64,000 nucleotides of DNA. It comes from an uncultured Bdellovibrionales bacterium. Lineage in GTDB: Bacteria > Bdellovibrionota_C > UBA2361 > SZUA-149 > CAYOZL01. The stretch covers positions 344 through 64,343 of the forward strand of contig CAYOZL010000002.1 in the NCBI GenBank assembly GCA_964408435.1, given 5' to 3'. How positions within the stretch are numbered: the stretch's first letter is position 1; the number at the start of each line of letters is the position of its first letter. Below are positions 1-64,000 of this stretch, one piece after another. The notes beneath the pieces are model-generated. The model made no database searches. It was not told the DNA's origin and was given only the letters and a program-made list of their open reading frames with translations. A program made the position numbers and the translations under genes.

Positions 1-483
1 ATTAAGCTCTTTTGCAAATTTTGAATTATTAACAGGCAATGCAACATGAAGAGCCCCTATCTTAGTTTCAGGTAATTTAGTTTTTATTTTCTTAAGTTCT
101 TGATGATTAAAAGAAGAAACAATTATACTACTATCATTAAGCTCTTTTAACTTATCTATAAATAAATCGCTCGTCTGATTTTTAAGCTCAATATTTATAG
201 AAACTCTATTATCTATTAAACTAATAACTTCATCTAAAGTTGGGATTTTATACTTACCGTGAACCTTAAGAGTTTTTATCGATTCTGCTGACTTATCTGT
301 TAGATAAGCCTCTACTCCACAAAGTCTTTCTAAATACCTATCGTGAAAAACAAAAAACTCATTATCTATCTCATAAACATCAAATTCAATTGCATCTACG
401 CCTAGTTCAATTGCGTGCTCAAATGACTCTAAAGTGTTCTCCACTTTGTAGCCCATTGCACCCCTGTGTCCGAAACAAATCAT
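1..483 (-). CDS. glycerophosphodiester phosphodiesterase (GDPD family); 3' end lies outside the window
   Basis: Minus-strand translation starts MICFGHRGAMGYKVENTLESFEHAIELGVDAIEFDVYE. This carries the GDPD HR(G) and E/D catalytic motifs. The ATG start is at 481-483. Confidence 0.75.
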   Translation of the reverse strand, partial: MICFGHRGAMGYKVENTLESFEHAIELGVDAIEFDVYEIDNEFFVFHDRYLERLCGVEAYLTDKSAESIKTLKVHGKYKIPTLDEVISLIDNRVSINIELKNQTSDLFIDKLKELNDSSIIVSSFNHQELKKIKTKLPETKIGALHVALPVNNSKFAKELN

Positions 484-531
484 AATTTAACTCTTGTTTA
501 ATATTTAATAAAAATACTGAATAAAAAATAC

Positions 532-1578
532 TTAATAAAAAAAACTTACTGCAATCGAGGTAGAAAAATCACTACTTCCTCTTGAAGGACTAGGGTTTTC
601 TCTTATATTTAATTCTAACTCTAAGTTTTGTTTTAATCCATATTTAAATCCTAAATCAGTATAAATTTGATGATCGGGAAATAATTCTATATCTGAAGTT
701 AAATTTGAGCGAGCTGTGGTGCTTAATATAATAGAAAGCAAATCTGAATAAAGATATTCAAGAGAGACAAATCCTCCGTAACTATTTCGTTCAAATTGAA
801 TCTGATTAAATTCTGGATCGCTAAAATATGAATAGTATAAACCTGAATAGAGAACTAAACTATTGAATTTTTTAGAAAGTAAAAGATCTGCAATTAAATC
901 TATTCCACCTGGTGAGAATGAATTAGAGCCAGTTGGTAATCTAAACTCAATCGAAGAGCTTATTGCTGGGAAAATGTTATCTCCTTTAGTTAGTAGTTTT
1001 TTAATTCCAGTTCTGATATCTCCAGTTTTAACTCCACTAGATTCGATATCGAAATTTGAACTTGATACATTATAGCTATTACTTCTATTTTCCCTTCTTG
1101 GTCCTTGTGGTAATCCCCAAAATTTATGCCAATCAAAAATAAGATTATCTAGAAAACCTGCTCCTTGCCAAAACAAAGGCAATTCAAAGCTAAATTCTAG
1201 ATCAGAGCTAAGTGTTTTTTTGAATTTGAAAGCAAGTTCTCTAGTTTCTGCATCAATGATGTATCTACCACGATTGGTATTTTCCGTATTAGCTAAGTGT
1301 GCAGATACTGAAATTTTATTTTCAATCTTTGTACTCTTAGGGTTGTAATTAAGTCTTCCAATATTTAGTGGAAATATGTCCCGTATCTCTATTGGTCCCC
1401 TTGCCCAATTCTCTTGAGCAATAGCATTTTGGGTAAGGAATGTTGTAGGTAGTAAAAGTAGGGATAGAATAGTCCCTACTTTTGTTTTGTAATAAGTTTC
1501 TAGTGAGAACTTATTTTTTAGGAAATTTCTGATCAAGAATCTTATTCCATTCAGATACTCTATCTTTTTTAGAATCAA
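532..1578 (-). CDS. hypothetical secreted/outer-membrane beta-barrel-like protein
   Basis: 348-aa ORF with a signal-peptide-like [26 protein letters not shown]. It ends in aromatic residues (VSFFY), as is typical of OMPs. The first 68 nt overlap the ppi gene, so the true start is uncertain. Confidence 0.45.
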
Positions 1579-2098
1579 GAAGAGCTTTTGAATCTCCAGT
1601 TATTGTAATTGTTTTAATCTCATCACCTTGAGTAATAGAGTTAACAATATCTTGTCCAGTAGTCACTTTTCCAAAAACACTGTGTCTGCCATTTAAATGA
1701 GGAGTTTCTAAATGAGTGATAAAGAACTGAGAACCATTTGTTCTAGGTCCAGCATTTGCCATTGATAAAATACCTGCACTATCGTGCTTTAGGCTATCAT
1801 CAAACTCATCTTCGAATTTATAACCTGGTCCACCAGTTCCATTTCCTAGAGGATCTCCTGTTTGAATCATGAAGTTAGCAATAACTCTATGGAATTTAAT
1901 ACCGTTGTAATAGCCTCTATTCGCAAGATTTACGAAATTAGCAACTGTTAGAGGAACTTTGTCATTATATAGCTCAAGCTCAATTTTACCTTTGTTGGTC
2001 TCAATTTCAGCCTTTAAGTTGTCATCAGCCATTAAATCTCCTGTTGAAATAGTTAAAAATATAGATAGTACGAAAGTATATGTGAATATTTGTCTCAT
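1511..2098 (-). CDS. ppiA: cyclophilin-type peptidyl-prolyl cis-trans isomerase, periplasmic (signal peptide)
   Basis: [22 protein letters not shown] and [17 protein letters not shown] are cyclophilin signatures. An N-terminal signal peptide is present. Confidence 0.9.
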
Positions 2099-2241
2099 AT
2101 GAAAAATACTATTGATTAGTTAATAAATTAGAACGTTTTTATAGCCCAGAATTAATAAATGCAACACATTTTGCTTAATGCACATAATCTCACTGTAGTT
2201 TTTGCATAGGTTTTCTTACTAACCCAAAAGGAAAAGAAAAC

Positions 2242-2532
2242 ATGATTAATGCATTGATTAAAAACAGTCTAAACTTCACTATCAATTTCACTAAAGATTA
2301 CATTGATTTAACTCTTTCAGAGCCAGTAGAGGTAATTAAAAAGAGATATAAGCCAAACAACGCAAGAAATAACATAGCTAAAGCTAATAAGTTCTCATTA
2401 AATCAATACATTAAAAAACAAAATCAAATGACTTCACCTAAAACTTCTTATGATTTTAAAGATGTAAAAGAGTTAAGGCAGAGAAGAAAAGCAGAAATAA
2501 AGCTTTTAGAGCACAATCCAACAATTCATTAA
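2242..2532 (+). CDS. hypothetical protein (96 aa, basic)
   Basis: Intergenic ORF with no recognisable domain. A purine-rich stretch, aaaaggaaaagaaaaca, precedes the ATG. Confidence 0.3.
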   Translation: MINALIKNSLNFTINFTKDYIDLTLSEPVEVIKKRYKPNNARNNIAKANKFSLNQYIKKQNQMTSPKTSYDFKDVKELRQRRKAEIKLLEHNPTIH

Positions 2533-2558
2533 TTCCTTTTTTATGCTAAGTAAAAAGA

Positions 2559-3803
2559 ATGGCTAGATTATTTTCTGTACCAGATTTTTATAAGAGTGAT
2601 TTTATACAAGCTATAAAGGTAGCTAGAGCATCAAAAGATCCTAAGAAGAAAGACAAGTCCCCCACTGTTCTAGACTTTGGACCTGTTAGATTTAAGATAT
2701 CAAGACATTTTGGATTTTGCTTTGGTGTAGAGAATGCAATTGAAATTGCTTATAAAGTCTTAGAAGAAAATCCAGATAAAAGAATATTTCTATTAAGTGA
2801 AGTTATTCATAATCCAAGAGTTAATGAGGATTTAAAGTCTAGAGGTATTGATTTCTTAATGGATACTGATGGAACAAGATTAATTGATTTTAAAACTTTA
2901 AAGCCTGAAGATATTGTCATAGTTCCTGCTTTTGGAACTACTATTGAACTTCAAAAGGAATTAGAAGCTTTAGGTATTAACCCTTATAAAAACGATGCAA
3001 CCTGTCCTTTTGTAGAAAAGGTATGGAAAAGAGCAGATAAGCTTGGAGATGAAGGCTACAGCGTTATAATTCATGGCAAGAGAACCCATGAAGAGACAAG
3101 AGCTACCTTTTCTCATAGTAACTCGAAAGCTCCAACCTTAATTGTTCTAAATATGGAGGATGCTAGAAAAGCTATTAGCTATATGAAAAATGAAATCTCT
3201 TTAGATGAATTTAATTCATATTTTAAGAATGCCAAATCTAATGGCTTTAATCCTGAAAAAGATTTTCAGAAAATAGGTGTTGTGAATCAAACCACGATGC
3301 TTGCAAGCGAAACTAAAGAAATATCAAATGCTTTTAGAGAGGCTATTTTAGGTATACACGGTAAAATTGAAGGACATTTTGCCGATACTAGAGATACCCT
3401 TTGCTACGCAACATATGAAAATCAGACTTCGACAAAAGAATTAACAACAAGTGGTGCAGATTTGGCTTTAGTAGTCGGCGGTTATAATAGCTCAAATACA
3501 AGTCACTTAGTTGAGCTATGTGAAGATAGTTTTCCTACTTTTTATATAAAAGATGCACAGGAAATAGTTTCAAAAGATGAGATTAGGCATTTCGATATAA
3601 ATACTAAAAGTTTAAAAATAAGTAAGAACTGGGTTGGTAATCAGAGTCCTGAGTCTAAAGCTAAGATTGATATTGCTATTACTGCAGGAGCTAGTTGCCC
3701 TGATAAGCAAGTAGATTTAGTTATCTCGAGAGTGCTAGACTTCTTCTCAGATACTAAAAAAACCTCTGAAGTATTAGATACTTACATCAGTGCACAAAAT
3801 TAA
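2559..3803 (+). CDS. ispH: 4-hydroxy-3-methylbut-2-enyl diphosphate reductase, long form
   Basis: GFCFGVENAI, TCPFV, IHGKRTHEE, NQTTML, DTLCYAT, GGYNSSNTSHLVEL and TAGASCPD align to the conserved IspH/LytB blocks. The protein is 414 aa and has an N-terminal extension. Confidence 0.9.
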   Translation: MARLFSVPDFYKSDFIQAIKVARASKDPKKKDKSPTVLDFGPVRFKISRHFGFCFGVENAIEIAYKVLEENPDKRIFLLSEVIHNPRVNEDLKSRGIDFLMDTDGTRLIDFKTLKPEDIVIVPAFGTTIELQKELEALGINPYKNDATCPFVEKVWKRADKLGDEGYSVIIHGKRTHEETRATFSHSNSKAPTLIVLNMEDARKAISYMKNEISLDEFNSYFKNAKSNGFNPEKDFQKIGVVNQTTMLASETKEISNAFREAILGIHGKIEGHFADTRDTLCYATYENQTSTKELTTSGADLALVVGGYNSSNTSHLVELCEDSFPTFYIKDAQEIVSKDEIRHFDINTKSLKISKNWVGNQSPESKAKIDIAITAGASCPDKQVDLVISRVLDFFSDTKKTSEVLDTYISAQN

Positions 3804-3825
3804 ATAAAACTGCCATAACAGTGGT

Positions 3826-4014
3826 ATGGATGATAATTTCTTTTCATTATTTTTTGGTGCAATCTTTTTTGTTCTAATAGTAGTAGGTGCACTAATGTTC
3901 GTACAACTTGAAACAGAGCAAGAAAATATTAGAGAAGTAAATAGGTACATGTTTTCTAAAGGGAAAGAGCCACTTCCTAAGTCTTGGAAAAATCAGGTTG
4001 GTAAAGGCATCTAG
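3826..4014 (+). CDS. small hypothetical membrane protein (62 aa)
   Basis: Single hydrophobic helix FFGAIFFVLIVVGALMFV. No homology is recognisable. Confidence 0.3.
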   Translation: MDDNFFSLFFGAIFFVLIVVGALMFVQLETEQENIREVNRYMFSKGKEPLPKSWKNQVGKGI

Positions 4015-4039
4015 CCTTATTTACTAAAATAAAAAAATA

Positions 4040-6160
4040 TTATCTAAAGTTTGTCTTTAACATTAAGTTAGAAAATGAAGATGTATTTCCTTTTCTAATT
4101 AATGAAGCGCCGATTTGACCAGAAGCATTTAATTTTAAAGCTCCGTATGTAGAGTCTCTATCTGAGAAGAATTCAATTTCTCTTAAATCTAACATGATAG
4201 TTTGATTTGGAAGTAATCTATAATTGTTAATAAGTATGTCGTCATGACTAACTTGTATAACTTCATTTGTGTCTGAGTAATTACTAAGTAAAAGATAGTT
4301 CTGAGCATTTAAGAATAGATTAAAAGAGTTATAAATTGAATTTTGTGTGTTAGAAATATTTTGAAGAGCTAAATTTGCAGTAACTACACTGCCAGGAACA
4401 TAGCCATCAAACTCATTTGAAAATTCATAGACATACAACTGTGTATTTAAAGACTCAGTATCTTCTGGTTCAATAACAAAGCTTCCAGTTTCAAGGCCTA
4501 GTGCATTTAACTCAGAAGTAAGGCTTAGATGTACTTGCTTATAACCTTCAAGGCTATATTGATTATCGCTAATCAAACTAGAATCTGGAGCAAATAATTT
4601 AACTCTAAATTTTGTATTTGCACTATTAGAATTAAAAATTTCTAAATAAGTATATCCATCATTTTTACTTAAAAATGTATTTGCTTTGTTACTTCCACTA
4701 GCTGCTTCAGCTAATTGAACGCTTGCAAAAGTAACACTAAGATTATTTTGCTCAGGACCACCAAATCCATATCTACTTATATAAGATAAGTATGGTGAAT
4801 TTAAATCTTCAGGAATAATTTTATGAGAACCAGTTCTAGCTAAGTCCATGCTTTCATGTCCTGCTTCTACATCGTGTCTAGAGTTTGCAGGAATACTTAC
4901 TAATCTTTGTTTAACAACTTCTCCAAACTCATTAAATGTTACAACTCTAAATGACTTACTAACATCATCTAAGTTAACTAAAGTTAAGTAGTTAATTACA
5001 TGGTCGTATACACTTAACTGATTTGGATAATAAGTATTAAAAGTAACATTGGTTATATCTTTAATGCTTTTAAGGAATGGAATTGTAGTAGAGAAATTAT
5101 GAATTCCGTTTTGTATGCTGTAAAGAGAAAGTCTACCATCTATTAATTCAGTAGAGCTAATTTCTACAGTTCCATAAGAGTCTTTTTCAAAGTTGCTCCA
5201 TTCATTTAATATTACATCGAATTGAGCACTTGGTGCTAAGTTGTAAGATCTACTTTCAATTATATTCCCTTGAATATCTCTTAGTTTAATATCTACAGTA
5301 TTAGCTTCGGTTGATCTGTTAACTAGTTCAATAATATTAGTCAAAGATAAAAAGCCATTCCAAGTAGAATACCAGCTGTCACTAGGAATTTGAGGAATGC
5401 TTCCTCTATCAACTGCAATTGAACCAAATTCAATCTCTAGCTCATCTGAGTAACCATCGTTATCGATATCTGTAGTTACAACCTCAGATAAACAATCACC
5501 ACCAGAGCCTGAAATCCTAGATTGTGCTCTATCAATAGAACTTAACGAAAATCCATGAGGCTTGTCTACGTAATTTGTAGCCATGATTGAAAGTTGTTCA
5601 TCATGTAAATCATCATCATGGGTCATTCCAATTACATGACCTACTTCATGAGCGATTGTGTGTGCAAAAGAATATCTTCTTTGTTCTCCGATACCTGAAG
5701 TGCTTACAAAAACTTGTGAAAATTCTTTATTTGTACAAGATACTGAAGGATAAGCTAGGCCATACACTCCATTAAAGTATCCTCTTCCAACTACTATTCC
5801 AATGTCATAATCAACATCATATGTGTCATATAAATTCTTAGCCTCATCTAAAATCCCAGTAGCGCTATTTCCGTGCTGAGTATAAGGGTCTTCACTATCT
5901 TTGTAGTTTACAATTTTAACAATATTAAGATTTACGTTTAAATCTTTATAGTATGAATTAGCAATATTGATCGCAGTTCTAACTTCTGTTTCAGCTTGCT
6001 CCTTGCTTAGTTCGAGTTCTTGGTCTGTATTTGGGTTAATGTAGAATTCACTTGGAATACTTACAACTAGATCTAGTTGTTTAAACGAGCTTTGTGCAAA
6101 AGCTTCGCAAGAAAATATTAATAAAATAAGTAGAAGTGCTCTTAACAATTTTATACCCAA
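4040..6160 (-). CDS. secreted zinc metalloprotease, metzincin-like (HExxHxxGxxH)
   Basis: Signal peptide MGIKLLRALLLILLIFSCEAFA. The motif HTIAHEVGHVIGMTHDDD matches HExxHxxGxxH, and a large C-terminal region follows. Confidence 0.8.
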   Translation of the reverse strand: MGIKLLRALLLILLIFSCEAFAQSSFKQLDLVVSIPSEFYINPNTDQELELSKEQAETEVRTAINIANSYYKDLNVNLNIVKIVNYKDSEDPYTQHGNSATGILDEAKNLYDTYDVDYDIGIVVGRGYFNGVYGLAYPSVSCTNKEFSQVFVSTSGIGEQRRYSFAHTIAHEVGHVIGMTHDDDLHDEQLSIMATNYVDKPHGFSLSSIDRAQSRISGSGGDCLSEVVTTDIDNDGYSDELEIEFGSIAVDRGSIPQIPSDSWYSTWNGFLSLTNIIELVNRSTEANTVDIKLRDIQGNIIESRSYNLAPSAQFDVILNEWSNFEKDSYGTVEISSTELIDGRLSLYSIQNGIHNFSTTIPFLKSIKDITNVTFNTYYPNQLSVYDHVINYLTLVNLDDVSKSFRVVTFNEFGEVVKQRLVSIPANSRHDVEAGHESMDLARTGSHKIIPEDLNSPYLSYISRYGFGGPEQNNLSVTFASVQLAEAASGSNKANTFLSKNDGYTYLEIFNSNSANTKFRVKLFAPDSSLISDNQYSLEGYKQVHLSLTSELNALGLETGSFVIEPEDTESLNTQLYVYEFSNEFDGYVPGSVVTANLALQNISNTQNSIYNSFNLFLNAQNYLLLSNYSDTNEVIQVSHDDILINNYRLLPNQTIMLDLREIEFFSDRDSTYGALKLNASGQIGASLIRKGNTSSFSNLMLKTNFR

Positions 6161-6302
6161 AGTTATTGTACTAAAGTGGTGCTTGCATTACACAATAACA
6201 TATCAATCAATAGTGTGTTTATACTTCAGTAATTTATGTAGTAAATCAATAGTAATGGTATAAATAAAGCAGATTTAGACAGGTTTAACTAATAAAAAGT
6301 AG

Positions 6303-8795
6303 TTAGATCGTATCTAAGACTAGTACCTGTCTAGGTCTTGAGCCATCTGCAGGCCCAACTACACCTTCAGCTTCCATAGTCTCAAGGATTCTAGCAGCCC
6401 TATTATAACCAATTCTAAAGGCTCTTTGCACCATACTAGTCGATGCTTGACCCTTATCTATTACTAGTTGAACTGCTTGTTGGTAGTATTCATCGTATTC
6501 TAAATCTCTAGTAGAGTTGGATTCACTATTATCAAGTTTGTTAATCGTATCCTCAATATTCTTATCATAACAAGGTTCTCCTTGTGATTTTATATGGTCA
6601 ACAACATCTGCAACTTCACTATCAGAGACATACGGTGAATGTAGTCTTAGTGTTCTACCTATTGATGGAGATGAAAAAAGTAAATCCCCTCTTCCTAGTA
6701 ATCTTTCAGCTCCTGATGCATCTAAGATAGTTCTAGAATCAATTTTACTTGTTACTTTAAAAGATATTCTCGCAGGGAAGTTCGCTTTTATTAGGCCAGT
6801 AATTACATTAACGCTTGGTCTTTGGGTTGCTAGAATTAAATGAATACCTGCTGCTCGAGCTTTTTGAGCTAGACGAGTTAATAGTTCTTCTATATCTCTA
6901 CCAACTGTTAACATTAAATCAGCTAATTCATCTACGACTATAACAATTCTTGGCAAGGTTTGATTAATTTCAACATTATCATCAATGCTTACTGCTCTTC
7001 TATCTAATCCGTCTTTAGATGCTATAACGTCTTTTTCTTGTAGTTCAACAACTCCATCTTTATCTTGTTTAGTAATTCTTTGATTAAACATCGCTACATC
7101 TCTAACATTATACTTCTTCATTAAAGAGTATCTTCGTTCCATTTCTTCAACTGCCCACCAAAGAACTGCCTTTGCATGTTTAGGGTTAGTAACAACCGGA
7201 GAGCTTAAATGAGGAATCTCTTCATAAGTACTTAGCTCAAGCATTTTAGGATCAATCATTATTAGTTTTAGAGTCTCTGGGCTGTTTCTATAAAGCAAAC
7301 TTAGAAGCAAGGAGTTAATACAAACTGACTTACCCGTTCCAGTTGCCCCTGCAATTAAAAGATGGGGCATTCTAGCTAAATCAGCGACAAAAGGTCTACC
7401 ATAAGTGTCTTTACCTAAGGCGAGTAATAACGAACTCTCAGAGCTTTTATAGTTATCTGAATCTATTACTTCTCTTAATCTTACAATGTCTCTTTGTTTA
7501 TTTGGCACTTCAATTCCAACGGTGCCCTTTCCAGGTACAGGCGCATAAACTCTAACGCTAGAGACTTTTAAAGCAAGAGCAAGATCGTCTGCAAGGTTAA
7601 TAACTCTTTGAACTTTTATCCCAGGACCAGGAACAAATTCATATAAAGTAACTACAGGTCCAGGGTGCACTTCTACTACTTTTCCAGTAACCTTAAAATT
7701 TTGTAGAGCAACTTCTAAAACCTCACTGTTTTTTATAAGATCTTTGTCTTGCAGGTTGCTAGTAGTGTCAACTTCACTTTTAACTAGAAAATCATATGAA
7801 GGTAGTTTGTAATTTTTAAAATTAAAGTTTGAACTGCTCTTTTTAACTTTTAGTTTAATTTTAGACTTTGTATCAAACTCAGTTCTTTTAATTAGAGGCT
7901 TGTAAGCTTTTAGTTCTTTTGTTGCTCCATCTGTATCAATTGAACTTTTAATAAGACTACTCTTAGTTTGAACTTTTTTTGATTTTGAAGAACTTCTCTT
8001 TGTATGTTCTGTAAGTGAATTATAATCAATAGACCAGTCAGTAGAATCATTATCTAAGTTTTGAGTAGAATTAAGATCGTTTTCGTCCTTATATTTTATT
8101 CCCTTATCGAAGCTAATAAAGCCAAGTATGACAGAGCCAGCAAAGCGTGTAAAAGCAGAGACGTAATCAAAACTCTCTTTTAAAATTGTATTTGAAAATT
8201 TAAGAAACTTTGATGAAAAACCAAAGAAGATTGATGTGCTAATTCTTGTAGCAAAAAGAAAGCTAATTAATGCAGTAAAGAATGAGAATAGTAAAGCTCC
8301 AAACCAGCTTAAATATCCTATTAGCAATGAAGAAAATGTATCACCAATTTGACCACCTGCGTTAGAAATGATTGCAGCAATAGTAGAGCAAGATAAAGAA
8401 AAGAATACGATACCAATTAGTGAGGGTAGTATTTTGGTCTTTGTGTTTTTATGACTATCACTACGATAATTCCAAATACTATAAGCTCCAAGAAAAGCTA
8501 GAAAAGGAATTAAAAAAGAAGGTAAGCCAAAATAGCCCAATAAAGCAGAAGCCACTCCCTCACCTGTAATACCCATGGCATTATCTTTAACATTCTGGTA
8601 GCTGCTTATTAGAGCTACTAATAAAAATATTCCTAAAAAAACAATTGCTAGCGAGTAGGTTTCTTTTAGTAAGTCACCATTAGTTTGGTGAACAGTTTTA
8701 GCACGAGACTTATTACGAGAACTCCTAGCAGCAACTTTTGTCTGCTTACTTTTAATTACACGTAAGTTTTGTTTCTTTTTTCTTTTAGTGGCCAT
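6303..8795 (-). CDS. ftsK: DNA translocase FtsK/SpoIIIE
   Basis: N-terminal TM segments, a linker, a Walker A motif (GATGTGKSV), and the FtsK motor and gamma domains. Confidence 0.95.
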   Translation of the reverse strand: MATKRKKKQNLRVIKSKQTKVAARSSRNKSRAKTVHQTNGDLLKETYSLAIVFLGIFLLVALISSYQNVKDNAMGITGEGVASALLGYFGLPSFLIPFLAFLGAYSIWNYRSDSHKNTKTKILPSLIGIVFFSLSCSTIAAIISNAGGQIGDTFSSLLIGYLSWFGALLFSFFTALISFLFATRISTSIFFGFSSKFLKFSNTILKESFDYVSAFTRFAGSVILGFISFDKGIKYKDENDLNSTQNLDNDSTDWSIDYNSLTEHTKRSSSKSKKVQTKSSLIKSSIDTDGATKELKAYKPLIKRTEFDTKSKIKLKVKKSSSNFNFKNYKLPSYDFLVKSEVDTTSNLQDKDLIKNSEVLEVALQNFKVTGKVVEVHPGPVVTLYEFVPGPGIKVQRVINLADDLALALKVSSVRVYAPVPGKGTVGIEVPNKQRDIVRLREVIDSDNYKSSESSLLLALGKDTYGRPFVADLARMPHLLIAGATGTGKSVCINSLLLSLLYRNSPETLKLIMIDPKMLELSTYEEIPHLSSPVVTNPKHAKAVLWWAVEEMERRYSLMKKYNVRDVAMFNQRITKQDKDGVVELQEKDVIASKDGLDRRAVSIDDNVEINQTLPRIVIVVDELADLMLTVGRDIEELLTRLAQKARAAGIHLILATQRPSVNVITGLIKANFPARISFKVTSKIDSRTILDASGAERLLGRGDLLFSSPSIGRTLRLHSPYVSDSEVADVVDHIKSQGEPCYDKNIEDTINKLDNSESNSTRDLEYDEYYQQAVQLVIDKGQASTSMVQRAFRIGYNRAARILETMEAEGVVGPADGSRPRQVLVLDTI

Positions 8796-8882
8796 ACTGC
8801 TTTTAACTTTTGTCTGATTTTGGTGCTATATTATTAAGCTTGATTATAAAATCAGCTTGTTAGAGCGTCAATTAAAAACTGC

Positions 8883-9701
8883 TTAAGAAAGATAAAACCA
8901 GGTAACAATAGATAACAATGCGGTATAAATAGAAAAAGGTAGCAAATTATGGTTTTTAGCTAGTTTGTCTAAAAGTTTTAGAGCAAAAATTCCTAATACA
9001 AAAGCAGTTAGCATACTTGGTAAAGTCGAGATTAAACCGTATTCAAAGCTATTAAAGTTCCCTTTTAAAACTTCTAATAGTAGAGCCCCTAATGCTGCAG
9101 GTATAAATATAAAAAAAGAATATTTCACACTACTGTATGCAGATACGCCACAAGCTAAAGCAATACAAATTGTCATTCCAGAGCGTGAGACTCCAGGGAA
9201 GATTGCAAATGCTTGCGCAATACCAATTATAACAGCTTGTAAGTAAGTAGGAACTATGAAGTGTTCTTGTTTAACTAGAGGTTTAAAATATTTATGAGTG
9301 ATAAATATAACAACACTAGTTAGAGCAAAACCGTATGATAGAAATTTACTAGTTCCAAATGATGTTTCAATAAAGTCTTTAAAAAAGAGAACTGTTAAAA
9401 CTGCAGGAATTGTTGATATTACTACCTTAATAGATAAGTCTAAAAGAGTAGATTCTTTAAGTGTTTCTATTTTTAAATTATCAAATTTAAGCATTTTCTT
9501 TATTTCAGGCCAAAGGAAAAACAAAGAGGAAAATAAAGTTCCAATATGTAAAAGTATATCTAAAGTAAAGGAGTTACTGATTTGATTCTCAAAGACGATA
9601 TTTTGAAATAAAACTAAATGACCAGAAGAACTCACTGGTAAAAACTCTGTTAAAGCTTGTACAGTGGCTAGAAATAAGGAAAATAATATAAACTGAATCA
9701 T
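8883..9701 (-). CDS. uppP: undecaprenyl-diphosphatase
   Basis: LTEFLPVSSSGHL and PGVSRSGMTI are UppP/BacA motifs, and the protein has multiple TM helices. Confidence 0.9.
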   Translation of the reverse strand: MIQFILFSLFLATVQALTEFLPVSSSGHLVLFQNIVFENQISNSFTLDILLHIGTLFSSLFFLWPEIKKMLKFDNLKIETLKESTLLDLSIKVVISTIPAVLTVLFFKDFIETSFGTSKFLSYGFALTSVVIFITHKYFKPLVKQEHFIVPTYLQAVIIGIAQAFAIFPGVSRSGMTICIALACGVSAYSSVKYSFFIFIPAALGALLLEVLKGNFNSFEYGLISTLPSMLTAFVLGIFALKLLDKLAKNHNLLPFSIYTALLSIVTWFYLS

Positions 9702-9780
9702 CTTTAAAATATTTCTCTATTTTTTAATTGTAAAGTATAGCAATTTACTATATTTAAAAAAATAGAGAAATTACATTTTA

Positions 9781-10134
9781 TTGGGATTAAAAATGGCAAA
9801 AAGTGCAAGTAACTTAGAGCAAGCTTTAGTTGAATTAATAGATGGCTATATTGAGTTAGAATCATCATCTAATAAAGCTTACGGAGATGATGAAGACTCA
9901 TTTTCAAACTCTATTATAGAAGGTTTAGAGACATCTCTAGATGCTGCAATTGAGGAGTCTAATATTTCTACTACTGAATTTGCAACATTGTTAGCTAATC
10001 TTAGCGAAGCACTTGAACAAATTGACCCAAGTGCTTTTGAAGAGGATGTTTTTGATGAAGATGAAGATAACGGAATGGAATCTTTATCTGATCTAGAGGA
10101 TTACGATGAAGACGGTGATGAAGATTATCACTAG
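9781..10134 (+). CDS. hypothetical highly acidic protein
   Basis: 117 aa, rich in D and E, with the C-terminus EDYDEDGDEDYH. No domain is recognised. Confidence 0.4.
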   Translation: MGLKMAKSASNLEQALVELIDGYIELESSSNKAYGDDEDSFSNSIIEGLETSLDAAIEESNISTTEFATLLANLSEALEQIDPSAFEEDVFDEDEDNGMESLSDLEDYDEDGDEDYH

Positions 10135-10200
10135 ATAATCTGTTAACTTATTCCTGTGCCTTTCTAGCTTATATAAAAAAAAATCTTTTTTCAGTACTCT

Positions 10201-12009
10201 TTAATCACTAGTTTGCTTCTTCTCATTTAACCTAATACCAAGCTCCATAAGCTGTTCAACTGAAGCTGAAGTTGGCGCTGAAACCATTAAGTCTTGACCT
10301 CTTTGAGTTTTAGGAAAAGCAATTACATCTCTAATTGATTCAACATTATTTAGAATCATCGCAATCCTATCCAGTCCTAGCGCAATACCACCATGTGGTG
10401 GTGCTCCAAATGAGAGTGCATCGAGTAAAAATCCAAATTTTTTCTTCGCATCTTCTTTAGAGATACCTAGAAGATTAAATATTTTAGATTGAATTTCTGA
10501 ATCATGGATTCTAATACTACCACCACCAATCTCTTGGCCGTTTAGTACTATATCGTATGCTCTTGCCCTTACCTTAGAAAGATCTGCTTTAGAGATATCT
10601 CCTTTAGAATTATCACTTCCTAGGTTATCCAAATCCTCTTCTAATGGTGAAGTAAAAGGATGATGAACAGAAACATATCTGCCAAGCTCTGGACTATGTT
10701 CGAACAATGGAAATTTTTCTACCCATAAAAAGCTAAATTTATCTGAATCAATTAAATCTAATTTTTTTGCTAAATGTGTCCTCAGGTTACCTAAAGCAGG
10801 GTTAGTTATACCTTCTTGGTCAGCTATGAATAAAATCAAATCACCATTTTCTACTTTGAGTAAATCTTTTATTGATTTTAATTCGTCTTCATTAAAAAAC
10901 TTAACAATAGATGATTTAAACTCATCATCTTCATATTTAAGCCAAGCTAGCCCTTTTGCTCCGTAATTTTTAACGTAGTTAGTTAGATCATCAATTTCTT
11001 TTCTAGAGAAACTAGAAGCATTCTTTGCATTTATTGCTTTAATCAGACCATTGCTATTAAGAGTATCTTTAAAGACTTTAAAATCACTATTAGCAAAGAC
11101 TTCATTTAATTCTACTAATTCCATCTCGAATCTCATATCAGGAGCATCGAGACCAAATCTAGACATTGCTTCTTTGTAAGATATTCTAAGTAGAGGTAAT
11201 TCCACATTGTAATCTAGAGTTTCTTTCCAAATTGTAGCTACTAAATTCTCAGCTAAATTTTGAATGTCATTTTCATCAACAAAAGACATTTCCATATCAA
11301 TTTGGGTAAACTCAGGTTGTCGATTTGCTCTTAAATCCTCATCTCTAAAGCACTTTACAATTTGATAATATTTATCAAGGCACGCACACATTAAAACTTG
11401 TTTAAATAACTGTGGAGACTGAGGAAGAGCATAAAATTCCCCAGGACTAATTCTACTTGGCACTAAGAAATCCCTAGCACCTTCAGGAGTAGGCTTAGTT
11501 AAGATTGGTGTTTCTACTTCACAAAAACCTTCAGAATCTAAATAATTCCTCACTGATTTGTAGATTGAATGTCTAAGTCTAAGCCTTTTTTGCATTTCAG
11601 GTCTTCTTAGATCCAAATATCTATATTTTAATCTTAGTTCTTCTTTAGCCTCAATATTATCTTGAATTAGAAAAGGAGGAGTTTCAGATTTAGATAGTAG
11701 TTCAATTTTACTAACCTCAAGTTCCACTTCACCTGTTTCCATTTCAGGGTTAATAGTTCCTTCAGGTCTGCTTAAAACTTTTCCACTAACAGATATTACA
11801 TACTCAGAGCGTAGAGCTTCAGCTATTTCGAATGAGCTTTTATTCTCTGGCTTAAATACTATTTGAGCACTTCCGGAATAATCTGATAATTCTATGAAAA
11901 TCAATCCACCATGATCTCTTCTTCTTCTAACCCAGCCAGAAAGAGTAATTTCTTGATTTAATAATTCTGTATTTATCAAACCACAGCTATTAGTTCTAAA
12001 TTTTTGCAA
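10201..12009 (-). CDS. aspS: aspartate--tRNA ligase
   Basis: The N-terminal anticodon-binding OB fold (LSGWVRRRRDHGGLIFIELSDYSG) and class II catalytic motifs (FRDEDLR, GGGSIRIHD) are present. The protein is 602 aa. Confidence 0.95.
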   Translation of the reverse strand: MQKFRTNSCGLINTELLNQEITLSGWVRRRRDHGGLIFIELSDYSGSAQIVFKPENKSSFEIAEALRSEYVISVSGKVLSRPEGTINPEMETGEVELEVSKIELLSKSETPPFLIQDNIEAKEELRLKYRYLDLRRPEMQKRLRLRHSIYKSVRNYLDSEGFCEVETPILTKPTPEGARDFLVPSRISPGEFYALPQSPQLFKQVLMCACLDKYYQIVKCFRDEDLRANRQPEFTQIDMEMSFVDENDIQNLAENLVATIWKETLDYNVELPLLRISYKEAMSRFGLDAPDMRFEMELVELNEVFANSDFKVFKDTLNSNGLIKAINAKNASSFSRKEIDDLTNYVKNYGAKGLAWLKYEDDEFKSSIVKFFNEDELKSIKDLLKVENGDLILFIADQEGITNPALGNLRTHLAKKLDLIDSDKFSFLWVEKFPLFEHSPELGRYVSVHHPFTSPLEEDLDNLGSDNSKGDISKADLSKVRARAYDIVLNGQEIGGGSIRIHDSEIQSKIFNLLGISKEDAKKKFGFLLDALSFGAPPHGGIALGLDRIAMILNNVESIRDVIAFPKTQRGQDLMVSAPTSASVEQLMELGIRLNEKKQTSD

Positions 12010-12010
12010 T

Positions 12011-13099
12011 TTACATATCTCCTAAGTTTTTTTTTGCTTCTAAATTATCAGGGTTCAAATCTAGAGACATAAAAAAGTATTGTTTAGCATTTTCTTTATC
12101 ACCTAGTAAACTTTTTATTATGCCATAATTATTTAAAGCCGAACTATCGTTTTTAATGATATCAAGGTGTTTATCAAAAGATTTTAAATGTTCTTGGTTT
12201 TTAGTAAAAGCAACTGCCCATAGAAATGACTTAACTATTTCAGGATTCTTACTATTAGCTTTAAATAGCTTTAATAAGGTATCAAAAGAATTACTTTTTT
12301 CTAGCTTAATTTCAGTTAACAATTTTGAAATTAAAACATTAGTGTCCTTTTTAATGTTAATAGATTTATTAAATAAATCTATTGCTTTTTGATTATTGTT
12401 TTTTTGTAATTCTATTAATCCTTCGCAGTAATAGATATCATGATTTTTGTTGTTTCCTAAACTACTTAGTAACTTTTTTGCTTCTTTGAATTTATTCTGT
12501 TTAATAAAAACTCTACATAAAGAAGAAATTATTTCAGGACTATTATTAATATTAGAACTATTGAAAACAGATTCTAAAGTGATTCTTGCTTCTTCTAATC
12601 TATTTTGCATTTCTAAAGCCAGCGCTAAGTTATAATAATCTTCCTTGCTCTTAGATAATTTAATAGCTTGTTTGTATAGGCTCTCACTTTTTTTAAAATT
12701 ATTATTTTTAAATTCAATAGTAGCAAGCATTGAAAAGGCATAAGCTGAATTAGGCTCTTCTATTATAATACTATTTAATATCTCTTTAGCTTCTTCGTTT
12801 TCATTTTTTGCGATATGTAAATTTGCAGAAGCTAATTTAGTTAATGGACTCTTGTTAGAATTTTTTAAAGTTTTACGAGCTTTTTCAAAAGCATTTTTGC
12901 TTATTAAGTGCTCAACGTACTTATATACTATTTGTTCAGAACCTGGACATAAGGAGTAAGATTTGGCTATATCTTTTTCTATTAAGTGAATCGCCTGCTT
13001 GCAATCTTGATTTTGTACTTCAGAGCAAAGAGCGGTAGTGCTTAAGGCAAAGAGTATAATAAAGAGAAAGACAAAGTTAAATACTAACTTATTAAACAT
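12011..13099 (-). CDS. tetratricopeptide-repeat protein with signal peptide
   Basis: Multiple TPR-like helical repeats (AxxxLGxxxxxxxxYxEA patterns) and an N-terminal signal sequence. It overlaps aspS and the aminotransferase gene by only a few nucleotides. Confidence 0.65.
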   Translation of the reverse strand: MFNKLVFNFVFLFIILFALSTTALCSEVQNQDCKQAIHLIEKDIAKSYSLCPGSEQIVYKYVEHLISKNAFEKARKTLKNSNKSPLTKLASANLHIAKNENEEAKEILNSIIIEEPNSAYAFSMLATIEFKNNNFKKSESLYKQAIKLSKSKEDYYNLALALEMQNRLEEARITLESVFNSSNINNSPEIISSLCRVFIKQNKFKEAKKLLSSLGNNKNHDIYYCEGLIELQKNNNQKAIDLFNKSINIKKDTNVLISKLLTEIKLEKSNSFDTLLKLFKANSKNPEIVKSFLWAVAFTKNQEHLKSFDKHLDIIKNDSSALNNYGIIKSLLGDKENAKQYFFMSLDLNPDNLEAKKNLGDM

Positions 13100-14286
13100 T
13101 TTATTTTCTCCATAGCTAGTCTAATTTGAGGCTCATCAGCAATAGCAGCTACTCTAATATAACTAGAACTGTTTTTATCAAATCCTGAACCTGGGCAAAT
13201 AGCTATATTTTGTTTTTGAAGTAATTCATTAGCAAATTCACTAGAATTACCTTTAAAGTCCTTAGGTAACTTTGCCCAAGAAAAGACTGCAGAATTTACA
13301 GGAGCTACTTCAAAATTATTCGACTTAAGTGAGTTAGAAATAAGTTCCAAACGAGTTTGATAAATACTCTTATTGTTTTCTATACTTTCAATTGCAGTGT
13401 CGTAATGTTCAGATAAGAATTTAGATACTGCAATTTGAACCGCTTGAAATGCTCCGAAATCAATATAACTTTTTATTTTCTTTAATGCTCGAATGGCATT
13501 AGAGTTCCCTACCGTAAAGCCTATTCTCCATCCTGCTAGACCTAGTCCTTTCGAAAGAGAATATGTTTCTACGCAGCAATCCTTAGCTCCTTTAACACTT
13601 AACAAGCTAATACCTGGCTTATCAAATACTAAATCACCGTAAGCAAAATCATTAATTACTAAAACATTATTTTTCTTAGCAAAAGCAACAAGCTTTTCAT
13701 AAAAACATTTTGTAGCAATTGTATTAGTTGGGTTATTAGGAAAGTTAATTAATAAAGCCTTAGGTTTTGGCCAAGTTTTATTATAGATATTATTTAATTT
13801 TTCAAAGAAATTAGATTTTTCATCTAGATTATAATTACCCTCTTCAAGTGGCACTCCAATAAAACCCGCACCTGAAATAGCAGTTGCTGCAGAAAGTATT
13901 GGGTAAGCAGGCGTTGGAACGAGTATTGTATCCCCTACTCCAGCAATAGCTAGTAAGAGGTGCGAAATGCCTTCTTTTGAGCCTAGAGTTATAACAATCT
14001 CTTCATCTTCGTAGAGCTCAACTTCAAATCTTTTTTTATACCAATGCTTAGCTGTTTGGCGTAATTTTAATATACCTTGAGATGATGAATATGAGTGGTT
14101 ACTTTTTCTTAAACAAGACTCAACTAATAAGTCGATAGCAATATTAGAAATTGGCAAATTTGGTCTTATATTACTAAGGTCAATTACCTCATTGCCTTGT
14201 TCTCTGTGTATTTTAACAGAGTTTGCAATCTTACCCAGCTCATAAGGTGGCAAGGAGAAAGCTGGAAAGCTAGTGTCTTCCGGCAT
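13084..14286 (-). CDS. class I/II PLP-dependent aminotransferase
   Basis: YSLSKGLGLAGWRIGF carries the PLP lysine motif, and NPTN and the fold-type I architecture are present. Substrate specificity cannot be determined. Confidence 0.8.
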   Translation of the reverse strand: MPEDTSFPAFSLPPYELGKIANSVKIHREQGNEVIDLSNIRPNLPISNIAIDLLVESCLRKSNHSYSSSQGILKLRQTAKHWYKKRFEVELYEDEEIVITLGSKEGISHLLLAIAGVGDTILVPTPAYPILSAATAISGAGFIGVPLEEGNYNLDEKSNFFEKLNNIYNKTWPKPKALLINFPNNPTNTIATKCFYEKLVAFAKKNNVLVINDFAYGDLVFDKPGISLLSVKGAKDCCVETYSLSKGLGLAGWRIGFTVGNSNAIRALKKIKSYIDFGAFQAVQIAVSKFLSEHYDTAIESIENNKSIYQTRLELISNSLKSNNFEVAPVNSAVFSWAKLPKDFKGNSSEFANELLQKQNIAICPGSGFDKNSSSYIRVAAIADEPQIRLAMEKIKCLIS

Positions 14287-15121
14287 GATAGCTGCTTCTT
14301 ACAAGTGGGCCAATAAATACTTTTTCTATTCCGATATTCTTTGCTATTTCAGAGTAATCTTCAAACTCACTAGGCTCAAGGTATTTCTCAACCTCTAAAT
14401 GTTTTAAAGTTGGTCTCATATATTGACCAGCTGTAAAGATATCAATGCTGTGTTCTTTGCAATCTTTTATTAATTCAAGCACTTCCTCTTTTTTTTCACC
14501 TAGACCAAGCATAATTCCAGTTTTTGTTTTGATCTCTGAATTATAGTCTTTAACTATTTTTAGTAGTTTTAATGAATTCTTATAATTCGCTCCTGGTCTG
14601 ACTTTTCTATACAGTCTTGGAACAGTCTCTAAATTATGATTAATCACATCAACTTCAGTTTTAGCGATACTTAGTATTGAATCTTCGTTCATTCTAAAAT
14701 CTGGTATTAATACTTCTACTTTTATATTAGGTATTTCTTTTTTTAGTAGATTGATATTTTCAACAAATCCACTTGCTCCACCATCAGCTAAATCATCTCT
14801 AGCAACACTCGTAATAACCACATACTTAAGCTCAAGTGTTCTAACGGCATCAAGAACTGAGTGTGCTTCTTTTTTAAAGTTATCCTCTGGCATTAAAGGC
14901 TTTCCAGTATTAACTGAACAAAATCTACAACCTCTAGTGCAGATATCTCCTAGAATCATAAATGTGGCAGTACCACTAGAGAAGCATTCCTCAATATTTG
15001 GGCATCTGGCCTCCTCACAAACAGTATTTAAAGAAGACTTCCTAAGAATCCTCTTTAAATTTTCTGTTCTAGTTGAGTTCCCAGTACTTTTCTTTAACCA
15101 CTGAGGTAATCTTTGAGTCAT
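14270..15121 (-). CDS. lipA: lipoyl synthase
   Basis: CEEARCPNIEEC and the radical-SAM motif CTRGCRFC. Confidence 0.95.
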   Translation of the reverse strand: MTQRLPQWLKKSTGNSTRTENLKRILRKSSLNTVCEEARCPNIEECFSSGTATFMILGDICTRGCRFCSVNTGKPLMPEDNFKKEAHSVLDAVRTLELKYVVITSVARDDLADGGASGFVENINLLKKEIPNIKVEVLIPDFRMNEDSILSIAKTEVDVINHNLETVPRLYRKVRPGANYKNSLKLLKIVKDYNSEIKTKTGIMLGLGEKKEEVLELIKDCKEHSIDIFTAGQYMRPTLKHLEVEKYLEPSEFEDYSEIAKNIGIEKVFIGPLVRSSYHAGRH

Positions 15122-15148
15122 TATTCTATTACCACTATCAGCACCCTA

Positions 15149-15733
15149 TTACTGAGATCTAGGTGCTAGTATATCTTGAATTTTAATTGCCTTATCCATA
15201 CTCCCATCAACTTTAATCTTCTTAGATAACAAAGCTAACTGTGGATTTAATTTTCCATTAACTATTTCTAGAAAATCTCTAGAATCTATTTCAAGAGTTA
15301 CTTCAGGATCCTTTGAGCTTTTATTAATTTCTAAATCTTGATCAATTTCTAATAACCATTCACCTTCTTGACCTAAATCAAGCTTGTAAATTCCTTTAAG
15401 TGGCCCTAGCTCTTCAGGCTCTATAATATCAAATCGGTATAATACTTCAGTATTAAAAAATTCTTTTGCAGATGCTACTCCACTTTTCTTATAGCGTTTA
15501 TTGCCTCTAGCTTCCTCTTCTTCATCGAAGTCTTCATCATCATTTTCATCTTCAGAAGAATTTCCTTGTGCTTCAATATCATCAGATTCACTAGTAATAT
15601 CACTATTTGAATCTTCATTTGCCTCAATATTTTCTGTTTCCTGCTCAGCTAGATTTTCATCTGTATTCTTCGCTTCTTGCTCATTAGATTCTTGTTCTGC
15701 TACATCTTCGTTTTGTAATTCTTCGTCACTCAT
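15149..15733 (-). CDS. SCP2 sterol-carrier-like domain protein with an acidic N-terminal tail
   Basis: The C-terminal portion (KLNPQLALLSKKIKVDGSMDKAIKI) resembles the SCP-2 fold. The N-terminal ~90 aa are strongly acidic and low-complexity. Confidence 0.55.
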   Translation of the reverse strand: MSDEELQNEDVAEQESNEQEAKNTDENLAEQETENIEANEDSNSDITSESDDIEAQGNSSEDENDDEDFDEEEEARGNKRYKKSGVASAKEFFNTEVLYRFDIIEPEELGPLKGIYKLDLGQEGEWLLEIDQDLEINKSSKDPEVTLEIDSRDFLEIVNGKLNPQLALLSKKIKVDGSMDKAIKIQDILAPRSQ

Positions 15734-15835
15734 AAATATATATGCTCATTGTTAAGAAAATTAATCTTATCTGGATTAAATACTATAAAAAACATAATAT
15801 AATCGAGATTTTAAATAATTAAAAGAGACCTCATT

Positions 15836-16450
15836 TTGATAGAGAATACTAACAGCCCTACTAGCAAAGTAGCAGTAATTACAGGTACTATTGGTTCTGG
15901 CAAGAGCACTGTTTGTCAGATCCTTGAGAGTTTAGGTGCAAAAATAGTATATGCAGACCAACTTGCTAAAGAAGCTTTAAATAATACAGCAATTAATCAG
16001 ATTGTTGAAACTTTTGGTTCTGAAGTTGTAGTAGAGAATAAAATTAATAGAGAGAAACTAGCAGAATTAATTTTTAAAAATCCTGAGAAGAAAAAACAAT
16101 TAGAAAACTTAATTCACCCAATTGTTAGAGAAAAATCTAATTTACTTTTTAAAAAGTACATTAAGGAAGGACAAAAAGTTATAGTATACGAATGTCCATT
16201 ATTTTTTGAATCTGGTTTAGACCCTAAAGATTATAAAGAAGTTATACTTGTTAATACTGACGAAAAGGAAGGAATTAATAGAGCAAGCATAAGAGATAAT
16301 TTATCTAAAGACAAAATAAAACTTAGAAGTAGTGCTCAAATGCTTAATACAGAAAAAGTAGATTTATGTACTTACATATTAGATAACAATAAAGGAAATG
16401 AAGAGTTAAAAATAGAAGTAGAAAAGTTATTTAATAAATTGATAATCTAA
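15836..16450 (+). CDS. coaE: dephospho-CoA kinase
   Basis: The P-loop VITGTIGSGKSTV and the overall CoaE architecture. Confidence 0.9.
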   Translation: MIENTNSPTSKVAVITGTIGSGKSTVCQILESLGAKIVYADQLAKEALNNTAINQIVETFGSEVVVENKINREKLAELIFKNPEKKKQLENLIHPIVREKSNLLFKKYIKEGQKVIVYECPLFFESGLDPKDYKEVILVNTDEKEGINRASIRDNLSKDKIKLRSSAQMLNTEKVDLCTYILDNNKGNEELKIEVEKLFNKLII

Positions 16451-16458
16451 ATCAGATT

Positions 16459-18465
16459 CTAAACTAATTCCTTTAATCTTGTTATATTTATTATATCAAT
16501 TCCCAATTTTTTTGCTTTTTCATGCTTAGAGCCAGGGTCTTTGCCTAATACAAGATAACTCGTCTTTTTACTTATGCTGCTTGTAACTTTTCCACCTTGT
16601 GAAGTAATGAATTTCTTAAGATCATCTCTAGATTCATTTTCAAAACTTCCAGTAATAACAAAAGTCTTGCTTTCTAATTTATTTCCTAATTTTTCCTCAT
16701 GGCTAAAGATACATAAACTCTCTAGTTCTTCTAATTGTTCAATATTATTTGAAAAATACTCTTTAATAGATTCAGATACTTTAGGACCAATGTCATTTAC
16801 TTTTTCTAAGTCTTCAATTTTGGCATTACTTAGCTTCTCAATACTGTCAAAATTTTGAGCGAGTATTTCTGCAGAACGAACACCAATATGTCTAATACCA
16901 AGAGCATAAATAAATCTAGAAAAACTAATGTTCTTGCTTTTTTCAATTTCACTAAGAATATTCTCAGATAGTTTATCTCCCATTCTTTCTAGCTTCATTA
17001 AGTCATCTTTTTTTAAATTTAATATGTCAGAGAAATCATTAATTAATTTATCAGTATATAGTTTGTTAATTAGTTTTGTACCTAGTCCTTCAATGTTAAA
17101 GGCATTCTTGCTAACAAAGTGTTCTAAAGATTGAATAAGTTTTGCTGGGCATTTATTATTAATACAATAAGTGACAGCGTCAATTTTTTCTAAATTTCCA
17201 TTACATTCTGGACAAGTATTTGGGAAAATATATTTTTTCTCTTTATCAGTTCTTTTATCTAATAAAACTGAAGTCACAGCAGGAATAACATCACCTTGTC
17301 GTTTTACTATTACTGAATCTCCAATTCTAATATCTTTCCTTTCAATCTCATCTTTATTATGAAGAGTTGCTCTTGAGACTATTACTCCAGAGATACTAAC
17401 AGGATTAAGCTCCGCAACTGGTGTTATTGCTCCTGTTCTTCCTACCTGTATAGAAATATCGTTTACTATTGATACGGCCTCACCTGGCTTAAATTTCAAC
17501 GCGACAGCCCACCTAGGGCTTTTAGATCTCGAACCAAGCTCCTCCTGTATTTCTAAAGAGTCAACTTTAAGTACTAAACCATCTATTTCGTATTCAAGTT
17601 CATCTCTTCTTAATTCTTCTAGCTCGTAGCACTTAACAATGTCTGAAGCTTTAGCAGATACTAGCAAAGGTTTACTAACATCAAAGCCTGTGTCTTTTAA
17701 GTATTTTCTAATCTCACTTTGTTTATTAAATAGTTTATTTTTAGAAACTAGATTGTATGCATAAAATCTTAATGGCCTAGAAGCTGTGATTTTAGTATCA
17801 AGTTGTCTAACACTTCCTGATGCAGCATTTCTTGGATTAGAAAATGTTGCTAACTCTTTACTTTCTTGGTCTTTGTTTAATTTAATAAAATCTTTTTTTC
17901 GAATTAAGATCTCACCTCTTATTTCAACCTCTTCTTTAAGCTCTATTTTTTTTGGAATATTTTTAATAACAAAAGCATTCTCAGTAATATTTTCTCCCTT
18001 TTTACCATTGCCTCTAGTTGCAGCTAGTACTAATTTCCCATCTTTATATGTTAGTGAAATAGCAGCTCCATCAAACTTATGTTCTAATAAGTAATTCGTT
18101 TTCGATTCAAGATTTTTTTCTGTCCTCTCTACCCATTTTATGATTTCACTATTATCTTTTGCATTCTCTAACGAAAGCATAGGAAACATATGAGTGATTT
18201 CTTTTAACTCTGAGTTAGTAGTGTCTGCCCCTACCTTATTTAAAACTGAATTATTATTAAAAAAATTGGGGTAATTCTTACTGTAAGTTAAAAGCTCTCT
18301 ATATAGCTTATCGTATTCAGAATCTAAAAGCTTAGATTTATCTTTAATATAATAATCAATATTAGCTTTTGCTAATTTGTTTTCTAAAAAGTTAATTCTT
18401 TTTTCTATATCTTTTATCTCTTCTTTTTTACTAGGCAAGTATATTCTCCTTTTTAAGAGAATCAA
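16459..18465 (-). CDS. ligA: NAD-dependent DNA ligase
   Basis: The adenylation motif KxDG region, OB fold, Zn-binding cysteines CPECNGNLEK...C, HhH motifs and a C-terminal BRCT domain. The 5' end overlaps the upstream GT gene by 35 nt. Confidence 0.95.
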   Translation of the reverse strand: MILLKRRIYLPSKKEEIKDIEKRINFLENKLAKANIDYYIKDKSKLLDSEYDKLYRELLTYSKNYPNFFNNNSVLNKVGADTTNSELKEITHMFPMLSLENAKDNSEIIKWVERTEKNLESKTNYLLEHKFDGAAISLTYKDGKLVLAATRGNGKKGENITENAFVIKNIPKKIELKEEVEIRGEILIRKKDFIKLNKDQESKELATFSNPRNAASGSVRQLDTKITASRPLRFYAYNLVSKNKLFNKQSEIRKYLKDTGFDVSKPLLVSAKASDIVKCYELEELRRDELEYEIDGLVLKVDSLEIQEELGSRSKSPRWAVALKFKPGEAVSIVNDISIQVGRTGAITPVAELNPVSISGVIVSRATLHNKDEIERKDIRIGDSVIVKRQGDVIPAVTSVLLDKRTDKEKKYIFPNTCPECNGNLEKIDAVTYCINNKCPAKLIQSLEHFVSKNAFNIEGLGTKLINKLYTDKLINDFSDILNLKKDDLMKLERMGDKLSENILSEIEKSKNISFSRFIYALGIRHIGVRSAEILAQNFDSIEKLSNAKIEDLEKVNDIGPKVSESIKEYFSNNIEQLEELESLCIFSHEEKLGNKLESKTFVITGSFENESRDDLKKFITSQGGKVTSSISKKTSYLVLGKDPGSKHEKAKKLGIDIINITRLKELV

Positions 18466-19621
18466 TCATTCTAGATTCAACAGATTTCCAATTATATTTT
18501 TTTTGAACAAAATCTCTTCCGTTCTCTCCTAACATATTTGATGAACTTTCACTTTCTAATAAAAACTCTAATGACTTCTTAAAAGATTCGAAGTCTTGAA
18601 AATACAAACCACCACTAGAATCTAAAACATGACGTTTCGTAACATCACAACTCTCTCTAACTATTACAGGTCTTGCTTGTAGCCATGTTTCCATTAGAAC
18701 AATTGAAAAAGATTCATTTATTGATGGTTGAACAAGAGCCAAGCAATTTGCCATGCAATCATGTTTTTCTTGTTCAGAGACGAATCCTAAATCTTTAACG
18801 CCAATTGGTAAACTTTCTAAAAAATTAATCTCACCAGAGCCTATTAAATGTAGTTTTAATTTATTTTTTCTAAATTCCTCAGGTAGCTTAGAGTAGTAAT
18901 CAATTAGTAAGTCTAGACCCTTGCCTGTTTCTTTCCTCCCTGAGTAGAGGATGTAAGGAACACTATTACTAGTAGTATTTGATTCTGCTTTAACAAAACC
19001 CATTCCTACTTCGTATCCTTTGTTAGAAATACTATATATTTTTTTTGCCAATTCTTTTTCTGGTAAAGAATTATAAAATACACTTTTAACTTTTAAAAAT
19101 AGTTCTCTAAAACAATCGAGATAAGCATATCTCTCATCATGTAGACAAGGTATTAGCACTGTATTCTCAGGTGAAATCATTGCAGACCAAAAAGAAATAG
19201 GAAATAAATAAGGTCCAATTAAAATCAAATCGTAATTTTTTTTATTCTGATTTAGAAAACTATATAAACTCTTAGAATTAACACCAGATTTCAACCATTG
19301 AAACTGTTCATCTAATGAAAGGGCCACACCTTTACTAATTTCATTTTCATAAAATGCAAATTTCTCAATATTTAATTCTTCTACTGGAAATCTTCTAATT
19401 GTTAATCTTCCTTTTTTTTCCATTCCAGCTTCAAGTTCATTTTTCCATGTTCTATGATCTTTAACGCAGGTGGTAATAACATCAATGTTTTTGAATAAAT
19501 CTTCTCTTGGTAAAAATATATTATCTACGTAGGATTTAATTAGAGTTTCAGCACCTCCACCAATCGACTCAAGGTATCTAGGTACAACAATTGCAATAGA
19601 AATTTTATTCATTGAGCTCAA
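18431..19621 (-). CDS. glycosyltransferase family 4 (GT-B, RfaG-like)
   Basis: The EX7E-like C-terminal motif (LETWLQARPVIV) and a typical GT4 N-terminus (ISIAIVVPRY..GGAE). Confidence 0.7.
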   Translation of the reverse strand: MSSMNKISIAIVVPRYLESIGGGAETLIKSYVDNIFLPREDLFKNIDVITTCVKDHRTWKNELEAGMEKKGRLTIRRFPVEELNIEKFAFYENEISKGVALSLDEQFQWLKSGVNSKSLYSFLNQNKKNYDLILIGPYLFPISFWSAMISPENTVLIPCLHDERYAYLDCFRELFLKVKSVFYNSLPEKELAKKIYSISNKGYEVGMGFVKAESNTTSNSVPYILYSGRKETGKGLDLLIDYYSKLPEEFRKNKLKLHLIGSGEINFLESLPIGVKDLGFVSEQEKHDCMANCLALVQPSINESFSIVLMETWLQARPVIVRESCDVTKRHVLDSSGGLYFQDFESFKKSLEFLLESESSSNMLGENGRDFVQKKYNWKSVESRMIDSLKKENILA

Positions 19622-20550
19622 TGTATAAAATGAAATAGATCATTAGACAAATTCTTATCAATAGAGGAATTGATTACTTTTTTTGAATTTTCTTTTAGTT
19701 CTAATAGTTTTTTCTGATGGGCATTTAGCAAACCCTCGATCTTTGATTCAAGTATTAATTCTAAATGCTTAGCAATGTCTTTTTCTAAGTGATTTTTTGA
19801 TTCTTTTAGTATCTCATCTTTTAAAACTTTAACTTTATCTGATTCTTTATCTAGAGCTTCAATTGTTTTCTCAATTATTTGACTACTATTTAATCCTCTT
19901 TTAACATTAATTTGATTTAAGAAATCTTTTTCTTGAAATATTACTGGTCTTAAATTTTCCAATGCTCTAATTGTTTTTAAATCAATTTTTTCTAAGCAAA
20001 CACTAATTTCATTACCTGTTTCGTTTAATTCAGGATACTCAGAGTTTAGACTTATTGGATAGTTGATACTTAAGTCATAGCTAGTAAAATTATTAATTCC
20101 AATAACATTCCCCTTAGTAAGATTTGTATAGTAGATTGGGAATATCTTTTTGTAGATATCTAAAGACCAACCTAGCATATGGTAGTTACCAACATTTATG
20201 TCTAAATTTTTAAAATATTTTTCTAGTAATTCTTTATATACAATTCCATTAGTGTGGTGAGACAGTGAGTTAAATAATAAATTATTAAGAGTATTTGAGA
20301 AAAGTATTTTAATACCAGGATAATAACTAGAGAGCTCAAATGAAAAATTAGAATCCAACTCGTCTTCTATTAAAAAAATACAAAAATCAAACATTTTTGC
20401 ATTAAAATATTGATATGTCTTTTGGTTAAATATTGAAATATTTAGATTTAAATGTTTAGCAAGCTTGTTTGTAAAGTTATTTGATAAAGATTCAGTATTT
20501 GAGTTTGAAAACCAAGCTACCTTTAAAGTAGAGTTTTTTAAGCTTTCCAA
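19618..20550 (-). CDS. hypothetical protein (operonic with the GT4)
   Basis: 4-nt overlap with the downstream GT4 gene. No recognised domain. The C-terminus is coiled-coil-like. Confidence 0.4.
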   Translation of the reverse strand: MESLKNSTLKVAWFSNSNTESLSNNFTNKLAKHLNLNISIFNQKTYQYFNAKMFDFCIFLIEDELDSNFSFELSSYYPGIKILFSNTLNNLLFNSLSHHTNGIVYKELLEKYFKNLDINVGNYHMLGWSLDIYKKIFPIYYTNLTKGNVIGINNFTSYDLSINYPISLNSEYPELNETGNEISVCLEKIDLKTIRALENLRPVIFQEKDFLNQINVKRGLNSSQIIEKTIEALDKESDKVKVLKDEILKESKNHLEKDIAKHLELILESKIEGLLNAHQKKLLELKENSKKVINSSIDKNLSNDLFHFIH

Positions 20551-20555
20551 AATTT

Positions 20556-21776
20556 TTAACCCAAATCTAAACTTAAGTCTTCATCAAACTCTAATTCTTC
20601 AGTATTAGAATTTGATTCCTTATTGCTGTAATCTGTTTGTTGTTGTTTGAAAGTTTTTTTAAATCGTGTACTTATTTTTTTATATCCAAAATATAGTAAT
20701 CCAAATAAAACTAATACCCAACCAAAACTAAAAGAGCTTTTTCTCTTATTCTCTGTGCCTGTGTCTAAACTTCTATTTACAAAAGACTCTTTTTCCTCAA
20801 CTTTAAGCATAGCTCTTTGCTGTCCTGTCTGTTCTTCGCTTTTAAACTCAGACTCAGCCATAACTTCTTTATCGTTTCTTTGTGTACCTAATTTGTTACT
20901 AGCTTTGTTATTAAGAGTTTTATAATACTTACTCTTAGGATTAATTTTACTTAAATAAAAATCATATTTTTCTTTATTTTCAATATTATCTAATAAGTAA
21001 GTTACTGTTGTGTATTCTAAATATTTATTGAGTCCGGTATCAGTAGATATTCTTTGATATGACTCAAGAAATTTTTCTTCTGCCAATACCCTAATTGATG
21101 CTGGTGCTTTTACTAACTGTAGAAAGAGCATTTTAACATCACCTCTAATCTCATCTGTTATTTCTGTTTGAGCCAAAAGTGAAAATGCACCTGAAAGATC
21201 ATTTTTATTATTTTCTCTAAAATCCAAAAAAAGTTTTGTGTTGTTAGCAGTTTTTTGCTCTCTATAGTAATGAACGAAAACTTCATCATCTAATATATTA
21301 GAATATTCATAATCTGCTGAAGTCATTGCAAGTGGAGTTATAATATTCTCAATAGATTTTATTTTTTTGCTTTCACTTAAGAGTTTTTTAGAAGTATTTA
21401 TGTAATTTCCAAGTTCTAAATCTACAGTTCTAAGTCTCTTAATGTAGTTTTGATCTATATTATTAATATTGTTTAATAAATATCTCTTAACAGTTTTTCT
21501 ATTTGAAATATTTATATAATCACTACTAGAGCTAGCATTTGTAATTTTTCTTAAAGAATTCAGATCACCTTCTCTTACGCTTTTTTCAATTAGCATCGGA
21601 TTAATAGAAGTATATGATTTAGTCTGTATATCTTGTGTATTTATTTGTGCTGCTTTTTTAATATCTGAATTTAAGACTAAACTAGCAGTTGAATCAGTAC
21701 CTACGTATATTATTAATGCGAATAGAGTAGCAGTAAATAGTGTTGTTATACTTATCCAGGTTAAAAAGCTTTTCAT
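20556..21776 (-). CDS. hypothetical bitopic membrane protein
   Basis: An N-terminal TM helix (ITTLFTATLFALIIYVG) and a C-terminal TM helix (FGWVLVLFGLLYFGY), with a charged tail. It is the first gene of the operon that ends with ligA. Confidence 0.4.
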   Translation of the reverse strand: MKSFLTWISITTLFTATLFALIIYVGTDSTASLVLNSDIKKAAQINTQDIQTKSYTSINPMLIEKSVREGDLNSLRKITNASSSSDYINISNRKTVKRYLLNNINNIDQNYIKRLRTVDLELGNYINTSKKLLSESKKIKSIENIITPLAMTSADYEYSNILDDEVFVHYYREQKTANNTKLFLDFRENNKNDLSGAFSLLAQTEITDEIRGDVKMLFLQLVKAPASIRVLAEEKFLESYQRISTDTGLNKYLEYTTVTYLLDNIENKEKYDFYLSKINPKSKYYKTLNNKASNKLGTQRNDKEVMAESEFKSEEQTGQQRAMLKVEEKESFVNRSLDTGTENKRKSSFSFGWVLVLFGLLYFGYKKISTRFKKTFKQQQTDYSNKESNSNTEELEFDEDLSLDLG

Positions 21777-21856
21777 CTTTTTGATCTAATTGATTTTTGA
21801 TTAAATATATCGAAAAACTAGTTTTTAGTCAATTAAAGTAAGTAATTCCGAGCAGG

Positions 21857-23095
21857 TTAGTTAACAAGTAGGTTTCTATGAACGACACCACTTTGGTCTG
21901 TAGTAAGGATGTTTTGTGGCACTCCAGGAATTGGGAATGGAAACATTAAGTTAGATATCAAACCGGATGAAGAACAACTAGCTAAACTATCACATTGAAT
22001 GGTATCACCTAAGGGGTCAAATACATCGAATTCACTTTCTACAGGGTGAAATAAGCCTAAATAGTGGCCAGATTCGTGCGCAATTGTCTCAGCTAATATG
22101 CTTAGTTCTAAATTAGATAAAAGCCCATCAGGCCCTTGATGCTCAGAAAGACTGACTCCAACTGCAGAAAAATCTGTAAGAATTGCTGGACCAGGAATAG
22201 AGCTTGCGACACCAAACACTGATTCTAAAGTATTAGCACCAGTTGTATTTGAATCTGAAGAAATAAAATCTGCGACATATACATTTAGTGCTATAGGATC
22301 TGAAGTAGATACAAAGCCCTGATTAGCAAAAAAATTAGAACCAGATATCGGATTAGGTAATACTCCAGTTGTGCTAGGTACATTAAAAACTGAAAGATCT
22401 ATTAAAAGACTGATTTGACTAAAGATAGCCCTTGTTTGGTCCATAGCTTGTTGTATTTCTAAAGAACTATTTTGTGCAGCATCGCCAACTAGAAATAAAT
22501 TAACTGCCACAGTTCCTGAACTAAAACTAGTGTCGTTTTTTGCAATTACTGTTGCAGTAACATTGCCACTTGTATTATCTCCAATAAAGGCTAGTTGATT
22601 ATAAGTACCTGAAAAAACTCCTGGGTCTTCATCGTTAGTTTGATAGTTAAGAGTGTTAACTTCAGGACCAAAAATTAAAGCAAAAGTAGTTAGTTCTTCA
22701 TCAGCATTTGGAACAATTTCATTATTATTAGGATCAAATAAGGCAACAGTAGCAATTCCATTACCAGGGTCTTGAAGTATAACTTGAAAAGCATTAAGCG
22801 TTGATAGATTTAAATTTAAGGATAAAAAATTAGTATTAGAAAAAGGTATGTTTACCTGTTCTATACCAAAGCCATTCGAGGCATCAACGTTAATACTACT
22901 AGTAATAACATCAAAGCCATCTATTGAATCGACGACTGTATCAGTCGTGTTATCTCCAGCTATAATTCCATCGCTATTATCATCAGTAGTGTTAGTTCCT
23001 GAGACACCACTAGATACTCCAGTAGAGCCGTTACCACCACTGGTGCAGGATATAATACTTAGAGATACTAAAAATATGAGGGCTAAATTTTTCAT
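21857..23095 (-). CDS. secreted lipoprotein zinc metalloprotease, metzincin-like
   Basis: Lipobox LSIISC and a Gly/Ser/Thr-rich linker. The motif AHESGHYLGLFHP matches HExxHxxGxxH. Confidence 0.75.
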   Translation of the reverse strand: MKNLALIFLVSLSIISCTSGGNGSTGVSSGVSGTNTTDDNSDGIIAGDNTTDTVVDSIDGFDVITSSINVDASNGFGIEQVNIPFSNTNFLSLNLNLSTLNAFQVILQDPGNGIATVALFDPNNNEIVPNADEELTTFALIFGPEVNTLNYQTNDEDPGVFSGTYNQLAFIGDNTSGNVTATVIAKNDTSFSSGTVAVNLFLVGDAAQNSSLEIQQAMDQTRAIFSQISLLIDLSVFNVPSTTGVLPNPISGSNFFANQGFVSTSDPIALNVYVADFISSDSNTTGANTLESVFGVASSIPGPAILTDFSAVGVSLSEHQGPDGLLSNLELSILAETIAHESGHYLGLFHPVESEFDVFDPLGDTIQCDSLASCSSSGLISNLMFPFPIPGVPQNILTTDQSGVVHRNLLVN

Positions 23096-23145
23096 GGTTA
23101 AGGGTAGCTTATTGATAAACTACCCTTTAAGCTTTATATAAATTA

Positions 23146-23880
23146 TTATAATACTGCTTCTTTCAAAGCTTTATTAGGGCTAAATTTAACTCTTTTTCTA
23201 GCAGAAATTCTAATAACTTCTCTAGTTAAAGGATTAATTCCCATTCTAGCCTTACTCTTTCTTACGTACATCTTACCTAAGTTTGGTAAAGGTACTCGAT
23301 ATCCGCTCTTTAAAGACTCATGAATAATTCCAACAAAAGATGCATAGAATTCTTTAGCATTCTTCTTTGATGTGAAACCAACATAAGAAACTAAATTGTC
23401 ATACAGCTCAGATTGCGAATACTTATTAGTAGCTGAGTTCTTAGGCTTACTAAGCACTTTTTTACTCGGCGCTAAATAAGTAGGCTTTTTAACAACTACT
23501 TTAGCTACTTTTTTAACTGCTTTTTTCTTAGCCTTCTTCTTAGCAGGCTTTTTCTTTGCTACTTTTTTCTTAGTAACTTTCTTTTTAGCCTTCTTTTTAG
23601 TTACCTTCTTCTTAGTTGTTTTCTTTTTTGTAGCTTTCTTTTTAACTACCTTTTTCTTAGTAGCTTTTTTCTTAGCTACTTTCTTCTTAGTAACTTTCTT
23701 TTTAGCAGTCTTTTTCTTAGCTGCAGCTTTTTTCTTTACTGGCTTTTTTTTCGTAGTTTTCTTCTTTGTAGCTTTTTTCTTTGTTACTTTCTTTTTAACT
23801 ACTTTTTTCTTAGTAGCTTTTTTCTTAGCTGGTTTCTTTTTTGTTGTTTTCTTTTTAGTTGCCAATTTAATTTCCTCCAA
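23146..23880 (-). CDS. histone H1-like lysine-repeat protein fused to an HU/IHF-type DNA-binding domain
   Basis: The N-terminal ~150 aa consist of KKK(A/T/V)TKKKV repeats. The C-terminal ~90 aa (RVPLPNLGKMYVRKSKARMGINPLTREVIRISARKRVKFSP) form an HU fold with a beta-arm. Confidence 0.8.
   Translation of the reverse strand: MEEIKLATKKKTTKKKPAKKKATKKKVVKKKVTKKKATKKKTTKKKPVKKKAAAKKKTAKKKVTKKKVAKKKATKKKVVKKKATKKKTTKKKVTKKKAKKKVTKKKVAKKKPAKKKAKKKAVKKVAKVVVKKPTYLAPSKKVLSKPKNSATNKYSQSELYDNLVSYVGFTSKKNAKEFYASFVGIIHESLKSGYRVPLPNLGKMYVRKSKARMGINPLTREVIRISARKRVKFSPNKALKEAVL
23500..23870. repeat. tandem ~30-nt coding repeats (lysine-rich decapeptide repeats) within the HU-like gene
   Basis: Visible periodic units such as cttagtagctttttt, cttagctactttctt and cttagtaactttctt. 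The unit number could vary. Confidence 0.7.
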
Positions 23881-24058
23881 AATACATGTTAAAAATAAAC
23901 TTAAATAAAACTACTTCCCTAATTTATTTAGATTGTAAAACGTAAAACATTGATTAGCTTATAAAGTGTTTAAACACGTTAAAAACTAATTACTAATACT
24001 ACCGCTACTTGTTATAGAATTATTGGTCAAGAAAAATCAATAAAAAAAAGTGAATTTA

Positions 24059-25300
24059 TTAAACTATCTTTTTGCTCTTTTTGCTCTTCGTTTTTTCTAT
24101 TAGCTCTGAATCAATTTCTTTATTAGATAAAAGTCTTAGATATTGTTCATAATCATTGGTTACTTTAAGCCAAGAATATTGCTTCTGAGCTCTTAAATAA
24201 GCTGATTTTCTAAGTTTTAAGATTCCTTCTTTATTTATAATTATATCAGCAATCTTATTTTTTAAATCACTGATATCATTAAAACTATAAGCTATTCCAG
24301 TGCCAGATAAAACTTCAATATTCTCAGGGGTAGAGTTAAATAATATACAATTAGCAAAACCCATTGCCTCAACTAATGCAGGATGAGTACCCCCTACTTC
24401 AGTTGCTTGAATATAGATTCTTGCATAGCTTTGAAGTAGTTCGTATCCTTTACCGTATATCGCACCTGAAAAAATAATATTATTAGATTCGTATCTTTTT
24501 AAGCCTTTAATATAATCTTTAGAATACGGCGCATCACCAACAATTAGCAGTTTATATTCAGATAATTCTTTATTTTCTTTTATAAGCTTATCATAGGCCT
24601 CTATAACCACATGAGCATTGTTCTCAGGTTCTAATCTGCTAACGAAAAGGATATACTTTCCTGGTATAATATCTAAGTCCTTAAAAATCTTTTGATTAGA
24701 TCTACTTACAGTATTTTCTAAATCAAGAGTTTCTAGTTTTGAATTTAAAATATCTTTAGGTATCTCTCTACAACCATAAGGAATTACAATAGAACTTTGT
24801 TTATATTTTTCCTGGTAATACTCCCTAATTACTTCTGCATCAGAGATAAAAGAATTTGCAAATTTAACTGAGCAATACTCTCCTAGTAAATACCAGAGTT
24901 TACCAAACTTATTCCATTTAGCTCTTTTCCTCTCTATTCCGTCAACATTAACTACAACAGGAGTTGAACTAAAGAGTTTGAAAAGTAGAAGTAGCGGACT
25001 GTTAGCACCATTACATAGTAAAATAACATCAACAGGGTTTTTTATTAAATCATAAAGAGATAAAAAACTATGAACTATGGTCTCAAAATACTTATGCTTA
25101 GGAGCTGGTAGTAATTTAAGTTCTACACCTTTATAAAACTTTTCATCAAAGTCTATTAAATGTTTTCTACCGTAAACTCTAACGGAATTACCTTTTTCGA
25201 CAAGCCTAGTTGCTAATTCTTCTGCAAAGGTTTCAAAGCCACCATAACAAGCTGGTATGCCTCTTGTTCCACAAATTGCTATTTTTAATCTTTCGCTCAT
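24059..25300 (-). CDS. glycosyltransferase family 4 with DUF1972-like N-terminus
   Basis: The N-terminus IAICGTRGIPACYGGFETFAEEL matches the DUF1972-type GT4 pattern, and a C-terminal GT1 domain is present. Confidence 0.75.
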   Translation of the reverse strand: MSERLKIAICGTRGIPACYGGFETFAEELATRLVEKGNSVRVYGRKHLIDFDEKFYKGVELKLLPAPKHKYFETIVHSFLSLYDLIKNPVDVILLCNGANSPLLLLFKLFSSTPVVVNVDGIERKRAKWNKFGKLWYLLGEYCSVKFANSFISDAEVIREYYQEKYKQSSIVIPYGCREIPKDILNSKLETLDLENTVSRSNQKIFKDLDIIPGKYILFVSRLEPENNAHVVIEAYDKLIKENKELSEYKLLIVGDAPYSKDYIKGLKRYESNNIIFSGAIYGKGYELLQSYARIYIQATEVGGTHPALVEAMGFANCILFNSTPENIEVLSGTGIAYSFNDISDLKNKIADIIINKEGILKLRKSAYLRAQKQYSWLKVTNDYEQYLRLLSNKEIDSELIEKTKSKKSKKIV

Positions 25301-25347
25301 CTAGTATAAAGTATTATTGTATATTAACTATAATCTAATTTATAAAT

Positions 25348-26883
25348 TTGTCAGCTAACAATACATTAATTTCAATAGTAATCCCTATATACAACCATGG
25401 AGATTACCTAAAACAGTCTATTGACTCTGTATTGAACAATTGTTCATACAGTTATGAGTTAATATTGGTTAATGATGGCTCGACTGACAATACCTCAAAG
25501 ATACTAGACACTTACAAAGAACATCACTCTATCAAAATTATTGAACAGGATAATCAAGGGATTTCAAATGCTTTAAATAATGGATTTAATAACACTAAAG
25601 GTAAATTTATAACCTGGAGCTCTGCAGATAATCTATATAAAAATAACGCCTTAGATAAGCTAAGTGAATTCCTTACAAATAATCCTGATATTGACTTAGT
25701 TTACTCAGATGTAGAGTTAATTGACGAGAATTCAAAGAGTTTTAAAAATAGTAACTACAGGGTTCAAAATCAAGATAAAAATAACACTTCAATTCTTAGA
25801 TTACCTAGAGAAGTTGATACACTTAGTCTTTATTCTGATAATTTTATTAATGCATGCTTTTTATATAGGCGTTGGATTTTTGACCTTTTAGGAGGATATA
25901 AAAAAGAGTTTATAGGATTTGAGGATTATGAATATTGGTTAAGAGTACTAGCGGCAGGTAAAATTTCACATCTTAATACTAAAGATGTTTTATATAGTTA
26001 TAGATTACATCAAGACACCTTAACTAATAATTTAAATCACCATGAACTACAAAATAAACAAAAACATGTCGTTAAAGAGTATCAAGACATTATTTTAAAT
26101 GACACTAATTTAGAATGCTCTAATAACAGTAGAAATATTCAAGAAGCTGATAATTTAGAGCTTACAAATTACCAGAACAAAGACTTAGAAGTTTTTTTAA
26201 AATCACTTCCTGCTACATACAATCCAAGTTTAGCAAAACAAATGGAAATAGAGATACATAAACAAATATATAAAACAGAACCAAGTATTGATTTTCCCAA
26301 AATTTTATCTAGAACAAATAATTCTGATTATAAATCAGTAGAACATAAGAATAATTCAAAGTTTAGTATCCTCTTAACCAATTTCATATCAGAATTAGAA
26401 ATTGAATTATTAGCAAATATTATTAAAAAGAATGCTAAATCTACGTTTGTTGCTGTTTGTCTTGATGAAAATCAAAATAAACTTGCTAATGATCTAAACA
26501 TAAAACTTGGAAGTAAGAATAGTAACTATAGAATAATTAATATTTCTGGATACAAGGGAGTAGAAACCTACCTAGAACAAGAAAAATATCTGCCTTTAGT
26601 ATTTGCTTTATCAAATTCAGATGGTCTGATTGTACCATGTATAAATGATTTATTCTTTTTTTATAATATTTTATCGCTATGTTCTGTAACAAAGCTTAGT
26701 CCTATTCTTTTAAGTAACAATAAGTGTGATTTTAAAACTATTAATTATACAGACTTTAGTCCTAGTAAGTTCTTAGATATTAAGATTGAAAATTGGCATG
26801 AAAAAGTTAGCTCTAGTTCTTTAGAATCAAGAATATTTAAGATTAAGAATTTTTTAGAGACTAAGTTTTCTAAACAAAAGTAA
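25348..26883 (+). CDS. glycosyltransferase family 2 with a long C-terminal extension
   Basis: The N-terminal GT-A DxD region (ISIVIPIYNHGDYLKQSIDSV...LVNDGSTD) and a DAD motif. The protein is 511 aa. Confidence 0.8.
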   Translation: MSANNTLISIVIPIYNHGDYLKQSIDSVLNNCSYSYELILVNDGSTDNTSKILDTYKEHHSIKIIEQDNQGISNALNNGFNNTKGKFITWSSADNLYKNNALDKLSEFLTNNPDIDLVYSDVELIDENSKSFKNSNYRVQNQDKNNTSILRLPREVDTLSLYSDNFINACFLYRRWIFDLLGGYKKEFIGFEDYEYWLRVLAAGKISHLNTKDVLYSYRLHQDTLTNNLNHHELQNKQKHVVKEYQDIILNDTNLECSNNSRNIQEADNLELTNYQNKDLEVFLKSLPATYNPSLAKQMEIEIHKQIYKTEPSIDFPKILSRTNNSDYKSVEHKNNSKFSILLTNFISELEIELLANIIKKNAKSTFVAVCLDENQNKLANDLNIKLGSKNSNYRIINISGYKGVETYLEQEKYLPLVFALSNSDGLIVPCINDLFFFYNILSLCSVTKLSPILLSNNKCDFKTINYTDFSPSKFLDIKIENWHEKVSSSSLESRIFKIKNFLETKFSKQK

Positions 26884-26895
26884 TTTTTTATTATA

Positions 26896-27042
26896 TTACT
26901 TTTTACTATTTAATTTTATAAAAGCCATTATTCCTAGAACGCCTAGAACAATTACAGTTCTTGTGCCTTGATCGGCTTTCATCACCGCTACTAGGATAAT
27001 ACCTAAGCCTACTAATAGTCCCCAATGAAAGAATGAAAGCAT
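26896..27042 (-). CDS. possible small two-helix membrane protein (48 aa), missing from the ORF track
   Basis: Manual translation gives MLSFFHWGLLVGLGIILVAVMKADQGTRTVIVLGVLGIMAFIKLNSKK. It has two hydrophobic helices and no clear SD. Confidence 0.25.
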   Translation of the reverse strand: MLSFFHWGLLVGLGIILVAVMKADQGTRTVIVLGVLGIMAFIKLNSKK

Positions 27043-27125
27043 AATTTTATATCTTATATTAAATTTCCTTTAATATAATAAAAATCAAGGTTATTGGAAA
27101 GCTAAATTAGTAGTAAAATTTATGA

Positions 27126-27905
27126 CTAAATTGCCTGCCCCATTTTTAAACGGCTAGTCTTCTCTAGCAGTTTTAAATCTAGAATATTTTTTTCAGTACA
27201 TATTACTACCGTAGAGCCGAAATTAAATCGTGCAATTTCTTCAGCTTTATTTACACCAATGTCAACTTTAGTTGGCTTTATAGGATAGGGATTACGAAAC
27301 AAGTTATTACCAAGTTTTAGTTTTAAGTAATTTAGATAAATTGAGCCTACATTTAGTGCGCCTACTTTGATCAATGCTAACTTTCCAAGATCTGGATTAT
27401 CAATAAGGGTTACAATTCTTTCATTAGTTGAGAGTATGTAATTATTAGATTTTTTAGGATTCACAGTCTTTAATCTGCCTGGCTTACCTATCCATGAAAT
27501 TATTTTACCATCTATTGGGCTATGAATTCTATGATAATCTTTAGGTGATAGATAGATAGTTAAAAAATAGCCATCCTTAAAAATCCTTGATAAATCCTTG
27601 CTACATAAAAAAGCATCTAAATAATAACTAAAATTCTTAACTTTAATTTCATTATTAATTTTTCCGAAATCAACTATGGTGCCATCAACTGGACTAACAA
27701 CTCTTGAATTATCTATTTTCCTGTTTTTGACTTCTCTTGTAAAAAAATCCTGAAAATTAGTAAACTCATCTATTGCTTTAGTAAAATCGCTAACATCTAC
27801 ATTATAAAATGAAATATAGAGATTAAATATTTTAGACCTTAAAGGTTTTGGAATTCTTATAGCAGTAATAAGACCAGTAAGATAACTAATTATTTTTAAA
27901 AACAT
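27126..27905 (-). CDS. psd: phosphatidylserine decarboxylase proenzyme
   Basis: A C-terminal FGSTV self-cleavage motif (FNFGSTVVI) and an N-terminal membrane anchor. Confidence 0.85.
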   Translation of the reverse strand: MFLKIISYLTGLITAIRIPKPLRSKIFNLYISFYNVDVSDFTKAIDEFTNFQDFFTREVKNRKIDNSRVVSPVDGTIVDFGKINNEIKVKNFSYYLDAFLCSKDLSRIFKDGYFLTIYLSPKDYHRIHSPIDGKIISWIGKPGRLKTVNPKKSNNYILSTNERIVTLIDNPDLGKLALIKVGALNVGSIYLNYLKLKLGNNLFRNPYPIKPTKVDIGVNKAEEIARFNFGSTVVICTEKNILDLKLLEKTSRLKMGQAI

Positions 27906-27920
27906 GAGACTCTAAGTTTT

Positions 27921-29543
27921 TTACCCATTATCCTGTGTGTTTCTCACTCGATCGACATGCCTTTGAAAAATAGATCTAGCTGGTGGGGCAATTTTATTCT
28001 CAACTAAGAATGCAATCTCAAATTCATTAAATATAACTTCTTGGGTTGAGATTTCACATAGATAAATAGATTCTTGTTCAAGTAACTCATTAGCAGTTTG
28101 CGGTACTTCACTAAAAGATAAATTAGCTAACTCTGATGATGACTCTGCATCGGATACCTCTGAGCCGTTTAAGATATCTATCGCTCTAATATTTTCCTGT
28201 TCATCATCCCAACGAAAGCCCATAAGTTTTGCAGGAGCTCTACCAAGTGGCATAAAAACTTGAGCAGCAGACATATTGTAAGGTAAACCACAAAATCCAG
28301 GTGTTAAAAAACTTCCCCAAGATTTTCTAATTTTTAAATTTTCAATAATTTCACTTCTCATTTTTTTATATTCATTTTCAGAGTATTGTTTATTTAGAAT
28401 ACAATAGCTTTTATTACTTAGCCCTACACAGGCAAATAAATCGTGAGAATCATAACAATGAGAGCAATATTCAAGATTCTCAACATTGCTCCAACAATCA
28501 ATACTATTAAATATATTAGTGGCATTATCACCAATCATTGCAAATTGGGCTAAATTGCTACTATTATTACCGTAGCCAATACCCTCAAAACAGTTATTTG
28601 AGTCAAAAATATTTTGCGAATTAACTATATTTTTAGAGTTATAACAGTTTTTGCTATTTTGAACCTTTGTACATTCGTGTAAAAAATTATTGTTCCTTTC
28701 TACTTTTTTATTTTCGTTATTTTTTAATTCATTCTTAAATTTTTTATATTTAATCTTTGCTTGCTCTAGAAAATCTCTTTTATTGAGTTGTAAATCTTCT
28801 AAAAATTGGAAGTATTCTTTTTTAGAAGTCTTTTTATTGTAGATACAATACTCTGAATTTTTCATATCTGTACAAAAGATACAATTTTTACAATTTATAC
28901 AATTCGATAAAAAATAACTGTTTTCACATCTCTTAGAAAAAGTAGAGAAAAATAAGTTTTTAGAATCAATGCAAGAAGAGCACTCGTAACAGTTCTCAGA
29001 GTTAATTAAATTTAAGTTATCGATGCAGTTTCTTGAATTAATTATAAAATATGAATTATGGCAGTTTATTAAATCTTTTCCTATCGTGATATTTGTACAA
29101 TTTAAAATATCACTAACATAATGAACATTTGTAGAATTTTCGAAATTCTTTGCTATAACATTCGGACGAGGTACTTTATTCCAAAGCTCAATAAATTGTT
29201 CATTAAATGCTCTATCTAAGTTGTATTTCCTACTGTATTTAGTAGCATCGAATTCTTTCTCTAACCATTTTTCTTGCTTGTAAATAGTAAATTGCGATTT
29301 TTGGTGATAAACAGAAGAGATATATCCCCCTGTTTTGTCACACTTAATTTGATAGAACCTACCAGAACTAATAAACGCTAATTTTCTTCTTAACCTTTCT
29401 CTATAAACTGTATTTGGTAAAGGTAATGAAAATTTTCGATAGTTATCTATTTCTTCAGAAGATAATTCAAAGCTTTCTCCTGTTAGCTTACATTTTCTAG
29501 CTATTGATTTCTTTTCAAATAAATTTTTAATTTTTTCTATCAT
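27921..29543 (-). CDS. hypothetical cytoplasmic cysteine/asparagine-ladder repeat protein (12-residue NCxNxxxxxxSx repeats)
   Basis: The central ~200 aa show a strict 12-aa periodicity (NCTNITIGKDLI / NCHNSYFIINSR / NCIDNLNLINSE / NCYECSSCIDSK ...). There is no signal peptide. The stop of murU overlaps its start by 4 nt. Confidence 0.6.
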   Translation of the reverse strand: MIEKIKNLFEKKSIARKCKLTGESFELSSEEIDNYRKFSLPLPNTVYRERLRRKLAFISSGRFYQIKCDKTGGYISSVYHQKSQFTIYKQEKWLEKEFDATKYSRKYNLDRAFNEQFIELWNKVPRPNVIAKNFENSTNVHYVSDILNCTNITIGKDLINCHNSYFIINSRNCIDNLNLINSENCYECSSCIDSKNLFFSTFSKRCENSYFLSNCINCKNCIFCTDMKNSEYCIYNKKTSKKEYFQFLEDLQLNKRDFLEQAKIKYKKFKNELKNNENKKVERNNNFLHECTKVQNSKNCYNSKNIVNSQNIFDSNNCFEGIGYGNNSSNLAQFAMIGDNATNIFNSIDCWSNVENLEYCSHCYDSHDLFACVGLSNKSYCILNKQYSENEYKKMRSEIIENLKIRKSWGSFLTPGFCGLPYNMSAAQVFMPLGRAPAKLMGFRWDDEQENIRAIDILNGSEVSDAESSSELANLSFSEVPQTANELLEQESIYLCEISTQEVIFNEFEIAFLVENKIAPPARSIFQRHVDRVRNTQDNG

Positions 29544-30271
29544 AATATTTTATTTAAATAGTTTTTTGCTTGTTCAAGTCTCTTAGGTGTCCCTGCATCA
29601 CACCAATAAGAACTCATTAAGTAAGCTGAGAGTATTTCATTAGAGTTTAAACAATTAAGAAAGATGTCTTTTGTAAGACTAAATTTTTTATCTTTAAATA
29701 TAGTCACAAAATCTTTCTTGAATAGATCCTGACTTAAAAGACTAATACCAGTAAAAAAAACCGCTGTATAATCTTGCTTAGAGCCATAATCTAAAAATTT
29801 ATTTATCTCATTTTTTTTATTTACTCCTAATTGACCATTTATTTCTAAACTAGGATCTGATTTAACAACTAATGAGGCAAGTTTATTTTGATTTAAGTGA
29901 AAATCTGTAAAGTCAGAAAAGCTAAACTTATTATCAATTACAATATCAGAATTAATGATTAAAAGATTTTCAGAAGTGATTTTATTAGCTATTTTAGCTA
30001 ATGCTCCGCCTGTATCCAGTATGTCATCTTCATGCGAATACTCAATTTCTAAACCCCATTTTTCACCACCAGATACAAACTCAACAATTTTATCTGCTTT
30101 ATAATGAGTATTGATAAAAACTTTTTTATATCCTGCTCTAGATAAATGCTCTAGATTCATTTCAATTAAAGATTTATCATTCACCTTAACTAGAGGTTTA
30201 GGAATCTCTTTAGTCAGCTCACCTAATCTGGTTCCAAAACCTGCACTTAATAATAAAACTTCTTCCTTCAT
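29540..30271 (-). CDS. murU: sugar-1-phosphate nucleotidylyltransferase, MurU-like (N-acetylmuramate alpha-1-phosphate uridylyltransferase)
   Basis: The N-terminal LLSAGFGTRLGELTKEIPKPLV motif, short length (243 aa), and location immediately downstream of an AmgK-like kinase. Confidence 0.7.
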   Translation of the reverse strand: MKEEVLLLSAGFGTRLGELTKEIPKPLVKVNDKSLIEMNLEHLSRAGYKKVFINTHYKADKIVEFVSGGEKWGLEIEYSHEDDILDTGGALAKIANKITSENLLIINSDIVIDNKFSFSDFTDFHLNQNKLASLVVKSDPSLEINGQLGVNKKNEINKFLDYGSKQDYTAVFFTGISLLSQDLFKKDFVTIFKDKKFSLTKDIFLNCLNSNEILSAYLMSSYWCDAGTPKRLEQAKNYLNKIL

Positions 30272-30287
30272 AGTAACCGACTTAATA

Positions 30288-31352
30288 TCATAAATCTTCT
30301 AGAAAAATTTTTTTATTTGTTACGTTATCTAAATAACTTGGAAAATGTTTTTCGAATTCAGTTAAAAGCTTGGCATACTGAAAAGAAGATTCATCAGAGC
30401 TCTTAGTTGATAAATATCTTAGCGTTACAAATATCCTCCTCACTGTTCCAGGTATCCATTTAGAGTAATGATTTATTTTTTTAATTTTATCTAATTTTGA
30501 GAACCTGCCAACAACTTTTAAGTCTCTTTGAAGTAAAACTTTAGAATAATCTGAAATAAAATTTCCAGGCTTATTAAGCTTATGATAAAAGTATTTAACT
30601 AGCTCAAAATAATTATCATCTCCTAACAGTTCATCTGTATCTCTATCGTTTATTAGTGCAACTAAGTCGTAGTATTTAGTTGCGAGCAAAGCATCTTGAT
30701 AGTCTATTACTCTAAGCTTATCATTCTGGTCTATAATGATATTCCATGAGTGAAAATCTCTATGACATAAAACTTTTTTAAAACTAGATAAATCTTTGCA
30801 AAGTAAATCAAATGATTCTTTAAATATAGCTACATCACTGAGCTCTTCTAATGTGTAATCTAAAATCTCATCTAATTCCTTTCTATAAATATCAAAGCCA
30901 AAACTTCTTTTAAAAGCAAAAAAGCTTGAATCAGCCTTAATGTTTTGTATTTTACTAATTTCATCAATAGCTAGTTTATACTTTGAAATATCTTTATTAA
31001 GAATGTAGTGATCAGCTAGTAAGGAATCTCCTAAGTCTTCAATAAAAAATATATTTTCATCTGTGAAGAAAATTTCTGGGACTTTGACATCATTTTTTGA
31101 AAAAAAATCTCCTAACCCTCTAACAGCATCGTTTATTTTTACGATAGAGCCACCTAGTTCTGAGGTTTTAAGGTCAGTGAAAAACATTGCTAGAACACTA
31201 CTAAAGCTATCTTTATATTTAGATTCAAGATGAATTCTAAAATACCTTCTAGATGAAGCATCCGGTGTTAAAGATTCTATATTAGAAATCTTAGTGTTTG
31301 AAAAAAACTTTTTAAAAGAATTCTCAACTGAGCTATGTAGTATATCTTCCAT
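30288..31352 (-). CDS. amgK: APH-fold sugar kinase, AmgK-like (anomeric MurNAc/GlcNAc kinase)
   Basis: The Brenner motif HRDFHSWNIIID and the catalytic loop IDYQD, which are aminoglycoside-phosphotransferase-like. It is paired with murU. Confidence 0.65.
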   Translation of the reverse strand: MEDILHSSVENSFKKFFSNTKISNIESLTPDASSRRYFRIHLESKYKDSFSSVLAMFFTDLKTSELGGSIVKINDAVRGLGDFFSKNDVKVPEIFFTDENIFFIEDLGDSLLADHYILNKDISKYKLAIDEISKIQNIKADSSFFAFKRSFGFDIYRKELDEILDYTLEELSDVAIFKESFDLLCKDLSSFKKVLCHRDFHSWNIIIDQNDKLRVIDYQDALLATKYYDLVALINDRDTDELLGDDNYFELVKYFYHKLNKPGNFISDYSKVLLQRDLKVVGRFSKLDKIKKINHYSKWIPGTVRRIFVTLRYLSTKSSDESSFQYAKLLTEFEKHFPSYLDNVTNKKIFLEDL

Positions 31353-31402
31353 AAGTGCTTAATCTTTAGTTGATCTTATAACTTAGATGTTTATACTGCA
31401 TT

Positions 31403-32065
31403 ATGCTCTATATTGTGGCAACTCCTATTGGTAATCTAGAAGATCTTTCTAAAAGAGCTATTAATATACTAAATGAAGTAGATCTAATCCTAACAGAAGA
31501 TACTCGTCATTTTTCAAAGCTTGCTAATAGATATGAAATTAAAACTCAACTAAAAAGCAATCACGAACATAACGAAATTAGACAACTTGATAGTATTATC
31601 AAGATGTTGAAATTAGATAAAAATATAGCTTTAGTAAGCGATGCTGGAACACCGTGTATTTCTGACCCAGGATATAGACTTGTGAAGGCCTGCCATGAAA
31701 ATGATATTACAGTAAGCACTGCACCAGGTGCATGCGCAGCAATAGCTGCACTTAGCATTAGTGGTCTACCTAGTGATAAATTTATTTTCAATGGTTTTCT
31801 ACCAGTTAAACCTGGGAAAAAAGAAAAAGAATTAGTTAACAGTTTAAATCTTGGAATTACCAGTATTTTCTACGAGTCTCCACATAGAATAGTAAAAAGC
31901 ATTAAACTCATAGATAAACTAACAAATAATAGAACAATTTTTGTTGTTAGAGAAATTAGTAAAAAATTTGAAACCTATTACAGAGGCTTACCAAAAGATG
32001 TTTTAGAAAAAATTGGAGAAAAGACTAAGGGGGAATTCGTAATTGTTATTTCTAAGGAATTATAA
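31403..32065 (+). CDS. rsmI: 16S rRNA (cytidine1402-2'-O)-methyltransferase
   Basis: LYIVATPIGNLEDLSKRAI, VSDAGTPCISDPG and the tetrapyrrole-methylase fold. This is a short form. Confidence 0.85.
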   Translation: MLYIVATPIGNLEDLSKRAINILNEVDLILTEDTRHFSKLANRYEIKTQLKSNHEHNEIRQLDSIIKMLKLDKNIALVSDAGTPCISDPGYRLVKACHENDITVSTAPGACAAIAALSISGLPSDKFIFNGFLPVKPGKKEKELVNSLNLGITSIFYESPHRIVKSIKLIDKLTNNRTIFVVREISKKFETYYRGLPKDVLEKIGEKTKGEFVIVISKEL

Positions 32066-32077
32066 TCCTAAGAAAGG

Positions 32078-34183
32078 CTAGCTATAAAAGCTAATTGATT
32101 TTTCAGCTCTACTTTTAATACCATCACAGGGCTCAAATCTATCACCTTTATGTTTTTTGAATTTTGCCAATAAATTACTAGCACCTAAAGTTTCACTATA
32201 TTTAATAGCTCCGCCTCTAAAAGGTGCAAAGCCTGTGCCCATAACAGTAGCTAAATCAACCTGTCCAGCAGCTTCAAGCCCGGGTTTGCCCGCTACAGAC
32301 TCATCTAAACACATTACTGCTTCATTAATCATTGGCAACATTAAACGTTCTGATAGCTCAGATAAGTCTGCTACTTTCCTCTCAGAACCTAAACCAAGAA
32401 GATTATAAATTGAATTATCAACTTCTGACTTTTTTCCTTCATACTTATAAAAGCCTAAGCTTGATTTCTTACCGAGTCTTTTATCTTCTATCATTTTAGC
32501 TAGATAGTAAGGTGCTTTCATTCTCTTACCATAAGCTTTAAACATCTCTGATTGAACTTTTTTAGCTACATCTAAACCAACTTCATCTAATAATCTAACT
32601 GGCCCCATTGGCATTCCAAAGTTTGTTGCTGCTCTATCAATATCTTCAACAGAATAGCCTTCAGAGAGTAATTGTGAAGCTTCTGCCATATAAGGAGATA
32701 ATACTCTGTTCACTAGAAAACCTGGAACATTCTCCACAACTACTGGAAATTTATTTATTTTAGCTACTATTGCTGCCAATTTAACTACAGCTGAATCAGA
32801 GCTTATACTTCCTCTAACTATTTCTACTAATGGCATTTTTTCAGCAGGATTAAAAAAGTGCATGCCTATTACACGAGAAGGATTTTCAACATCTTTTGCA
32901 ATTTCATCAATAGATAAAGATGAAGTATTACTAGCTAGAATAGATTCCTTAGCTACAGTATCAGATAATTCTTTAAACACTTTTTGTTTAATTTCTAAAT
33001 TTTCAATGATTGCTTCAACTATCAAATCACATTGATTAAATTCAGAAATATTCTCTACTATATTTAGTCTACTAAGTATTTCTTTCTTTTTGCTCTCAGT
33101 GATATATCTTCTTTTATCTAGATATGAATTAATATGCTCATTAGCGTTTGCTCTTGCTTTTTCTGATACATCGCATAGCACTACATCAAAGCCTTTTTCT
33201 AGAAAAACAGAAGCAATACCAGCCCCCATTACACCACCACCCAAAACCCCTACAAGTATCTCGTCTATTTCCTTCCCAACAGATTTACCTAGCTTTTTAG
33301 ATTTCTCACTTTGTAAAAATAAATGAACTAAAGATTTAGACTCTGAGCCTATTATTAATTTAGATATTTCTTCAGCTTCTAACTCTAAGCCTTGTTCAAT
33401 GTTTAAACTTAATGCCTTGATGCAAACATCCAGAGCAGCTAAAGGAGCAGGATACTTTCCCTTAGTTTCTTTTAGTATATTTTTTTTAGCTTGTGCTTTA
33501 ACAAAATTTCTACCTAATTGAGTAAAGGTAAGAATTTTATCTTTAAGTGCAATTTTTTTTCTGCTATAGTTACTAACTATCAATTTTGAGGCTTCAACTA
33601 GTGCTTCTTTATAGTTATTAGAAGTAATATTCTCACTTATAATTCTATCAACTAGCCCTACTCTTTTAGCTTTTTTAACACTAATAACTTTACCTTGAAG
33701 AATGATTTGTAAGGCAGCAGGTAAGCCAATAAGTCTTGGGAGTCTGACACAGCCACCGAATCCAGGTAATATTCCAAGTTTTACCTCTGGTAATCCAATT
33801 TTTGTTTCTTTTAAGCCTGTAGCAATCCTGTAATCACAAGCTAGTGCCAGTTCACAGCCTCCTCCAACACAAGCTCCACTAATCGCAGCTACAGTATTTT
33901 GTTTAAGCTTAGAAATTCTATTAATAAGCTCTTGACCTCTTTTTGCTAACTCTTTGGCTTTAGTTTTTTCAGTAACACCTTTAATTGCTTGAATATCTGC
34001 ACCAGCACAAAAGTTTTTTATACTTGGCCCAAGAAATATTAATGTTTTAATATCAGAATTAGACTCGACTGCTTCTATTGCTGTCTCTAACTTATCAAAG
34101 CTTTCTTTGTTAAGTATTGCCGTTTTATTATCAGCAGCATGTAAAGTAATACTAGCGGTAGAACTATCTAAGTTTTCAAGCAT
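32078..34183 (-). CDS. fadB: fatty-acid oxidation multifunctional enzyme alpha subunit (enoyl-CoA hydratase / 3-hydroxyacyl-CoA dehydrogenase)
   Basis: An N-terminal crotonase fold (FCAGADI) and a C-terminal NAD-binding domain (GVLGGGVMGAGIA). The protein is 701 aa. Confidence 0.9.
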   Translation of the reverse strand: MLENLDSSTASITLHAADNKTAILNKESFDKLETAIEAVESNSDIKTLIFLGPSIKNFCAGADIQAIKGVTEKTKAKELAKRGQELINRISKLKQNTVAAISGACVGGGCELALACDYRIATGLKETKIGLPEVKLGILPGFGGCVRLPRLIGLPAALQIILQGKVISVKKAKRVGLVDRIISENITSNNYKEALVEASKLIVSNYSRKKIALKDKILTFTQLGRNFVKAQAKKNILKETKGKYPAPLAALDVCIKALSLNIEQGLELEAEEISKLIIGSESKSLVHLFLQSEKSKKLGKSVGKEIDEILVGVLGGGVMGAGIASVFLEKGFDVVLCDVSEKARANANEHINSYLDKRRYITESKKKEILSRLNIVENISEFNQCDLIVEAIIENLEIKQKVFKELSDTVAKESILASNTSSLSIDEIAKDVENPSRVIGMHFFNPAEKMPLVEIVRGSISSDSAVVKLAAIVAKINKFPVVVENVPGFLVNRVLSPYMAEASQLLSEGYSVEDIDRAATNFGMPMGPVRLLDEVGLDVAKKVQSEMFKAYGKRMKAPYYLAKMIEDKRLGKKSSLGFYKYEGKKSEVDNSIYNLLGLGSERKVADLSELSERLMLPMINEAVMCLDESVAGKPGLEAAGQVDLATVMGTGFAPFRGGAIKYSETLGASNLLAKFKKHKGDRFEPCDGIKSRAEKSISFYS

Positions 34184-34191
34184 AATATTAT

Positions 34192-35358
34192 CTAGCTTAA
34201 AGTCTTTAGTTCATCTACAAGGTCTGTTTTTTCCCAACTAAAACTACCATCAGCTCCAGGCTCTCTTCCAAAATGCCCATAGGCTGCAGTTGACTTATAT
34301 ATTGGCTTTAATAGATCTAAACCCTTAATTATTCCTTTTGGAGATAAGTCAAAAATATCTTTTAGCTTATTAACGATTTTAGCTTCATCAACAGTACCAG
34401 TACCAAAAGTATCGATTAATACTGAAACAGGTTTTGAAACTCCAATTGCATAAGCAACCTGTAATTCACATTTCTTAGCTAATCCGGCTGCTACAATATT
34501 TTTTGCTAAATATCTTGTTGCATAAGCAGCAGATCTATCAACTTTACTAGGGTCTTTTCCAGAGAAAGCTCCTCCACCATGTCTTCCATACCCACCGTAG
34601 GTATCAACAATGATTTTTCTACCAGTTAAACCAGCATCTGCGTGAGGCCCACCAATAATAAATCTACCTGTAGGGTTGATGAAATATTTTGTATCAGAAG
34701 TTAATAAATTATCAGGGATTACATCTTTAATAACTTTATTAATAACAAAATCTTTTAGCTCTTCATTTGTTACTTCTTCAGTATGTTGAGTTGAAAGAAC
34801 TACAGCATCAATAAATTTTGGTGCTCCGTTCTCGTATTTAACAGTAACTTGAGATTTAGAATCTGGTCTTAAATAATTAACTTCCTTAGAGTGTCTAGAT
34901 TTTGCCAATCTAGAAACAATTTTATGACTAAGTGCAATAGCAACAGGCATATATTCTGGTGTTTCATCACAAGCATAACCAAACATTAAGCCTTGATCCC
35001 CTGCTCCTTGCTCACCATCAGAGTCTTCATCAACGCCCTGAGCAATGTCTGCAGATTGCTGACTAAGGTTTGTAAGCACAGCAACACTTTCATAGTCACA
35101 GCCACATTCTTTAGAATTATAACCAATGTCTTTTAATGCTTGTCTTGCTACTCCATCAAAATCTACATTTGCTTTAGAAGTTATCTCTCCAGCTAACATA
35201 ACCATTCCTGTTTTAATCAATGTCTCACAAGCAATTCTACTTCTAGAATCTTGCTCTAGTAGAGCATCTACTACATAGTCACTGATCTGATCTGCTACTT
35301 TATCTGGGTGACCTTCTGATACTGATTCAGAAGTAAAAAAGAAATCGTTAATTGCCAT
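34192..35358 (-). CDS. metK: S-adenosylmethionine synthase
   Basis: [19 protein letters not shown] and GGGAFSGKD motifs. Confidence 0.95.
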
Positions 35359-35477
35359 AAAATTAGTCTTTAAATAAGGGTTATTAATTGTGGGTAGGTA
35401 TACTAGTGCTTAAATAAATGGTCAATATAGTACAAGAAGTATACTGAGCATATTAATATTAAGAGTATCTTAGAAGT

Positions 35478-36341
35478 TTACTTTTTAATATCTCGATGAT
35501 CTACAAGAATATCAGCATTTTTAAATTCTAAAATATTACCTAATTTCTCACTTATTGCGACAGATCTATGCTTTCCACCAGTACAACCAATAGCTAGCGT
35601 TAAATACCTTTTTCCCTCTTTTTTATACTTAGGAATAAGAAAATTGATAATGTCTTTAAATTTATCAATAAATTCTTTCGCATCTTCAGATTCAAGAACA
35701 TAATCACTAACCTTTTTATTCGTACCAGTTAATTTAGATAGTTCTTCAATGAAATAAGGATTTGGCAAAAATCTTACATCCATTACCAAATCAGCATCTT
35801 GCATTATACCGTATTTAAAACCAAAAGACTTAATATATATTCTTAAATTATTATTCTTATCTAAGTAGTCTTCGATAAATTTTCTTAAATCATGAGGAGT
35901 AAAGCTACTAGTATCAATTACTGAATCAGCTATTCCTTTTAAATCGTAGTAGATCTTTCTCTCTTTATAGATAGCTTCACTAATAGTGTTAATATCTTTA
36001 TTCACTTCAATTAAGGGATGAGGACGTCGAGTTTCTCTATATCTTCTAATTAGCACTTCATCTAATGCATCAAAAAATAGCAAAGTAACATTAATACTTT
36101 TTGATTTTAAAACATCAATAAAATCTATTATATTTTTATCAAGCTCTTTTTCTTTAATATCTAGTAGTAATGCATAGTCTTTAGAATCATTTGAACTTAA
36201 AACAAATTTTGAAAAACCTTCTAGTAGATCAATGGGAATATTATCAACACACTCATAACCACAATCTTCAAAAGCTTTTAGTGCTGTTGATTTTCCTGAG
36301 CCGGAGACTCCTAAAAGAATTGCTAAATTGTTGATTGGCAT
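35478..36341 (-). CDS. rapZ: RNase adapter protein RapZ (P-loop)
   Basis: A Walker A motif (GVSGSGKST) and an RapZ C-terminal domain containing CTGGKHRS. Confidence 0.9.
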   Translation of the reverse strand: MPINNLAILLGVSGSGKSTALKAFEDCGYECVDNIPIDLLEGFSKFVLSSNDSKDYALLLDIKEKELDKNIIDFIDVLKSKSINVTLLFFDALDEVLIRRYRETRRPHPLIEVNKDINTISEAIYKERKIYYDLKGIADSVIDTSSFTPHDLRKFIEDYLDKNNNLRIYIKSFGFKYGIMQDADLVMDVRFLPNPYFIEELSKLTGTNKKVSDYVLESEDAKEFIDKFKDIINFLIPKYKKEGKRYLTLAIGCTGGKHRSVAISEKLGNILEFKNADILVDHRDIKK

Positions 36342-36442
36342 AAACTAATTAGTTCTCTTTTAAATATAAATAAAAATGGCAAGTAGCAGAAAGACTCACT
36401 CACCATTTAATTCAAGACCGCAATTACTGCTAGCTGTAGGTA

Positions 36443-36754
36443 TTAATTACAATTCATATAAGCATCCCAAGGGCTGTATAAATAACCTACATATGGGAGT
36501 GAACCTACTAAGCCTGGTAGAAAGCTTCTTTGCACTGTAACTGAGCTCCAACTAGAGCAGTTTTGATTCTTGGTTGAAATTGGCTCACTAAACTCAACTA
36601 AACTTATAATTCCAATGTGATGCCAATTATCAAAATCTTGACCTACTATATCTATATTTGAAGTTGGTGAAGATGCTGCTTTTTTAAAATGCATTGTATG
36701 ACAAGCTGATAACAATGGAATAAGTAAAGCTAATGATAAAATTTTATATTTCAT
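36443..36754 (-). CDS. Bor/Iss-family-like small lipoprotein (divergent paralogue)
   Basis: Lipobox LLSAC. The C-terminal half (FLPGLVGSLPYVGYLYSPWDAYMNC) parallels the Bor C-terminus of the adjacent gene. Confidence 0.5.
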   Translation of the reverse strand: MKYKILSLALLIPLLSACHTMHFKKAASSPTSNIDIVGQDFDNWHHIGIISLVEFSEPISTKNQNCSSWSSVTVQRSFLPGLVGSLPYVGYLYSPWDAYMNCN

Positions 36755-36781
36755 TTTAATTCTCCTATATTTTTCACTAAT

Positions 36782-37072
36782 CTATCTACACCAAACTCGA
36801 TAAGAGCGTGGGGAATATATACCTAATGTAATGGCACCTAATAACCCATCTATAAAAGTTGTTTGGGCTTGAAATTGTTTCGGTGTTGCTCCACCACAAT
36901 GATTAGCTAAAACAACATCAACTGATTCTGGAGTTAATCCCCATAAGAAAAAGTCAGTACTTTCTGAAACATCAGCATTAGAACTAACTCTTTGACCACC
37001 ATCTGGTCTTACAGTTACATTCGCACAAGAAGGCAACAGAAAGCTTAGACATAAAAATAAAATTATTCTCAT
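36782..37072 (-). CDS. bor: Bor/Iss family lipoprotein (phage lambda Bor-like)
   Basis: HCGGATPKQFQAQTTFIDGLLGAITLGIYSPRSYRVWC closely matches the conserved Bor core CGGAENVVKTETQQTFVNGLLGFITLGIYTP...C. The protein is ~96 aa and is a lipoprotein. Confidence 0.75.
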   Translation of the reverse strand: MRIILFLCLSFLLPSCANVTVRPDGGQRVSSNADVSESTDFFLWGLTPESVDVVLANHCGGATPKQFQAQTTFIDGLLGAITLGIYSPRSYRVWCR

Positions 37073-37290
37073 ATAGACCTCATTAATTAATAAATTAATA
37101 GATTATTAACATATGATATTATTTTAGACTAAGAGTTTATCTTGGTCTAAACAACTAATATATCTATCAATTTATATGCTTGGGTTGAATTAAGGGTTTC
37201 ATCTTTCATAATCAGTCCAGAATATAAATGTTTATAGCAAAATTTTTATTAAGAACGATTAAGTTTTTTTAATTTGACGATGAATATATT

Positions 37291-37755
37291 ATGGACAACA
37301 AGGAATCAGGTTTCACTCTTATAGAACTTTTAACTACAGTTGCTATCATTGGGATTTTAGCATCGATAGCAATACCTGAATATAATCAATATAAATCAAA
37401 AGCTTATAACGCTGTAGCATCGAGTGCTGCTAAGACTTTTTTTACTGCAGCAATTGCTAGAAGAACTGATAATGATTTTGACATACACGAATGCGCAACT
37501 CTTAACGCAGGAGATCATGATGTGCGTTGTGGTAACTTTGAAGGATTTGTAGATGATGGTGTGATAATGTGTGAATTGGTTAGTGAAGGTGAAGGGGATG
37601 GCGGGACGATAGGAAATATTGTTGCTGGTTGCGCTCATCTAAAAGGGAATAAGGCATATTCATACTCACTATTCGATCTATCAAGTCGAGATTTTGGATT
37701 ATTAATATGTGACTGTGATGATGATTTTTGTGACGGTGGTGACATTCTTTGTTAG
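37291..37755 (+). CDS. type IV pilin / pseudopilin (prepilin N-methylation motif) with a Cys/Asp-rich C-terminus
   Basis: SGFTLIELLTTVAIIGILASIAIPEY is the canonical class III signal and N-terminal helix. The C-terminus is LLICDCDDDFCDGGDILC. Confidence 0.8.
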   Translation: MDNKESGFTLIELLTTVAIIGILASIAIPEYNQYKSKAYNAVASSAAKTFFTAAIARRTDNDFDIHECATLNAGDHDVRCGNFEGFVDDGVIMCELVSEGEGDGGTIGNIVAGCAHLKGNKAYSYSLFDLSSRDFGLLICDCDDDFCDGGDILC

Positions 37756-37805
37756 AAAAGTAGCTGTAAGTTTTCAAGACTAGATTTCAATATAAAACAA
37801 AAATG

Positions 37806-37848
37806 TGGTGATACTTAGACTTGAACTAAGGACCTCGGAATTATGAGT
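37806..37848. repeat. 43-bp direct repeat (distal att-like copy of the tRNA 3' end)
   Basis: tggtgatacttagacttgaactaaggacctcggaattatgagt is identical to 42234..42276, which is the 3' 43 nt of the tRNA gene. Confidence 0.85.
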
Positions 37849-38104
37849 GGAATCTTTTTGAATTTTGTACACTCTTAATAACTTGTATATACCTAGCAAG
37901 TATTTATACTTCTTGAATTTCTCAATTTAATCAAATCTAAAGGTATTTCTTGGTTTCATAGAGTATTTGAGGGATTTCTTGCCCCCGGCATGCCCCAGAA
38001 TTGGGAAAGTTGCTGGAACAAATAGTGAGGCGTTGTTTGTAATAGGGGAATTTGGTCTTTTAAAGTTAAGTAAATATGCATTGACTGAAAAAACTCTATT
38101 AATT

Positions 38105-39403
38105 TTATTTTCTTAATTTCTTTTTTATACAAGTTGGGCACCATCCACCATTACGAATGCTAATTGGAGATGCTTTCCATTTATGCTTGAATTCACATTG
38201 CCATTCTAGCTTTGTTTTGGTGCCTAAATATTCTTTTGATAAACAGATACCTTTTCTCATTTTTGCAATTTCCTGCATACCCTCAATTGAATATAGTTTT
38301 TCACCAAAGCATATAGGACACCACATTCCTAAAATTACGGCTCTAGGATATGCTTTAAATTTGTGTTGTTTTGAACATGTGAAACTAATTTTACATGTAC
38401 TTAGAACCGCTGTTTTGTGTATGCACTCACCTCTATGTGACTTAGCGATTTTTTTCATCTGTTCAAGCGAGTATTTTCTAAGTTCAATATGTGCACACTT
38501 AGCGCACCAAGCTCCTTCTAGAATATTACTACCTCTAATTTCCCATTGGTGACCTTTAGAGCACTCAAAAAGTAATTTATGGAAATTATTTACATATTTT
38601 TCAGATAAGCATTTTCCTCCTTCTAATTCAGCGATAGTTTTGAAGTTTTCTATCGATAAGGATCTAGTTGGATTGCAAGATGGACACCATGAACCTTTTT
38701 TTATGTTAGCTGGCGTAGAAAGCCATTTGTGCCCAAGTTCACATTCCCACTCTAAGTGTGTTACAGCATTAAGATAGTTATTAGAAAGACATCTACCACC
38801 TTTAGATTTAGCAATTTCTTGCATTTCTTCTATGGTTAAAGGTCTTGAATTGGAACATAAGTAACACCAGGAACCGCTCTTTACTGAACCTGGATTGGCG
38901 TACCATCGATGTCCATTTGAACATTCCCACTCTAGCTTAGTATTGGCATTTTTATATACGGTAGAAAGACATCTACCACCTTTAGATTCAGCAATTTCTT
39001 GCATTTCTTCTATGCCTAAAGGTCTTGCACTGGAACATAAGCGACACCAACTTCCTTTTTTTACTGAATGAGCAGTGGCAAACCATTGATGTCCTTTTGA
39101 ACATTCCCACTTTAGCTTAAGATTGACATTTTTATATACTTTAGAAAGACATTTGCCTCCTCTGGATTTAGCAATTTCTTGCATTTTTTCTAATGACAAA
39201 GGTCTTGCTCGAGAACAAAGAAGGCACCATCTTCCTCTCTCTACTTGTGGTGGAAGAGCATGCCATCGATGTCCTTTGCTGCACTCCCATTCTAATTTAG
39301 TTGAAGTATTTATATATTCTTTTGAGATGCATTTCCCACCTCTGGATTCCGCAATTTTTTGCATGTCCTCGATTTTGAGTTTGCGATATTTGCGTTTAGC
39401 CAT
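38105..39403 (-). CDS. multi-zinc-ribbon repeat protein (7 tandem 60-aa C-C-H-C-C modules), paralogue A
   Basis: Repeats follow the pattern IEEMQEIAxSxGGKCLSxxYxNxxTKLEWECSxGHxWxAxPxxVxxGxWCxxC. The likely true start is the ATG at 39401-39403 (MAKRKYRKL), preceded by GAGG. The ORF track used an upstream TTG. Confidence 0.7.
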   Translation of the reverse strand: MAKRKYRKLKIEDMQKIAESRGGKCISKEYINTSTKLEWECSKGHRWHALPPQVERGRWCLLCSRARPLSLEKMQEIAKSRGGKCLSKVYKNVNLKLKWECSKGHQWFATAHSVKKGSWCRLCSSARPLGIEEMQEIAESKGGRCLSTVYKNANTKLEWECSNGHRWYANPGSVKSGSWCYLCSNSRPLTIEEMQEIAKSKGGRCLSNNYLNAVTHLEWECELGHKWLSTPANIKKGSWCPSCNPTRSLSIENFKTIAELEGGKCLSEKYVNNFHKLLFECSKGHQWEIRGSNILEGAWCAKCAHIELRKYSLEQMKKIAKSHRGECIHKTAVLSTCKISFTCSKQHKFKAYPRAVILGMWCPICFGEKLYSIEGMQEIAKMRKGICLSKEYLGTKTKLEWQCEFKHKWKASPISIRNGGWCPTCIKKKLRK

Positions 39404-39650
39404 ATCAAACCTCAATTAAAACATTAAATCAGTCAAAGCATAAACATTAATCCTAATGTTTATGCTCGTGAAAATTAAATTCTACCCGATAAATTTCAGT
39501 ATTTGTAAGTAGTATGAAAAGAACTTCTAATAGCTTAATATATCACAGTGTTTTGGCAAAAACTAGACGTGAATAAGTTAAGATTGTTATTAATAAGATT
39601 TTTTAAAATTTAAGGAGGCTTGCCAAATATTTAATAACCTTTAAAGTTTT

Positions 39651-40706
39651 TTATAAATCTTGTTCTTTCCCTTGGTAGAGTTTTCGTAGGGAATCTAAGT
39701 TTAATTTGCTATCTGTTGGTAACTCATTAAACGCTCTAACAGCTTGTTCTCGAACAGTTTTATCAGGGCAATTAAAAACAGACATAAGCACGGGTGCTAA
39801 TATGGCAGTTGCTCTGCTGACACTTCTATCTAGTTCAAGACCAAGCTCTACCCCGCCATTTGAGAAGGCTTCGATTAGATCGGTAATTGTTTTGAAACTA
39901 AGAGTAGTGTCTTCAAAATCAACTTCTTCTAGCTCTTGATCTATTAAGTTTAGAATGCCATCAAATGCAAAACCGATTACTTCAATTGCAGAGAGCTCTT
40001 TAGTTGAGGTAAGGAAAAGTTTTTTTCCTCTTCCAGCTGGTGCTGACCAACGTTCTAGCCTAGTACTGTTACTCCGTGTTCTTTTTATTTTTCCAAGTGA
40101 TTTTCTAAGTGCTGCTCCAAGCTCGTGAGCAGTAAGATTCTTTTCAATGACCTCACTTGCATATCTTTCCATTTCCTTCTCAGTTGGAAATTGAGCAATC
40201 CTATAGGCCATCGTCAACGGAATTTTACTTTCATCAATAAGGTGAAGTATATTTTTGGGTAGTTTCAATAAACGAACAGTTTTCTTTATTAAATCGATAC
40301 TGTAGGTTGGTAAACTTTCGTGAAGTTGTCTTGCTCCCCAACCTTTTTCAGTCATTACAGCCTGAAAGGATTCTGCACGTTCTGAGGCTAGAAGATCTTT
40401 CTTAGCGCCGTCTTCAACAAGCTGATCCATGATAATATCCACTCTACTCATGGTTACATCACTGACAATGCTTGGAGCTTTTTCCCAGCCAAGATGCTTC
40501 ATCGCTCTTAGTCTTATTTCGCCAGAGATTAAAATGAATCTGTCTCCATTTGGTCTGACTTTAATTCTTCTTTTCAGGTCGTTTTTTTCAATACTTCTTG
40601 CTCTTTTTTCAATGTCTTTCTCTGTGATGGTTTTTCGAGGTTGATTTGGATCGAAATCAATCAAAGCTATATCAATATCCATCATTTGATCTGGTTTTTT
40701 GGCCAC
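39651..40706 (-). CDS. ParB/Srx-like nuclease-domain protein with HTH (orphan, no ParA)
   Basis: IDIALIDFDPNQPRK...IKVRPNGDRFILISGEIRLRAMKHLG matches the ParB N-terminal box including GxxRxxA. An HTH follows, and the C-terminal region is helical. Confidence 0.7.
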   Translation of the reverse strand: MAKKPDQMMDIDIALIDFDPNQPRKTITEKDIEKRARSIEKNDLKRRIKVRPNGDRFILISGEIRLRAMKHLGWEKAPSIVSDVTMSRVDIIMDQLVEDGAKKDLLASERAESFQAVMTEKGWGARQLHESLPTYSIDLIKKTVRLLKLPKNILHLIDESKIPLTMAYRIAQFPTEKEMERYASEVIEKNLTAHELGAALRKSLGKIKRTRSNSTRLERWSAPAGRGKKLFLTSTKELSAIEVIGFAFDGILNLIDQELEEVDFEDTTLSFKTITDLIEAFSNGGVELGLELDRSVSRATAILAPVLMSVFNCPDKTVREQAVRAFNELPTDSKLNLDSLRKLYQGKEQDL

Positions 40707-41067
40707 GGTAAATCCCTTATAAAAACGCTATTGAGATTGTTAGTTATTTGGCAATAAATCGCCCCAAATAATTATAATAATTATCTAAGACAACTTATTA
40801 GTTTTATGGCTGATATTTAAATTATAAAGAACGAATAGATTGAGTTATATTTTCATAGAGTAGATTTTACTATAAAATAGTGATAAATTGCAAATCAGCT
40901 GAAATAATACCTAGAATTACTTATAAGTCGTTAAAATATAAGATTTAGAAATTATAACAGTAAGTTCTTTTATAATTATATAATTGTAGAACCTTATTTA
41001 ATGCGTGAAAAGAGATTTGAATTACTTTTCACGCTTTGACTGGTTATTGTTTTTTTTGAGGTTTGTC

Positions 41068-42174
41068 ATGGCAAGACTTAGATATACGATTAAGGATATG
41101 CAAAAAATTGCTACATCAAGAGGTGGTAAATGCTTATCAGATAGCTACGCAGGTCTAAAAACCAAACTTGAGTGGCAATGCGCAGATGGGCATCGTTGGA
41201 ATTCTACACCTCATAGCATTATTTATACTAAGTCATGGTGTTTAGCTTGTGCAGGAGTTAAGCCACTAACATTAGACGAGATGCAAAAGATTGCTAAATC
41301 TAGAGGTGGTAAGTGCTTATCTAAGGAGTATTTTAACAATAGAACTAAACTCGAATGGCAATGCGCAAATGGACATCGCTGGTTTGCTGCTCCTAAAGAT
41401 GTAAAAAAGGGAACATGGTGTTTTTATTGTTCCAGCACTAAATTAACAATTGAAGAAATGCAAGAAATTGCTAAATCAAGAGGTGGTAAGTGTTTGTCTA
41501 GAGATTACTTAGGAATTTTTACTAAACTAGAATGGGAATGCGCAAAAAAGCATCGTTGGCAAGCCCAACCTAATGACATTAGAAAGGGAGGATGGTGTCC
41601 TTATTGTAGTGGAAGACTATCTAGGACAATCGAAGAGTTTCAACTAATTGCTGAACTCGAAGGTGGCAAGTGCTTATCTACGGAATATGTAAAAGATTTG
41701 ATTCCTCTACGCTTTAGATGCTCGGAAGGTCATGAATGGGAAGCAATAGGAAGTAATATAAAAAAGGGAACATGGTGTCCTGTATGCTCTAATCGAAAGT
41801 ACTCAATTAGGGAGATGCAAGAGATAGCGGAGTCTCAAAACGGTAAGTGCTTGTCTAAAGGCGTCATTACTAGAAAAACAAGAGTGGAATTTCAGTGTAA
41901 GGAAAAACATGTTTTTAGAGCACTTCCTAGAGCTATTGAGTTCGGTATGTGGTGTCCTAAATGTTTTGGAGACAAGCTGTATACCATTGAAGGAATGAAA
42001 GAAATTGCAAAAATGAGAGGTGGAGACTGTTTATCTAAGGAATATTTAGGTGTTACGAAAAAGCTTAAATGGACTTGTGAATTTTCCCATACTTGGACTG
42101 CACTCCCTAATCCTATTAGAGATGGAGGATGGTGTCCTGTTTGTTTTGAGATTGCAAGAAAGAAACAGATTTAA
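41068..42174 (+). CDS. multi-zinc-ribbon repeat protein (6 tandem 60-aa modules), paralogue B
   Basis: It has the same repeat architecture as paralogue A and a homologous C-terminus (GGWCPxC). The preferred start is ATG 41068 (MARLRYTIKDMQKIA), preceded by GAGG. The GTG at 41005 used by the ORF track is less likely. Confidence 0.7.
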   Translation: MARLRYTIKDMQKIATSRGGKCLSDSYAGLKTKLEWQCADGHRWNSTPHSIIYTKSWCLACAGVKPLTLDEMQKIAKSRGGKCLSKEYFNNRTKLEWQCANGHRWFAAPKDVKKGTWCFYCSSTKLTIEEMQEIAKSRGGKCLSRDYLGIFTKLEWECAKKHRWQAQPNDIRKGGWCPYCSGRLSRTIEEFQLIAELEGGKCLSTEYVKDLIPLRFRCSEGHEWEAIGSNIKKGTWCPVCSNRKYSIREMQEIAESQNGKCLSKGVITRKTRVEFQCKEKHVFRALPRAIEFGMWCPKCFGDKLYTIEGMKEIAKMRGGDCLSKEYLGVTKKLKWTCEFSHTWTALPNPIRDGGWCPVCFEIARKKQI

Positions 42175-42233
42175 AAAAGGTTTGTCAGTCAAAGTAATTA
42201 CATAATTACTCAATTAAATCGATAAGCAAAAAA

Positions 42234-42307
42234 TGGTGATACTTAGACTTGAACTAAGGACCTCGGAATTATGAGTTCCGCGCTCTAACCAGCTGAGCTA
42301 TATCACC
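42234..42307 (-). tRNA. tRNA with CAU anticodon (elongator Met, or Ile2-lysidine type)
   Basis: The minus-strand sequence GGTGATATAGCTCAGCTGGTTAGAGCGCGGAACTCATAATTCCGAGGTCCTTAGTTCAAGTCTAAGTATCACCA folds into a cloverleaf. The acceptor stem is 7 bp, the anticodon stem-loop is CGGAA/CTCATAA/TTCCG, and the T-loop is TTCAAGT. The G1:C72 pair argues against an initiator. Confidence 0.85.
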
Positions 42308-42467
42308 CTAGGATTTGCTTTGTTTTTGAGGTGAGAATCTACTTATTCTTTCCAATTTTAGCAATACTAATAGCATTAAATACATATAAATAAGCTTGTA
42401 TTATATATCTTGAGTCAAGAGTAAGTAGGTATGATTTGTTTGTTTTTCAGGTTTTTGAAGCTAATAA

Positions 42468-42497
42468 TAAAAAAAAAGAGATTAAGTATCTCTTTTT
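42468..42497 (-). terminator. rho-independent terminator (bidirectional hairpin) downstream of the phosphatase gene
   Basis: Stem AAGAGAT/ATCTCTT with loop TAAGT. On the minus strand the hairpin is followed by T9; on the plus strand it is followed by TTTTATTTT. Confidence 0.5.
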
Positions 42498-42599
42498 ATT
42501 TTATTATTAGCGTAAACCTCGGAAAAATCGTTCTAAACGATTTTGAGAATGAAGAAAAACAAACACATCATACCTACGTTTTATTTATCTATCAAGAAT

Positions 42600-43337
42600 C
42601 TAAGAAAGCTTTAAAACCTTACTCTCTACCTCTTTTGCATCCCTCTTAACCTGCAACACTCTACCAAATGTCAATTCAACACAGGTAAGCTTATTACCAA
42701 AAACTAATCCGGTATCAATTCCTATCTTATAAGGTGGATGTTCAAATACTTCTTGATGTGGAGTGTGGCCAAATACAACTGTCTTTTCAAAAGCATGAAT
42801 ATTATTTAAAAATTCATCTCTAATCCAAAAAATCTCATCGTCTTGCTGTTTCTCGATATCTTTTAAAGGATTAAGGCCTGCATGAACACATAAAAACTTA
42901 TCGACTATGACTGCAGATTCTAATTCACAGAAAAATTTAAAATGTTCTTTAGGTAAAGCCTGCGCCATTTCATTTGATGGAGAAAATACTGAAATGCCAT
43001 AACTCTGTATTGTCTCTAGACCACCATTGTATAAAAAAGCTTGTCCTAAGTTTCCACCGAAACCTAAGAAATCAAGCATCATATCTTCATGATTACCTTT
43101 TAAAAATCTTGTATTTGGAAATTTATGTTTAAAATCTAATATTATTTCTATTACAGCTTTAGAGTCTGGCCCTCTATCTATGTAGTCTCCTAAAAAGACA
43201 ACTACATCTTCTTGAGTTAAGCCTTCTTTTTCTTCTAAGTACCTAAGCAGTATTTCAGGCTCTTTAGGGCAACCGTGAATATCACCTATTACATAGATTC
43301 TATCACCCGATGCTTCTGATATAGTAGAATTTGCCAA
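42600..43337 (-). CDS. PPP-family metallophosphoesterase (Ser/Thr phosphatase / ApaH-like)
   Basis: The motifs GDIHGC, GDYIDRG and GNHE are characteristic of calcineurin-like phosphoesterases. Confidence 0.8.
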   Translation of the reverse strand: MANSTISEASGDRIYVIGDIHGCPKEPEILLRYLEEKEGLTQEDVVVFLGDYIDRGPDSKAVIEIILDFKHKFPNTRFLKGNHEDMMLDFLGFGGNLGQAFLYNGGLETIQSYGISVFSPSNEMAQALPKEHFKFFCELESAVIVDKFLCVHAGLNPLKDIEKQQDDEIFWIRDEFLNNIHAFEKTVVFGHTPHQEVFEHPPYKIGIDTGLVFGNKLTCVELTFGRVLQVKRDAKEVESKVLKLS

Positions 43338-43401
43338 TTTGTTTCCTTCCCTTCGTAACCGTTATTTTTACAACAACCAAACTGCAATACTACTGTCGAC
43401 A

Positions 43402-44109
43402 TTACACACTACCGAACTTTAAGGTATTTTCACAAAGTTTATTAACTAGTATTTCTAGAGACTTACAATTATTATCTAGTTCCTTAACTGAGGTAACAGT
43501 CGTATTCTTGTCTCCGCAAACATCAAATTCAATAAATGGCTCCGTAGAACAATTCAAATTCAAAGAAAAACCATGGTTAGTTACATTCTTATTAATTTTT
43601 AAACCAACTGAAGCTATTTTATTACTTTTTATATTACTGCCTTCAACCCAAAGCCCTGCTGGGTTCAATCGACAATTAGCTTCAATATTAAATTCTTTTA
43701 AAGTTCCAGATATAACTTCAAGATAATTTTTAATAAAAGATTTAACACTTTTAATTTTAACAACAGGATAGATAATCAATTGACCAGGAGCATGAAAAGT
43801 TATCTCTCCACCTCTGTTAGTCTTAACTACTTCAACTCCTAGCTCTGTCCATTGATCAAAGAAACTATTTTGAAAATCGCTATCTGCTATCCTGTTACCT
43901 AAACTTAAAGTTGGAGGATGTTCTGTAAAAATAAATGTATTATTTATTTTGTCTTTAATTCTTTTCTCAACTAAATTATTTTGTATTTTTCTAACTTCTT
44001 TAAATGATCTTTTACCTAGAATTAGAATGTCTTCATTCTCTGAATTAACTTCAGTCCAATTAATCCCTTTAGAATCAAAAGCATTTAAAACATTATTCTT
44101 ATTTAACAT
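43402..44109 (-). CDS. lipB: octanoyltransferase (lipoyl(octanoyl) transferase)
   Basis: RGGEITFHAPGQLIIY resembles the LipB active-site region (RGGxVTYHGPGQ). The protein is 235 aa. Confidence 0.75.
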   Translation of the reverse strand: MLNKNNVLNAFDSKGINWTEVNSENEDILILGKRSFKEVRKIQNNLVEKRIKDKINNTFIFTEHPPTLSLGNRIADSDFQNSFFDQWTELGVEVVKTNRGGEITFHAPGQLIIYPVVKIKSVKSFIKNYLEVISGTLKEFNIEANCRLNPAGLWVEGSNIKSNKIASVGLKINKNVTNHGFSLNLNCSTEPFIEFDVCGDKNTTVTSVKELDNNCKSLEILVNKLCENTLKFGSV

Positions 44110-44133
44110 TTTTTACTGTATTTTTTTTCAGTA

Positions 44134-45948
44134 TTATTTTTCAAGTTTTAAAGCAGCTAAAAAGGCTTCTTGAGGTATTCTAACAGAACCAACTTGTTTC
44201 ATTCTCTTCTTACCTTTCTTTTGTTTTTCAAGAAGTTTTCTCTTTCTTGTGATGTCTCCACCATAACACTTAGCAGTTACGTTTTTTCTCATTGCCCTAA
44301 CTGTGCACCTAGCTACAATTTTACCACCAATAGCTGCCTGAATAGCAATCTCGAACATATGAGGGTCAATTAATTCCTTCATTTTCTCGGCTAATTTTTT
44401 ACCGTAGCTATGAGCAAAATTTCTATGCACAATTGCACTTAGAGCATCTACATTATCTCCATTTATCTTTAAATCTAATTTAATTAAATCAGATTCCTGA
44501 TAACCATTAAATTCATAATCAAAAGATGCATAGCCTTTAGAAATGCTTTTAAGCTTGTCATAAAAATCAATTACTATTTCATTAAGCGGCAAATCATAAC
44601 AAATCGTAACTCTTGAACCGCTATGAAAATCCATAGACTTTTGTGTTCCACGTTTTTCTTCACATAATGAAAGAATTGCTCCTACGTGATCTTGGGTAGT
44701 ATGAATTGTGCCTGTTACTAATGGTTCATTAATAGATTCTATTGTTGCTGGATCTGGAAATTTTGCTGGGTTATCTACTTCAACTTCGCTACCATTCTTT
44801 AATTCTATTTTATAAACGATCGTAGGAGCGGTTGTAACTAGATCGATATTGAATTCCCTCTCAAGTCTTTCTTGTACTATCTCCATATGAAGTAGCCCCA
44901 GATAGCCACATCTAAAGCCAAATCCTAAAGCTGCACTTGTTTCTGCTTCAAACCAAAGTGCTGCATCATTTAATTTTAACTTTTCTAAGGCTTCTCTAAG
45001 GCTTTGAAAGTCATCTGCATCAGTAGGATATAGGCCAGAGAAAACAAAAGGCTTAACATCTTCAAAACCAGGCAAGGCTTGCTCAGCCCCTTTGTTAAAA
45101 GTAGTTATAGTGTCTCCTACTTTTGCATCTTCAAGTTTTTTAATACTTGCAGCAACATATCCAACTTCTCCTGCTTTTAGTTCTTTTACTTTTTGTGGGA
45201 AAGGATTTGAAATACCAAGCTCAACAACATCGTGGCTTGCTTTAGTTTGTAAGAATTTAATCTTATCTCTTTTAGTTAATTTTCCTTCAACTACTCTTAT
45301 TTGGCTTATTACTCCTTGATAGGTATCAAACCAACTATCAAAAACTAAAGCTTTAAGAGGTTTGTCAGTATCTCCTGTAGGTGCAGGTATTCTTTTAACA
45401 ATTTCTTCTAATAAATCATCTACTCCCTCACCTGTTTTTCCAGAGACCATAATTGCATCACTCGCATCAATTCCAATTATTTCTTCTATTTCAGCTTTAG
45501 CTTGTTCTACATCTGAAGTGGGTAGATCGATTTTATTTAAAACAGGAATGATTTCTACATCTCCCTCTATTGCTGTGTAAACATGAGCGACTGTTTGAGC
45601 TTGAACACCTTGAGAAGCATCAACTACTAGCAGAGCTCCTTCACAAGCTTGTAAACTACGAGAAACCTCGTAATGAAAATCAACGTGTCCTGGTGTATCG
45701 ATTAAATTAAACTGATACTCATTACCATCTTTGGCTTTATAACTAAGTCTAACAGAGCGAGATTTAACTGTAATACCCCTTTCACGCTCAATGTCCATAT
45801 CATCAAGAAGTTGTTCTTTCTTCTCTCTAACAGTAACAGCTTTTGTTATATCTAAGATTCTATCCGCAAGCGTAGATTTCCCGTGGTCAATATGGGCAAT
45901 TATAGAAAAATTTCTAATGTTTTTTTGATCTACCTCAGATTCACTCAC
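44134..45948 (-). CDS. lepA: elongation factor 4 (LepA)
   Basis: [22 protein letters not shown], the GTPase domain, and the LepA-specific C-terminal domain. Confidence 0.95.
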
Positions 45949-45963
45949 GTTATCTTGCTCACT

Positions 45964-46896
45964 TTATAGATAACTATCTAAAGTAGATTTTAATCCTGTT
46001 TTTAAATCATATTGAGGATTCCAAGCTAACTCATTTTTTAACTTTCCTGAGTCTATAACACTTCTCATCTGCTCACCTGGTAAAGCATCTTTGTATTCTA
46101 TTTTAACATCTTTTTGCCACAGTTCTTTTAAATTCTTAGCGATTTGATTTACTGAATTTTCAACCCCTAAACCTACATTAAATAATTCAAAGCTACCTGC
46201 TCTAAATTCTTTTTTAGAAGCTAATAAACAAGCATTAACAACATCTAATACATGAACAAAATCTCTAGTTTGCTCACCACTGCCGTAAATAGTTAGAGGT
46301 TTATCATCTATTAGTTTTTCACAAAATATTGCTACTACTCCAGCTTCACCTTTAGGGTTTTGTCTTGGGCCATAAACATTCGAAAAGCGTAAAGAAACGT
46401 TATGCATACCGTATTCCCTTGCATAAAAATCTAAGTATAACTCAGCTGCTTTTTTACTCTGACCGTATGGAGATTTTGGAGCATTAACATGAGTCTCATC
46501 TGCAGGAAAACTTTCTTGTTCACCGTATATCGCTCCTCCAGTAGATGAAAAAACTATTTTTTTACATCCTGAGCTTTTGCAAGCTTCAAGTACTGAAACC
46601 GTACCTTCTACATTTACCTTTGCATCAAACATAGGATCTTCAACGCTCTTTCGAACATTCATTTGAGCTGCTAAATGAAAAACAACATCAGGTTTAAAAT
46701 TTTTAAATATTTCTACTAAATTCTTATCACAGATATCTATCTTTTCGATTTGTATCTTGTTCTTAACAGATTCTAGGTTTTTCTCTTGACCACTTGAAAA
46801 ATTATCAATTACTAGTACTTCGTAAGTATTTTTAACTAGTGCATCAACTACATGAGAGCCAATAAATCCTGCACCACCTGTAACGACTGCTTTCAT
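45964..46896 (-). CDS. NAD-dependent nucleotide-sugar epimerase/dehydratase (GalE/WcaG-like SDR)
   Basis: GGAGFIGSH Rossmann motif and a YxxxK SDR active site. Confidence 0.8.
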   Translation of the reverse strand: MKAVVTGGAGFIGSHVVDALVKNTYEVLVIDNFSSGQEKNLESVKNKIQIEKIDICDKNLVEIFKNFKPDVVFHLAAQMNVRKSVEDPMFDAKVNVEGTVSVLEACKSSGCKKIVFSSTGGAIYGEQESFPADETHVNAPKSPYGQSKKAAELYLDFYAREYGMHNVSLRFSNVYGPRQNPKGEAGVVAIFCEKLIDDKPLTIYGSGEQTRDFVHVLDVVNACLLASKKEFRAGSFELFNVGLGVENSVNQIAKNLKELWQKDVKIEYKDALPGEQMRSVIDSGKLKNELAWNPQYDLKTGLKSTLDSYL

Positions 46897-46917
46897 TTTA
46901 TCCTCTTCATAAATAGT

Positions 46918-47847
46918 TTATAGCCTAGAACTAAATTCCTTAATTGTTCTATTCAACCCTTCTTCAAAACTAATTTCAGGTTCCCAGTTTAGTTTTTCTT
47001 TTGCAAGACTAATATCTGGTTTTCTTCTAGTTGGATCATCTTGAGGAAGTGGTTTGTTTATTATTTCCGAACTTGAACCAGTTAATTCTAGAACTTTTTT
47101 TGCAAGTTCCATTACTGTAACTTCGTGTGGGTTACCTAAATTTACTGGGCCAGTAAAATCTTCACTATCCATCATTTTTAAGATTCCATTTACTAAATCA
47201 TCAACATAGCAAAAAGACCTAGTTTGTTCTCCATTTCCATAAACTGTAATTGGTTCAGATTTTAAAGCCTGAACAATAAAGTTAGAAACAACTCTACCAT
47301 CATTAAAAAGCATACGAGGTCCAAAAGTATTAAAAATTCTTATTACTTTTACATCCACTCCATTTTGTCTATTGTAATCCATAGTTAGTGTCTCAGCGAC
47401 TCTCTTACCTTCATCATAGCAACTTCTAATACCAATTGGATTTACATTTCCCCAGTAGCTTTCTGTTTGGGGATGCTCTAATGGATTTCCGTAAACTTCA
47501 GAAGTTGAAGCTAACATTATTCTAGCGCCAACTCTTTTTGCTAAACCAAGCATATTAATAGTGCCCATCACATTTGTTTTAATGGTTTTTACAGGATTAT
47601 ATTGATAATGAACCGGGGAAGCAGGACAAGCAAAATGAAAGATTTTATCAACTTCTAAAAGTATAGGCTCAGTTACATCGTGCCTAATAAACTCGTAGTT
47701 TGGGTTAGAGGCATGCAATTTTACATTTTCAAGTCTGCCAGTAAAAAGATTATCAAGGCATATAACTTCATTGCCTGCATCTAATAGCTTTTGGCATAAA
47801 TGAGACCCAATAAAACCTGCTCCACCTGTAACTAGTATTCTTGCCAT
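46918..47847 (-). CDS. UDP-glucuronate decarboxylase (UDP-xylose synthase-like SDR)
   Basis: [34 protein letters not shown]...[11 protein letters not shown] is typical of the UXS/ArnA-C-terminal family. The gene is adjacent to ugd. Confidence 0.8.
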
Positions 47848-47859
47848 TTCTATTTTCCG

Positions 47860-49227
47860 TTAAGCTCTATTTGCTACAGTTTTATGCAAACCTGAGCTAA
47901 GTATAGCCTTTGGTGATACTGCAGGCCTACCAATTGAATAATAAGTAAAACCTAATCTTCTCATTTTAGATGGATCAAAAAGATTTCTTCCATCAAAAAC
48001 AACAGGCTCTTTTAAACTTTCTGCAAGCTTTCCAAAATTTGGTCTTCTAAACTCATTCCACTCAGTAACAATTAGTAAAGCATCTGCTTGTTGAATCGCA
48101 TCAAAGCTATTTTCTATAAACTCTATATTATCACTATTATCTTTAAATATATCTTTTGCTACCTCTATTGCTTCAGGATCGTATGCTCTAACTTTAGCAC
48201 CTTTGCTTATTAATTCATTGATAATATCAATACTTGGAGCTTCTCTCATGTCATCAGTATTTGGCTTAAAAGCAAGACCCCATATCGCAAATGTTTTTCC
48301 TTTAATATCTCCGAAATGTTCAATTACCTTTTTAACTAATCTTTTCTTTTGCTTGTTATTAACTGAGTCTACAGCTTTAACAATTTCAAAATCAACATCA
48401 TGTTCACCAGCAGTTCTTACTAAAGCTCTAATATCTTTAGGAAAACAAGAACCACCATAACCAACACCAGGAAATAAAAAGTTAGGCCCAATTCTAGAAT
48501 CAGTACCAATTCCTAGTCGAACTTGAGAAACATCTGCCTCAACTTCTTCACAAAGATTAGCAATCTCATTCATAAAAGTTACTTTTGTAGCTAACAAAGC
48601 ATTAGCTGCATATTTAGTAACCTCAGCACTTTTATTATTCATTACTAATATTGGATTATTAGTTCTAACAAATGGAGAGTATAGTTCTCTCATTACTTCA
48701 GCTGCTTCAACACTGTTAGTTCCAATAACTACTCTATCTGGCTTCATAAAATCTTCTATCGCTGAGCCTTCTTTTAAAAATTCTGGATTTGAAACTACAT
48801 CAAAAGGCATACTTGTATGTTTTGAAATTTCATTAGCTACAAGCTTTGCAGTTCCAACTGGAACTGTTGATTTGTTAACTATTATTTTAGGACCATTCAT
48901 TTCTTTACCAATAGTTTCTGCTACTGCAAGAACAAATTTCAAATCAGCTGATCCGTCTTTATCTTGTGGAGTTCCTACTGCAATAAAAATAACTTCAGAA
49001 CCTTTAATGCATTCAACAACATTTGTTGTAAATTGAATCCTACCGGCTTTAGCATTATTCTCAATTAGCCTATCTAAACCTGGCTCATAGATTGGAACTT
49101 CACCCCTATTAAGCATATCAATTTTTTCTTGATTGATATCTGCACAAATCACATCGTTTCCACTTTCAGCAAAACATGCCCCTGCAACTAAACCAACATA
49201 ACCTGAGCCAACTACTCCAACGTTCAT
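47860..49227 (-). CDS. ugd: UDP-glucose 6-dehydrogenase
   Basis: VGSGYVGLV Rossmann motif and the catalytic cysteine region GGSCFPKD. Confidence 0.9.
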   Translation of the reverse strand: MNVGVVGSGYVGLVAGACFAESGNDVICADINQEKIDMLNRGEVPIYEPGLDRLIENNAKAGRIQFTTNVVECIKGSEVIFIAVGTPQDKDGSADLKFVLAVAETIGKEMNGPKIIVNKSTVPVGTAKLVANEISKHTSMPFDVVSNPEFLKEGSAIEDFMKPDRVVIGTNSVEAAEVMRELYSPFVRTNNPILVMNNKSAEVTKYAANALLATKVTFMNEIANLCEEVEADVSQVRLGIGTDSRIGPNFLFPGVGYGGSCFPKDIRALVRTAGEHDVDFEIVKAVDSVNNKQKKRLVKKVIEHFGDIKGKTFAIWGLAFKPNTDDMREAPSIDIINELISKGAKVRAYDPEAIEVAKDIFKDNSDNIEFIENSFDAIQQADALLIVTEWNEFRRPNFGKLAESLKEPVVFDGRNLFDPSKMRRLGFTYYSIGRPAVSPKAILSSGLHKTVANRA

Positions 49228-49252
49228 ATTTTATTCCTTAATAGTCTTTGCT

Positions 49253-50722
49253 TTAATAAGCGTTTTTGTCTTTTATAATTTTAAAAATAGTTAAAAAAAG
49301 TATCTTTATATCCAACATAAATGACCAATTTTCAATATAATAAAGATCACACTCTATTCTTTTTTCAATTGAAGTGTTTCCTCTCCAACCATTTACCTGA
49401 GCCCAGCCAGTCATGCCAGCCTGAACTTTGTGTCTTAACATATACTTAGGTATTTTCGTTCTAAATTCATCAATAAACACTGGCCTTTCAGGTCTTGGCC
49501 CAACAAGAGACATCTGTCCCTTTAACACATTAAATAACTGAGGTAATTCATCCAAGGAGAACCTTCTTAGAAACTTACCAAAGATTGTTGTTCTAGGATC
49601 ATCTTTAACTGCAAACACAGCTCCTTTTTCCTCTGCGTTTATTTTCATTGTACGAAATTTGTAGATATTAAATCTTTGACCATCTAAACCTAATCTTTCT
49701 TGAACAAAAAATGTTGGCCCTCTAGATGTAAGCTTTACGACAGCGCAAAGTAACAACATTACTGGAGCAAGTAAGAGGATAAACAAGCTAGAGAAAATTA
49801 TATCAGCAAGTCTTTTAATAAATTTTTTCATTCCGATTAAAGGTGTAGCTGCCAAGCTAACAACAGGCAGGCCATCAAATTCTTCAATTGCTGAACCTAA
49901 TTGAATGAATCTATGCACATCAGGTACGATTTTAACATCAACCATCGAATCCCCTATAGATGAAATTAGAGACTCAAGTAAGTCATGGTCTTGTAAAGGC
50001 ATTGCTATAATTAGTTGATCAATATTATGTGCTGCTAACACTTGTGGAAGTTGATCGTAAGTTCCAATAATTGGAAGGTTTTTTGTTTTTTGTTCAATAG
50101 CTAAGGCGTTTGAACCACTAATGTTATAGTTAAAAGCCTTAGAAGATACTGTCTTTGAAAAAGCATGTTCGCCCCTTTCTAAGCAACCAACTAACTTCAT
50201 ACCAAACTCAGGTCTGTTCTTTACTCTTGCTGCTATTTTTCTAGCTAAAACGCCTGAACCAACTAATAAAGTATAGCGAAGATTATAGCCTTTTTTACGT
50301 ATCTGCTTTAAGAAATTTCTAATTAGAAACCTATTTGCAGTTAAGCAAATTGAAGAAACAACAAAAAAGATTAGGAAAACTAATCGAGATAAGGGGATAC
50401 TTTTTTCCCAAAATAAATATGCAAAAGCTACAAGAACTAAAACACTAAATGCATTAGACCGTAGGAGTTTAAAAATTTCTCCATACTTTCCGTGCCCTCG
50501 CATTGGTTTATACAAACCACTTCTTCTAAATACAAAACCCCAGATTATGCAGATGAAAACAATCATCTTAAAATAATAAGTAAACTCAGGTATACCTTTC
50601 TCTATGGGGAAAAGATTGGTGTGGAACCTAAGCCAATAACTAAGCACCCAGGCAATACATACAATTGCTAAGTCAGATGCTTTAAATACAGCTTCAAATA
50701 TTTGCGAGTGTTTTTTTAACAT
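49253..50722 (-). CDS. undecaprenyl-phosphate hexose-1-phosphate transferase (polyprenyl glycosylphosphotransferase, WbaP/WcaJ-like)
   Basis: N-terminal TM helices and a C-terminal sugar-transferase domain with DELPQLFNVLKGQMSLVGPRPERP. Confidence 0.85.
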   Translation of the reverse strand: MLKKHSQIFEAVFKASDLAIVCIAWVLSYWLRFHTNLFPIEKGIPEFTYYFKMIVFICIIWGFVFRRSGLYKPMRGHGKYGEIFKLLRSNAFSVLVLVAFAYLFWEKSIPLSRLVFLIFFVVSSICLTANRFLIRNFLKQIRKKGYNLRYTLLVGSGVLARKIAARVKNRPEFGMKLVGCLERGEHAFSKTVSSKAFNYNISGSNALAIEQKTKNLPIIGTYDQLPQVLAAHNIDQLIIAMPLQDHDLLESLISSIGDSMVDVKIVPDVHRFIQLGSAIEEFDGLPVVSLAATPLIGMKKFIKRLADIIFSSLFILLLAPVMLLLCAVVKLTSRGPTFFVQERLGLDGQRFNIYKFRTMKINAEEKGAVFAVKDDPRTTIFGKFLRRFSLDELPQLFNVLKGQMSLVGPRPERPVFIDEFRTKIPKYMLRHKVQAGMTGWAQVNGWRGNTSIEKRIECDLYYIENWSFMLDIKILFLTIFKIIKDKNAY

Positions 50723-51902
50723 CTTTATTAAAATCTACTATCTTACTATTTGTTTTACTAATTTCTTTTTCAAGTTTACTAGTAAGTAATTTTTTAAATT
50801 TAGTTTTAAAAGAGTTTTGTGAAAATCTACTAGCCTGATTAACACACTTTTCAATTGTAATCTCTTTATCTAGTTCTATGAACTTATCTATAGCATTTAT
50901 AATACTTTCTTTACTATTATTTTCATAGAATATGCCTGTTTGCTCATTAATTACAGTCTCTAAAGCCCCTCCTTTTCCAAGAGCGATTACACCTAAGCCA
51001 TTTGCTTGTGCTTCAAGTGGCACTATTCCAAAATCTTCTTCTGCCCCGAAGATTAAAGCTCTAGACTCTGAATATAAACTTCCAAGTTTAGCTTCACTTA
51101 CACGACCAAGTATTTTAATATTACTCTTTGCTATTTTTTTAATTCTAGAAATCTCTGGTCCTGAGCCAACAATATTAAGCTCATATCCAAGCTCATTGAA
51201 TGCTAAAACGATAGTATCAACATTTTTATAAGGCACTAGCGCACTAACACAAAGAAAGCTATTTTTATTCTTGCCCTGATTTAAGCTAGTATCATTTTTA
51301 TTTGTATTACTAATCCATTCAGTTTTTACAGGTGGATATAAAACTTCAGAATCTAAATTATACACTTTTCTTATTCTTTGTTTTATATATTCACTAATGC
51401 AGACAAAGCTATCTACATTTTTACTTCCTTCTAAGTCCCAAGAGCGTAAATACTTAGTTACTATCTTAACAAAAGGCTCATACCATTTACTTTTAAAATA
51501 GGAGTCGTATTTATCCCAAAGGTATCTAGCAGGGGTTAAGCAGTAGCAAAGATGAAAGCTATCGACTTTAATATTCTTTGCTAAACAATGACTAATGCTA
51601 ATTACAATATCATACTCTTTCTTATTTATTTTTTTAGAAAGAGAATTACTAGCTACTGGATAAAAAGGTAATAAGTACCTGTATACATACTTAGCAAAAG
51701 GAGTTAAATTTAAAATAGAAGTGTAAACATCTTTAGAGTTTATTATTTTTGAAACATTTTTAGGCTCATAAAAAGCCGTATAAATATCTGAGTTAGGATA
51801 GAGTTCTAATATATTCTCTAAGCACTTTTCCCCACCTCTCATTCCCACAAGCCAGTCGTGAACAATTGCAATCTTTAATTTACTGCTCATTATCTTATGC
51901 AA
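50694..51902 (-). CDS. glycosyltransferase family 4
   Basis: GT-B fold with a C-terminal E-x7-E region (EDFGIVPLEAQANGLGVIA). Confidence 0.7.
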   Translation of the reverse strand: MHKIMSSKLKIAIVHDWLVGMRGGEKCLENILELYPNSDIYTAFYEPKNVSKIINSKDVYTSILNLTPFAKYVYRYLLPFYPVASNSLSKKINKKEYDIVISISHCLAKNIKVDSFHLCYCLTPARYLWDKYDSYFKSKWYEPFVKIVTKYLRSWDLEGSKNVDSFVCISEYIKQRIRKVYNLDSEVLYPPVKTEWISNTNKNDTSLNQGKNKNSFLCVSALVPYKNVDTIVLAFNELGYELNIVGSGPEISRIKKIAKSNIKILGRVSEAKLGSLYSESRALIFGAEEDFGIVPLEAQANGLGVIALGKGGALETVINEQTGIFYENNSKESIINAIDKFIELDKEITIEKCVNQASRFSQNSFKTKFKKLLTSKLEKEISKTNSKIVDFNKDVKKTLANI

Positions 51903-52998
51903 CCTTTACTGCTTTTTCTTCTAATACATTATAAGCACAGCTTAGATCTTTAAATAAATTTACAATTTTAGAATCAAATGAAGACTTATTAAATCTTTCT
52001 GCTATCTCCTTGCCTAGTTTTACTCTTTTTTCTCTATTTTTATGGTCATTACTCATTTGCCTAATTGCTTTTGTAAGTGATTGGCTAGAAAATTTATCAG
52101 CATACCAAATAGAATCTGAGAAGTTCTCAACTAAGCAAGGTAGGGCAAATGCTACTACTGGTATTCCAATTTTTAATGCTTCTAGAGCTGGGATACAAAA
52201 ACCTTCCTCTAATGACGGGATAACTAAGGCTTTAGCATTTTGATATAGTTTTCTAAGTTCATTTTCATCACAATTCTTTTTTAAAATAACATTATCTTGT
52301 TTTAAATTTGACTTACTTCCTAATATAATTAAATCACTTGTGCTCTCTTGTTCTTTCCAAGCCTTCAGTAAAAGATTTAAACCCTTATGCTTCAAGTCAC
52401 TAGATATGCATAAGTAATAGTCTTTTTTTTCACTTGAAATTCCTTCAAGTGAAGCTTGTATGTAATTTGAAATCTTCTCAATTTTTTTATTTTTTAAATA
52501 AAAATTATTTTCAATTTGATTTTTACTATAATTACTAACAGTAAAAACTAAATTACTTCTTTTTAAAGCATGAGAAATAGAAAAACGACTAAAAATTCTT
52601 TTAAATATGTTGCTACTGTTTAAGTGTATGCAATCATGAATAGTGCAACTTACTTTAGAGTTTTGTGGTAAAAAATACGGAACGGTATAGTGAGGAAAAT
52701 GTAAAATAGAGTTCTCTAGTCTTTTTTTTAGCTTTAAAGGCATAAAAAATGACTCAGCAAATGAGTATTTCTTAAAATTACTCTCTATAATCTCGATATC
52801 TGCCAAGCTTTTAAATAACTCAGACTTTTGTTTCAAGACCTGTTTAGAAGCTATTACTGCGACTTTAAACAAGCCACTACTAACTAAGGCTTTAATAGTA
52901 TTCTCAGTATAAACACCAATTCCTCCATCACAGAGTTTTCTAGCGTCTATAACTACTCTAGGAACTTCTCTTAGATTTTTAGTTGAATCAAAAGACAA
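51895..52998 (-). CDS. glycosyltransferase family 4
   Basis: GT-B fold (EGFCIPALEALKIGIPVVA). Confidence 0.7.
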   Translation of the reverse strand: MSFDSTKNLREVPRVVIDARKLCDGGIGVYTENTIKALVSSGLFKVAVIASKQVLKQKSELFKSLADIEIIESNFKKYSFAESFFMPLKLKKRLENSILHFPHYTVPYFLPQNSKVSCTIHDCIHLNSSNIFKRIFSRFSISHALKRSNLVFTVSNYSKNQIENNFYLKNKKIEKISNYIQASLEGISSEKKDYYLCISSDLKHKGLNLLLKAWKEQESTSDLIILGSKSNLKQDNVILKKNCDENELRKLYQNAKALVIPSLEEGFCIPALEALKIGIPVVAFALPCLVENFSDSIWYADKFSSQSLTKAIRQMSNDHKNREKRVKLGKEIAERFNKSSFDSKIVNLFKDLSCAYNVLEEKAVKVA

Positions 52999-53973
52999 TT
53001 AGGCCACATTAACGATTTTCTTACTGCCTCTATACACTTCTCTTACAGAATAAGTCTTTTTATTTTGAGACTCATGGTATGTTCTAACTAATACTTCTGC
53101 CAGAATTCCAAAACAAAAGAATTGCAAACCAATTAAAATAAGCATTACAGAAATTAAAAGCATTGGTCTGTTACCGATTGCCATATTTAAAAATACTTTT
53201 TCAAATGTAAGAACAGAAAGCATTAAAGCTCCTAAACCACCACTAAGCATTCCAAAAGATCCAAACATATGTAGTGGTCTTGTTGCGAAGCCTAAAAAGA
53301 ACCTAACTGTAAGTAAATCTAATATAACTCTAAATGTTCTTGAAATTCCATACTTAGAAGTACCGTGAATTCTAGGTCTATGTTTTACCGGAATTTCAGC
53401 AATTCTCACTCCCATACTAGCTGCAACCGCTGGTATGAACCTATGCATCTCACCATAAAGTTGAATACCTTTTGCCACTTCTTTCTTAAATGCTTTTAAA
53501 GTACAACCATAGTCATGAAGTTCAACATTTGTAGTTCTTGAAATTATTCTATTTGCAATCATCGAAGGAATTTTTCGAGACCACATTTTATCCTGTCTAT
53601 CTTTTCTCCAACCTGCAACTAGGTCGTAACCTTCATCCATTTTTTTTATTAGATTAGGAATCTCAACAGGGTCGTTTTGTAGGTCTCCATCAAGAGTAAT
53701 TATAATATCACCCTCTGCATAATCAAAGCCTGCCGCCATTGCAGCAGTTTGGCCAAAATTTCTTCTAAATTCTACAATTCTAGTTCTTGTATCAAAGCCT
53801 GCTACTTCAATCAGTCTTGTAACTGTTTTATCTTTTGAGCCATCATCAACAAATACAAACTCTGCATTAATGTTATTTGAATCAATTACATTAACAATCT
53901 CTAGGTATAACTGTTCAACGTTTTCCACTTCATTATAAAGTGGTATAACTAACGATATTAATCTTTTATCCAT
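52999..53973 (-). CDS. polyprenol-phosphate glycosyltransferase (GT2, ArnC/GtrB/DPM1-like)
   Basis: LISLVIPLYNEVENV...VDDGSKD...DGDLQNDP and two C-terminal TM helices. Confidence 0.8.
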   Translation of the reverse strand: MDKRLISLVIPLYNEVENVEQLYLEIVNVIDSNNINAEFVFVDDGSKDKTVTRLIEVAGFDTRTRIVEFRRNFGQTAAMAAGFDYAEGDIIITLDGDLQNDPVEIPNLIKKMDEGYDLVAGWRKDRQDKMWSRKIPSMIANRIISRTTNVELHDYGCTLKAFKKEVAKGIQLYGEMHRFIPAVAASMGVRIAEIPVKHRPRIHGTSKYGISRTFRVILDLLTVRFFLGFATRPLHMFGSFGMLSGGLGALMLSVLTFEKVFLNMAIGNRPMLLISVMLILIGLQFFCFGILAEVLVRTYHESQNKKTYSVREVYRGSKKIVNVA

Positions 53974-54089
53974 AAGCTCCTATTACTAACCTGTCCTTTA
54001 CTGTTTCAAGCAAAAAAATAGCCCCTATTTCATACTATAGAGATAGGAAAAAGTAAATAACACGCTAAAGAAGAACAGGAAAAATACCC

Positions 54090-54614
54090 CTAAGAACGAC
54101 TATAGGTTAAAAATTTACAATTTTTAGATTCTTTTGATGATATCAGTTCAAAATCGTCCTCAAATTCTGGAAAATACGTATCCCCCTCATGCTCACCATT
54201 AACCATTGTAAGCTCAAGTTTATCCCAATACTTTACAGTAGAACTATAGAGTTTTTGACCTCCTATAACCCAGATTTTATCTCCTTTAATAGAGATTTCA
54301 TTTGTTTTAACTTTTTCAAAAAAACTTTCTACTGAGTTTTCAATCACTACTTCTTTCTCGCTTGGTGCTAACTCAGCTTTAGTTAAAGTTGTAGAAAAAA
54401 CAACATTTAGTCTATTTGGTAGTGGTCTATATTTATCTGGTAAGGAGTAAAAAGTATTCCTACCCATTAAAACAGTATGACCAGTAGTTAGACCTGAAAA
54501 ATGTTTTAAATCTTCAGGTAAATGCCAGGGTAATTTATTCTTATAACCAATAATGCGCTTTTGATTCATCGCTACTATTGCATTTACTTCGTATTTTATT
54601 CTGCCCTCTTTCAC
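54090..54614 (-). CDS. folA: dihydrofolate reductase
   Basis: AMNQKRIIGYKNKLPWHLPEDLKHFSGLTTGHTVLMGRNTF is the DHFR signature. The 1-nt overlap with thyA indicates translational coupling. Confidence 0.9.
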   Translation of the reverse strand: MKEGRIKYEVNAIVAMNQKRIIGYKNKLPWHLPEDLKHFSGLTTGHTVLMGRNTFYSLPDKYRPLPNRLNVVFSTTLTKAELAPSEKEVVIENSVESFFEKVKTNEISIKGDKIWVIGGQKLYSSTVKYWDKLELTMVNGEHEGDTYFPEFEDDFELISSKESKNCKFLTYSRS

Positions 54615-55423
54615 TAGACAGCAATATCAAACTTAATTAATGCTTGAGGATTATAATTTTTGATTTTAAAATCTTTATATTTAAAATCAAAAATATCTTT
54701 TATTTCAGGATTAATCTCTAAAGTAGGTAATTCACTTGGTTCTCTGCTTAATTGCTCTAGAGCACCTTCAATATGATTTGAATAAATATGCAAGTCTCCA
54801 AAAGTATGAACAAACTCATGAGCTTCTAAGTTACAAACTTGAGCAACCATCATTAGTAGCATTGAATAGCTAGCAATATTAAATGGCACACCTAACATCA
54901 AATCAGCAGATCTTTGATACAATTGACAACTAATTTTACCATTATCAACATAGAACTGAAAAAGTGTATGACATGCAGGAGGAGCAACCTCTGGCAAATC
55001 TCCAGGGTTAAAAGCAATGACTACGTGTCTTCTACTGTTAGGATTATTTTTTATTTGCTCAATAACATTTGCTATTTGGTCAATGCTTCCCTCCCAGTTC
55101 CTCCACTGCTTACCGTAAACTGGTCCTAAATCGCCATTCTCATCTGCCCACTCATCCCAGATAGAAACTTTATGTTCTTTTAAATACTTTATGTTTGTAT
55201 CGCCTCTTAAAAACCATAATAACTCATAGATTACGGACTTGGTGTGTACTTTTTTAGTGGTCAGTAAAGGGAAACCCTTTTTTAGGTCGAATCTAATTTG
55301 TCTTCCAAATACAGAAACAGTACCAACTCCAGTTCTATCTTTTCTTATATTCTTTAAATCGTTAACAGACTGTATATTAGCGCTGTCTAATACATCTTTA
55401 ACTAAGCTTAAATACTGATTCAT
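54614..55423 (-). CDS. thyA: thymidylate synthase
   Basis: ThyA motifs including the active-site region PPCH ([13 protein letters not shown]). Confidence 0.95.
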
Positions 55424-55634
55424 TTTATATTTTCATATCAATTTGTTAGTAACTTCAAGTGACTTATAGCACTGCTTTTATCCTTTCTACAAACCCATAT
55501 TAAAGACTTAGTGTTAAGTTTATAGCCTATTTTAAATGTGCCTCTAAGTTATTAATTTTAATTAAATTTTTAAGATTAAGAAATCTGAGTAAATAACCGA
55601 TATAAATTCAGGAGAATAATATAAAGATACTGTA

Positions 55635-56696
55635 TTGAAACAAGTTTTTACAAATTTAGAGTTAAAGCAATTAAAGACTCTAACAATAATGCATAGAAGA
55701 AATGAGATCTCTGATGGTTCATATGAACAAGAAATTGCTTTGATTCTAAAAGGTAGAGAATTCCCTATTTTAACAGACTCTCCAGATACCTTAGCAAACA
55801 CCAAAGACAGTAAAAATCTAGAAATAGAATTAAGAAAAAAAGAAAATCTAAAAAAGCATAACGAAATTAGAAGTAATGATATTAATTCATTAACAACATG
55901 CAATGAGAAGAGTAAGAGAAATAGAAAAAACCATATCAGCAAACAAAAAAAATCAAGAAATGAAAGTTTAATAACAAAATCTTTAGAAGAAGAAAACTTA
56001 AAAGATATAAACGATTCAACAATTCTAAATACTCAGCATGTAACGCTAACTACTCAAAAAAATATTCGCGGTTCTTTGATCTTAAATGAATCAATAAGCA
56101 CTAATTCTGTTATTTTTAATGCAGTACCTGAAAAATCTAATTTTAAAAATATTTTACTAGTATCTATTTCTACTATTTTATTATTAACGACTATTGCTTT
56201 CGTGAATTTTGGCTACACAAAAAATAAACTTTTAGATTCAGACATATCTAAAGAAATACTTGAAATAAATAATAAAAATATGAATAAAAACTACTTTGGG
56301 CCTGTTGCTATAAATCAATGTAATGAAAAATGTATTGAAAATAATGGACCTAAAGAATGTTCTTCAATTTGTAGAAAACTCTCTTTTATTAGATTCCCAA
56401 GAAGATTATCTCTTCTTGATAACAGCCCAAGAGTATTGGGTGCTAGAATAGTTTCTGATTGTTTAATTAAAGATAAAGCGAATAAGATTAACAGCAATTT
56501 AAAATCTGTTGACTTAGATGGTCTTAATCTTAGTAGACTACTTACAGAGTATAAAAATACTATTGAATTAGATAATTCATGTATTCAAACTAATAAAATC
56601 TTAGCTAAGATTGGTCAAAAAGTATCAAGTAATTATAAAGATAATTACAGTTCATCTTATTACGAGAGACTAAGCGAGAATATAAATGAAAAGTAA
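55635..56696 (+). CDS. hypothetical protein with one internal TM helix
   Basis: 353 aa and low-complexity, with a TM helix (ILLVSISTILLLTTIAFV). No domain is recognised. Confidence 0.4.
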   Translation: MKQVFTNLELKQLKTLTIMHRRNEISDGSYEQEIALILKGREFPILTDSPDTLANTKDSKNLEIELRKKENLKKHNEIRSNDINSLTTCNEKSKRNRKNHISKQKKSRNESLITKSLEEENLKDINDSTILNTQHVTLTTQKNIRGSLILNESISTNSVIFNAVPEKSNFKNILLVSISTILLLTTIAFVNFGYTKNKLLDSDISKEILEINNKNMNKNYFGPVAINQCNEKCIENNGPKECSSICRKLSFIRFPRRLSLLDNSPRVLGARIVSDCLIKDKANKINSNLKSVDLDGLNLSRLLTEYKNTIELDNSCIQTNKILAKIGQKVSSNYKDNYSSSYYERLSENINEK

Positions 56697-57000
56697 TAAA
56701 ATAATTAACAAGATTAGAATATTTTCATCTAATATACTTTATCTGTTCTTAATACTTCACTTACTGATTAGCTTTGTAGCTGCAGAAGAAAATATGCAAT
56801 TTATTACATTTAAATCTGGTGAATGGGTTTTAGCTGAAAAGCAAAATCACAATGGCGAAGAACAATATCCTAAGGAAAAAGCTATTTGCGAGTTATCTAC
56901 TAAAGAATACGAATGTTATAAAATTGAAAAAGATACTTATGCTACTGAGCTCAAAGAGCTAGAAAAAGAGCTAATCACAGCAAAAGATCTAGGCTTCTAA
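56686..57000 (+). CDS. hypothetical secreted small protein
   Basis: Signal peptide LFLILHLLISFVAA. The protein is 104 aa. Confidence 0.4.
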   Translation: MKSNKIINKIRIFSSNILYLFLILHLLISFVAAEENMQFITFKSGEWVLAEKQNHNGEEQYPKEKAICELSTKEYECYKIEKDTYATELKELEKELITAKDLGF

Positions 57001-57009
57001 ATCTAGCTG

Positions 57010-57044
57010 TTGACTTTAAAGCTCTAAATTCATATAAAAATCCC
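57010..57044 (+). promoter_or_regulatory. sigma70-like promoter (TTGACT-17 bp-TATAAA)
   Basis: TTGACT at 57010-57015, a 17-nt spacer, then TATAAA. It lies immediately upstream of a 41-codon basic ORF. Confidence 0.4.
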
Positions 57045-57170
57045 ATGGCATCACTAGCGAAAGTAACTAAAGCGAAAAGAAAGATAAGAAACGATAAGAT
57101 TTTAAAGAAGCGTTCTGTAAAATCTCGTAAAAAACTTAAAAAGCTTAAAGCTGAAGGTAAATTAGTATAG
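57045..57170 (+). CDS. possible small highly basic protein (41 aa), missing from the ORF track
   Basis: Manual translation gives MASLAKVTKAKRKIRNDKILKKRSVKSRKKLKKLKAEGKLV. It resembles a ribosomal or nucleic-acid-binding protein. It follows a consensus promoter, but the SD is weak. Confidence 0.3.
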   Translation: MASLAKVTKAKRKIRNDKILKKRSVKSRKKLKKLKAEGKLV

Positions 57171-57259
57171 TAAATACTCTTTTTACTATTCTATCTTAAT
57201 ATCCTTAAATTAAATTCAAAACTCTGAATTAGATTAGTTCTAATTGATCAGAATGATCA

Positions 57260-57622
57260 CTAATCAACTATAGAGTCTATTACAGCAAGAGCACTTGATT
57301 TATTAGTTGCTAAAGCAACATCATGCACATCACAAACTCTCATCAAAGCACCAATATCTGGCTCATGTGCTTGAGCAGTTAGTGGGTCTCTTAAAAATAT
57401 CACAGCTTGAACTACTCCTTGAGCAACTCTAGCTCCAATTTCCAAATCTCCACCATGTGGACCATGGGAAACAATAATAGGATCTAAATTAAGCTCATCT
57501 TTTAATAGCTTCCCAGTATTTCCAGTCGCTATTACATCCTGTGCCATAAAAAAGTCGACATAGTTAGACACTACTTCTAGTAATTCTCTTTTTTTACTAT
57601 CATGGGCAATCAGTGCAATCAT
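57260..57622 (-). CDS. mgsA: methylglyoxal synthase
   Basis: IALIAHDSKK...FLRDPLTAQAHEPDIGALMRVCDVHDVALATN parallels the E. coli MgsA active-site region. Confidence 0.9.
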   Translation of the reverse strand: MIALIAHDSKKRELLEVVSNYVDFFMAQDVIATGNTGKLLKDELNLDPIIVSHGPHGGDLEIGARVAQGVVQAVIFLRDPLTAQAHEPDIGALMRVCDVHDVALATNKSSALAVIDSIVD

Positions 57623-57623
57623 A

Positions 57624-58766
57624 TTATGCTTTATCTAAGGCCTGGCTTAAATCTTCAATTATATCATCAATATCCTCTATCCCAATTGATAACCTAACAA
57701 GTCCATCAGTAAGGCCTCTCGCCTCTCTAACATCCTTTGGAACATCAGGATGAGTCATAGATGCTGGATGAGTTACCATACTTTCAACTGCTCCTAAGCT
57801 TTCAGCTAAGGAAAATAATTTAAAGGAATTCATCATCCTAACAGTAGAGTCAAAATCAGACTTAAGTGTAATAGAAATCATTCCTGAAAAACCAGACATT
57901 TGCTCTTTTGCTATTTGGTACTGCGGATGACTTTCTAGTCCTGGATATATTACTCTATCTATTTTTTCATGTGATTCCAGAAATTTGGCTACTTCTAGTG
58001 CATTTTTAGAATGCTTATCCATTCTAATTGCTAAGGTTTTAATACCGATTTGTGTAAGCCAGCAGTCAAAAGGGCTCGGTACTGCACCTATGCTTTTCTG
58101 TAGAAATTTTAATTTTTTATAAATTTCATCATCGTTTACTACACATACTCCGCCAATAATTGAGTTATGGCCACTAAGATATTTTGTAGTGCTGTGCACA
58201 ACAACATCTGCTCCCAAATCTAAAGGTTTTAGGTAGTAAGGAGTTGCAAATGTAGAGTCTACTCCAAGTATAAGATTTTTAGACTTAGCTATTTTAGACA
58301 TTTCTGAAATATCAGTAACTTTCAATAGCGGGTTTGTAGGTGTTTCAATCCAAAGCATTTTAGTATTTGACTTAATCGCTTCAGATACCAATTCTGGTTT
58401 AGTAGTATCAACATATGTAACTGTAATATCAAAGCGAGAAAGTATCTGGTCAAGCATTCTAGACACACCGCCGTAAACATCATCAGTTGAAACTATATGA
58501 TCACCACTACTAAGTAATTTAAAACATGCATCAACAGCTGATAAGCCAGAAGAATAACATACAGCGTGCTTACCATTTTCCAGATCGCTAAGAGTTTTCT
58601 CAAGATATTGTCTACTTGGATTTGAAGCTCTAGAATAATCAAAGCCTTTAGTCTTGCCTATCTCGTCTAATACATAAGTAGCAGTTTGGTGAATTGGAGG
58701 AACTATCGATCCCGTGCTTGAATCAACATTCCTACCCGAATGAATTGCCTTAGTTTTAAATTTCAT
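57624..58766 (-). CDS. Cys/Met-metabolism PLP enzyme (cystathionine gamma-synthase/beta-lyase family)
   Basis: STTKYLSGH contains the PLP lysine, and the overall fold-type I architecture matches MetB/MetC. Confidence 0.85.
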   Translation of the reverse strand: MKFKTKAIHSGRNVDSSTGSIVPPIHQTATYVLDEIGKTKGFDYSRASNPSRQYLEKTLSDLENGKHAVCYSSGLSAVDACFKLLSSGDHIVSTDDVYGGVSRMLDQILSRFDITVTYVDTTKPELVSEAIKSNTKMLWIETPTNPLLKVTDISEMSKIAKSKNLILGVDSTFATPYYLKPLDLGADVVVHSTTKYLSGHNSIIGGVCVVNDDEIYKKLKFLQKSIGAVPSPFDCWLTQIGIKTLAIRMDKHSKNALEVAKFLESHEKIDRVIYPGLESHPQYQIAKEQMSGFSGMISITLKSDFDSTVRMMNSFKLFSLAESLGAVESMVTHPASMTHPDVPKDVREARGLTDGLVRLSIGIEDIDDIIEDLSQALDKA

Positions 58767-58880
58767 GGGTTTTAAATTTCATATTATTGGTCTATAGTAC
58801 TAGATTAGAATAAGGAAACAAGTCTGTTTATAACAATTTTTAAAATTTTAAGTATAGCCCCCCCCCTACTCATTGCCATA

Positions 58881-59489
58881 GTGCTTCATGAGATAGCTCA
58901 TGGCTGGATGGCAGATAAGCTAGGAGATCCAACGGCAAGAAAACTAGGCCGAATTACTTTAAACCCCATAAAGCATATAGATCCCTTTATGACTATTATG
59001 CTGCCAGGAATTTTAATAATCTCAGGTTCACCATTTCTATTTGGTGGAGCAAAACCAGTTCCTGTAAATCCACTTAACTTCAAAAACCCAAGACGAGACA
59101 TGGCCTATGTCGCACTAGCTGGACCTGTTCTAAATTTCATTTTAGCGCTCTTAACTCTTATAGCAGGTAAAATACTATTTACTTTTTTCCCAGGGCTATT
59201 AAATTTATTTGGTGCTTATGTAACAATTTTATTCAAAATTTGGATTATACAAGGCTTTTTAATAAATATAATTTTAGCTGTTTTTAACCTAATGCCAATA
59301 CCTCCACTTGATGGAGGAAGAATCGCAGTTGGTTTTTTACCAATCGAATTAGCTAGAAAATATGCTCAAATAGAAAAATACGGCCTATTACTAGTAATGG
59401 CAATTTTATTCACTGGCTTATTTGATAAAATATTTATTCCTATAGTCAGCTTAGCTAGTTCTATTTTAAGAGCTTATGGTTTTAGATAA
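58881..59489 (+). CDS. site-2-protease-like M50 family membrane metalloprotease (short form)
   Basis: HEIAHGWMADKLGD carries the HExxH motif within a TM helix, and a downstream LDGG motif is present. The reading frame is open from 58809 and encodes an obligatory upstream TM segment but no ATG/GTG/TTG start, so the true start is probably near 58824 (CTG after AAGGA). Confidence 0.7.
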   Translation: MLHEIAHGWMADKLGDPTARKLGRITLNPIKHIDPFMTIMLPGILIISGSPFLFGGAKPVPVNPLNFKNPRRDMAYVALAGPVLNFILALLTLIAGKILFTFFPGLLNLFGAYVTILFKIWIIQGFLINIILAVFNLMPIPPLDGGRIAVGFLPIELARKYAQIEKYGLLLVMAILFTGLFDKIFIPIVSLASSILRAYGFR

Positions 59490-59504
59490 TATTCTGTTTA
59501 CCAA

Positions 59505-60140
59505 TTAGTTCAGCACAATGGCTTTTAATTCTTTAAAACTACTAATTAAATAATCTGCCTTTGAAAGATCTTGGTGTTCGTTAAACCCATTTCTAAAACC
59601 AATTGCTGTAATTCCTGCTGCTTTCGCACTAATTACTCCTTTCTCACTATCTTCAATAGTTACTGTTTTGAGCTTAACAGCATTTAATTTACTTACGGCA
59701 AGTTCATATATAGCAGGGTTAGGTTTCCCCACTCCGGCTACATCATCAGCTGAAATGATTTCAATAAAATATTTTTCAAGTTCAAAACGTTTTACTACAA
59801 TATTTATCCAGTCATGTGGGGCAGAAGAAACTATTGCTAGTTTCTTAGTTTGATAAAATTTAATTGTGTCTAAAACTCCTGGTATTAAACTAGAGTTAAC
59901 CGCGTAAATCTCGTGAGAGATATCTTTATAGTATTCAAAATACTCTTCTTTGCTAAGTTTAAGACTAAATTTACTTACTAAAAGCATATAAACATCATGA
60001 GCACTAAGCCCAATAAGTTCTTTTTGTTTTTCTGAAGTCCAAGTTGGAATTATTTTTTTTAGAAAATCTGATTGTATTTTTTTCCAGTGAAGTTCGCTAT
60101 CTATAATCACACCGTCCATATCAAAAAAAATTGTATCCAT
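59505..60140 (-). CDS. HAD-superfamily hydrolase (beta-phosphoglucomutase-like, subfamily IA)
   Basis: The N-terminal FFDMDGVIIDSE is HAD motif I. Confidence 0.8.
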   Translation of the reverse strand: MDTIFFDMDGVIIDSELHWKKIQSDFLKKIIPTWTSEKQKELIGLSAHDVYMLLVSKFSLKLSKEEYFEYYKDISHEIYAVNSSLIPGVLDTIKFYQTKKLAIVSSAPHDWINIVVKRFELEKYFIEIISADDVAGVGKPNPAIYELAVSKLNAVKLKTVTIEDSEKGVISAKAAGITAIGFRNGFNEHQDLSKADYLISSFKELKAIVLN

Positions 60141-60191
60141 TAAACTAGTATATATGCGAGTGCAACGGACAACAATATATATATGTAGTGT

Positions 60192-61709
60192 CTATAGGCT
60201 AAGAGCTAGTCTATAACTCACAGCTTCTAGTAGGTGATCAATACTTATTGTCTTTGAATCTTCTAAATCTGCGATAGTTCTTGAAACTTTGATAATCTTA
60301 TTTACTCCACGAGTACTAAGATTAAATTTCTTTACTGCACTATTTAACACCTCAACAGATTCAGAATCTAACATACAAAAAGACTTTATTTCTTTTATAG
60401 AATAAGATGAGTTTAAGCCATTATTTCTTCTAAATTGAATACCTCTAGCGTTTAAAACTTTTTTCTTTATAGTACTACTATTGTTTGAGTTACTAGATCT
60501 AGTATTTATTAATTTTTTAAAAGGAACTTGAGGCACCCAAATCTGCATATCAATTCTATCAATAATTGGACCTGAAAGCTTTCTTCTATATTTTCTTTGC
60601 TCCTGTTCTGTACAATGACAAATAGAATATTTATCAGCATTAGGAGCTAGTTTAGGACAATTACCTCTTGCACATGGATTTGCAGCAGCAATTAGAATAA
60701 AATCAGACGGATACTTAATCTTAATATTCGATCTACTAATTTCTACACTTTTATTCTCTAATGGCTCCCTAAGAGCCTCAAGAGTATCTTTTCTAATCTC
60801 AGTTAACTCATCTAAAAAAAGCACTCCTTTATGAGCTAAACTAATTTCCCCTGGTTCTTTACTCCCTATTAAACCTGCTGATGTAATAGAGTGATGTGGA
60901 TTTCTAAATGGCGGTGTTTTAGATAAGCTTAAATCAACATTAGATTTACTAGAGTTTTTAATTTTAACAACATCTAAACTCTGTTCTAAATTTAAATCTG
61001 GTAATATACTAACTACTCTTTTAGCTAACATGCTTTTTCCAGAGCCTGGTGGACCTAACATTAACAAGTTATGTCCACCGGCAGTTGCAATTTCAATAGC
61101 TCTAATTGCCTGTTCTTGCCCTACGACATCTGAATAATCTAATTTAGATTTTTCTACTTTAACATTCTGAAAAGCAAATTCTGTTCTCTCTACTTTACTC
61201 TCTGAGTTTAACATTTGAACAAGTTCTCTAATATTACTTACTGAATATACTTTTAGACTTTTATATCCTGCAGCTATTTTAGCCAGATCTTTTGATATAA
61301 AGTATTCTTGATTATGTTCTAGAGAGATTCTCTTAGCTGTTGTAAGTGCACCTTTAACTGCTTTAATACTACCATCTAATCCTAACTCTCCTAAAAATAT
61401 TTTATTCTCTAAATTCCTAACTGAAATAACTCTAGTTACAGCGAGAATACTTACTGCTATTGCTAAATCAAAGCCTGAACCATTTTTCGGAACCGAAGCA
61501 GGAGATAAATTAACTATTACTTCTGAGTGCGGAAAATTATATCCACTATTCTCTAATGCACAGCGTACTCTATCTTTAGCTTCCTTTAATGAACTATCAG
61601 GCAAGCCTATAATAGAAAATCTCCTAAGAGCTCCAATTACCTGAGCTTCAACAATAACTTCGATACTAGAAATACCGAAAATACTTGAACTTTTTACTTT
61701 TGCGACCAT
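60192..61709 (-). CDS. YifB/ComM family Mg-chelatase-like AAA+ ATPase
   Basis: An N-terminal Lon-like domain, a Walker A motif (GPPGSGKSM), and a C-terminal ChlI-like domain. Confidence 0.9.
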   Translation of the reverse strand: MVAKVKSSSIFGISSIEVIVEAQVIGALRRFSIIGLPDSSLKEAKDRVRCALENSGYNFPHSEVIVNLSPASVPKNGSGFDLAIAVSILAVTRVISVRNLENKIFLGELGLDGSIKAVKGALTTAKRISLEHNQEYFISKDLAKIAAGYKSLKVYSVSNIRELVQMLNSESKVERTEFAFQNVKVEKSKLDYSDVVGQEQAIRAIEIATAGGHNLLMLGPPGSGKSMLAKRVVSILPDLNLEQSLDVVKIKNSSKSNVDLSLSKTPPFRNPHHSITSAGLIGSKEPGEISLAHKGVLFLDELTEIRKDTLEALREPLENKSVEISRSNIKIKYPSDFILIAAANPCARGNCPKLAPNADKYSICHCTEQEQRKYRRKLSGPIIDRIDMQIWVPQVPFKKLINTRSSNSNNSSTIKKKVLNARGIQFRRNNGLNSSYSIKEIKSFCMLDSESVEVLNSAVKKFNLSTRGVNKIIKVSRTIADLEDSKTISIDHLLEAVSYRLALSL

Positions 61710-61824
61710 ATTTATAACTTTTTATAATTATTTATCGCAAAAAATAGTTATGAGTTGCTAATTTATAAAGCTTAGCAATATACTGCTGGTGATTTAATTT
61801 ATTAATTTTTATGTAGTTGTTAAA

Positions 61825-62859
61825 ATGAGAATATTAGTTTTTGTAATTGGCCTTTTTATTATTTGTAGTTCAAACCACCCTGCACTAGCTGAACAATTAA
61901 GCAGTTTTAACATTTCTAAACTTAACTTTAATTTAGTCGCAGACAATGCGAACTTCAAATTTTTAGTTAAACCAACTGCAAATCTTAATACAGCAGAGCT
62001 TACAGCAAATACTTTTGTTTTAAAAAATCCTTATAGACTAGTTATTGATGTTCCAGGATTCACTACAAAAGCTCAAAAAAAAATAGAATTAGACAATAAC
62101 TATCTTTCAAGTATCAGAGTCGGTAAACATAGAAATAAAATTAGAACTGTCGTTGATATAAAGCCAGATGAATTCCCTGAGTATGATATTTACGCAGATG
62201 AAGCTCTTCAGTCGCTAGTAGTAGAATTTTCTTTTAACAAGAATTCAGAAGTAATAAATTCAAGAGCAGATACATCTTTTGATAAAATAACAACAAATAA
62301 AGAAACATTAGAGAAAAAATTTACCCCAAGTAAAGAAGTAATAAACACCAAAATTGAGTCAAAGCCAATAGATACTAATTCCATTATAACAATGAGAGGC
62401 AATGAAAAAATAGATGAGGTTAACGAAAACAATATAAAGACAATACAAGAAATAGAGACAAAGGAAATAATAAAACCAGAGCAAACAGCTAAGAAGAGTA
62501 TTGATGCAGTGCCTGAGCAAATTACACCTAAGACTAAAGTTTCAACTATTAAGAACATTCTTTTCCAAGTTGAAAGAGAATCTGGAGCATTAGTTATAGA
62601 AGCAGATAAGATAGGTGAATATGAGATTACTCAAAAAGGTAAGAATTTATATGAACTAGTAATACAAAACTCTAGACTTTCCGGTGAGCACCTTACCTTA
62701 CCTCAGTTTCCACCTAATAATTTCAAGAATTTTGAGGTTATTTTAACTAACCAGCTTGGTGAAAATTCAGTTCAAGTTAAAATATACCTGAATTCAGCAG
62801 TGGAATTAGAGCCTTCTATTATAGGTAATAAACTTTGGATATATGCAACTAGTAATTAG
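61825..62859 (+). CDS. hypothetical secreted protein with probable AMIN domain(s)
   Basis: A signal peptide. The region NPYRLVIDVPGF...SSIRVGKHRNKIRTVVDIK resembles the AMIN fold of AmiC/PilQ N-termini. Confidence 0.45.
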   Translation: MRILVFVIGLFIICSSNHPALAEQLSSFNISKLNFNLVADNANFKFLVKPTANLNTAELTANTFVLKNPYRLVIDVPGFTTKAQKKIELDNNYLSSIRVGKHRNKIRTVVDIKPDEFPEYDIYADEALQSLVVEFSFNKNSEVINSRADTSFDKITTNKETLEKKFTPSKEVINTKIESKPIDTNSIITMRGNEKIDEVNENNIKTIQEIETKEIIKPEQTAKKSIDAVPEQITPKTKVSTIKNILFQVERESGALVIEADKIGEYEITQKGKNLYELVIQNSRLSGEHLTLPQFPPNNFKNFEVILTNQLGENSVQVKIYLNSAVELEPSIIGNKLWIYATSN

Positions 62860-62869
62860 CTCCTAGTAT

Positions 62870-64000
62870 CTAACCTAGTTTCTTAAGTTTAGCTTTTTCT
62901 TCAGCAGACATAGGAGGTTGAAGGAATTCCGCTTTTTTAAGCATCTTCTCGAGATTCTGCAAATCTTCTAAAAAGTATAGTATGTTATTTGAATAAGAAC
63001 CACTTACTAGACCTATGCTTAAAATTGATGCAGCTTGAGGTCCATAATATATAGAATTACTAACTCTTAACAAATCTCCACTTTGCTGAATAAAGGAACT
63101 TTGTAATTCACGATAGTCAATAAAACTTTGATTTATTGCTGCAAACTCTTTAGTTAATATTTTCTGTGTTGAACTAATAGATTCTAACAAACTGCGATCT
63201 GCTTTAGTTTCATATCCTAGCTCTTCTCTTTTAGAATCTAGAAATTCTTTTGTTTGGGCATTTTGTATTTTAAAAAAATGATTTAATTTATTATTAGCTT
63301 CTAGACATAACTTTTCTTTTTGCTCAAAATCTGAAGTATCTAATGCTTGCTTAAGTATACCCTCTACTTCACAGTATGAATCATTACATGCACCTATTAA
63401 TTTATCAGCTTTTAATAATAACTTCGATTGATCTACGAGATGACCATTTCCAGTATTGGCAAGATATTCTTGAGCACTATTCTCTATGTTTTGAGTTGTG
63501 ATGCTCTTTCTTTCATTAAGTGTTTCTAGTGTTTTACTAATTCTTTCATTAATTTCAGTTCTTGCATTTGATAATTTTTTCTTTGTTTCTAGTGCTTTAT
63601 TTCTTATAGTTTTTAATTCTTCACTCTGAACACCTTTTAGTAAAAGGTCTTGTTCTAAAGATTCTATCTCTTCAATGTGTTCAAGCTGTTTTTCAAGCAT
63701 ATTTGCTGTAATTGAAAGGCTTTCTTTAAGAATACTGGCCTTATCATCTCTAATTCTTTGCGATTGTTTTATTAAACTTTGAACTTCTGGATCCTGCTTA
63801 GAAACTCCTGCTAAACTTAGTCCCTCTAATTTTGTATATATTGAACCAAGCTCCTTGGACATTTCATCTAATTTAGGACTTATTTCCTTTAGCTCTGTCC
63901 AATCATTATGTACTTCTGTTGTAGTACTATGCTTTTCAATATCTTTTCCAAATATGGACTCCCAGGTGTTTTCAACTAAATATTCACAAGCTTCTTTTGC
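62870..64000 (-). CDS. hypothetical coiled-coil protein; the frame stays open to the window edge, so the 5' end may lie outside the window
   Basis: Heptad-rich and K/E/L-rich. The ORF track starts at 63862, but the frame continues without a stop to 64000. Confidence 0.4.
   Translation of the reverse strand, partial: AKEACEYLVENTWESIFGKDIEKHSTTTEVHNDWTELKEISPKLDEMSKELGSIYTKLEGLSLAGVSKQDPEVQSLIKQSQRIRDDKASILKESLSITANMLEKQLEHIEEIESLEQDLLLKGVQSEELKTIRNKALETKKKLSNARTEINERISKTLETLNERKSITTQNIENSAQEYLANTGNGHLVDQSKLLLKADKLIGACNDSYCEVEGILKQALDTSDFEQKEKLCLEANNKLNHFFKIQNAQTKEFLDSKREELGYETKADRSLLESISSTQKILTKEFAAINQSFIDYRELQSSFIQQSGDLLRVSNSIYYGPQAASILSIGLVSGSYSNNILYFLEDLQNLEKMLKKAEFLQPPMSAEEKAKLKKLG

Follow-up and report, generated by a model that had tools for sequence, protein, structure and literature searches.

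Genes at the locus

In the window, by which we mean the whole 64-kb stretch of DNA analysed here, four co-directional open reading frames follow each other on the minus strand:

30288..31352, minus strand: AmgK-like sugar kinase (354 aa, APH fold), gene 1 of the four-gene run
29540..30271, minus strand: MurU-like sugar-1-phosphate nucleotidyltransferase (243 aa, NTP_transferase)
27921..29543, minus strand: REP, a 540-aa repeat protein with treble-clef modules around two predicted beta-solenoids
27126..27905, minus strand: Psd, phosphatidylserine decarboxylase (PF02666, E=1.7e-49)

A preliminary description of this DNA had given the first three genes as co-directional and with the same coordinates, together with a 4-nt overlap between the MurU-like gene and REP, which we find as a stop and a start codon sharing ATGA, and with psd downstream of REP, where its start indeed lies 15 nt past the REP stop. 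Psd passes the PF02666 threshold with 168.6 bits against 22. The names amgK and murU for the two upstream genes are justified only in part, as the AmgK and MurU models are their closest NCBIfam matches but the scores lie far under the equivalog cut-offs. The kinase matches the APH family (PF01636, E=1.5e-12), its best NCBIfam matches are the two AmgK models NF045759 and NF045698 with 45.1 and 49.1 bits against cut-offs of 550 and 500, and its top PDB sequence match is 3CSV, a generic “aminoglycoside phosphotransferase”. The transferase (PF00483, E=4.6e-28) reaches 139.2 bits against the 250 of the MurU equivalog NF045761; its top PDB match is MurU of Pseudomonas putida (4Y7T, 67.7 bits, E=1.3e-17), which HddC (6JQ8, 65.2 bits) nearly equals, with HddC/GMPP-type proteins close behind. 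The pair hence shares with the P. putida AmgK-MurU pair the adjacency of an APH-fold kinase and an NTP-transferase as well as the top matches, and differs from it in its low scores and in the nearly as high scores of HddC/GMPP-type proteins. A MurNAc/GlcNAc anomeric kinase activity of the AmgK-like gene product is putative. Promoter and terminator scans in the AT-rich DNA of the locus gave counts at or below those expected from shuffling.

Architecture and predicted fold of REP

REP contains 24 cysteine and 64 asparagine residues. It had been described as a cytoplasmic protein, and indeed it possesses neither a signal peptide nor a hydrophobic segment (maximum Kyte-Doolittle value of 0.84 in a 19-residue window). 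The following regions can be distinguished:

29304..29504 (aa 14-80), minus strand: N-terminal module from a treble-clef zinc ribbon (zf_Tbcl-like), from the family alignment; pLDDT 91-95
29169..29303 (aa 81-125), minus strand: conserved linker domain with invariant F113 and Q116, reading “FNEQF” for the family consensus RPFFEQF
28836..29168 (aa 126-236), minus strand: beta-solenoid 1 with about nine 12-residue coils, from lag-12 and family column profiles
28689..28835 (aa 237-285), minus strand: basic helical hairpin between the solenoids (helices 241-251 and 256-274), net charge +7
28386..28688 (aa 286-386), minus strand: beta-solenoid 2, homologous to solenoid 1 by duplication
28194..28385 (aa 387-450), minus strand: long helix and conserved C-terminal domain, entropy 1.79-1.80 bits
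27924..28193 (aa 451-540), minus strand: acidic variable linker and second degenerate treble-clef module

The N-terminal module carries a charge of +10 and has a cysteine left at just two of its eight ligand positions (C18 and C68), while only C496 is kept in the C-terminal one; both modules are homologous to each other (HHalign probability 99%, E=5e-18). The linker of residues 81-125 has the lowest mean entropy among the REP regions (1.71 bits). Solenoid 2 is irregular at residues 319-340 and ends C-terminally with the invariant “YCILNKQY”, and residues 387-450 contain the family motif GEWGEFFP...YNET.AQ.YFPL. Besides F113 and Q116, the family alignment finds the invariant residues C221, C372, I382, N384 (the last three in solenoid 2), N423 and W445 (both in residues 387-450) present in REP of the window.

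The AF2 model of this protein (pLDDT 84.2, pTM 0.87) and that of a canonical family member (pLDDT 91.6) support a REP centre that forms a narrow beta-solenoid in two units with 12 residues per turn. Each coil is modelled with four sides of three residues, in which positions 2, 5, 8 and 11 point inward and are filled by Cys, Ser and small hydrophobic residues, and the residue before an inward position is an Asn or Asp corner; in solenoid 1 this gives Asn at position 1 and Cys or Ser at position 2. Solenoid 1 of the canonical model shows the strand pattern EEEE--E--E-- at a pLDDT of 95-97. Structure prediction hence bears out the proposed beta-solenoid with a Cys/Asn ladder, and the conservation follows the coil, with 1.26-2.0 bits at the ladder positions and 2.6-3.3 bits at the variable exposed ones.

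The 12-residue periodicity itself is seen in the sequence of block 1 (aa 130-235), where lag 12 stands out against shuffles (z=6.8) over a period-3 background signal. Read in units that start at residue 136, 8 of 9 units have Asn at position 1 and 8 of 9 have Cys or Ser at position 2, but the proposed consensus NCxNxxxxxxSx is otherwise loose, with Asn at position 4 in 3/9 and Ser at position 11 in 4/9 units. The sequence of block 2 (aa 285-385) lacks such a lag-12 signal (z=0.0). HHalign nevertheless identifies it as a homologue of block 1 (probability 99.85%, E=6.5e-31), and the model gives it coils of 12 residues in approximately its last four turns. As the consensus is loose and block 2 lacks the lag-12 signal, the earlier count of at least 14 strict units is an overstatement at the sequence level, but it comes close to the number of structural coils.

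Likeness to Tenebrio-type antifreeze proteins (PF02420, TmAFP), which had also been suggested, holds for the geometry, namely a narrow solenoid with 12 residues per turn and regular inward cysteines, but not for kinship. REP reaches 9.7 bits where PF02420 requires 36.5 (E=1.7), the TCT ice-binding face is not evident in its sequence, and its two solenoids are set between zinc-ribbon modules. Antifreeze proteins of this type are secreted and disulfide-bonded, whereas REP is cytoplasmic without a signal peptide, and disulfide stapling would not be expected in it for this reason. The precomputed Pfam annotation lists a “faint” AFP match. Foldseek against the PDB gave nothing useful for the window model (six listed matches, no antifreeze protein structure among them) and only generic beta-helix matches for the canonical model (TM ~0.1, rmsd 10-22 Å, probability 0.1-0.5), with no antifreeze protein structure in the top 50 PDB matches listed. 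The sole PDB class among the matches listed for the high-confidence model was the hexapeptide left-handed beta-helix as found in LpxA, LpxD, GlmU and gamma-carbonic anhydrase (best E=9.4e-4, generic at this TM). These are cytoplasmic bacterial beta-solenoids like REP, but their period is 18 (3 x 6) instead of 12 (4 x 3), and REP has neither a hexapeptide Pfam match nor an acyltransferase signature. In BFVD, Foldseek matched nothing but short zinc-ribbon stretches without significance, and PDB sequences searched with phmmer or with a family profile yielded just LIM-like or ribbon noise (E>0.1). The solenoid geometry of four times three residues per turn, with a Cys/Ser core and Asn/Asp corners, is predicted with high confidence for the family, and no close solved counterpart of it was found.

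The REP family and its gene neighbourhoods

REP of the window has 862 homologues at E<=1e-3, and the family comprises at least 2,564 clusters at 50% identity (E<=1e-30). The homology is full-length, with E-values down to 1e-216, a coverage of 80-100% and a uniform length of about 550 aa, and the motifs RPFFEQF, YCILNKQY.KEEY and GEWGEFFP...YNET are found in full-length homologues; by its sequence, REP of the window is a genuine family member. The family is typical of ultra-small bacteria. Most of its members come from Patescibacteria and DPANN, where 3-7 old paralogues often stand in tandem in genomes of about 1 Mb, while the window contains a divergent single copy, with no second one found in its 64 kb. 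The family architecture consists of a treble-clef ribbon, a linker, two times a solenoid plus helix, a helical domain, a treble-clef ribbon and a CxxC-x17-CxxC ribbon. Canonical members carry zf_Tbcl (PF13451), zf_Tbcl_2 (PF23477) and TIGR04272 CxxC-x17-CxxC domains at both ends, and PF13451 and PF23477 match CPR members, but these models cover end pieces of about 40 residues only and leave the core of about 400 residues without a model.

REP of the window retains modules homologous to these treble-clef domains, but its zinc sites 1 to 3 read CTVE, CTKK and CSSQ, with one of four ligands each, and the C-terminal zf_Tbcl_2 ribbon with site 4, kept in 38 of 42 CPR members, is missing. The proteins P0002-P0010 show the same loss, and the comparison shows that the loss of every complete zinc site is a trait of the whole Bdellovibrionota-like subfamily, which has kept the solenoids and the inter-domain motifs. 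As a subfamily trait, it is no ground for exclusion from the family.

The literature yielded no account of REP or its family, and neither Pfam nor NCBIfam matches REP of the window; the anti-phage defence models of PADLOC match neither it nor two CPR members. The Cys-rich proteins described in a paper on Peribacteria are large and secreted and hence form a different set. Phage and viral collections contain essentially none of the family: tblastn with REP of the window gave no match, the search with a CPR member gave a single ribbon match of 15% coverage, and IMG/VR contributed one marginal contig. A phrog of unknown function (phrog_15341) matches the solenoid with E=4e-9. A search for informative domain fusions among the top 150 representatives gave just two cases, a fusion with GNAT and a C-terminal extension without annotation, and both may be gene-calling artefacts.

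Six loci of the window's own lineage were examined, five with REP (the window L001, L002, L004, L087 and L089) and one without (L085). As to the taxon, the relatives of MetK come from Bdellovibrionota/Oligoflexia MAGs. The conserved, tightly packed envelope-biogenesis block of the lineage consists of the APH kinase, the NTP-transferase, a penicillin-binding protein (PBP), a secreted protein X, REP, Psd and HemC, and in 5 of the 6 loci kinase, transferase and REP lie co-directionally in one block. In the relatives PBP and usually also X lie between the MurU-like gene and REP. L085 has no REP but retains the kinase, the transferase, PBP and X, with X followed directly by Psd. The window has lost PBP and X, by which REP came to overlap the MurU-like gene by 4 nt. 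Downstream, psd adjoins REP in all four REP-bearing relatives with gaps of -22 to +15 nt, and the REP junctions are predicted to be translationally coupled. REP is 48/35/34% identical to its relatives, the MurU-like protein 47.5/38/36% and Psd 47/34.5/36%, and these proteins diverge at the same rate.

In other genomes, amgK-, murU- or psd-like genes occur within 6 kb of REP in none of 78 loci, so that the supposed co-occurrence with amgK/murU is not found outside the lineage. In 15 of these 78 loci there is a P-loop ATPase (VirD4/TrwB/HerA-like, about 700-750 aa) whose C-terminus carries a PF23477 ribbon. It usually flanks the REP arrays directly on the same strand and has weak PADLOC matches to mad8 and HerA. 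A TrmB-family regulator occurs in 19 of the 78 loci.

The ladder cysteines and the possible role of REP

We consider it probable that REP is a divergent, zinc-free, scaffold-type member of a large undescribed cytoplasmic family and not a step of MurNAc salvage. It would act as a rigid non-enzymatic scaffold or adaptor and may bind a protein or nucleic acid partner through the variable surface of its solenoids and through the conserved modules at its termini and between its domains. This role is suggested by the conservation pattern and by the lack of catalytic signatures, as Pfam, NCBIfam, PADLOC and PDB sequences gave none and the fold matches were generic beta-helices only. The motifs outside the solenoid (RPFFEQF, CILNKQY, GEWGEFFP...YNET) could nevertheless form an unrecognised active site. 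In this lineage REP would be co-expressed with psd and stand outside the steps of MurNAc salvage. Peptidoglycan recycling hence gains no step, and the result is a very large family for which no curated model or paper was found.

It had been proposed that the stacked cysteines bind metal, and a Cys-rich solenoid that stores metal, carries Fe-S clusters or senses the redox state, like a cytoplasmic metallothionein or an Hsp33-like switch, would fit the 24-46 cysteines per chain, the CxxCxxCxxC strings, very weak Fer4_2 and zf-CXXC matches (E=0.03-0.8) and the near-invariance of C218, C221, C372 and C381. The family data speak against it. The ligand sets of the zinc ribbons co-vary across the family (phi 0.7-1.0) in an all-or-none manner, with site 1 containing four cysteines in 147 sequences and three in only 2, whereas cysteines within one solenoid coil are independent (phi<=0.2), have binomial-like counts and are replaced singly by Ser, Val, Leu, Ile or Ala. 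As they are lost independently, it could be shown that the ladder cysteines behave like a compact buried filling of a very narrow helix and not like sets of metal ligands. Furthermore, REP of the window has the lowest cysteine count of the family, and Pfam gives no significant match to Fe-S or metallothionein families. We therefore regard a metal or redox function of the ladder as very improbable, while the four near-invariant cysteines might bind metal. The same lack of co-dependent cysteine sets weakens the idea that REP is co-translated with MurU as an accessory component of AmgK-MurU salvage, such as a metal-dependent factor. The ATGA overlap, the common block in the lineage and the AmgK and MurU models as top matches of the upstream pair would agree with it, but the separation of murU from REP by PBP and usually X, the block without REP in L085, the empty count in the other genomes and the quite different contexts of a family concentrated in Patescibacteria and DPANN leave it with hardly any likelihood. 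A REP-like third component is not known from the AmgK-MurU pathway and did not emerge from the literature searched either, and the position of REP beside cell-wall recycling genes is a lineage-specific gene order that gives no evidence of pathway membership.

As the position in an envelope operon is kept across relatives of about 35% identity, it allows a functional link to Psd or PBP. REP could be an adaptor or regulator of Psd, possibly with PBP and X, that couples phospholipid and cell-wall synthesis and turns its basic N-terminal module toward the anionic membrane. The psd gene directly 3' of REP in every REP-bearing relative, a block kept down to about 34% REP identity with a divergence equal to that of the neighbours, and the charge distribution of REP are in line with this, yet psd lies near REP in none of the 78 other loci, L085 has X and Psd without REP, and gene order within a single lineage can last without a functional link, so that we think this coupling is rather unlikely. 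The loci with the ATPase raise the possibility that a soluble HerA/VirD4-like ATPase, which bears the same zf_Tbcl_2 ribbon, has REP proteins as its partners or substrates, for example in nucleic acid handling or transfer in CPR bacteria, with REP of the window as a relic that lost this connection with its zinc ribbons. The ATPase genes beside the arrays, the TrmB-family regulator and the mad8 and HerA matches point in this direction; 63 of the 78 loci lack this ATPase in the 6 kb around REP, REP has no PADLOC match, the family is essentially missing from viral collections, and the window contains no second copy, and this too seems improbable to us.

Genomes of about 1 Mb rarely retain this many copies of a 1.7-kb gene in the absence of strong selection, and the function of the family should hence be informative on the biology of Patescibacteria and DPANN. 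It may be speculated, with little expectation of being right, that the REP proteins are a hitherto unrecognised class of cytoplasmic beta-solenoids with 12 residues per turn, whose many paralogues form an ancient system of small-celled prokaryotes with an episymbiotic or predatory way of life (Patescibacteria, DPANN and some Bdellovibrionota) and act together with HerA/VirD4-like ATPases. A Bdellovibrionota-like lineage would then have recruited one zinc-free copy to its PBP-X-REP-Psd operon, as a link between the synthesis of peptidoglycan and that of phospholipids. For experiments on this family, the zinc-free single-copy REP from the envelope operon of a Bdellovibrionota-like lineage is a simpler starting point.

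The repeat-protein locus and its source

From 31352 to 27126 on the minus strand, the window ORF calls give four co-directional ORFs, the third of which encodes the 540-aa repeat protein, here called REP:

30288-31352, minus strand: APH-fold kinase, 354 aa (PF01636)
29540-30271, minus strand: NTP_transferase, 243 aa (PF00483)
27921-29543, minus strand: REP, 540 aa, no Pfam or NCBIfam match at E<=0.1
27126-27905, minus strand: phosphatidylserine decarboxylase, psd (PF02666)

The transferase stop and the REP start share the nucleotides ATGA, and 15 nt separate the REP stop from the psd start. Upstream of the run lies rsmI on the opposite strand, past psd a convergent glycosyltransferase gene, and simple promoter and terminator scans of the locus gave nothing informative. 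The window is low in GC (about 30%), and as the named relatives of its MetK are Bdellovibrionota, Oligoflexia and 'Deltaproteobacteria' MAGs (67-71% identity), it is ascribed to an uncultured low-GC Bdellovibrionota-like bacterium.

The first two genes had been described as an AmgK-MurU pair. AmgK and MurU are indeed their best NCBIfam matches, but the scores fall far below the equivalog cut-offs, with 45-49 bits for the kinase against AmgK models (cut-offs 500-550) and 139 bits for the transferase against MurU (cut-off 250). Among solved structures only a generic APH entry matches the kinase; for the transferase, P. putida MurU (4Y7T, 67.7 bits) is closest in sequence, with HddC barely behind (65.2 bits). 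A fair label on this sequence evidence would be an AmgK/MurU-like anomeric sugar kinase and sugar-1-phosphate nucleotidyltransferase, with the substrate left unassigned.

Several other genes of the window deserve mention. Just 3' of psd, a 48-aa ORF (26896-27042, minus strand; MLSFFHWGLLVGLGIILVAVMKADQGTRTVIVLGVLGIMAFIKLNSKK) encodes a hydrophobic peptide, probably a membrane peptide of two helices; the ORF is also predicted as a gene on the JGI contig, a marine metagenome scaffold. The gene at 23146-23880 (minus strand) encodes an HU-type DNA-binding protein (PF00216) that is extended N-terminally by ~150 aa resembling histone-H1/Hc2 nucleoproteins (PF07382, 27 bits, below cut-off). It is followed at 19618-23095 (minus strand) by three successive ORFs of 310, 406 and 412 aa without a Pfam match at E<=1e-5, which sit amid glycosyltransferase genes in a cluster that looks like a surface-polysaccharide type. 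Two proteins that each combine a DUF4379 treble-clef zinc finger with a CapR-homology domain (38105-39415, minus strand, and 41005-42174, plus strand) are encoded divergently on either side of a ParB-like gene (39651-40706), with a tRNA nearby at 42234-42307.

Repeats, predicted fold and the cysteines of REP

REP contains 24 Cys and 64 Asn and had been reported to consist centrally of strict NCxNxxxxxxSx repeats in two blocks. The period holds for block 1 (aa 130-235), where lag-12 residue identity lies 6.8 SD above shuffles, over a general period-3 signal, but in the same shuffle test the lag-12 signal is absent from block 2 (aa 285-385). With the register set at residue 136, Asn fills position 1 and Cys or Ser position 2 in 8/9 units each, whereas the N of position 4 and the S of position 11 are true of only 3-4 of 9 units. 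At the family level the unit is the triplet x-[N/D]-[C/S/small hydrophobic], and the family columns show 12-mer positions 2, 5, 8 and 11 as most conserved and 6, 7, 9 and 10 as variable. The two blocks are homologous duplicates (HHalign probability 99.85%, E=6.5e-31), each closed by '...C-I-x-N-K-x-Y-S-K-E-E-Y' and then a helix.

A beta-solenoid with 12-residue turns is predicted by two models, one of the window REP (pLDDT 84.2, pTM 0.87; 54-sequence alignment) and one of a canonical family member (pLDDT 91.6, pTM 0.89; 79 sequences), whose solenoid 1 reaches pLDDT 95-97 with a strict EEEE--E--E-- every 12 residues over nine coils. Foldseek against the PDB gave nothing for the window model and, for the canonical model, only generic matches of poor geometry to left-handed beta-helix enzymes (E=9.4e-4 at best, with TM about 0.1 and rmsd >10 Å). 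The geometry is predicted with high confidence and has no close solved relative. A relationship to insect antifreeze proteins gains no support: no such structure is among the Foldseek PDB matches listed, and REP scores 9.7 bits against the Pfam AFP repeat (cut-off 36.5). The phage family phrog_15341 (PHROG) matches the solenoid region (aa 141-377, E=4e-9), a relationship that may reflect composition or repeats; tblastn recovered no phage record carrying a homologue.

Outside the solenoids, sequence comparison shows conserved non-repeat modules. Canonical members possess an N-terminal treble-clef ribbon (PF13451) and, at the C-terminal end, a second treble-clef copy with a CxxC-x17-CxxC ribbon (PF23477/TIGR04272); HHalign finds homology between the N- and C-terminal modules (E=5e-18). 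These zinc ribbons served as positive controls for the proposal that the stacked cysteines bind metal. Their ligand sets {18,21,46,49}, {68,71,89,92} and {496,499,524,527} co-vary (phi 0.7-1.0) and are all-or-none, site 1 having four Cys in 147 sequences and three in only 2. In contrast, solenoid-coil Cys are near-independent (phi<=0.2 within coils, <=0.39 anywhere), their number per coil is binomial-like (coil 184-195: 9/22/58/54/41 sequences with 0-4 Cys), and they are replaced by Ser, Val, Leu, Ile and Ala, not His or Asp. This independence and these replacements argue against the metal proposal and mark the solenoid Cys, as far as sequence variation can tell, as buried core positions of a helix whose width leaves no room for large side chains, rather than obligate metal sites. 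A caveat to this reading is that C218, C221, C372 and C381 are near-invariant. The 24 Cys of the window REP are the lowest count of the alignment (range 24-46), and neither this protein nor any of its close relatives (P0002-P0010) has a complete zinc site or the terminal ribbon; the ribbons are dispensable in this subfamily.

Conserved neighbours and proposed role

REP-bearing relatives of the lineage (REP 48%, 35% and 34% identical) share the gene order kinase, transferase, PBP transpeptidase, X, REP, Psd, (HemC), with overlapping or nearly abutting junctions. X, 181-249 aa long and with a signal peptide, has no Pfam match; it is missing from lineage locus L002, and its other copies, 39-53% identical to one another, lie between PBP and the REP gene or psd:

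L087:10253-11002, X
L004:5425-5970, X
L085:10909-11502, X

Since homologues of PBP, X and HemC occur nowhere in the window's 64 kb, the overlap of murU and REP is derived, by loss of the intervening genes. The tightest and most constant neighbour of REP is psd rather than murU. REP diverges among the lineage relatives as fast as its neighbours do and is therefore a maintained gene in this lineage.

The association with amgK and murU recurs in relatives as the same block within the lineage, but not beyond it: tblastn (E<1e-4) found AmgK-like, MurU-like or Psd homologues within 6 kb of REP at 0/78 loci of other genomes, and L085 has the kinase, transferase, PBP, X, Psd and HemC with REP missing. 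Seen in its lineage context, the operon observation is ordinary. A role of REP in MurNAc salvage, as its place beside murU had suggested, is very improbable, given those 78 loci and the derived overlap. A function tied to Psd or PBP would fit the constant proximity of psd and the shared block, but conserved order inside one lineage is weak evidence of shared function, and we consider this role unlikely, if less so than salvage.

REP is a cytoplasmic protein modelled as two rigid beta-solenoids of 12 residues per turn, whose core of Cys, Ser and Asn is conserved and whose surfaces vary. We think that it could be a non-enzymatic scaffold or adaptor, which would be co-expressed with psd and might bind a partner via the solenoid surface, the conserved linker plus C-terminal domain, or both. 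Its identity and architecture, together with the view that it is neither a salvage enzyme nor a metal ladder, are held with considerable confidence; the scaffold mechanism itself is tentative, and the explanation overall is reasonably probable.

The wider family and its tandem arrays

A word-indexed search returned 862 REP homologues, and an exhaustive profile search 2,564 clusters at 50% identity (E<=1e-30), nearly all of 545-600 aa with a single full-length match. Members with a named source come from Patescibacteria (Peregrinibacteria/Peribacteria, Gracilibacteria, Paceibacterota and others), Aenigmatarchaeota and Micrarchaeota, besides a small number of MAGs labelled Bdellovibrionales, 'delta' and Nitrospirota. 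The family is essentially missing from phage and viral collections and from PADLOC, and no paper describing it was found. A large family of uniform build that has expanded in tiny genomes, it is classed with a known kind, the beta-solenoid repeat proteins, and no curated model covers its core. Among the top 150 representatives, one fusion alone looks informative, a metagenomic protein (P0215, 731 aa) with an N-terminal GNAT acetyltransferase domain, which may be a gene-calling merger.

Tandem arrays are common among the 78 genome loci. Full-length copies were counted per window of at most about 13 kb in 81 mapped loci, i.e. these 78 and the lineage loci L001 (the window locus), L002 and L004 with one copy each.

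Full-length REP-family copies per locus
1 copy: 28 loci
2 copies: 18 loci
3 copies: 15 loci
4 copies: 8 loci
5 copies: 4 loci
6 copies: 5 loci
7 copies: 1 locus

In Patescibacteria, up to 7 full-length same-strand copies of about 555 aa lie inside 13 kb; whole-locus arrays are L008, L012, L015, L031, L033, L035 and L083 (e.g. L083:518-12600). Paralogues within a locus have a median identity of 41%, and only 15/159 copies find their closest relative in the same locus, a copy in another genome usually being closer; judged by these identities, the paralogues are old.

Two kinds of neighbours accompany the arrays:

L013:2202-4295; also L016, L028, L035, L060, L067, L072, L079: VirD4/TrwB/HerA-like soluble P-loop ATPase, about 700-750 aa
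L067:5097-5858 and 18 other loci: TrmB-family HTH protein, about 253 aa (PF01978)

The ATPase directly flanks arrays at 15/78 loci (a raw count), shares the C-terminal zf_Tbcl_2 ribbon with the REP family and matches mad8 and HerA weakly in PADLOC. The HTH protein, a regulator of the TrmB family, is found within or beside arrays at 19/78 loci, usually on the opposite strand.

Follow-up and report, generated by a model that had tools for sequence, protein, structure and literature searches.

An islet of ~4.4 kb in an uncultured marine member of the Bdellovibrionales (from 37806 to approximately 42233, together with a 43-bp core inside a tRNA gene) is best explained as a tRNA-site islet without a recombinase, either a relic or movable in trans, which carries an intact module of a ParB-fold protein and CapR-type zinc-finger arrays. 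We put the probability of this reading at roughly 60%. Positions refer to the window, which is the whole 64-kb stretch of DNA that was analyzed (Table 1).

Table 1. Features of the islet and its tRNA target, in window coordinates
Feature	Position	Strand	Basis
Displaced tRNA 3' fragment (tRNA positions 32-74), far islet end	37806..37848	(-)	43/43 bases equal to gene copy
Non-coding arm, 229 bp, displaced fragment to ZnA-side motif	37849..38077		sequence
Bracket motif GCATTGACTGA, downstream of ZnA, inward-facing	38078..38088	(+)	motif search
ZnA, 432 aa, seven ~60-aa CapR-type/DUF4379 treble-clef zinc-finger units	38105..39403	(-)	Pfam; gene call P0169
Bracket motif GCTTTGACTGA, 26 nt upstream of ZnA start codon, hairpin ahead	39429..39439	(-)	motif search
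ParB/Noc/KorB-type protein, 351 aa	39651..40706	(-)	Pfam, TIGR00180, AF2, Foldseek, family alignment
Divergent intergenic region between ParB-like gene and ZnB, AT-rich (about 28% GC)	40707..41032		sequence
Bracket motif GCTTTGACTGG, 25 nt upstream of ZnB start codon, hairpin ahead	41033..41043	(+)	motif search
ZnB, 368-aa ZnA paralogue, six zinc-finger units	41068..42174	(+)	Pfam; gene call P0130
Bracket motif ACTTTGACTGA, one mismatch to GCNTTGACTGR	42185..42195	(-)	sequence
tRNA-Met(CAT), intact, integration target	42234..42307	(-)	ARAGORN; Rfam tRNA, 72 bits

The primary evidence for integration is a direct repeat. Positions 37806-37848 and 42234-42276 are identical at 43/43 bases; with up to 3 mismatches allowed, the 64-kb window contains no match besides these two copies, and the mean over 100 shuffles was 0.00. 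The repeat spans tRNA positions 32 to 74, which is to say from the last base of the 5' strand of the anticodon stem, through the anticodon loop (CTCATAA), and up to the discriminator, and the copy within the tRNA gene is the att core, or regenerated half. The initial annotation had proposed both a perfect 43-bp repeat and its identity with the 3' 43 nt of a minus-strand tRNA-Met(CAT), and both proposals are borne out, with ARAGORN and Rfam agreeing on the tRNA. The intact tRNA and its cognate 3' fragment lie on the same strand, 4428 bp apart. No further tRNA fragments were found in the window, and the tRNA was the only structured RNA in the islet.

When a tyrosine integrase inserts an island into a tRNA gene, the target is regenerated and a cognate 3' fragment is left behind, displaced but in direct orientation; this is the arrangement used by Islander (PMC4383910). 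Because the extent and orientation of the repeat match this signature exactly, they point to insertion into the tRNA gene by a tyrosine integrase. We infer that a crossover took place between the anticodon loop and the tRNA 3' end. The tRNA (42234-42307) would have been regenerated because the incoming DNA brought its own copy of that stretch, and the original tRNA 3' half would have been displaced to the far end of the islet (37806-37848). A 43-bp repeat is far longer than the target duplications that transposases are known to make.

A repeat of this kind could also have led to misjoined contigs, in which case the islet would not be contiguous with one or both of its flanks. Only the record from which the window comes shows the outer left junction, between the pilin flank and the repeat, and two JGI contigs stop short of it (L119 at 37270 and L001 at 40743). 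We nevertheless consider such an artifact highly improbable. L001, which is 99.98% identical to the window, runs without a break from the LipB side through the phosphoesterase gene, the whole tRNA including its 5' half, the repeat, and ZnB. The Logan contig L120 (100% identical) starts at 37819, inside the left repeat, and continues through ZnA into the ParB gene, so that the tRNA 3' fragment adjoins the ZnA side with no 5' half beside it. Two further assemblies from the same population thus confirm both inner junctions, and because these are fixed, the arrangement in the window is the only consistent linear order. All three population assemblies carry the islet or parts thereof, and since a 74-bp indel separates L001 from the window, the islet is present in at least two strains.

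As the initial annotation stated, the islet contains exactly three genes (ZnA, the ParB-like gene, and ZnB), and no integrase, excisionase, or replication gene is found in it; its alternative-frame open reading frames (ORFs) have no Pfam match. A relaxase, a coupling protein, a T4SS, and integrase remnants are likewise absent from the islet. In the rest of the 64-kb window, where ORFs of ≥110 aa, judged by eye, were housekeeping-like, we saw no recombinase. The contrast in GC content that was first reported (~38% versus ~29%) was overstated, as we measured 35.1% for the islet versus 31.4% for the window, with flanks at 31-33%. GC3 is a cleaner composition signal than GC: the islet genes have values of 0.252, 0.276, and 0.276 versus 0.195 ± 0.025 for the 51 other genes of the window, a modest shift (z-scores of +2.3 to +3.3) in which the ParB-like gene and ZnB are the joint highest in the window. 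By GC3 and by GC, then, the composition of the islet differs from that of its host, a further mark of islands of this tRNA-integrated type.

In the relatives examined, the order LepA-LipB-phosphoesterase-tRNA-Met is kept and the DNA past the tRNA is variable. A Y1 transposase gene lies past the tRNA in a sister species (L002; 84% identical), where this DNA is unrelated to the islet, and a methyltransferase gene lies there in L006 and L007; L004 has about 6 kb of additional DNA ahead of the methyltransferase gene. The islet genes are absent from the sister species and from six other Bdellovibrionales relatives (L004 to L009), and because the window's left flank is missing there too, none of these genomes offers a clean empty site. 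Exact-protein look-ups of the flanking genes led to no genomes other than this population (L001, L119, and L120) and the sister species. A search of genome contigs with the adjacent phosphoesterase recovered relatives at ≤74% amino acid identity, with synteny on the tRNA 5' side only and no tRNA fragments within 10 kb, and a search of metagenome contigs gave nothing above 63% identity and no close relatives. Neither an empty site nor an integrase-bearing version of the islet was found among these relatives. The core of the initial proposal, an integrative element that lacks an integrase and lies in the 3' portion of the tRNA gene, stands on the extent and orientation of the repeat, on GC3, and on the variability of the locus; the decay that it also suggested is not directly visible, because the islet is free of pseudogene debris of integrase or transfer genes.

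The absence of an integrase and of an empty site would also fit native DNA, that is, ordinary chromosomal genes next to which a 43-bp copy arose by local duplication or recombination and not by insertion of an element. In addition, the closest partial relative of the ParB-like protein that has a name (P0259) comes from a Bdellovibrionales metagenome-assembled genome (MAG), and the module may thus have a long history in the phylum. This explanation is improbable, however. The repeat is bounded by the discriminator and the boundary of the anticodon stem-loop, which is integrase-like and not expected from random duplication; GC3 is deviant in all three genes; the islet genes are missing at this locus in the six relatives; and the occurrence of the module in a contig of about 52% GC, described below, implies horizontal movement.

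Since it encodes no recombinase, the integrated islet must now be immobile, as a relic, or depend for any movement on an integrase from elsewhere; an integrase, we infer, was lost or absent. Like Islander-type tRNA/tmRNA islands (PMC4383910), the islet has a regenerated tRNA, a displaced 3' fragment, ends that are exact to the nucleotide, a block of identity reaching from the anticodon loop to the tRNA 3' end, and a deviant composition. Unlike them, it has no tyrosine integrase within the interval, spans 4.4 kb and three genes, and carries no phage or conjugation genes, and for want of an integrase gene it would fail Islander's integrase filter. CIMEs (cis-mobilizable elements), for which such a state has been described and which are regarded as decayed ICEs or IMEs, mostly from Bacillota and often in tandem with a functional partner (PMC5704250; ICEberg 2.0, PMC6323972), resemble the islet in that attL and attR are kept and integration and transfer genes are absent. 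The islet differs from CIMEs in having no partner element in the 64-kb window and no trace of ICE or IME ancestry, as neither remnants nor a related intact element (in IMG/VR or in phage and plasmid collections) were found. The label that suits it best is that of an integrase-less, CIME-like islet.

A possible, though unlikely, alternative is an active hitchhiker that never had its own integrase, and that a helper using the same tRNA-Met site excises, transfers, and re-integrates in a satellite-like or CIME-type manner. Both att copies are perfect (43/43), the three genes are intact, as are their cis motifs, and there is no debris, a weak CTCAATTWAATC element is common to both arms, and the zinc finger is of the same type as that of CapR, the repressor of the Vibrio cholerae PLE satellite (PMC8096241). 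Against this, no helper was seen in the 64-kb window, no empty site was found among the relatives examined, and IMG/VR viral contigs contained neither the att 43-mer, a 25-mer from it, nor relatives of the ParB-like protein; phage and plasmid collections gave only generic matches to the N-terminal half of that protein. The genes by which phage satellites are recognized (integrase, alpA, replication/primase, helper-interference, and packaging genes) are all missing from the islet, as are the PLE functions, and the CapR-type domain is the sole link to satellites. The reading that we prefer, an islet without a recombinase, covers both a relic and a form movable in trans.

The central gene of the islet encodes what is, as judged from its sequence and modeled fold, a ParB/Spo0J/Noc-type partition or regulator protein. 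It has ParB_N (PF02195, 2.7e-12), a helix-turn-helix (HTH; PF17762, 2.6e-10), and a family-specific C-terminal domain consisting of a β-hairpin and five helices, and it scores 69.9 bits against TIGR00180 (cutoff, 58.45). The AF2 model (pLDDT, 88.6) matched ParB, Noc, and KorB in Foldseek at E values of about 1e-11. The initial label of "ParB-like nuclease" does not survive these results, which place the protein in TIGR00180 with a ParB/Noc/KorB fold and give nothing that points to a nuclease. The closest full-length relative (P0258) is 39% identical; a more distant one (P0263; 28%) has no array genes annotated alongside. At the position of the CTP motif, the window protein reads GEIRLRA and P0258 reads GEMRYRA, and GERRxRA is kept in more distant members of the family. 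A partition system would include a cognate ParA and canonical parS; the islet has no ParA gene, and no canonical parS was found in the 64-kb window at ≤3 mismatches. The islet protein resembles KorB of RK2, BisD of ICEclc (PMC12409273), and Noc in its ParB_N and HTH fold, and it is like BisD in having an extra family-specific domain; it is encoded on an integrated element, with no ParA partner among the islet genes. It differs from all three in its GEIRLRA for GERRxRA, in its association with zinc-finger arrays, and in its sites, since the window has no canonical parS and the candidate site, GCNTTGACTGR, is distinct from it.

ZnA and ZnB are composed entirely of 60-aa zinc-finger units (for ZnA, DUF4379 at 1.5e-16 and CapR at 7e-13). 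They are 54-55% identical and mutually inverted, in keeping with the two inverted paralogous zinc-ribbon repeat genes described initially. The arrays use the same cysteine-based CapR-type finger as CapR (PMC8096241; Pfam PF21817, DUF4379) and differ from CapR and the homing endonucleases behind it in having 6 to 7 tandem units in 368 to 432 aa. They contain no nuclease domain; DUF4379 and CapR were the only Pfam families above cutoff, and PHROG endonuclease families covered the arrays with partial profiles only. A homing endonuclease with a CapR-type finger (T5orf172, GIY-YIG, or HNH) was rejected because the arrays have no nuclease catalytic domain, and a known antiphage defense system was rejected because none of the three islet proteins matched a PADLOC-DB v2 defense model. 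The family to which the arrays belong (zinc-ribbon domain-containing proteins with DUF4379/CapR repeats) includes more than 3600 proteins at E ≤ 1e-10 in bacteria and archaea. The members examined are uncharacterized and lie mostly in variable regions (defense islands, large plasmids, and a phage-like contig), and array genes occur in multiple copies. A link to a small tyrosine recombinase, seen once on a B. thuringiensis plasmid, was absent from three other plasmid loci and was discarded.

ZnA and ZnB are each bracketed by inverted, inward-facing copies of the motif GCNTTGACTGR. The window contains 3 exact copies versus 0.17 expected, and of its five TTGACTG/CAGTCAA sites, four mark the ends of ZnA and ZnB. 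The copy at the ZnB end (ACTTTGACTGA) lies 11 nt past the stop codon, with a small hairpin behind it and the tRNA 3' end 38 nt further along. The contig that encodes P0258 (L130; about 52% GC) has the gene order Zn-ParB-Zn-Zn-ParB-Zn, and all 8 of its TTGACTG/CAGTCAA sites flank its four array genes. Among the array loci checked, a ParB-like neighbor and the bracket motif occur only in the window and in L130; ZnA and ZnB differ in this respect from the stand-alone DUF4379/CapR repeat proteins whose family they share. Because the gene combination and the motif recur in this unrelated contig, the module is a conserved unit, with two loci in all linking module and motif. We rejected the interpretation of TTGACTG as a sigma-70 −35 box because, in the window, only 25 to 26 nt separate it from the start codons and the ribosome-binding site falls within that stretch. 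On this sequence evidence, the cargo is a conserved, previously undescribed putative module of a ParB-like protein and CapR-type arrays that has a cis motif of its own. Most probably, either the ParB-like protein or the arrays would bind the bracket motifs and control expression of the array genes, and the arrays would be long-footprint, sequence-specific DNA binders with a regulatory or genetic-conflict role.

The brackets also resemble terminal inverted repeats, and they surround array genes in two unrelated genomes; array genes are, moreover, multicopy and found in regions rich in mobile elements or defense genes. One could thus imagine a self-mobile novel element in which the ParB-like protein, the arrays, or both carry out or direct recombination, with the GCNTTGACTGR motifs as cassette ends. 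We give this idea almost no credence, because no recombinase, transposase, or nuclease catalytic domain was detected in the three islet proteins, no target-site duplications flank the motifs, the motif is absent near array genes without a ParB neighbor in the members checked, and ordinary integrase chemistry accounts for the 43-bp tRNA repeat.

As an element, the recombinase-less islet is ordinary, since integrative elements are known to end up as integrase-less, att-flanked islets at tRNA genes, and it contributes one more case from the marine Bdellovibrionota, which are little studied. The cargo is of more interest, as it unites a ParB/KorB-like protein, CapR-type arrays, and a motif in genomes ~20 GC points apart. 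CTP-dependent DNA clamps of the ParB family, such as BisD and KorB, are emerging as gene regulators on mobile elements. CapR-type fingers are sequence-specific DNA binders of homing-endonuclease origin, and CapR, which derives from T5orf172-type enzymes, sets a precedent for a nuclease-free, purely DNA-binding derivative that represses on a mobile element (PMC8096241). Speculatively, and with considerable doubt, the cargo may be a new two-component DNA-targeting system in which a ParB-fold clamp, possibly CTP-gated, works with modular CapR arrays; the system would be marked by its own inverted GCNTTGACTGR sites and would spread between distant bacteria on minimal, recombinase-free tRNA islets, and it might serve in defense, as a silencer of mobile elements, or as a new cassette system. 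If so, a system uniting the two components would represent a regulatory or conflict module of a new type, from which programmable DNA binders might be developed, and it would offer a first way into the function of the very large family of zinc-ribbon repeat proteins.

Several smaller features lie in the non-coding parts of the islet. The region between the divergent ParB-like gene and ZnB presumably holds the promoters of both; promoter and terminator scans were at chance level. A 10-nt inverted repeat, TTGCCAAATA, brackets the ParB-like gene and was set aside, as a rough estimate places it at chance expectation for 4.4 kb of AT-rich DNA. The left arm carries CTCAATTTAATC at 37921 and the opposite arm a similar CTCAATTAAATC at 42209, which could be candidate arm-type sites. 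The tRNA-side arm is 59 bp long, with ~37 bp of it past the ZnB motif, which is short for a lambda-type attP arm.

The two copies of the 43-bp repeat at the edges of the islet are identical at all 43 positions, by sequence comparison within the window, and lie in the same orientation at a spacing of 4428 bp. Alignment of tRNA-Met to the window showed that the displaced copy corresponds to tRNA positions 32 to 74, a stretch that begins with the final nucleotide of the 5' anticodon-stem strand and takes in the CTCATAA loop, both the variable and the T arm, and the 3' side of the acceptor stem through the discriminator. At both edges of this block, the match between tRNA and repeat ends sharply, and the whole-window alignment revealed no further tRNA fragments. 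At up to three mismatches, the repeat has only these two copies in the window, where shuffled sequence expects none. The perfect att-like direct repeats described in the initial annotation at the 3' part of this tRNA gene were thus recovered base for base.

Features of the islet, its surroundings, and contig L130 (window positions unless stated)
Feature	Position	Strand	Remarks
Left repeat copy	37806-37848		displaced copy
Right repeat copy	42234-42276		within tRNA-Met(CAT)
tRNA-Met(CAT)	42234-42307	minus	ARAGORN and Rfam; sole tRNA gene placed in the window
ZnA	38105-39403	minus	432 aa; seven units of ~60 residues
ParB-like gene	39651-40706	minus	351 aa; ParB_N and HTH_ParB domains
ZnB	41068-42174	plus	368 aa; six units of ~60 residues
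Bracket motif sites, window	38078-38088, 39429-39439, 41033-41043, 42185-42195		four ends of ZnA and ZnB
Bracket motif sites, L130	3948, 5326, 6895, 8268, 8481, 9686, 11332, 12700
74-bp segment	42394-42467		between tRNA and phosphoesterase gene
24-nt inverted repeat	42425-42448 / 42554-42577		one arm inside the 74-bp indel
Type IV pilin region	37270-37755
Bor-like lipoprotein genes	36443-37072		two adjoining genes
HU/IHF-like gene	23146-23880

Insertion of tDNA islands generally regenerates the tRNA and displaces its former 3' half (PMC4383910). By this route, the attP of an incoming element would have included the last 43 nt of tRNA-Met; recombination with the chromosomal tRNA gene, catalyzed by a tyrosine integrase, would have rebuilt the tRNA from element DNA and displaced the old 3' half to the far end. 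The islet carries the signature of a tDNA island apart from the integrase. As first described, it holds three genes and no integrase, excisionase, or replication gene; transfer genes are also absent from it, and inspection by eye of the other window ORFs of 110 aa or more revealed none of these functions. Because there is no integrase, the islet is either a relic or reliant on an integrase supplied in trans. We favor an integrase-less tRNA islet that is an integrative relic, at a probability of roughly 0.6; an active element mobilized in trans is possible but unlikely. Of the two arms, the one beside the tRNA is only 59 bp long and the other 256 bp, counted from the repeat as far as the stop codon of ZnA; the sole candidate arm site is a weak CTCAATTWAATC element common to both. 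In its present state the islet fits the term CIME in the descriptive sense (PMC5704250), although it shows no visible trace of ICE/IME descent.

Contigs from the same population, which is present in samples JGI 3300000976 and SRR2835677, bear on whether this arrangement could be an assembly artifact. One of them, L001 from a JGI metagenome (99.98% identity to the window), extends from the polysaccharide genes across LepA, LipB, the phosphoesterase gene, the whole tRNA, and ZnB as far as position 40743. A Logan contig, L120 (100% identical), begins 13 nt into the left repeat, crosses ZnA, and reaches into the ParB gene. It opens with 30 nt of repeat; Logan contigs come from a k=31 assembly, in which such a start is expected at a repeat. 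Since L001 and L120 fix both inner junctions, no arrangement other than that of the window is consistent with them. Only the window itself shows the outer left junction; L119, a JGI contig of the left flank, breaks off at 37270, just short of the pilin gene. L001 and the window differ by a 74-bp indel, which places the islet in two strains or more. Missing from L001, this segment contains one of the two arms of a 24-nt inverted repeat. The exact pilin protein is on record only from the NCBI source, and this pilin may vary among strains.

Composition bears on whether the islet is native DNA. Its GC content is 35.1%, versus 31.4% for the window and 31 to 33% for the 10-kb flanks; the initial annotation was correct that the islet is GC-richer but overstated the difference (38% versus 29%). 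Part of the excess comes from the Cys/Gly/Trp-rich proteins, and third-position GC (GC3) is a cleaner test than overall GC. GC3 is 0.252, 0.276, and 0.276 for the three islet genes, compared with 0.195 ± 0.025 for 51 other genes. The top value in the window belongs jointly to the ParB-like gene and ZnB, and ZnA is tied fifth. The adjoining pilin and Bor-like genes have normal GC3. Native DNA, assembly artifact, and self-mobility are improbable even when taken jointly. Elsewhere in the window, the Bor-like genes encode small lipoproteins resembling lambda Bor (PF06291; one match strong, one weak), and an HU/IHF-like gene whose GC3 (0.265) is among the highest encodes a protein whose N-terminal extension of ~130 residues, built from KKKxxKKK/AKK repeats, resembles a histone H1 tail.

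The islet lies among housekeeping genes, with a FadB-like gene, MetK, RapZ, the two Bor-like lipoproteins, and the type IV pilin on its left and the metallophosphoesterase, LipB, LepA, and sugar-nucleotide enzymes on its right. Uncultured Bdellovibrionota/Bdellovibrionales MAGs provide the closest genomes (58 to 74% amino acid identity in the phosphoesterase), and all of them keep the order LepA-LipB-phosphoesterase-tRNA-Met. What follows the tRNA differs among relatives, which makes its 3' side a variable locus in the clade. Two relatives (L006 and L007) have a methyltransferase gene directly beyond tRNA-Met, whereas L004 has ~6 kb of other DNA before it (10946-17008, versus 9420-9585 in L006 and 10733-10842 in L007). 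In L002, an 84%-identical sister species, the tRNA is followed by a Y1-transposase gene, a short-chain dehydrogenase remnant, and a globin gene. All relatives examined lack the left-flank genes of the window and have no tRNA fragments within 10 kb, and no clean empty site was recovered for this species. The Y1 (HUH) transposase gene of L002 (1487-3013) sits between direct repeats of 65 nt and 36 nt (88 to 89% identical) that include a C-terminal fragment of the dehydrogenase gene. L004 is a distant, high-GC relative whose extra DNA encodes an 815-aa secreted repeat protein and ends without a tRNA fragment. The product of its gene right after tRNA-Met (11271-12266) is unrecognized by Pfam and weakly similar to the L002 transposase (25% identity, E 3e-8, NHYHH motif).

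The element itself is ordinary; its ParB and zinc-finger array module is a good lead. The central protein exceeds the cutoff of the ParB/RepB/Spo0J family model TIGR00180. In an AlphaFold2 model (mean pLDDT, 88.6), its first ~200 residues match ParB, Noc, and KorB structures (E about 1e-11), and the last ~140 form a predicted β-hairpin and five helices without a structural match. The CTP motif reads GEIRLRA in place of GERRxRA. Nothing in these domains, this family model, or this fold supports the earlier label of "nuclease". Word-indexed searches returned only generic matches to the N-terminal half; an exhaustive HMMER scan recovered a small full-length family consisting of P0258 (39% identity), the partial P0259 from a Bdellovibrionales MAG (42%), and five others at 25 to 29%.

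ZnA and ZnB are 54 to 55% identical and made wholly of ~60-residue units with the pattern ...MQEIAKSRGGKCLS..Y......L.W.C..GH.W........G.WCP.C, which Pfam assigns to DUF4379 (a probable treble-clef zinc finger) and the CapR homology domain. No nuclease domain was found in either; PHROG HNH and other endonuclease profiles matched over part of their length only. An internal unit, ..EFQLIAELEGGKCLSTEYV.., occupies an equivalent position in ZnA, ZnB, and two L130 proteins, and the units are therefore individually conserved rather than interchangeable. CapR is a PLE-satellite repressor derived from T5orf172 homing endonucleases and requires four cysteines for DNA binding (PMC8096241).

The contig that holds P0258, L130 (~52% GC), has the gene order Zn-array, ParB, Zn-array, Zn-array, ParB, Zn-array. 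These genes (3992-12652; ENA ERZ25070591 ctg141621) lie on one strand, adjoining polysaccharide-synthesis genes; no tRNA is present in the 12.7 kb examined, and the end of the contig immediately follows the last motif. TTGACTG/CAGTCAA is found eight times in L130, always beside one of the four array genes: each gene has a copy 31 to 65 nt ahead of its annotated start codon and an inverted copy beyond its stop codon. The 64-kb window has five such sites, four of which are the ends of ZnA and ZnB. For the longer GCNTTGACTGR, the window has three matches (0.17 expected) and, at the fourth site, a copy with one mismatch; twelve columns show no variation among the six upstream regions. All array genes adjoining a ParB-like gene are bracketed by this inward-facing motif, in two genomes ~20 GC points apart. 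The downstream copy in L130 is part of a GCGCATTGAC...GTCAATGCGC palindrome. The upstream motif is not a −35 box, because in the window it lies only 25 to 26 nt before the start codon with a ribosome-binding site between. At the loci checked, array genes without a ParB neighbor lack the motif, and no array genes adjoin P0263, a more distant ParB relative. On this evidence, the combination of ParB, array, and motif is specific and conserved, so far at two loci only.

ParB-family proteins load at specific sites, and BisD and KorB act as regulators (PMC12409273). By analogy with this family, the ParB-like protein, or the arrays themselves, would bind the bracket motifs and control the array genes. 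With their long footprints on DNA, the arrays would serve in regulation or in conflicts with other mobile DNA. We found no canonical parS in the window, no Rfam family besides the tRNA, and no PADLOC defense model matching the islet proteins. Neither a phage satellite, a partition system, a homing endonuclease, nor a catalogued defense system fits the islet, and within the libraries and literature searched its cargo appears undescribed. Members of the wider array family that we examined occur in a defense island, mobile-element-rich plasmid regions, and a phage-like contig, settings that fit a conflict role without proving one. On a Bacillus thuringiensis plasmid (NZ_CP085410.1, 5335-7875), the gene for a 627-aa zinc-ribbon repeat protein is preceded, 85 nt upstream and in the same orientation, by one for a 190-aa tyrosine-type recombinase; this pairing was not seen at three other plasmid loci. 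In another contig (L124, ~47% GC), an array gene is flanked by an imperfect ~45-nt direct repeat at about 7900-7990 and 9540-9620, seen by eye and missed by the repeat finder, with the pattern ..CCTCAC.GGATT.ACC...GCCTT.TCAAT.AC.TGCA..

What the first reader, a model, noticed from the sequence alone, without database searches (positions are those of the whole stretch)
38105..42174. Inverted pair of paralogous multi-zinc-ribbon repeat proteins bracketing a ParB-like gene: a candidate uncharacterised three-gene module
The two outer genes (about 432 and 368 aa) consist almost entirely of six or seven tandem 60-aa modules. Each module has a fixed Cys...Cys-x2-His...Cys-x2-Cys spacing of the form GGKC...WxCxxGHxW...GxWCPxC, which is treble-clef or zinc-ribbon-like. 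To my recollection it is reminiscent of the DUF4379-type 'probable zinc-ribbon' tandem repeats. The two genes face outward from a central orphan ParB-like gene. Such a highly iterated nucleic-acid- or protein-binding scaffold, duplicated in inverted orientation around a ParB-type NTPase/nuclease-fold protein, inside a horizontally acquired islet, is a plausible novel defence, anti-defence or partition-like system. A role as inverted-repeat substrates for DNA inversion is also possible.
Basis: partly seen in the sequence, partly recalled or inferred. Interest (0 to 1): 0.8.

Follow-up and report, generated by a model that had tools for sequence, protein, structure and literature searches.

The report
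ParB-like gene with zinc-finger-array partners
A 4.4-kb islet inserted at a tRNA-Met gene carries an unusual ParB-type DNA-clamp gene flanked by two genes made only of repeated zinc-finger DNA-binding modules, and the same rare combination in one unrelated metagenome contig suggests an undescribed DNA-targeting module whose function is unknown.

Summary

Three things are new.
- The trio fills a 4.4-kb islet bounded by exact 43-nt repeats of the tRNA-Met 3' part. There is no integrase.
- The ParB C-terminal domain has only three other hits among 1.84 billion representative proteins. The one long contig among them (L026) carries two such ParBs interleaved with four arrays.
- All 12 copies of TTGACTGR in the window and L026 bracket the six array genes as inward-facing inverted pairs.

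In 25 loci of generic arrays, a ParB-like gene lies near the array in only one.

My best guess, at modest confidence, is a mobile-element DNA-targeting and regulatory module that works like KorB/KorA or BisD/BisC. Function is untested.

The parts
37806..37848 (-). Distal att-like repeat: an exact copy of the 3' 43 nt of tRNA-Met (tRNA positions 32-74). This is the left boundary of the islet.
   Evidence: (D6), 81, 108: 43/43 identical to 42234-42276; only two copies in 64 kb; 0 expected by chance
38078..38088 (+). [not shown]
38105..39403 (-). [not shown]
39429..39439 (-). [not shown]
39437..39466 (.). [not shown]
   Evidence: read from the sequence
39651..40706 (-). Orphan ParB-family gene, 351 aa. 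Residues 1-203 form the ParB NTPase fold plus HTH. Residues ~205-351 form a private C-terminal domain.
40707..41067 (.). [not shown]
41033..41043 (+). [not shown]
41068..42174 (+). [not shown]
42185..42195 (-). [not shown]
42234..42307 (-). Intact tRNA-Met (CAT). Its 3' 43 nt (42234-42276) is the proximal att-like repeat and the right boundary of the islet.
   Evidence: (Rfam tRNA, 72 bits)

Best explanation
The three genes form one functional unit: a rare, horizontally transferred DNA-binding module. It sits on a small islet at tRNA-Met that has no integrase and so cannot move by itself.

Shown:
- The central protein is a ParB/Noc/KorB-type NTP-switch fold plus HTH. It lacks a ParA-binding motif and has a private C-terminal domain.
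- This ParB subfamily, arrays carrying an AELEGG-type module, and an 11-nt motif (GCNTTGACTGR) in inverted pairs around every array gene all occur together in two very divergent loci.

Inferred:
- The arrays are long-site, sequence-specific DNA binders. They act as address proteins, with hypervariable positions on a fixed zinc scaffold.
- The ParB-like protein is the effector. It would load on DNA, then clamp and slide or spread, and silence or otherwise regulate the bound region.
- The arrays would recruit the clamp or lock it in place, perhaps through its private, faintly HEAT-like C-terminal domain. This is the logic of KorB with KorA or TrbA, and of BisD with BisC.
- The bracket motifs would be the module's own cis sites, for autoregulation or insulation of the array genes.

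The external target is unknown. It could be a competing mobile element, phage genes or host genes.
For: Domain identity:
- Pfam DUF4379 and CapR score above their cut-offs.
- PHROGs matches cover only the repeat region of phage 'HNH endonuclease' and 'endonuclease' families (1e-50).
- tblastn hits fall in the DNA-binding parts of T5-like homing endonucleases.
- CapR-type domains bind DNA in experiments, and binding depends on the cysteines (PMC8096241; bioRxiv 10.64898/2026.02.23.707548). They also serve as repeated targeting modules of homing endonucleases (PMC10448857; PMC12350094).
- The AlphaFold model shows well-folded modules (pLDDT about 90) joined by poorly defined linkers, with pTM 0.35: beads on a string.
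- A conserved scaffold carries hypervariable positions.

ParB:
- The fold matches ParB, Noc and KorB (Foldseek E 3e-12 to 1e-9).
- The GxxR motif is kept as GEIR.
- Orphan ParB-like proteins on mobile elements act as transcription regulators together with partner proteins (PMC11790492, PMC13584720, PMC12409273, PMC12704722).

Linkage:
- The C-terminal domain has 3 other hits among 1.84e9 representatives.
- L026 reads array-ParB-array-array-ParB-array.
- ELEGG modules are reciprocal best matches between the two loci and are absent from the other 119 top homologues.
- All 4 TTGACTGR sites in the window and all 8 in L026 bracket the six array genes. In L026, 0 of 200 shuffles reach 8 sites.
- Generic arrays lack both the ParB neighbour and the bracket motif.
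Against: - Only two loci are informative. The third member, L027, is a 1.1-kb contig with no array or motif in the 307 nt after the ParB gene.
- DNA binding is taken from related domains. The ligand pattern here (C...C-x3-H...C-x2-C) differs from CapR's CxxC...CxC.
- No target site, interaction or nucleotide binding was shown.
- ParB box II reads GE(I/M)R instead of GERR, and box III also deviates, so the switch may behave differently.
- The C-terminal domain model has low confidence (pLDDT 43-82), and the HEAT hits are below threshold.
- The margins that set ELEGG modules apart are small, 4-13 bits.
- The bracket motif is not a parS-like palindrome and could serve another purpose.
Confidence: 0.4

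Rival explanations
1. The array genes are themselves mobile or invertible cassettes. On this reading the inverted GCNTTGACTGR pairs are terminal inverted repeats or recombination sites, used to copy, move or flip each array gene, and the ParB-like protein is an accessory factor.
For: - Every array gene is individually bracketed by inward-facing copies of the motif.
- Copy number differs between loci: 2 in the window, 4 in L026.
- The last motif base (G or A) matches between the two ends of five of the six genes.
- The arrays derive from the targeting domains of selfish homing endonucleases.
Against: - No recombinase, transposase or nuclease domain lies in either locus.
- I saw no target-site duplication when reading the flanks.
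- No motif copy or cassette occurs elsewhere in the 64-kb window.
- The same-strain metagenome contig has the same orientation.
- An 11-nt repeat is short for a recombination site.
Confidence: 0.15
2. It is an anti-defence or defence cargo of the CapR/CasPR kind. The arrays would silence specific genes, either host immunity genes or genes of a competing phage or satellite, simply by binding DNA and blocking RNA polymerase. The ParB-like protein would only regulate their expression.
For: - CapR represses the phage capsid operon, and CasPRs silence cas genes by binding inside coding sequences (PMC8096241; bioRxiv 10.64898/2026.02.23.707548).
- Generic arrays lie in variable or mobile contexts, for example next to Cas9-Cas1-Cas2 in L021 and among prophage-like genes in L023.
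- The islet is horizontally acquired.
Against: - CasPRs are defined by CapR plus AP2, and no AP2 domain is present.
- PADLOC finds nothing.
- No cas genes or other defence genes were noted near the islet.
- This reading does not explain the strict co-inheritance with a private ParB subfamily or the bracket motifs.
Confidence: 0.2
3. There is no joint function. The islet would be the decayed remnant of a larger integrative element. The ParB gene would be a leftover partition gene and the arrays leftover homing-endonuclease genes that lost their nuclease domains.
For: - The islet has att-like repeats but no integrase.
- There is no ParA gene.
- Generic arrays are scattered with no conserved partner.
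Against: - All three ORFs are intact.
- The same combination, with the same private ParB C-terminal domain, the ELEGG module and the bracket motif, recurs in a locus of 52% GC against 31-35% here, with proteins about 40% identical. Sequence that had merely decayed would not have kept this conservation.
Confidence: 0.08
4. It is a ParA-independent maintenance or partition device for a mobile element. The ParB-like protein would bind a centromere-like site, and the arrays would tether the element to specific chromosomal sequences.
For: - Membership of the ParB family.
- One generic-array locus (L003) sits 4 kb from a ParA-ParB pair.
Against: - The module is integrated in the chromosome.
- There is no ParA gene and no ParA-binding motif.
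- No parS-like palindrome is shared between the two loci.
- There are no hits on plasmids for the ParB C-terminal domain.
Confidence: 0.07

Closest known systems
CapR (capsid repressor of the Vibrio cholerae phage satellite PLE) and the CapR/DUF723/DUF4379 targeting domains of T5orf172 and EDxHD/Vsr homing endonucleases
   Same: The domain family is the same (Pfam PF21817 and PF14311 above their cut-offs; PHROGs endonuclease families). It is a zinc-dependent small fold used in tandem copies as a modular DNA binder. CapR itself is a nuclease-free, domesticated form.
   Different: There are 6-7 modules here, against 1 in CapR and up to about 6 in the endonucleases. There is no nuclease domain. 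The ligand pattern is C-x3-H...C-x2-C plus an upstream Cys, instead of CxxC...CxC. The genes are chromosomal and linked to a ParB-family gene.
CasPR anti-CRISPR repressors (CapR + AP2)
   Same: They are free-standing CapR-domain proteins carried by mobile elements, and they act purely by sequence-specific DNA binding.
   Different: There is no AP2 domain, there are far more CapR-type modules, no acr locus lies nearby, and the host is not a Bacillota prophage.
KorB with KorA or TrbA (plasmid RK2), and BisD with BisC (ICEclc)
   Same: Each is an orphan ParB-family NTP-switch protein on a mobile element. Each has a lineage-specific extra domain and works with a separate partner protein to regulate transcription at a distance. 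The N-terminal part and HTH of this ParB superpose on KorB (8qa9, E 1e-9).
   Different: The partners here are zinc-finger arrays, which are unrelated to KorA, TrbA or BisC. The C-terminal domain is unrelated. No parS-like palindrome was identified, and nothing has been shown experimentally.
Non-autonomous integrated elements (CIME-like islets flanked by att sites but lacking an integrase)
   Same: Exact direct repeats of the tRNA 3' part run from the anticodon loop to the 3' end, GC content is slightly raised, and there is no integrase. This comparison rests on my own knowledge of such elements.
   Different: The islet is very small (4.4 kb), and its whole coding content is the three-gene module.

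Membership tests
CapR / DUF4379 zinc-finger DNA-binding domain (Pfam PF21817 / PF14311) | Profile match above the curated cut-off | tested here: met
   DUF4379 scores 60.8 and 67.0 bits (cut-off 24.5); CapR scores 49.0 and 31.5 bits (cut-off 24.2)
CapR / DUF4379 zinc-finger DNA-binding domain (Pfam PF21817 / PF14311) | Conserved metal ligands in every module | tested here: met
   C17, C33, H37, C52 and C55 are invariant. The pattern differs from CapR's CxxC...CxC. Zinc binding itself was not tested.
CapR / DUF4379 zinc-finger DNA-binding domain (Pfam PF21817 / PF14311) | Sequence-specific DNA binding | not testable with these tools
   Known for CapR and CasPR only (PMC8096241; bioRxiv 10.64898/2026.02.23.707548)
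Homing endonucleases with CapR-like arrays (T5orf172/GIY-YIG, EDxHD/Vsr, HNH) | A nuclease domain attached to the array | tested here: not met
   [not shown]
CasPR anti-CRISPRs | CapR domain together with an AP2 domain | tested here: not met
   no AP2 hit
ParB/Spo0J family (NTPase fold + HTH) | ParB_N and HTH_ParB domains with a ParB-like fold | tested here: met
   (TIGR00180, 69.9 bits against 58.45)
ParB/Spo0J family (NTPase fold + HTH) | Nucleotide-binding motifs (box I QPR, box II GERRxRA / GxxR, box III ENxQR) | tested here: inconclusive
   QPR and GxxR are kept (GEIR), but the first Arg of GERR is I or M in the three members whose N-terminal part is known, and box III deviates (EDGAKK or DNMER)
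Canonical ParABS partition system | An adjacent ParA gene, the N-terminal ParA-binding motif LG-R/K-GL, and the ParB C-terminal dimerisation domain (PF23552) | tested here: not met
   there is no ParA gene in the islet, the motif is absent from the N-terminus, and PF23552 is absent although most homologues carry it
Canonical ParABS partition system | A parS-like 14-16-bp palindrome near the gene | tested here: inconclusive
   palindromes exist next to the bracket motifs, but they differ from gene to gene. The 10-nt inverted repeat around the ParB gene is not significant (36 of 500 shuffles reach it).
tRNA-integrated genomic island / integrative element | Direct repeats derived from the 3' part of the target tRNA | tested here: met
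   43 nt exact, tRNA positions 32-74
tRNA-integrated genomic island / integrative element | An integrase or recombinase gene inside the element | tested here: not met
   [not shown]
Known anti-phage defence systems (PADLOC-DB 2.0) | A match to any component model | tested here: not met
   0 families for all three proteins
KorB/KorA-type or BisD/BisC-type clamp-plus-partner regulators | Physical interaction of the ParB-like clamp with a partner protein, and transcriptional control | not testable with these tools
   Only the fold similarity to KorB and the conserved gene linkage are available

The most novel reading that the evidence does not exclude
This would be a new type of ParB-switch system. 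Polydactyl CapR-type zinc-finger arrays, a modular and potentially reprogrammable DNA-recognition scaffold, would act as dedicated sequence-specific loaders or locks for a ParB-family clamp. The array genes would be organised as cassettes delimited by conserved inverted 11-nt sites. If so, bacteria would have a TALE- or zinc-finger-like addressable silencing device that has not been described.
Probability: 0.22. Interest if true: 0.85.

Novelty: new variant of a known kind. Interest (0 to 1): 0.62.

Why it matters
- Orphan ParB-type NTP switches on mobile elements are emerging as long-range gene regulators that work with partner proteins. This module would add a new kind of partner, and the conserved gene linkage makes the idea directly testable.
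- Nuclease-free arrays of 6-12 CapR/DUF4379 modules are widespread (more than 3,300 proteins found) and uncharacterised. A fixed zinc scaffold with hypervariable positions suggests a modular DNA-recognition code, which is of interest for biology and for engineering.
- The bracket motif gives a concrete cis element to test.
- The limits are that the ParB-linked form is very rare (two informative loci) and nothing about its function has been shown.

Tried and rejected
- **PADLOC:** no hit for any of the three proteins.
- **Inversion between the two genes:** rejected. The longest exact inverted match is 26 nt and the genes are 65.7% identical in DNA.
- **Integrase:** none found among the ORFs within the att repeats. 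The 256-nt left non-coding stretch was not examined for gene remnants.
- **Genome scan with a protein alignment:** failed for lack of a conserved stretch. The single-protein scan gave 14 loci and did not find the source genome.
- **More loci with this ParB subfamily:** the JGI metagenome scan returned only generic ParBs. IMG/VR and PLSDB returned nothing.
- **Profile search with the six ELEGG modules:** it returned only 55-100-aa fragments and was uninformative.
- **Bracket motif as a sigma-70 -35 box:** I found no convincing -10 hexamer at 16-18 nt by reading the sequences, and the idea does not explain the downstream inverted copies.
- **Bracket motif as a parS-like palindrome:** it is palindromic only upstream of L026 array a1.
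- **10-nt inverted repeat TTGCCAAATA around the ParB gene:** not significant (36 of 500 shuffles) and absent from L026.
- **Empty-site comparison:** the only related contigs, L024 and L025, are the same strain and also carry the islet.
- **attP in viral contigs:** none.
- **Rfam:** only the tRNA passes its threshold.
- **Source organism:** the cluster look-up gave no names.
Full report
**1. Observation**

The region holds three intact ORFs.
- A ParB-like gene lies at 39651-40706 on the minus strand (351 aa).

**2. Domain identity**

Pfam places both proteins in DUF4379 (PF14311, 'probable treble clef zinc finger') and CapR (PF21817), above the curated cut-offs.

PHROGs matches are strong (1e-43 to 1e-50). 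They fall only in the repeat portion of two phage 'endonuclease' families. tblastn against phage records hits the non-catalytic part of T5-like GIY-YIG and HNH homing endonucleases at under 31% identity.

The literature describes this domain in four settings.
- CapR is a DNA-binding repressor of the PLE phage satellite. It derives from the targeting domain of T5orf172 homing endonucleases, and mutating its cysteines abolishes DNA binding (PMC8096241).
- CapR, DUF723 and DUF4379-type zinc fingers occur as repeated, recombining DNA-binding modules of homing endonucleases (PMC10448857).
- Three to five CapR-like domains precede an EDxHD/Vsr nuclease in homing endonucleases carried by phage group II introns (PMC12350094).
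- CapR+AP2 proteins, the CasPRs, silence cas genes by binding inside coding sequences (bioRxiv 10.64898/2026.02.23.707548).

Across 781 modules from 120 homologues the scaffold is nearly invariant, while positions 8, 11, 12, 20, 21, 25, 26, 42, 44, 45, 48, 50 and 54 are hypervariable. Related arrays have 6-12 modules, most often 9.

**3. The ParB-like protein**

Residues 1-203 match ParB_N and HTH_ParB and pass TIGR00180. They align to Spo0J, ParB and Noc sequences in the PDB. They are modelled with pLDDT mostly above 90 and superpose on ParB, Noc and KorB structures.

The protein lacks three features of partition ParBs.
- It has no N-terminal LG-R/K-GL ParA-binding motif. That motif is described in bioRxiv 10.1101/2025.10.10.680097.
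- No ParA gene lies in the islet.
- It has no canonical C-terminal domain (PF23552), which most of its homologues carry.

Box I (QPR) and the GxxR motif are kept. However, GERR reads GE(I/M)R in the three subfamily members whose N-terminal part is known, and box III also deviates. Nucleotide use is therefore uncertain.

Residues ~205-351 form a private domain: a beta-hairpin followed by helices, with a faint, sub-threshold HEAT-like tail.

**4. The islet**

A tRNA-Met (CAT) lies at 42234-42307 on the minus strand. Its 3' 43 nt, covering tRNA positions 32-74 from the anticodon loop to the 3' end, recurs exactly at 37806-37848. These are the only two copies in the window. From my own knowledge, this is the classical signature of integrase-mediated insertion into a tRNA gene.

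Two contigs of the same strain from a JGI metagenome (99.8-100% identical) also carry it, so no empty site was available for comparison.

**5. Is the ParB-array linkage real?**

For arrays in general the answer is no. More than 3,300 homologues exist in very diverse bacteria and archaea and on plasmids. In 25 distinct loci, only one has a ParB-like gene nearby, and that one is an ordinary ParA-ParB pair 4 kb away. A Pfam census of 145 neighbouring ORFs shows no conserved partner. It finds only a scatter of transposases, integrases, PIN and HTH genes.

For this ParB subfamily the answer is yes. A full-sensitivity search with the C-terminal domain against 1.84 billion representatives found only three other proteins.
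- One is a likely spurious match: a weak hit (E 5.5e-09) to a short stretch of a 1,626-aa highly repetitive protein.
- One lies on a 1.1-kb contig (L027) and is uninformative.
- The third, P0245, lies on a 35.8-kb contig (L026). There the gene order is array (426 aa), ParB (361 aa), array (423 aa), array (371 aa), ParB (360 aa), array (429 aa).

L026 has about 52% GC. Its ParBs are 39-40% identical to the window's over the full length, C-terminal domain included. All six arrays in the two loci carry one module with an AE(L/M)E(G/Q)G signature just before the C-terminal cap module or modules. None of the other 119 top homologues has that signature. Profiles built from one locus rank the other locus's ELEGG modules first among about 1,070 modules, although the margins are only 4-13 bits.

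**6. A conserved cis element**

The 8-mer TTGACTGR occurs 4 times in the 64-kb window and 8 times in L026. All 12 copies sit 10-57 nt outside the ends of the six array ORFs, as inward-facing inverted pairs. In L026, 0 of 200 shuffles reach 8 copies.

In the window the count itself is not above chance, but the placement is. I estimate the chance of that placement at about 1e-11, which is my own rough inference. The extended consensus is GC-N-TTGACTG-R.

The 22 array genes checked in other loci (including duplicate contigs and some plasmid and viral loci not checked) lack the motif in this arrangement. That it is conserved between a 31-35% GC locus and a 52% GC locus indicates selection.

The motif is not a consistent palindrome and lacks a convincing -10 partner. 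What binds it is unknown.

**7. Interpretation**

The shared, co-diverged features are the private ParB domain, the ELEGG module and the bracket motif. Together they argue that the three genes work as one unit.

The known systems that come closest are ParB-family clamps on mobile elements that regulate transcription together with partner proteins.
- KorB works with KorA and with TrbA (PMC11790492, PMC13584720).
- BisD carries a unique extra domain and works with BisC (PMC12409273).

I therefore favour, at confidence 0.4, a DNA-targeting and regulatory module. In this model the arrays provide long-site specificity. The ParB-like protein is the NTP-switch effector that they recruit or lock in place. 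The bracket motifs are the module's own control sites.

Section 'rival explanations' lists the alternatives. They are mobile or invertible array cassettes, CapR/CasPR-style silencing with ParB as a mere regulator, a decayed remnant with no joint function, and a maintenance device that works without ParA.

**8. Novelty**

The component families are known. I found no description of their combination. DUF4379 appears in only 7 papers of the held library (5 were listed after merging duplicate versions), and none of the listed titles concerns ParB. PADLOC has no model for any of the three proteins.

I rate it a new variant of a known kind, namely an orphan ParB regulator with a partner. It is rare, and its function is untested.

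Noticed in passing
window 38078-38088, 39429-39439, 41033-41043, 42185-42195; L026 3948, 5325, 6895, 8267, 8481, 9685, 11332, 12699: An 11-nt motif, GCNTTGACTGR, brackets every ParB-linked array gene as an inward-facing inverted pair. It is conserved between two loci of very different GC content.
   Followed up: yes
window 40657-40667 (-): A fifth near-copy of the bracket motif (GCTTTGATTGA, one mismatch) lies inside the 5' coding region of the ParB gene, on the gene's own strand. It may be chance.
   Followed up: no
[not shown]
   Followed up: partly
window 42394-42466: This 73-nt segment, between the tRNA-Met and the metallophosphatase gene, is missing from the otherwise 99.98-100% identical metagenome contig L024. 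It contains one arm of a 24-nt inverted repeat (42425-42448 paired with 42554-42577). It is a strain-level indel.
   Followed up: partly
[not shown]
   Followed up: no
L021 5823-8110 and 9468-14781: In another metagenome contig, two tandem generic array genes (365 and 369 aa) lie 1.3 kb from a Cas2-Cas1-Cas9 locus. This is worth noting because CasPR proteins, which contain CapR domains, silence cas genes.
   Followed up: no
L014 9877-9892 and 12019-12034: A generic array gene in a Thermodesulfobacteriota genome assembled from a metagenome is bracketed by a different, perfect 16-nt inverted repeat (AAGCAAGACCTGACCC). Bracketing by inverted repeats may therefore not be unique to the ParB-linked subfamily.
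   Followed up: no
L026 5560-5585 and 9900-9925: Both ParB paralogues of L026 share an upstream motif (AATCGTCGTTTAC..GGTTTT). No clear counterpart lies upstream of the window's ParB gene.
   Followed up: no
window 36443-37755: Just outside the islet lie two adjacent Bor-like lipoprotein paralogues (one strong Pfam match, one weak) and a pilin-like gene with an N-terminal methylation motif and a Cys-rich C-terminus.
   Followed up: no
ParB residues ~300-330 (window ~39720-39810): The private C-terminal domain ends in a HEAT-like helical motif (LLS.L...D..VR.QA..A). Pfam HEAT hits in the homologue P0245 are below threshold (E 0.011).
   Followed up: partly

Follow-up and report, generated by a model that had tools for sequence, protein, structure and literature searches.

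Two paralogous zinc-finger genes in an uncultured marine Bdellovibrionota are each preceded by a perfect hairpin and by a conserved stretch that runs into the start codon, which raises the question of what these paired leaders do and whether they act as RNA or as DNA. Here, we analysed the window, which is the whole 64-kb stretch of DNA carrying both genes. The LepA of this host is ~74% identical to that of Bdellovibrionota and Bdellovibrionales MAGs, and the same strain is present in JGI metagenome 3300000976 and in run SRR2835677. Paralogue A (P0164; 432 aa, seven DUF4379/CapR zinc-finger repeats) is encoded on the minus strand at 38105..39403 with its ATG at 39403, and paralogue B (P0121; 368 aa, six DUF4379/CapR zinc-finger repeats) on the plus strand at 41068..42174 with its ATG at 41068; the public gene calls agree with both start codons. 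Both proteins are built solely of 60-aa zinc-finger repeats (MQEIAKSRGGKCLS...LEWEC..GH.W......GSWCP.C) and match the non-catalytic part of the phage 'HNH endonuclease' PHROGs 559 and 681, and PADLOC gave no match for either of them. The internal repeats share up to 84-86% DNA identity, which suggests, at the level of sequence, concerted evolution within each gene. Between the two leaders lies a ParB-like gene (ParB_N + HTH_ParB; 39651..40706, minus strand) that is divergent from B. In its product GEIR replaces GERR, and the 150-aa C-terminal part has no family match. A search of 5.8 billion proteins found no close relative of the ParB-like protein (the next best was 35% identical over 53% of the length), and for that reason it was rejected as an anchor for related islands.

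Upstream of A, the sequence-only reading had described a 12-bp inverted repeat with a 4-nt loop at 39438..39465, and this repeat was found as described (GCATAAACATTA-GGAT-TAATGTTTATGC, 39465..39438 on the minus strand). One further A-T pair turns it into the perfect 13-bp stem of hairpin A (39437..39466, minus strand; arms at 39437-39449 and 39454-39466), with a 4-nt GGAU loop and 4 G-C pairs among the 13 bp, and in RNA form G.U and UCA/UGA pairs lengthen the stem to 39471..39432. The GC of GCTTTGACTG (39430..39439, minus strand), an element that also contains a -35-like TTGACT, closes the stem. It is followed by the 14-nt T-rich spacer ATTTAATGTTTTAA (39416..39429, minus strand), which repeats part of the 3′ arm in TAATGTTT, and then by TTGAGGTTTG (39406..39415, minus strand), AT and the ATG (39403..39401). 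For B, the perfect 10-bp stem had been read correctly, but the loop is 12 nt long instead of 13 and the hairpin ends at 41034 instead of 41035. Hairpin B thus occupies 41003..41034 on the plus strand, with GCGTGAAAAG (41003-41012) and CTTTTCACGC (41025-41034) as its arms and 5 G-C pairs in its stem; 3 inner pairs are possible in the loop, leaving 4 nt, and in RNA form UUAA/UUGA pairs lengthen the stem to 40998..41039. Leader B continues with a copy of GCTTTGACTG that is 100% identical to that of A (41033..41042, plus strand), a 13-nt spacer, TTGAGGTTTG (41056..41065, plus strand), TC and the ATG at 41068. The order of hairpin, GCTTTGACTG and TTGAGGTTTG-ATG was therefore the same at both genes, as had been proposed. 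TTGAGGTTTG had been taken as a separate motif, and it is most simply a probable Shine-Dalgarno region, with GAGGT 6 nt before the ATG (GAGG at 39413..39410 in A and at 41058-41061 in B).

Several comparisons set these leaders apart from chance. When the 64-kb window was scanned for perfect hairpins (stem ≥10 bp, loop 3-14 nt), 9 were present, whereas shuffles that preserve composition had 1.7 on average; two of the nine are those located 33-34 nt upstream of the start codons of the two paralogues. GCTTTGACTG and TTGAGGTTTG have exactly two occurrences each in the 64 kb, solely at the two leaders. Local alignment of the upstream regions of A and B, which had been suggested as a check, scored 47, whereas shuffles scored 22.9 ± 2.8 and 0 of 500 equalled the real value. 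Upstream of the hairpins the alignment score was 22 against a shuffle mean of 22.8, showing that the similarity starts exactly at the hairpin. Folding, the other suggested check, gave stable hairpins as RNA, with energies of -15.7 kcal/mol for A and -15.1 kcal/mol for B (z = -6.5 and -6.0), and a pairing probability of 1.0 for the 5′ arm indicated a strong and dominant predicted fold.

To what extent these features are held by selection can be judged from the divergence of the genes behind them. A and B share 55% amino-acid identity and 62% nucleotide identity over aligned codons. Their NG86 dS is 2.16, with neutral sites saturated, and identity at four-fold degenerate sites is 39%, near random for a 33% G+C genome; by these sequence measures, the two genes are old duplicates. 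From the closing GC of the stem up to the ATG (36/35 nt), 29 of 36 positions are nonetheless identical (81%), and the distance from the stem base to the ATG is kept at 34 nt in A and 33 nt in B. Aligned from the base, the stems agree at 6 pairs, while the other 4 have changed on both sides and every pair remains intact; this count over 10 pairs comes from only two sequences, paralogues in one genome, in which events cannot be counted. The two-sided changes are at pairs 3, 5, 8 and 10 (A-T to G-C twice, C-G to A-T, and T-A to G-C). Pairs were counted in Python on a hand-anchored alignment; RNAalifold on a MAFFT alignment missed the hairpin, with its unequal loop lengths and misaligned 5′ arms. 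It has been reported that a single event of template switching between inverted-repeat arms can generate two-sided changes (PMC8794818). What makes selection on pairing visible here is a pair of paralogues within one genome whose neutral sites are saturated with change. Given that pairing is kept, that the stem sequence is free and that the single-stranded part is constrained in sequence, the element behaves like a folded strand and not like a common protein-binding duplex. The leader 3′ of the stem is under purifying selection, as far as two paralogous sequences can tell. Taken together, these results uphold the general proposal of a functional nucleic-acid structure in which the stems differ while the architecture and the flanking motifs are kept.

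The best explanation is that the two elements are homologous 5′ untranslated leaders of A and B. We tentatively favour a model in which an RNA stem-loop within the 5′ UTR protects or insulates the mRNA and is followed by a U-rich ribosome-binding region that stays open; the action at the RNA level, the start sites and the stabilising role are what we infer from the arrangement. In this model, a stem-loop of about -15 kcal/mol, selected for pairing and free in sequence, would be followed by a conserved U-rich stretch of 33-34 nt in which UUUGACUG is succeeded by a U-rich tract and then, 6 nt from the AUG, by the Shine-Dalgarno GAGGU. With a promoter in the non-conserved AT-rich DNA just upstream, the mRNA would begin at the hairpin or close to it. 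In this position the hairpin would shield the transcript from 5′-end-dependent decay by RNase E or RppH, and it would insulate the ribosome-binding region, which would stay outside the stem-loop, from anything transcribed upstream. The pattern of four two-sided changes and no broken pair in ten, with the sequence free, is that required of the pairing in an ompA-type stabiliser. Moreover, the zinc-finger genes are the sole thing common to both hairpins, and there is no co-directional gene upstream of B.

According to PMC2948425, which summarises Bouvet & Belasco (1992) and Emory et al. (1992), a hairpin is stabilising only if at most 2-4 nt remain unpaired before it at the 5′ end. By inspection, a candidate promoter for A, TTACAA-18 nt-TAGAAT (39479..39508, minus strand; below the threshold of the promoter scan), would start transcription at ~39472, the base of the extended hairpin A. 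Candidate -10 boxes for B, likewise picked by inspection, are TATAAT at 40971-76 and 40979-84 and TAGAAC at 40987-92 (plus strand), 5-20 nt upstream of the extended hairpin B. Of these, TAGAAT in A and the boxes at 40979-84 and 40987-92 in B precede the extended stems by 5-14 nt, and transcription from them would leave the hairpin at the very start of the mRNA, as ompA-type stabilisers need. These -10-like boxes carry no statistical weight, since in AT-rich DNA such hexamers were no commoner than in shuffles (17 promoter-like hexamers found in the upstream DNA against 16.2 expected). Other promoter-like sites, TTGGCA-16/17 nt-AAnnAT at 39626..39598 and 40748..40775, would give a long UTR with the hairpins 125-220 nt into it. 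The invariance of GCUUUGACUG also goes unexplained if the element is purely a stabiliser, and the invariant UUUGACUG block may be recognised by a protein, an sRNA or an RNase.

We then considered the ribosome-binding region itself. GAGG begins 21-23 nt 3′ of the stem and lies outside it in both the MFE and the centroid structures, so that neither leader has its Shine-Dalgarno in the stem, as an RBS-sequestering hairpin of the I-TevI or mobE type would. When the leader was folded together with the first 40 coding nt, the unpaired probability of the Shine-Dalgarno was only 0.34 in both leaders, through weak downstream pairings. The predicted partners in the early coding sequence are non-homologous in A and B, and we give this pairing little weight. 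The Shine-Dalgarno also distinguishes the two genes from their surroundings: the upstream regions of host genes in the window (~33) are mostly A-rich and lack a Shine-Dalgarno; the leaders of A and B are T-rich and contain GAGGT, a difference that fits a foreign origin. A search of Rfam returned no match for the leaders even at E <= 1, and none at the gathering threshold across the window. Overall, the leader is a real, selected cis-element of an ordinary kind, namely a structured 5′ leader absent from Rfam.

Among the functions proposed earlier were an insulating terminator and an attenuator, and both have lost ground. As a leaky intrinsic terminator or attenuator, each hairpin would stop part of the upstream transcripts, coming from parB for A and from a distal promoter for B, and the read-through would set the expression of the zinc-finger gene, possibly tuned by a factor on the hairpin or on UUUGACUG. 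We consider this unlikely, even though both stems close with two G-C pairs and have UUU directly after them, hairpin A is the first stable hairpin after the parB stop (186 nt on), and the distal promoter-like sites would place both hairpins within long leaders. The T-tract is poor, with 3 T right after the stem and 4 T among the 8 positions of TTTGACTG, where at least 5 of 8 would be expected of a terminator, and a terminator scan called neither hairpin. On a score of the d'Aubenton-Carafa type, the two leaders reached -36 and -29 compared with +13.6 for the host terminator at 1458-1479, and their tail scores were 2.0 and 2.7 compared with 4.5-5.1 for host terminators, which carry runs of 4-5 T. 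The reference terminators used here, at 42473-42497 and 1454-1483, are typical bidirectional host terminators consisting of an A-run, a stem and a T-run. In addition, the loop of B has 12 nt, and a co-directional unit is present upstream of A (parB) but not upstream of B, whose neighbour is divergent. With regard to attenuation, the 5′ arm of A can pair instead with the second TAATGTTT copy at 39426..39419, but this alternative is far weaker (whole-leader energies of -14.5 against -28.9 kcal/mol) and shows no clear conservation in B. Blocking the 3′ arm left only weak and non-homologous structures, so a conserved alternative pairing did not emerge, and none of the Rfam riboswitch or leader families matched.

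A protein-binding DNA palindrome had also been proposed, and this option is weakened by the way in which the arms differ. The palindromes would in that case be duplex-DNA operators for a dimeric regulator, beside a promoter with the invariant TTGACT as its -35; by analogy with KorB, the regulator could be the ParB-like protein encoded between them. TTGACT does differ from TTGACA by a single base in six, each palindrome directly adjoins this hexamer, with the ParB-like gene lying between the two, and on inspection the arms of B resemble the half-sites of the parS consensus (CGTGAAA / TTTCACG) in everted order. We nevertheless regard the operator as improbable: TTGACT has no acceptable -10 at 16-18 nt, as GAGGTT is all that is available there and would start transcription within the ATG, just 6 of 10 arm positions agree (60%), and the outer ends are 28 bp apart in one palindrome and 32 bp in the other, which means a different helical phase for a dimer. 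Changes that preserve pairing and not sequence are, moreover, the signature of a folded strand.

We attach little probability to the idea that the palindromes have no function at all and mark where an ancient inverted duplication ends on its inner side, their arms being kept perfect by template switching, with the ribosome-binding region as the only selected part. It would account for the similarity of the two loci stopping exactly at the hairpins, and template switching can make and maintain perfect hairpins and yield apparent compensatory changes (PMC8794818), which matters in a comparison of only two sequences. At a dS >2, however, both hairpins should not have stayed perfect over 10-13 bp at an equal distance from the ATG. 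Such perfect hairpins are rare in the window (9 observed against 1.7 expected), and the closing GC pairs and the flanking block are invariant.

Since the remaining explanations concern the surrounding DNA, we describe the locus as a whole. A tRNA-Met gene (CAT; 42234..42307, minus strand) forms one boundary of an island, and an exact 43-nt copy of its 3′ half (37806..37848, minus strand; matching 42234-42276) forms the other. The copies are 4,428 bp apart and enclose a 4.4-kb island with the exact direct repeat at both ends that characterises a tRNA-integrated island. Between the repeats we found only A, the ParB-like gene and B, and no integrase. Both this island and the exact start of the leader similarity at the hairpin had escaped the sequence-only reading. 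Relatives keep the order lepA-lepB-lipB-metallophosphatase-tRNA-Met and have other genes after the tRNA (contigs L108 and L109), and this differing cargo marks the tRNA-Met as an insertion hot spot; the contig of the closest relative (L102) ends at lepA and offers no empty-site comparison. On L109, a convergent gene with a GIY-YIG domain (6337-7212, minus strand) occupies the place of B beside the tRNA-Met and has no similar leader. Relative to JGI contig L001, which is otherwise 99.97-100% identical, the window shows an ~80-nt indel at ~42394-42466, in the spacer that separates the tRNA-Met from the metallophosphatase gene, and the junction shows an 8-nt overlap.

Further repeats were noted within the island. 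Repeat searches found an inverted copy past the stop of B, consisting of the small palindrome GTAATTATGTAATTAC and then TTTGACTGA (42185..42210, minus strand), and another past the stop of A, TATGCATTGACTGA (38074..38087, plus strand), which matches TATGCTTTGACTGA of leader A at 13 of 14 positions. The ParB-like gene is flanked by a 10-bp perfect inverted repeat, TTGCCAAATA / TATTTGGCAA (39620-39629 and 40745-40754), which sits in 33-nt arms that are 73% complementary, a similarity not significant against shuffles. Each 33-nt arm holds a TTGGCA -35-like hexamer facing the neighbouring paralogue, and JGI contig L001 begins at 40743, within the right arm. Independent contigs (L110 and L002) cross all these repeats, in the reference orientation only.

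It is very unlikely, in our estimation, that the hairpin-plus-TTTGACTG units are structure-plus-sequence recognition sites for the zinc-finger-repeat proteins or the ParB-like protein of the island. Units of this kind precede both paralogues, and a weaker inverted copy comes after each stop codon. If they were such recognition sites, the three-gene, integrase-less tRNA-Met island would be an undescribed self-regulating or self-mobilising module, and the paired 5′/3′ sites would close each mRNA into a panhandle or mark the gene as a DNA cassette. We give hardly any credence to DNA-level mobility or rearrangement, in which hairpin-plus-TTTGACTG would bracket each zinc-finger gene in an inverted, cassette-end-like manner, or the 34-bp inverted leaders would flip the ParB segment and switch the paralogue downstream of parB: the locus is a mobile island, inverted CTTTGACTG copies lie 11-17 nt past each stop and resemble the 3′ arm of their own gene (TATGC.. 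in A, AATTAC.. in B), and the motif is enriched in the island, whose 4.4 kb contain 5 of the 7 hits at up to one mismatch, but the inverted copies are of marginal significance at A (p ~0.03-0.06) and of none at B, the island has no transposase, integrase, recombinase or HUH enzyme, the independent contigs show the reference orientation only (L110 at 37819-39996, L002 at 40047-42263), and there are no further copies in the window or in public collections.

We also searched for related leaders elsewhere. The pattern GCTTTGACTG-N8-25-TTGAGGTTTG had 16 matches in 596 Gb of genome contigs, all in unrelated coding or intergenic DNA and none before a zinc-finger gene, and we estimate that about this number is expected by chance. 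The pattern scan of a metagenome collection gave one chance match, in a locus of the zapA-ygfA type, and that of a viral collection (IMG/VR) gave 82 matches, none of them in the right context. Blastn of both leaders against phages and plasmids gave no match, the upstream regions of homologues (L103 and L104) and of viral relatives (L105-L107) contained no comparable leader, and the literature on DUF4379/CapR yielded nothing useful. The leader element appears to be private to this gene pair.

A number of known elements were compared with the leaders and rejected. REP or MITE-like dispersed palindromes do not fit, as only two hairpin-plus-GCTTTGACTG copies exist in the 64 kb and the collections gave chance matches. 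The GGA in the loop of A, as in a CsrA site, is missing from B, and the RYYYAAC/GTTRRRY of an integron attC is not present. For boxB-boxA antitermination, where boxA is GCUCUUUAAC, GCUUUGAC fits boxA only with a 2-nt deletion, and the window holds no rRNA operon for comparison. The spacing fits a Bacteroidetes-type promoter (TTTG-N19/20-TAnnTTTG), but the host is a Bdellovibrionota and the start would be inside the ATG. A leaderless transcript from TTGACT-N16/17-GAGGTT would have too poor a -10. The duplex energies of a 5′-3′ mRNA panhandle were not clearly better than those of shuffles, and inversion of the ParB segment had no contig support.

The interest of the 5′ UTR stem-loop is that the leader pair forms a clean natural case of selection on pairing over sequence in a bacterial mRNA leader, and a defined object for studying mRNA stability or translation control in Bdellovibrionota, in which, to our knowledge, almost nothing is known about untranslated regions. 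The leader is not common to other organisms and opens no long-standing question. It does point to a small tRNA-Met island with a ParB-like gene and two zinc-finger-repeat genes, and this island is more unusual than the leader itself.

The leaders share single features with several known systems. Like the operators of ParB and KorB (parS, OB), the palindromes flank a ParB-family gene and abut a -35-like hexamer, but the two palindromes are unlike each other in sequence and half-site distance and have no usable -10. Like Rho-independent terminators and attenuators, the hairpins have a G-C-closed stem with U directly after it, and hairpin A is downstream of parB; here, however, AT-rich stems are followed by a U-tract that is short and broken up, the loop of B has 12 nt, no gene lies upstream of B on its strand, and no conserved antiterminator was found. 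The hairpins of phage homing-endonuclease genes (I-TevI, mobE, segB and seg43(25)) are also stable hairpins just upstream of a gene, and the products of A and B are related to DNA-binding modules of phage HNH endonucleases (PHROGs 559 and 681). In I-TevI, mobE and segB the RBS is inside the hairpin, whereas here the Shine-Dalgarno starts 3′ of the stem; the hairpin of seg43(25) from Aeromonas phage 25 is, as here, upstream of the RBS and does not sequester it (PMC2988022). A and B differ from these phage genes in that no nuclease domain was detected in their products and no late promoter is evident in the hairpin. Stem-loops of the type found in the ompA 5′ UTR of E. coli, or added to RNA I, protect against 5′-end-dependent decay by RNase E, as summarised in PMC2948425. 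Compared with ompA and RNA I, the leaders of A and B have an invariant UUUGACUG after the stem that has no counterpart in ompA, their host is a Bdellovibrionota, and their position at the 5′ end is putative. What they share with ompA and RNA I is a stable hairpin upstream of an unpaired, RBS-bearing leader, in which the structure matters and the sequence of the stem does not.
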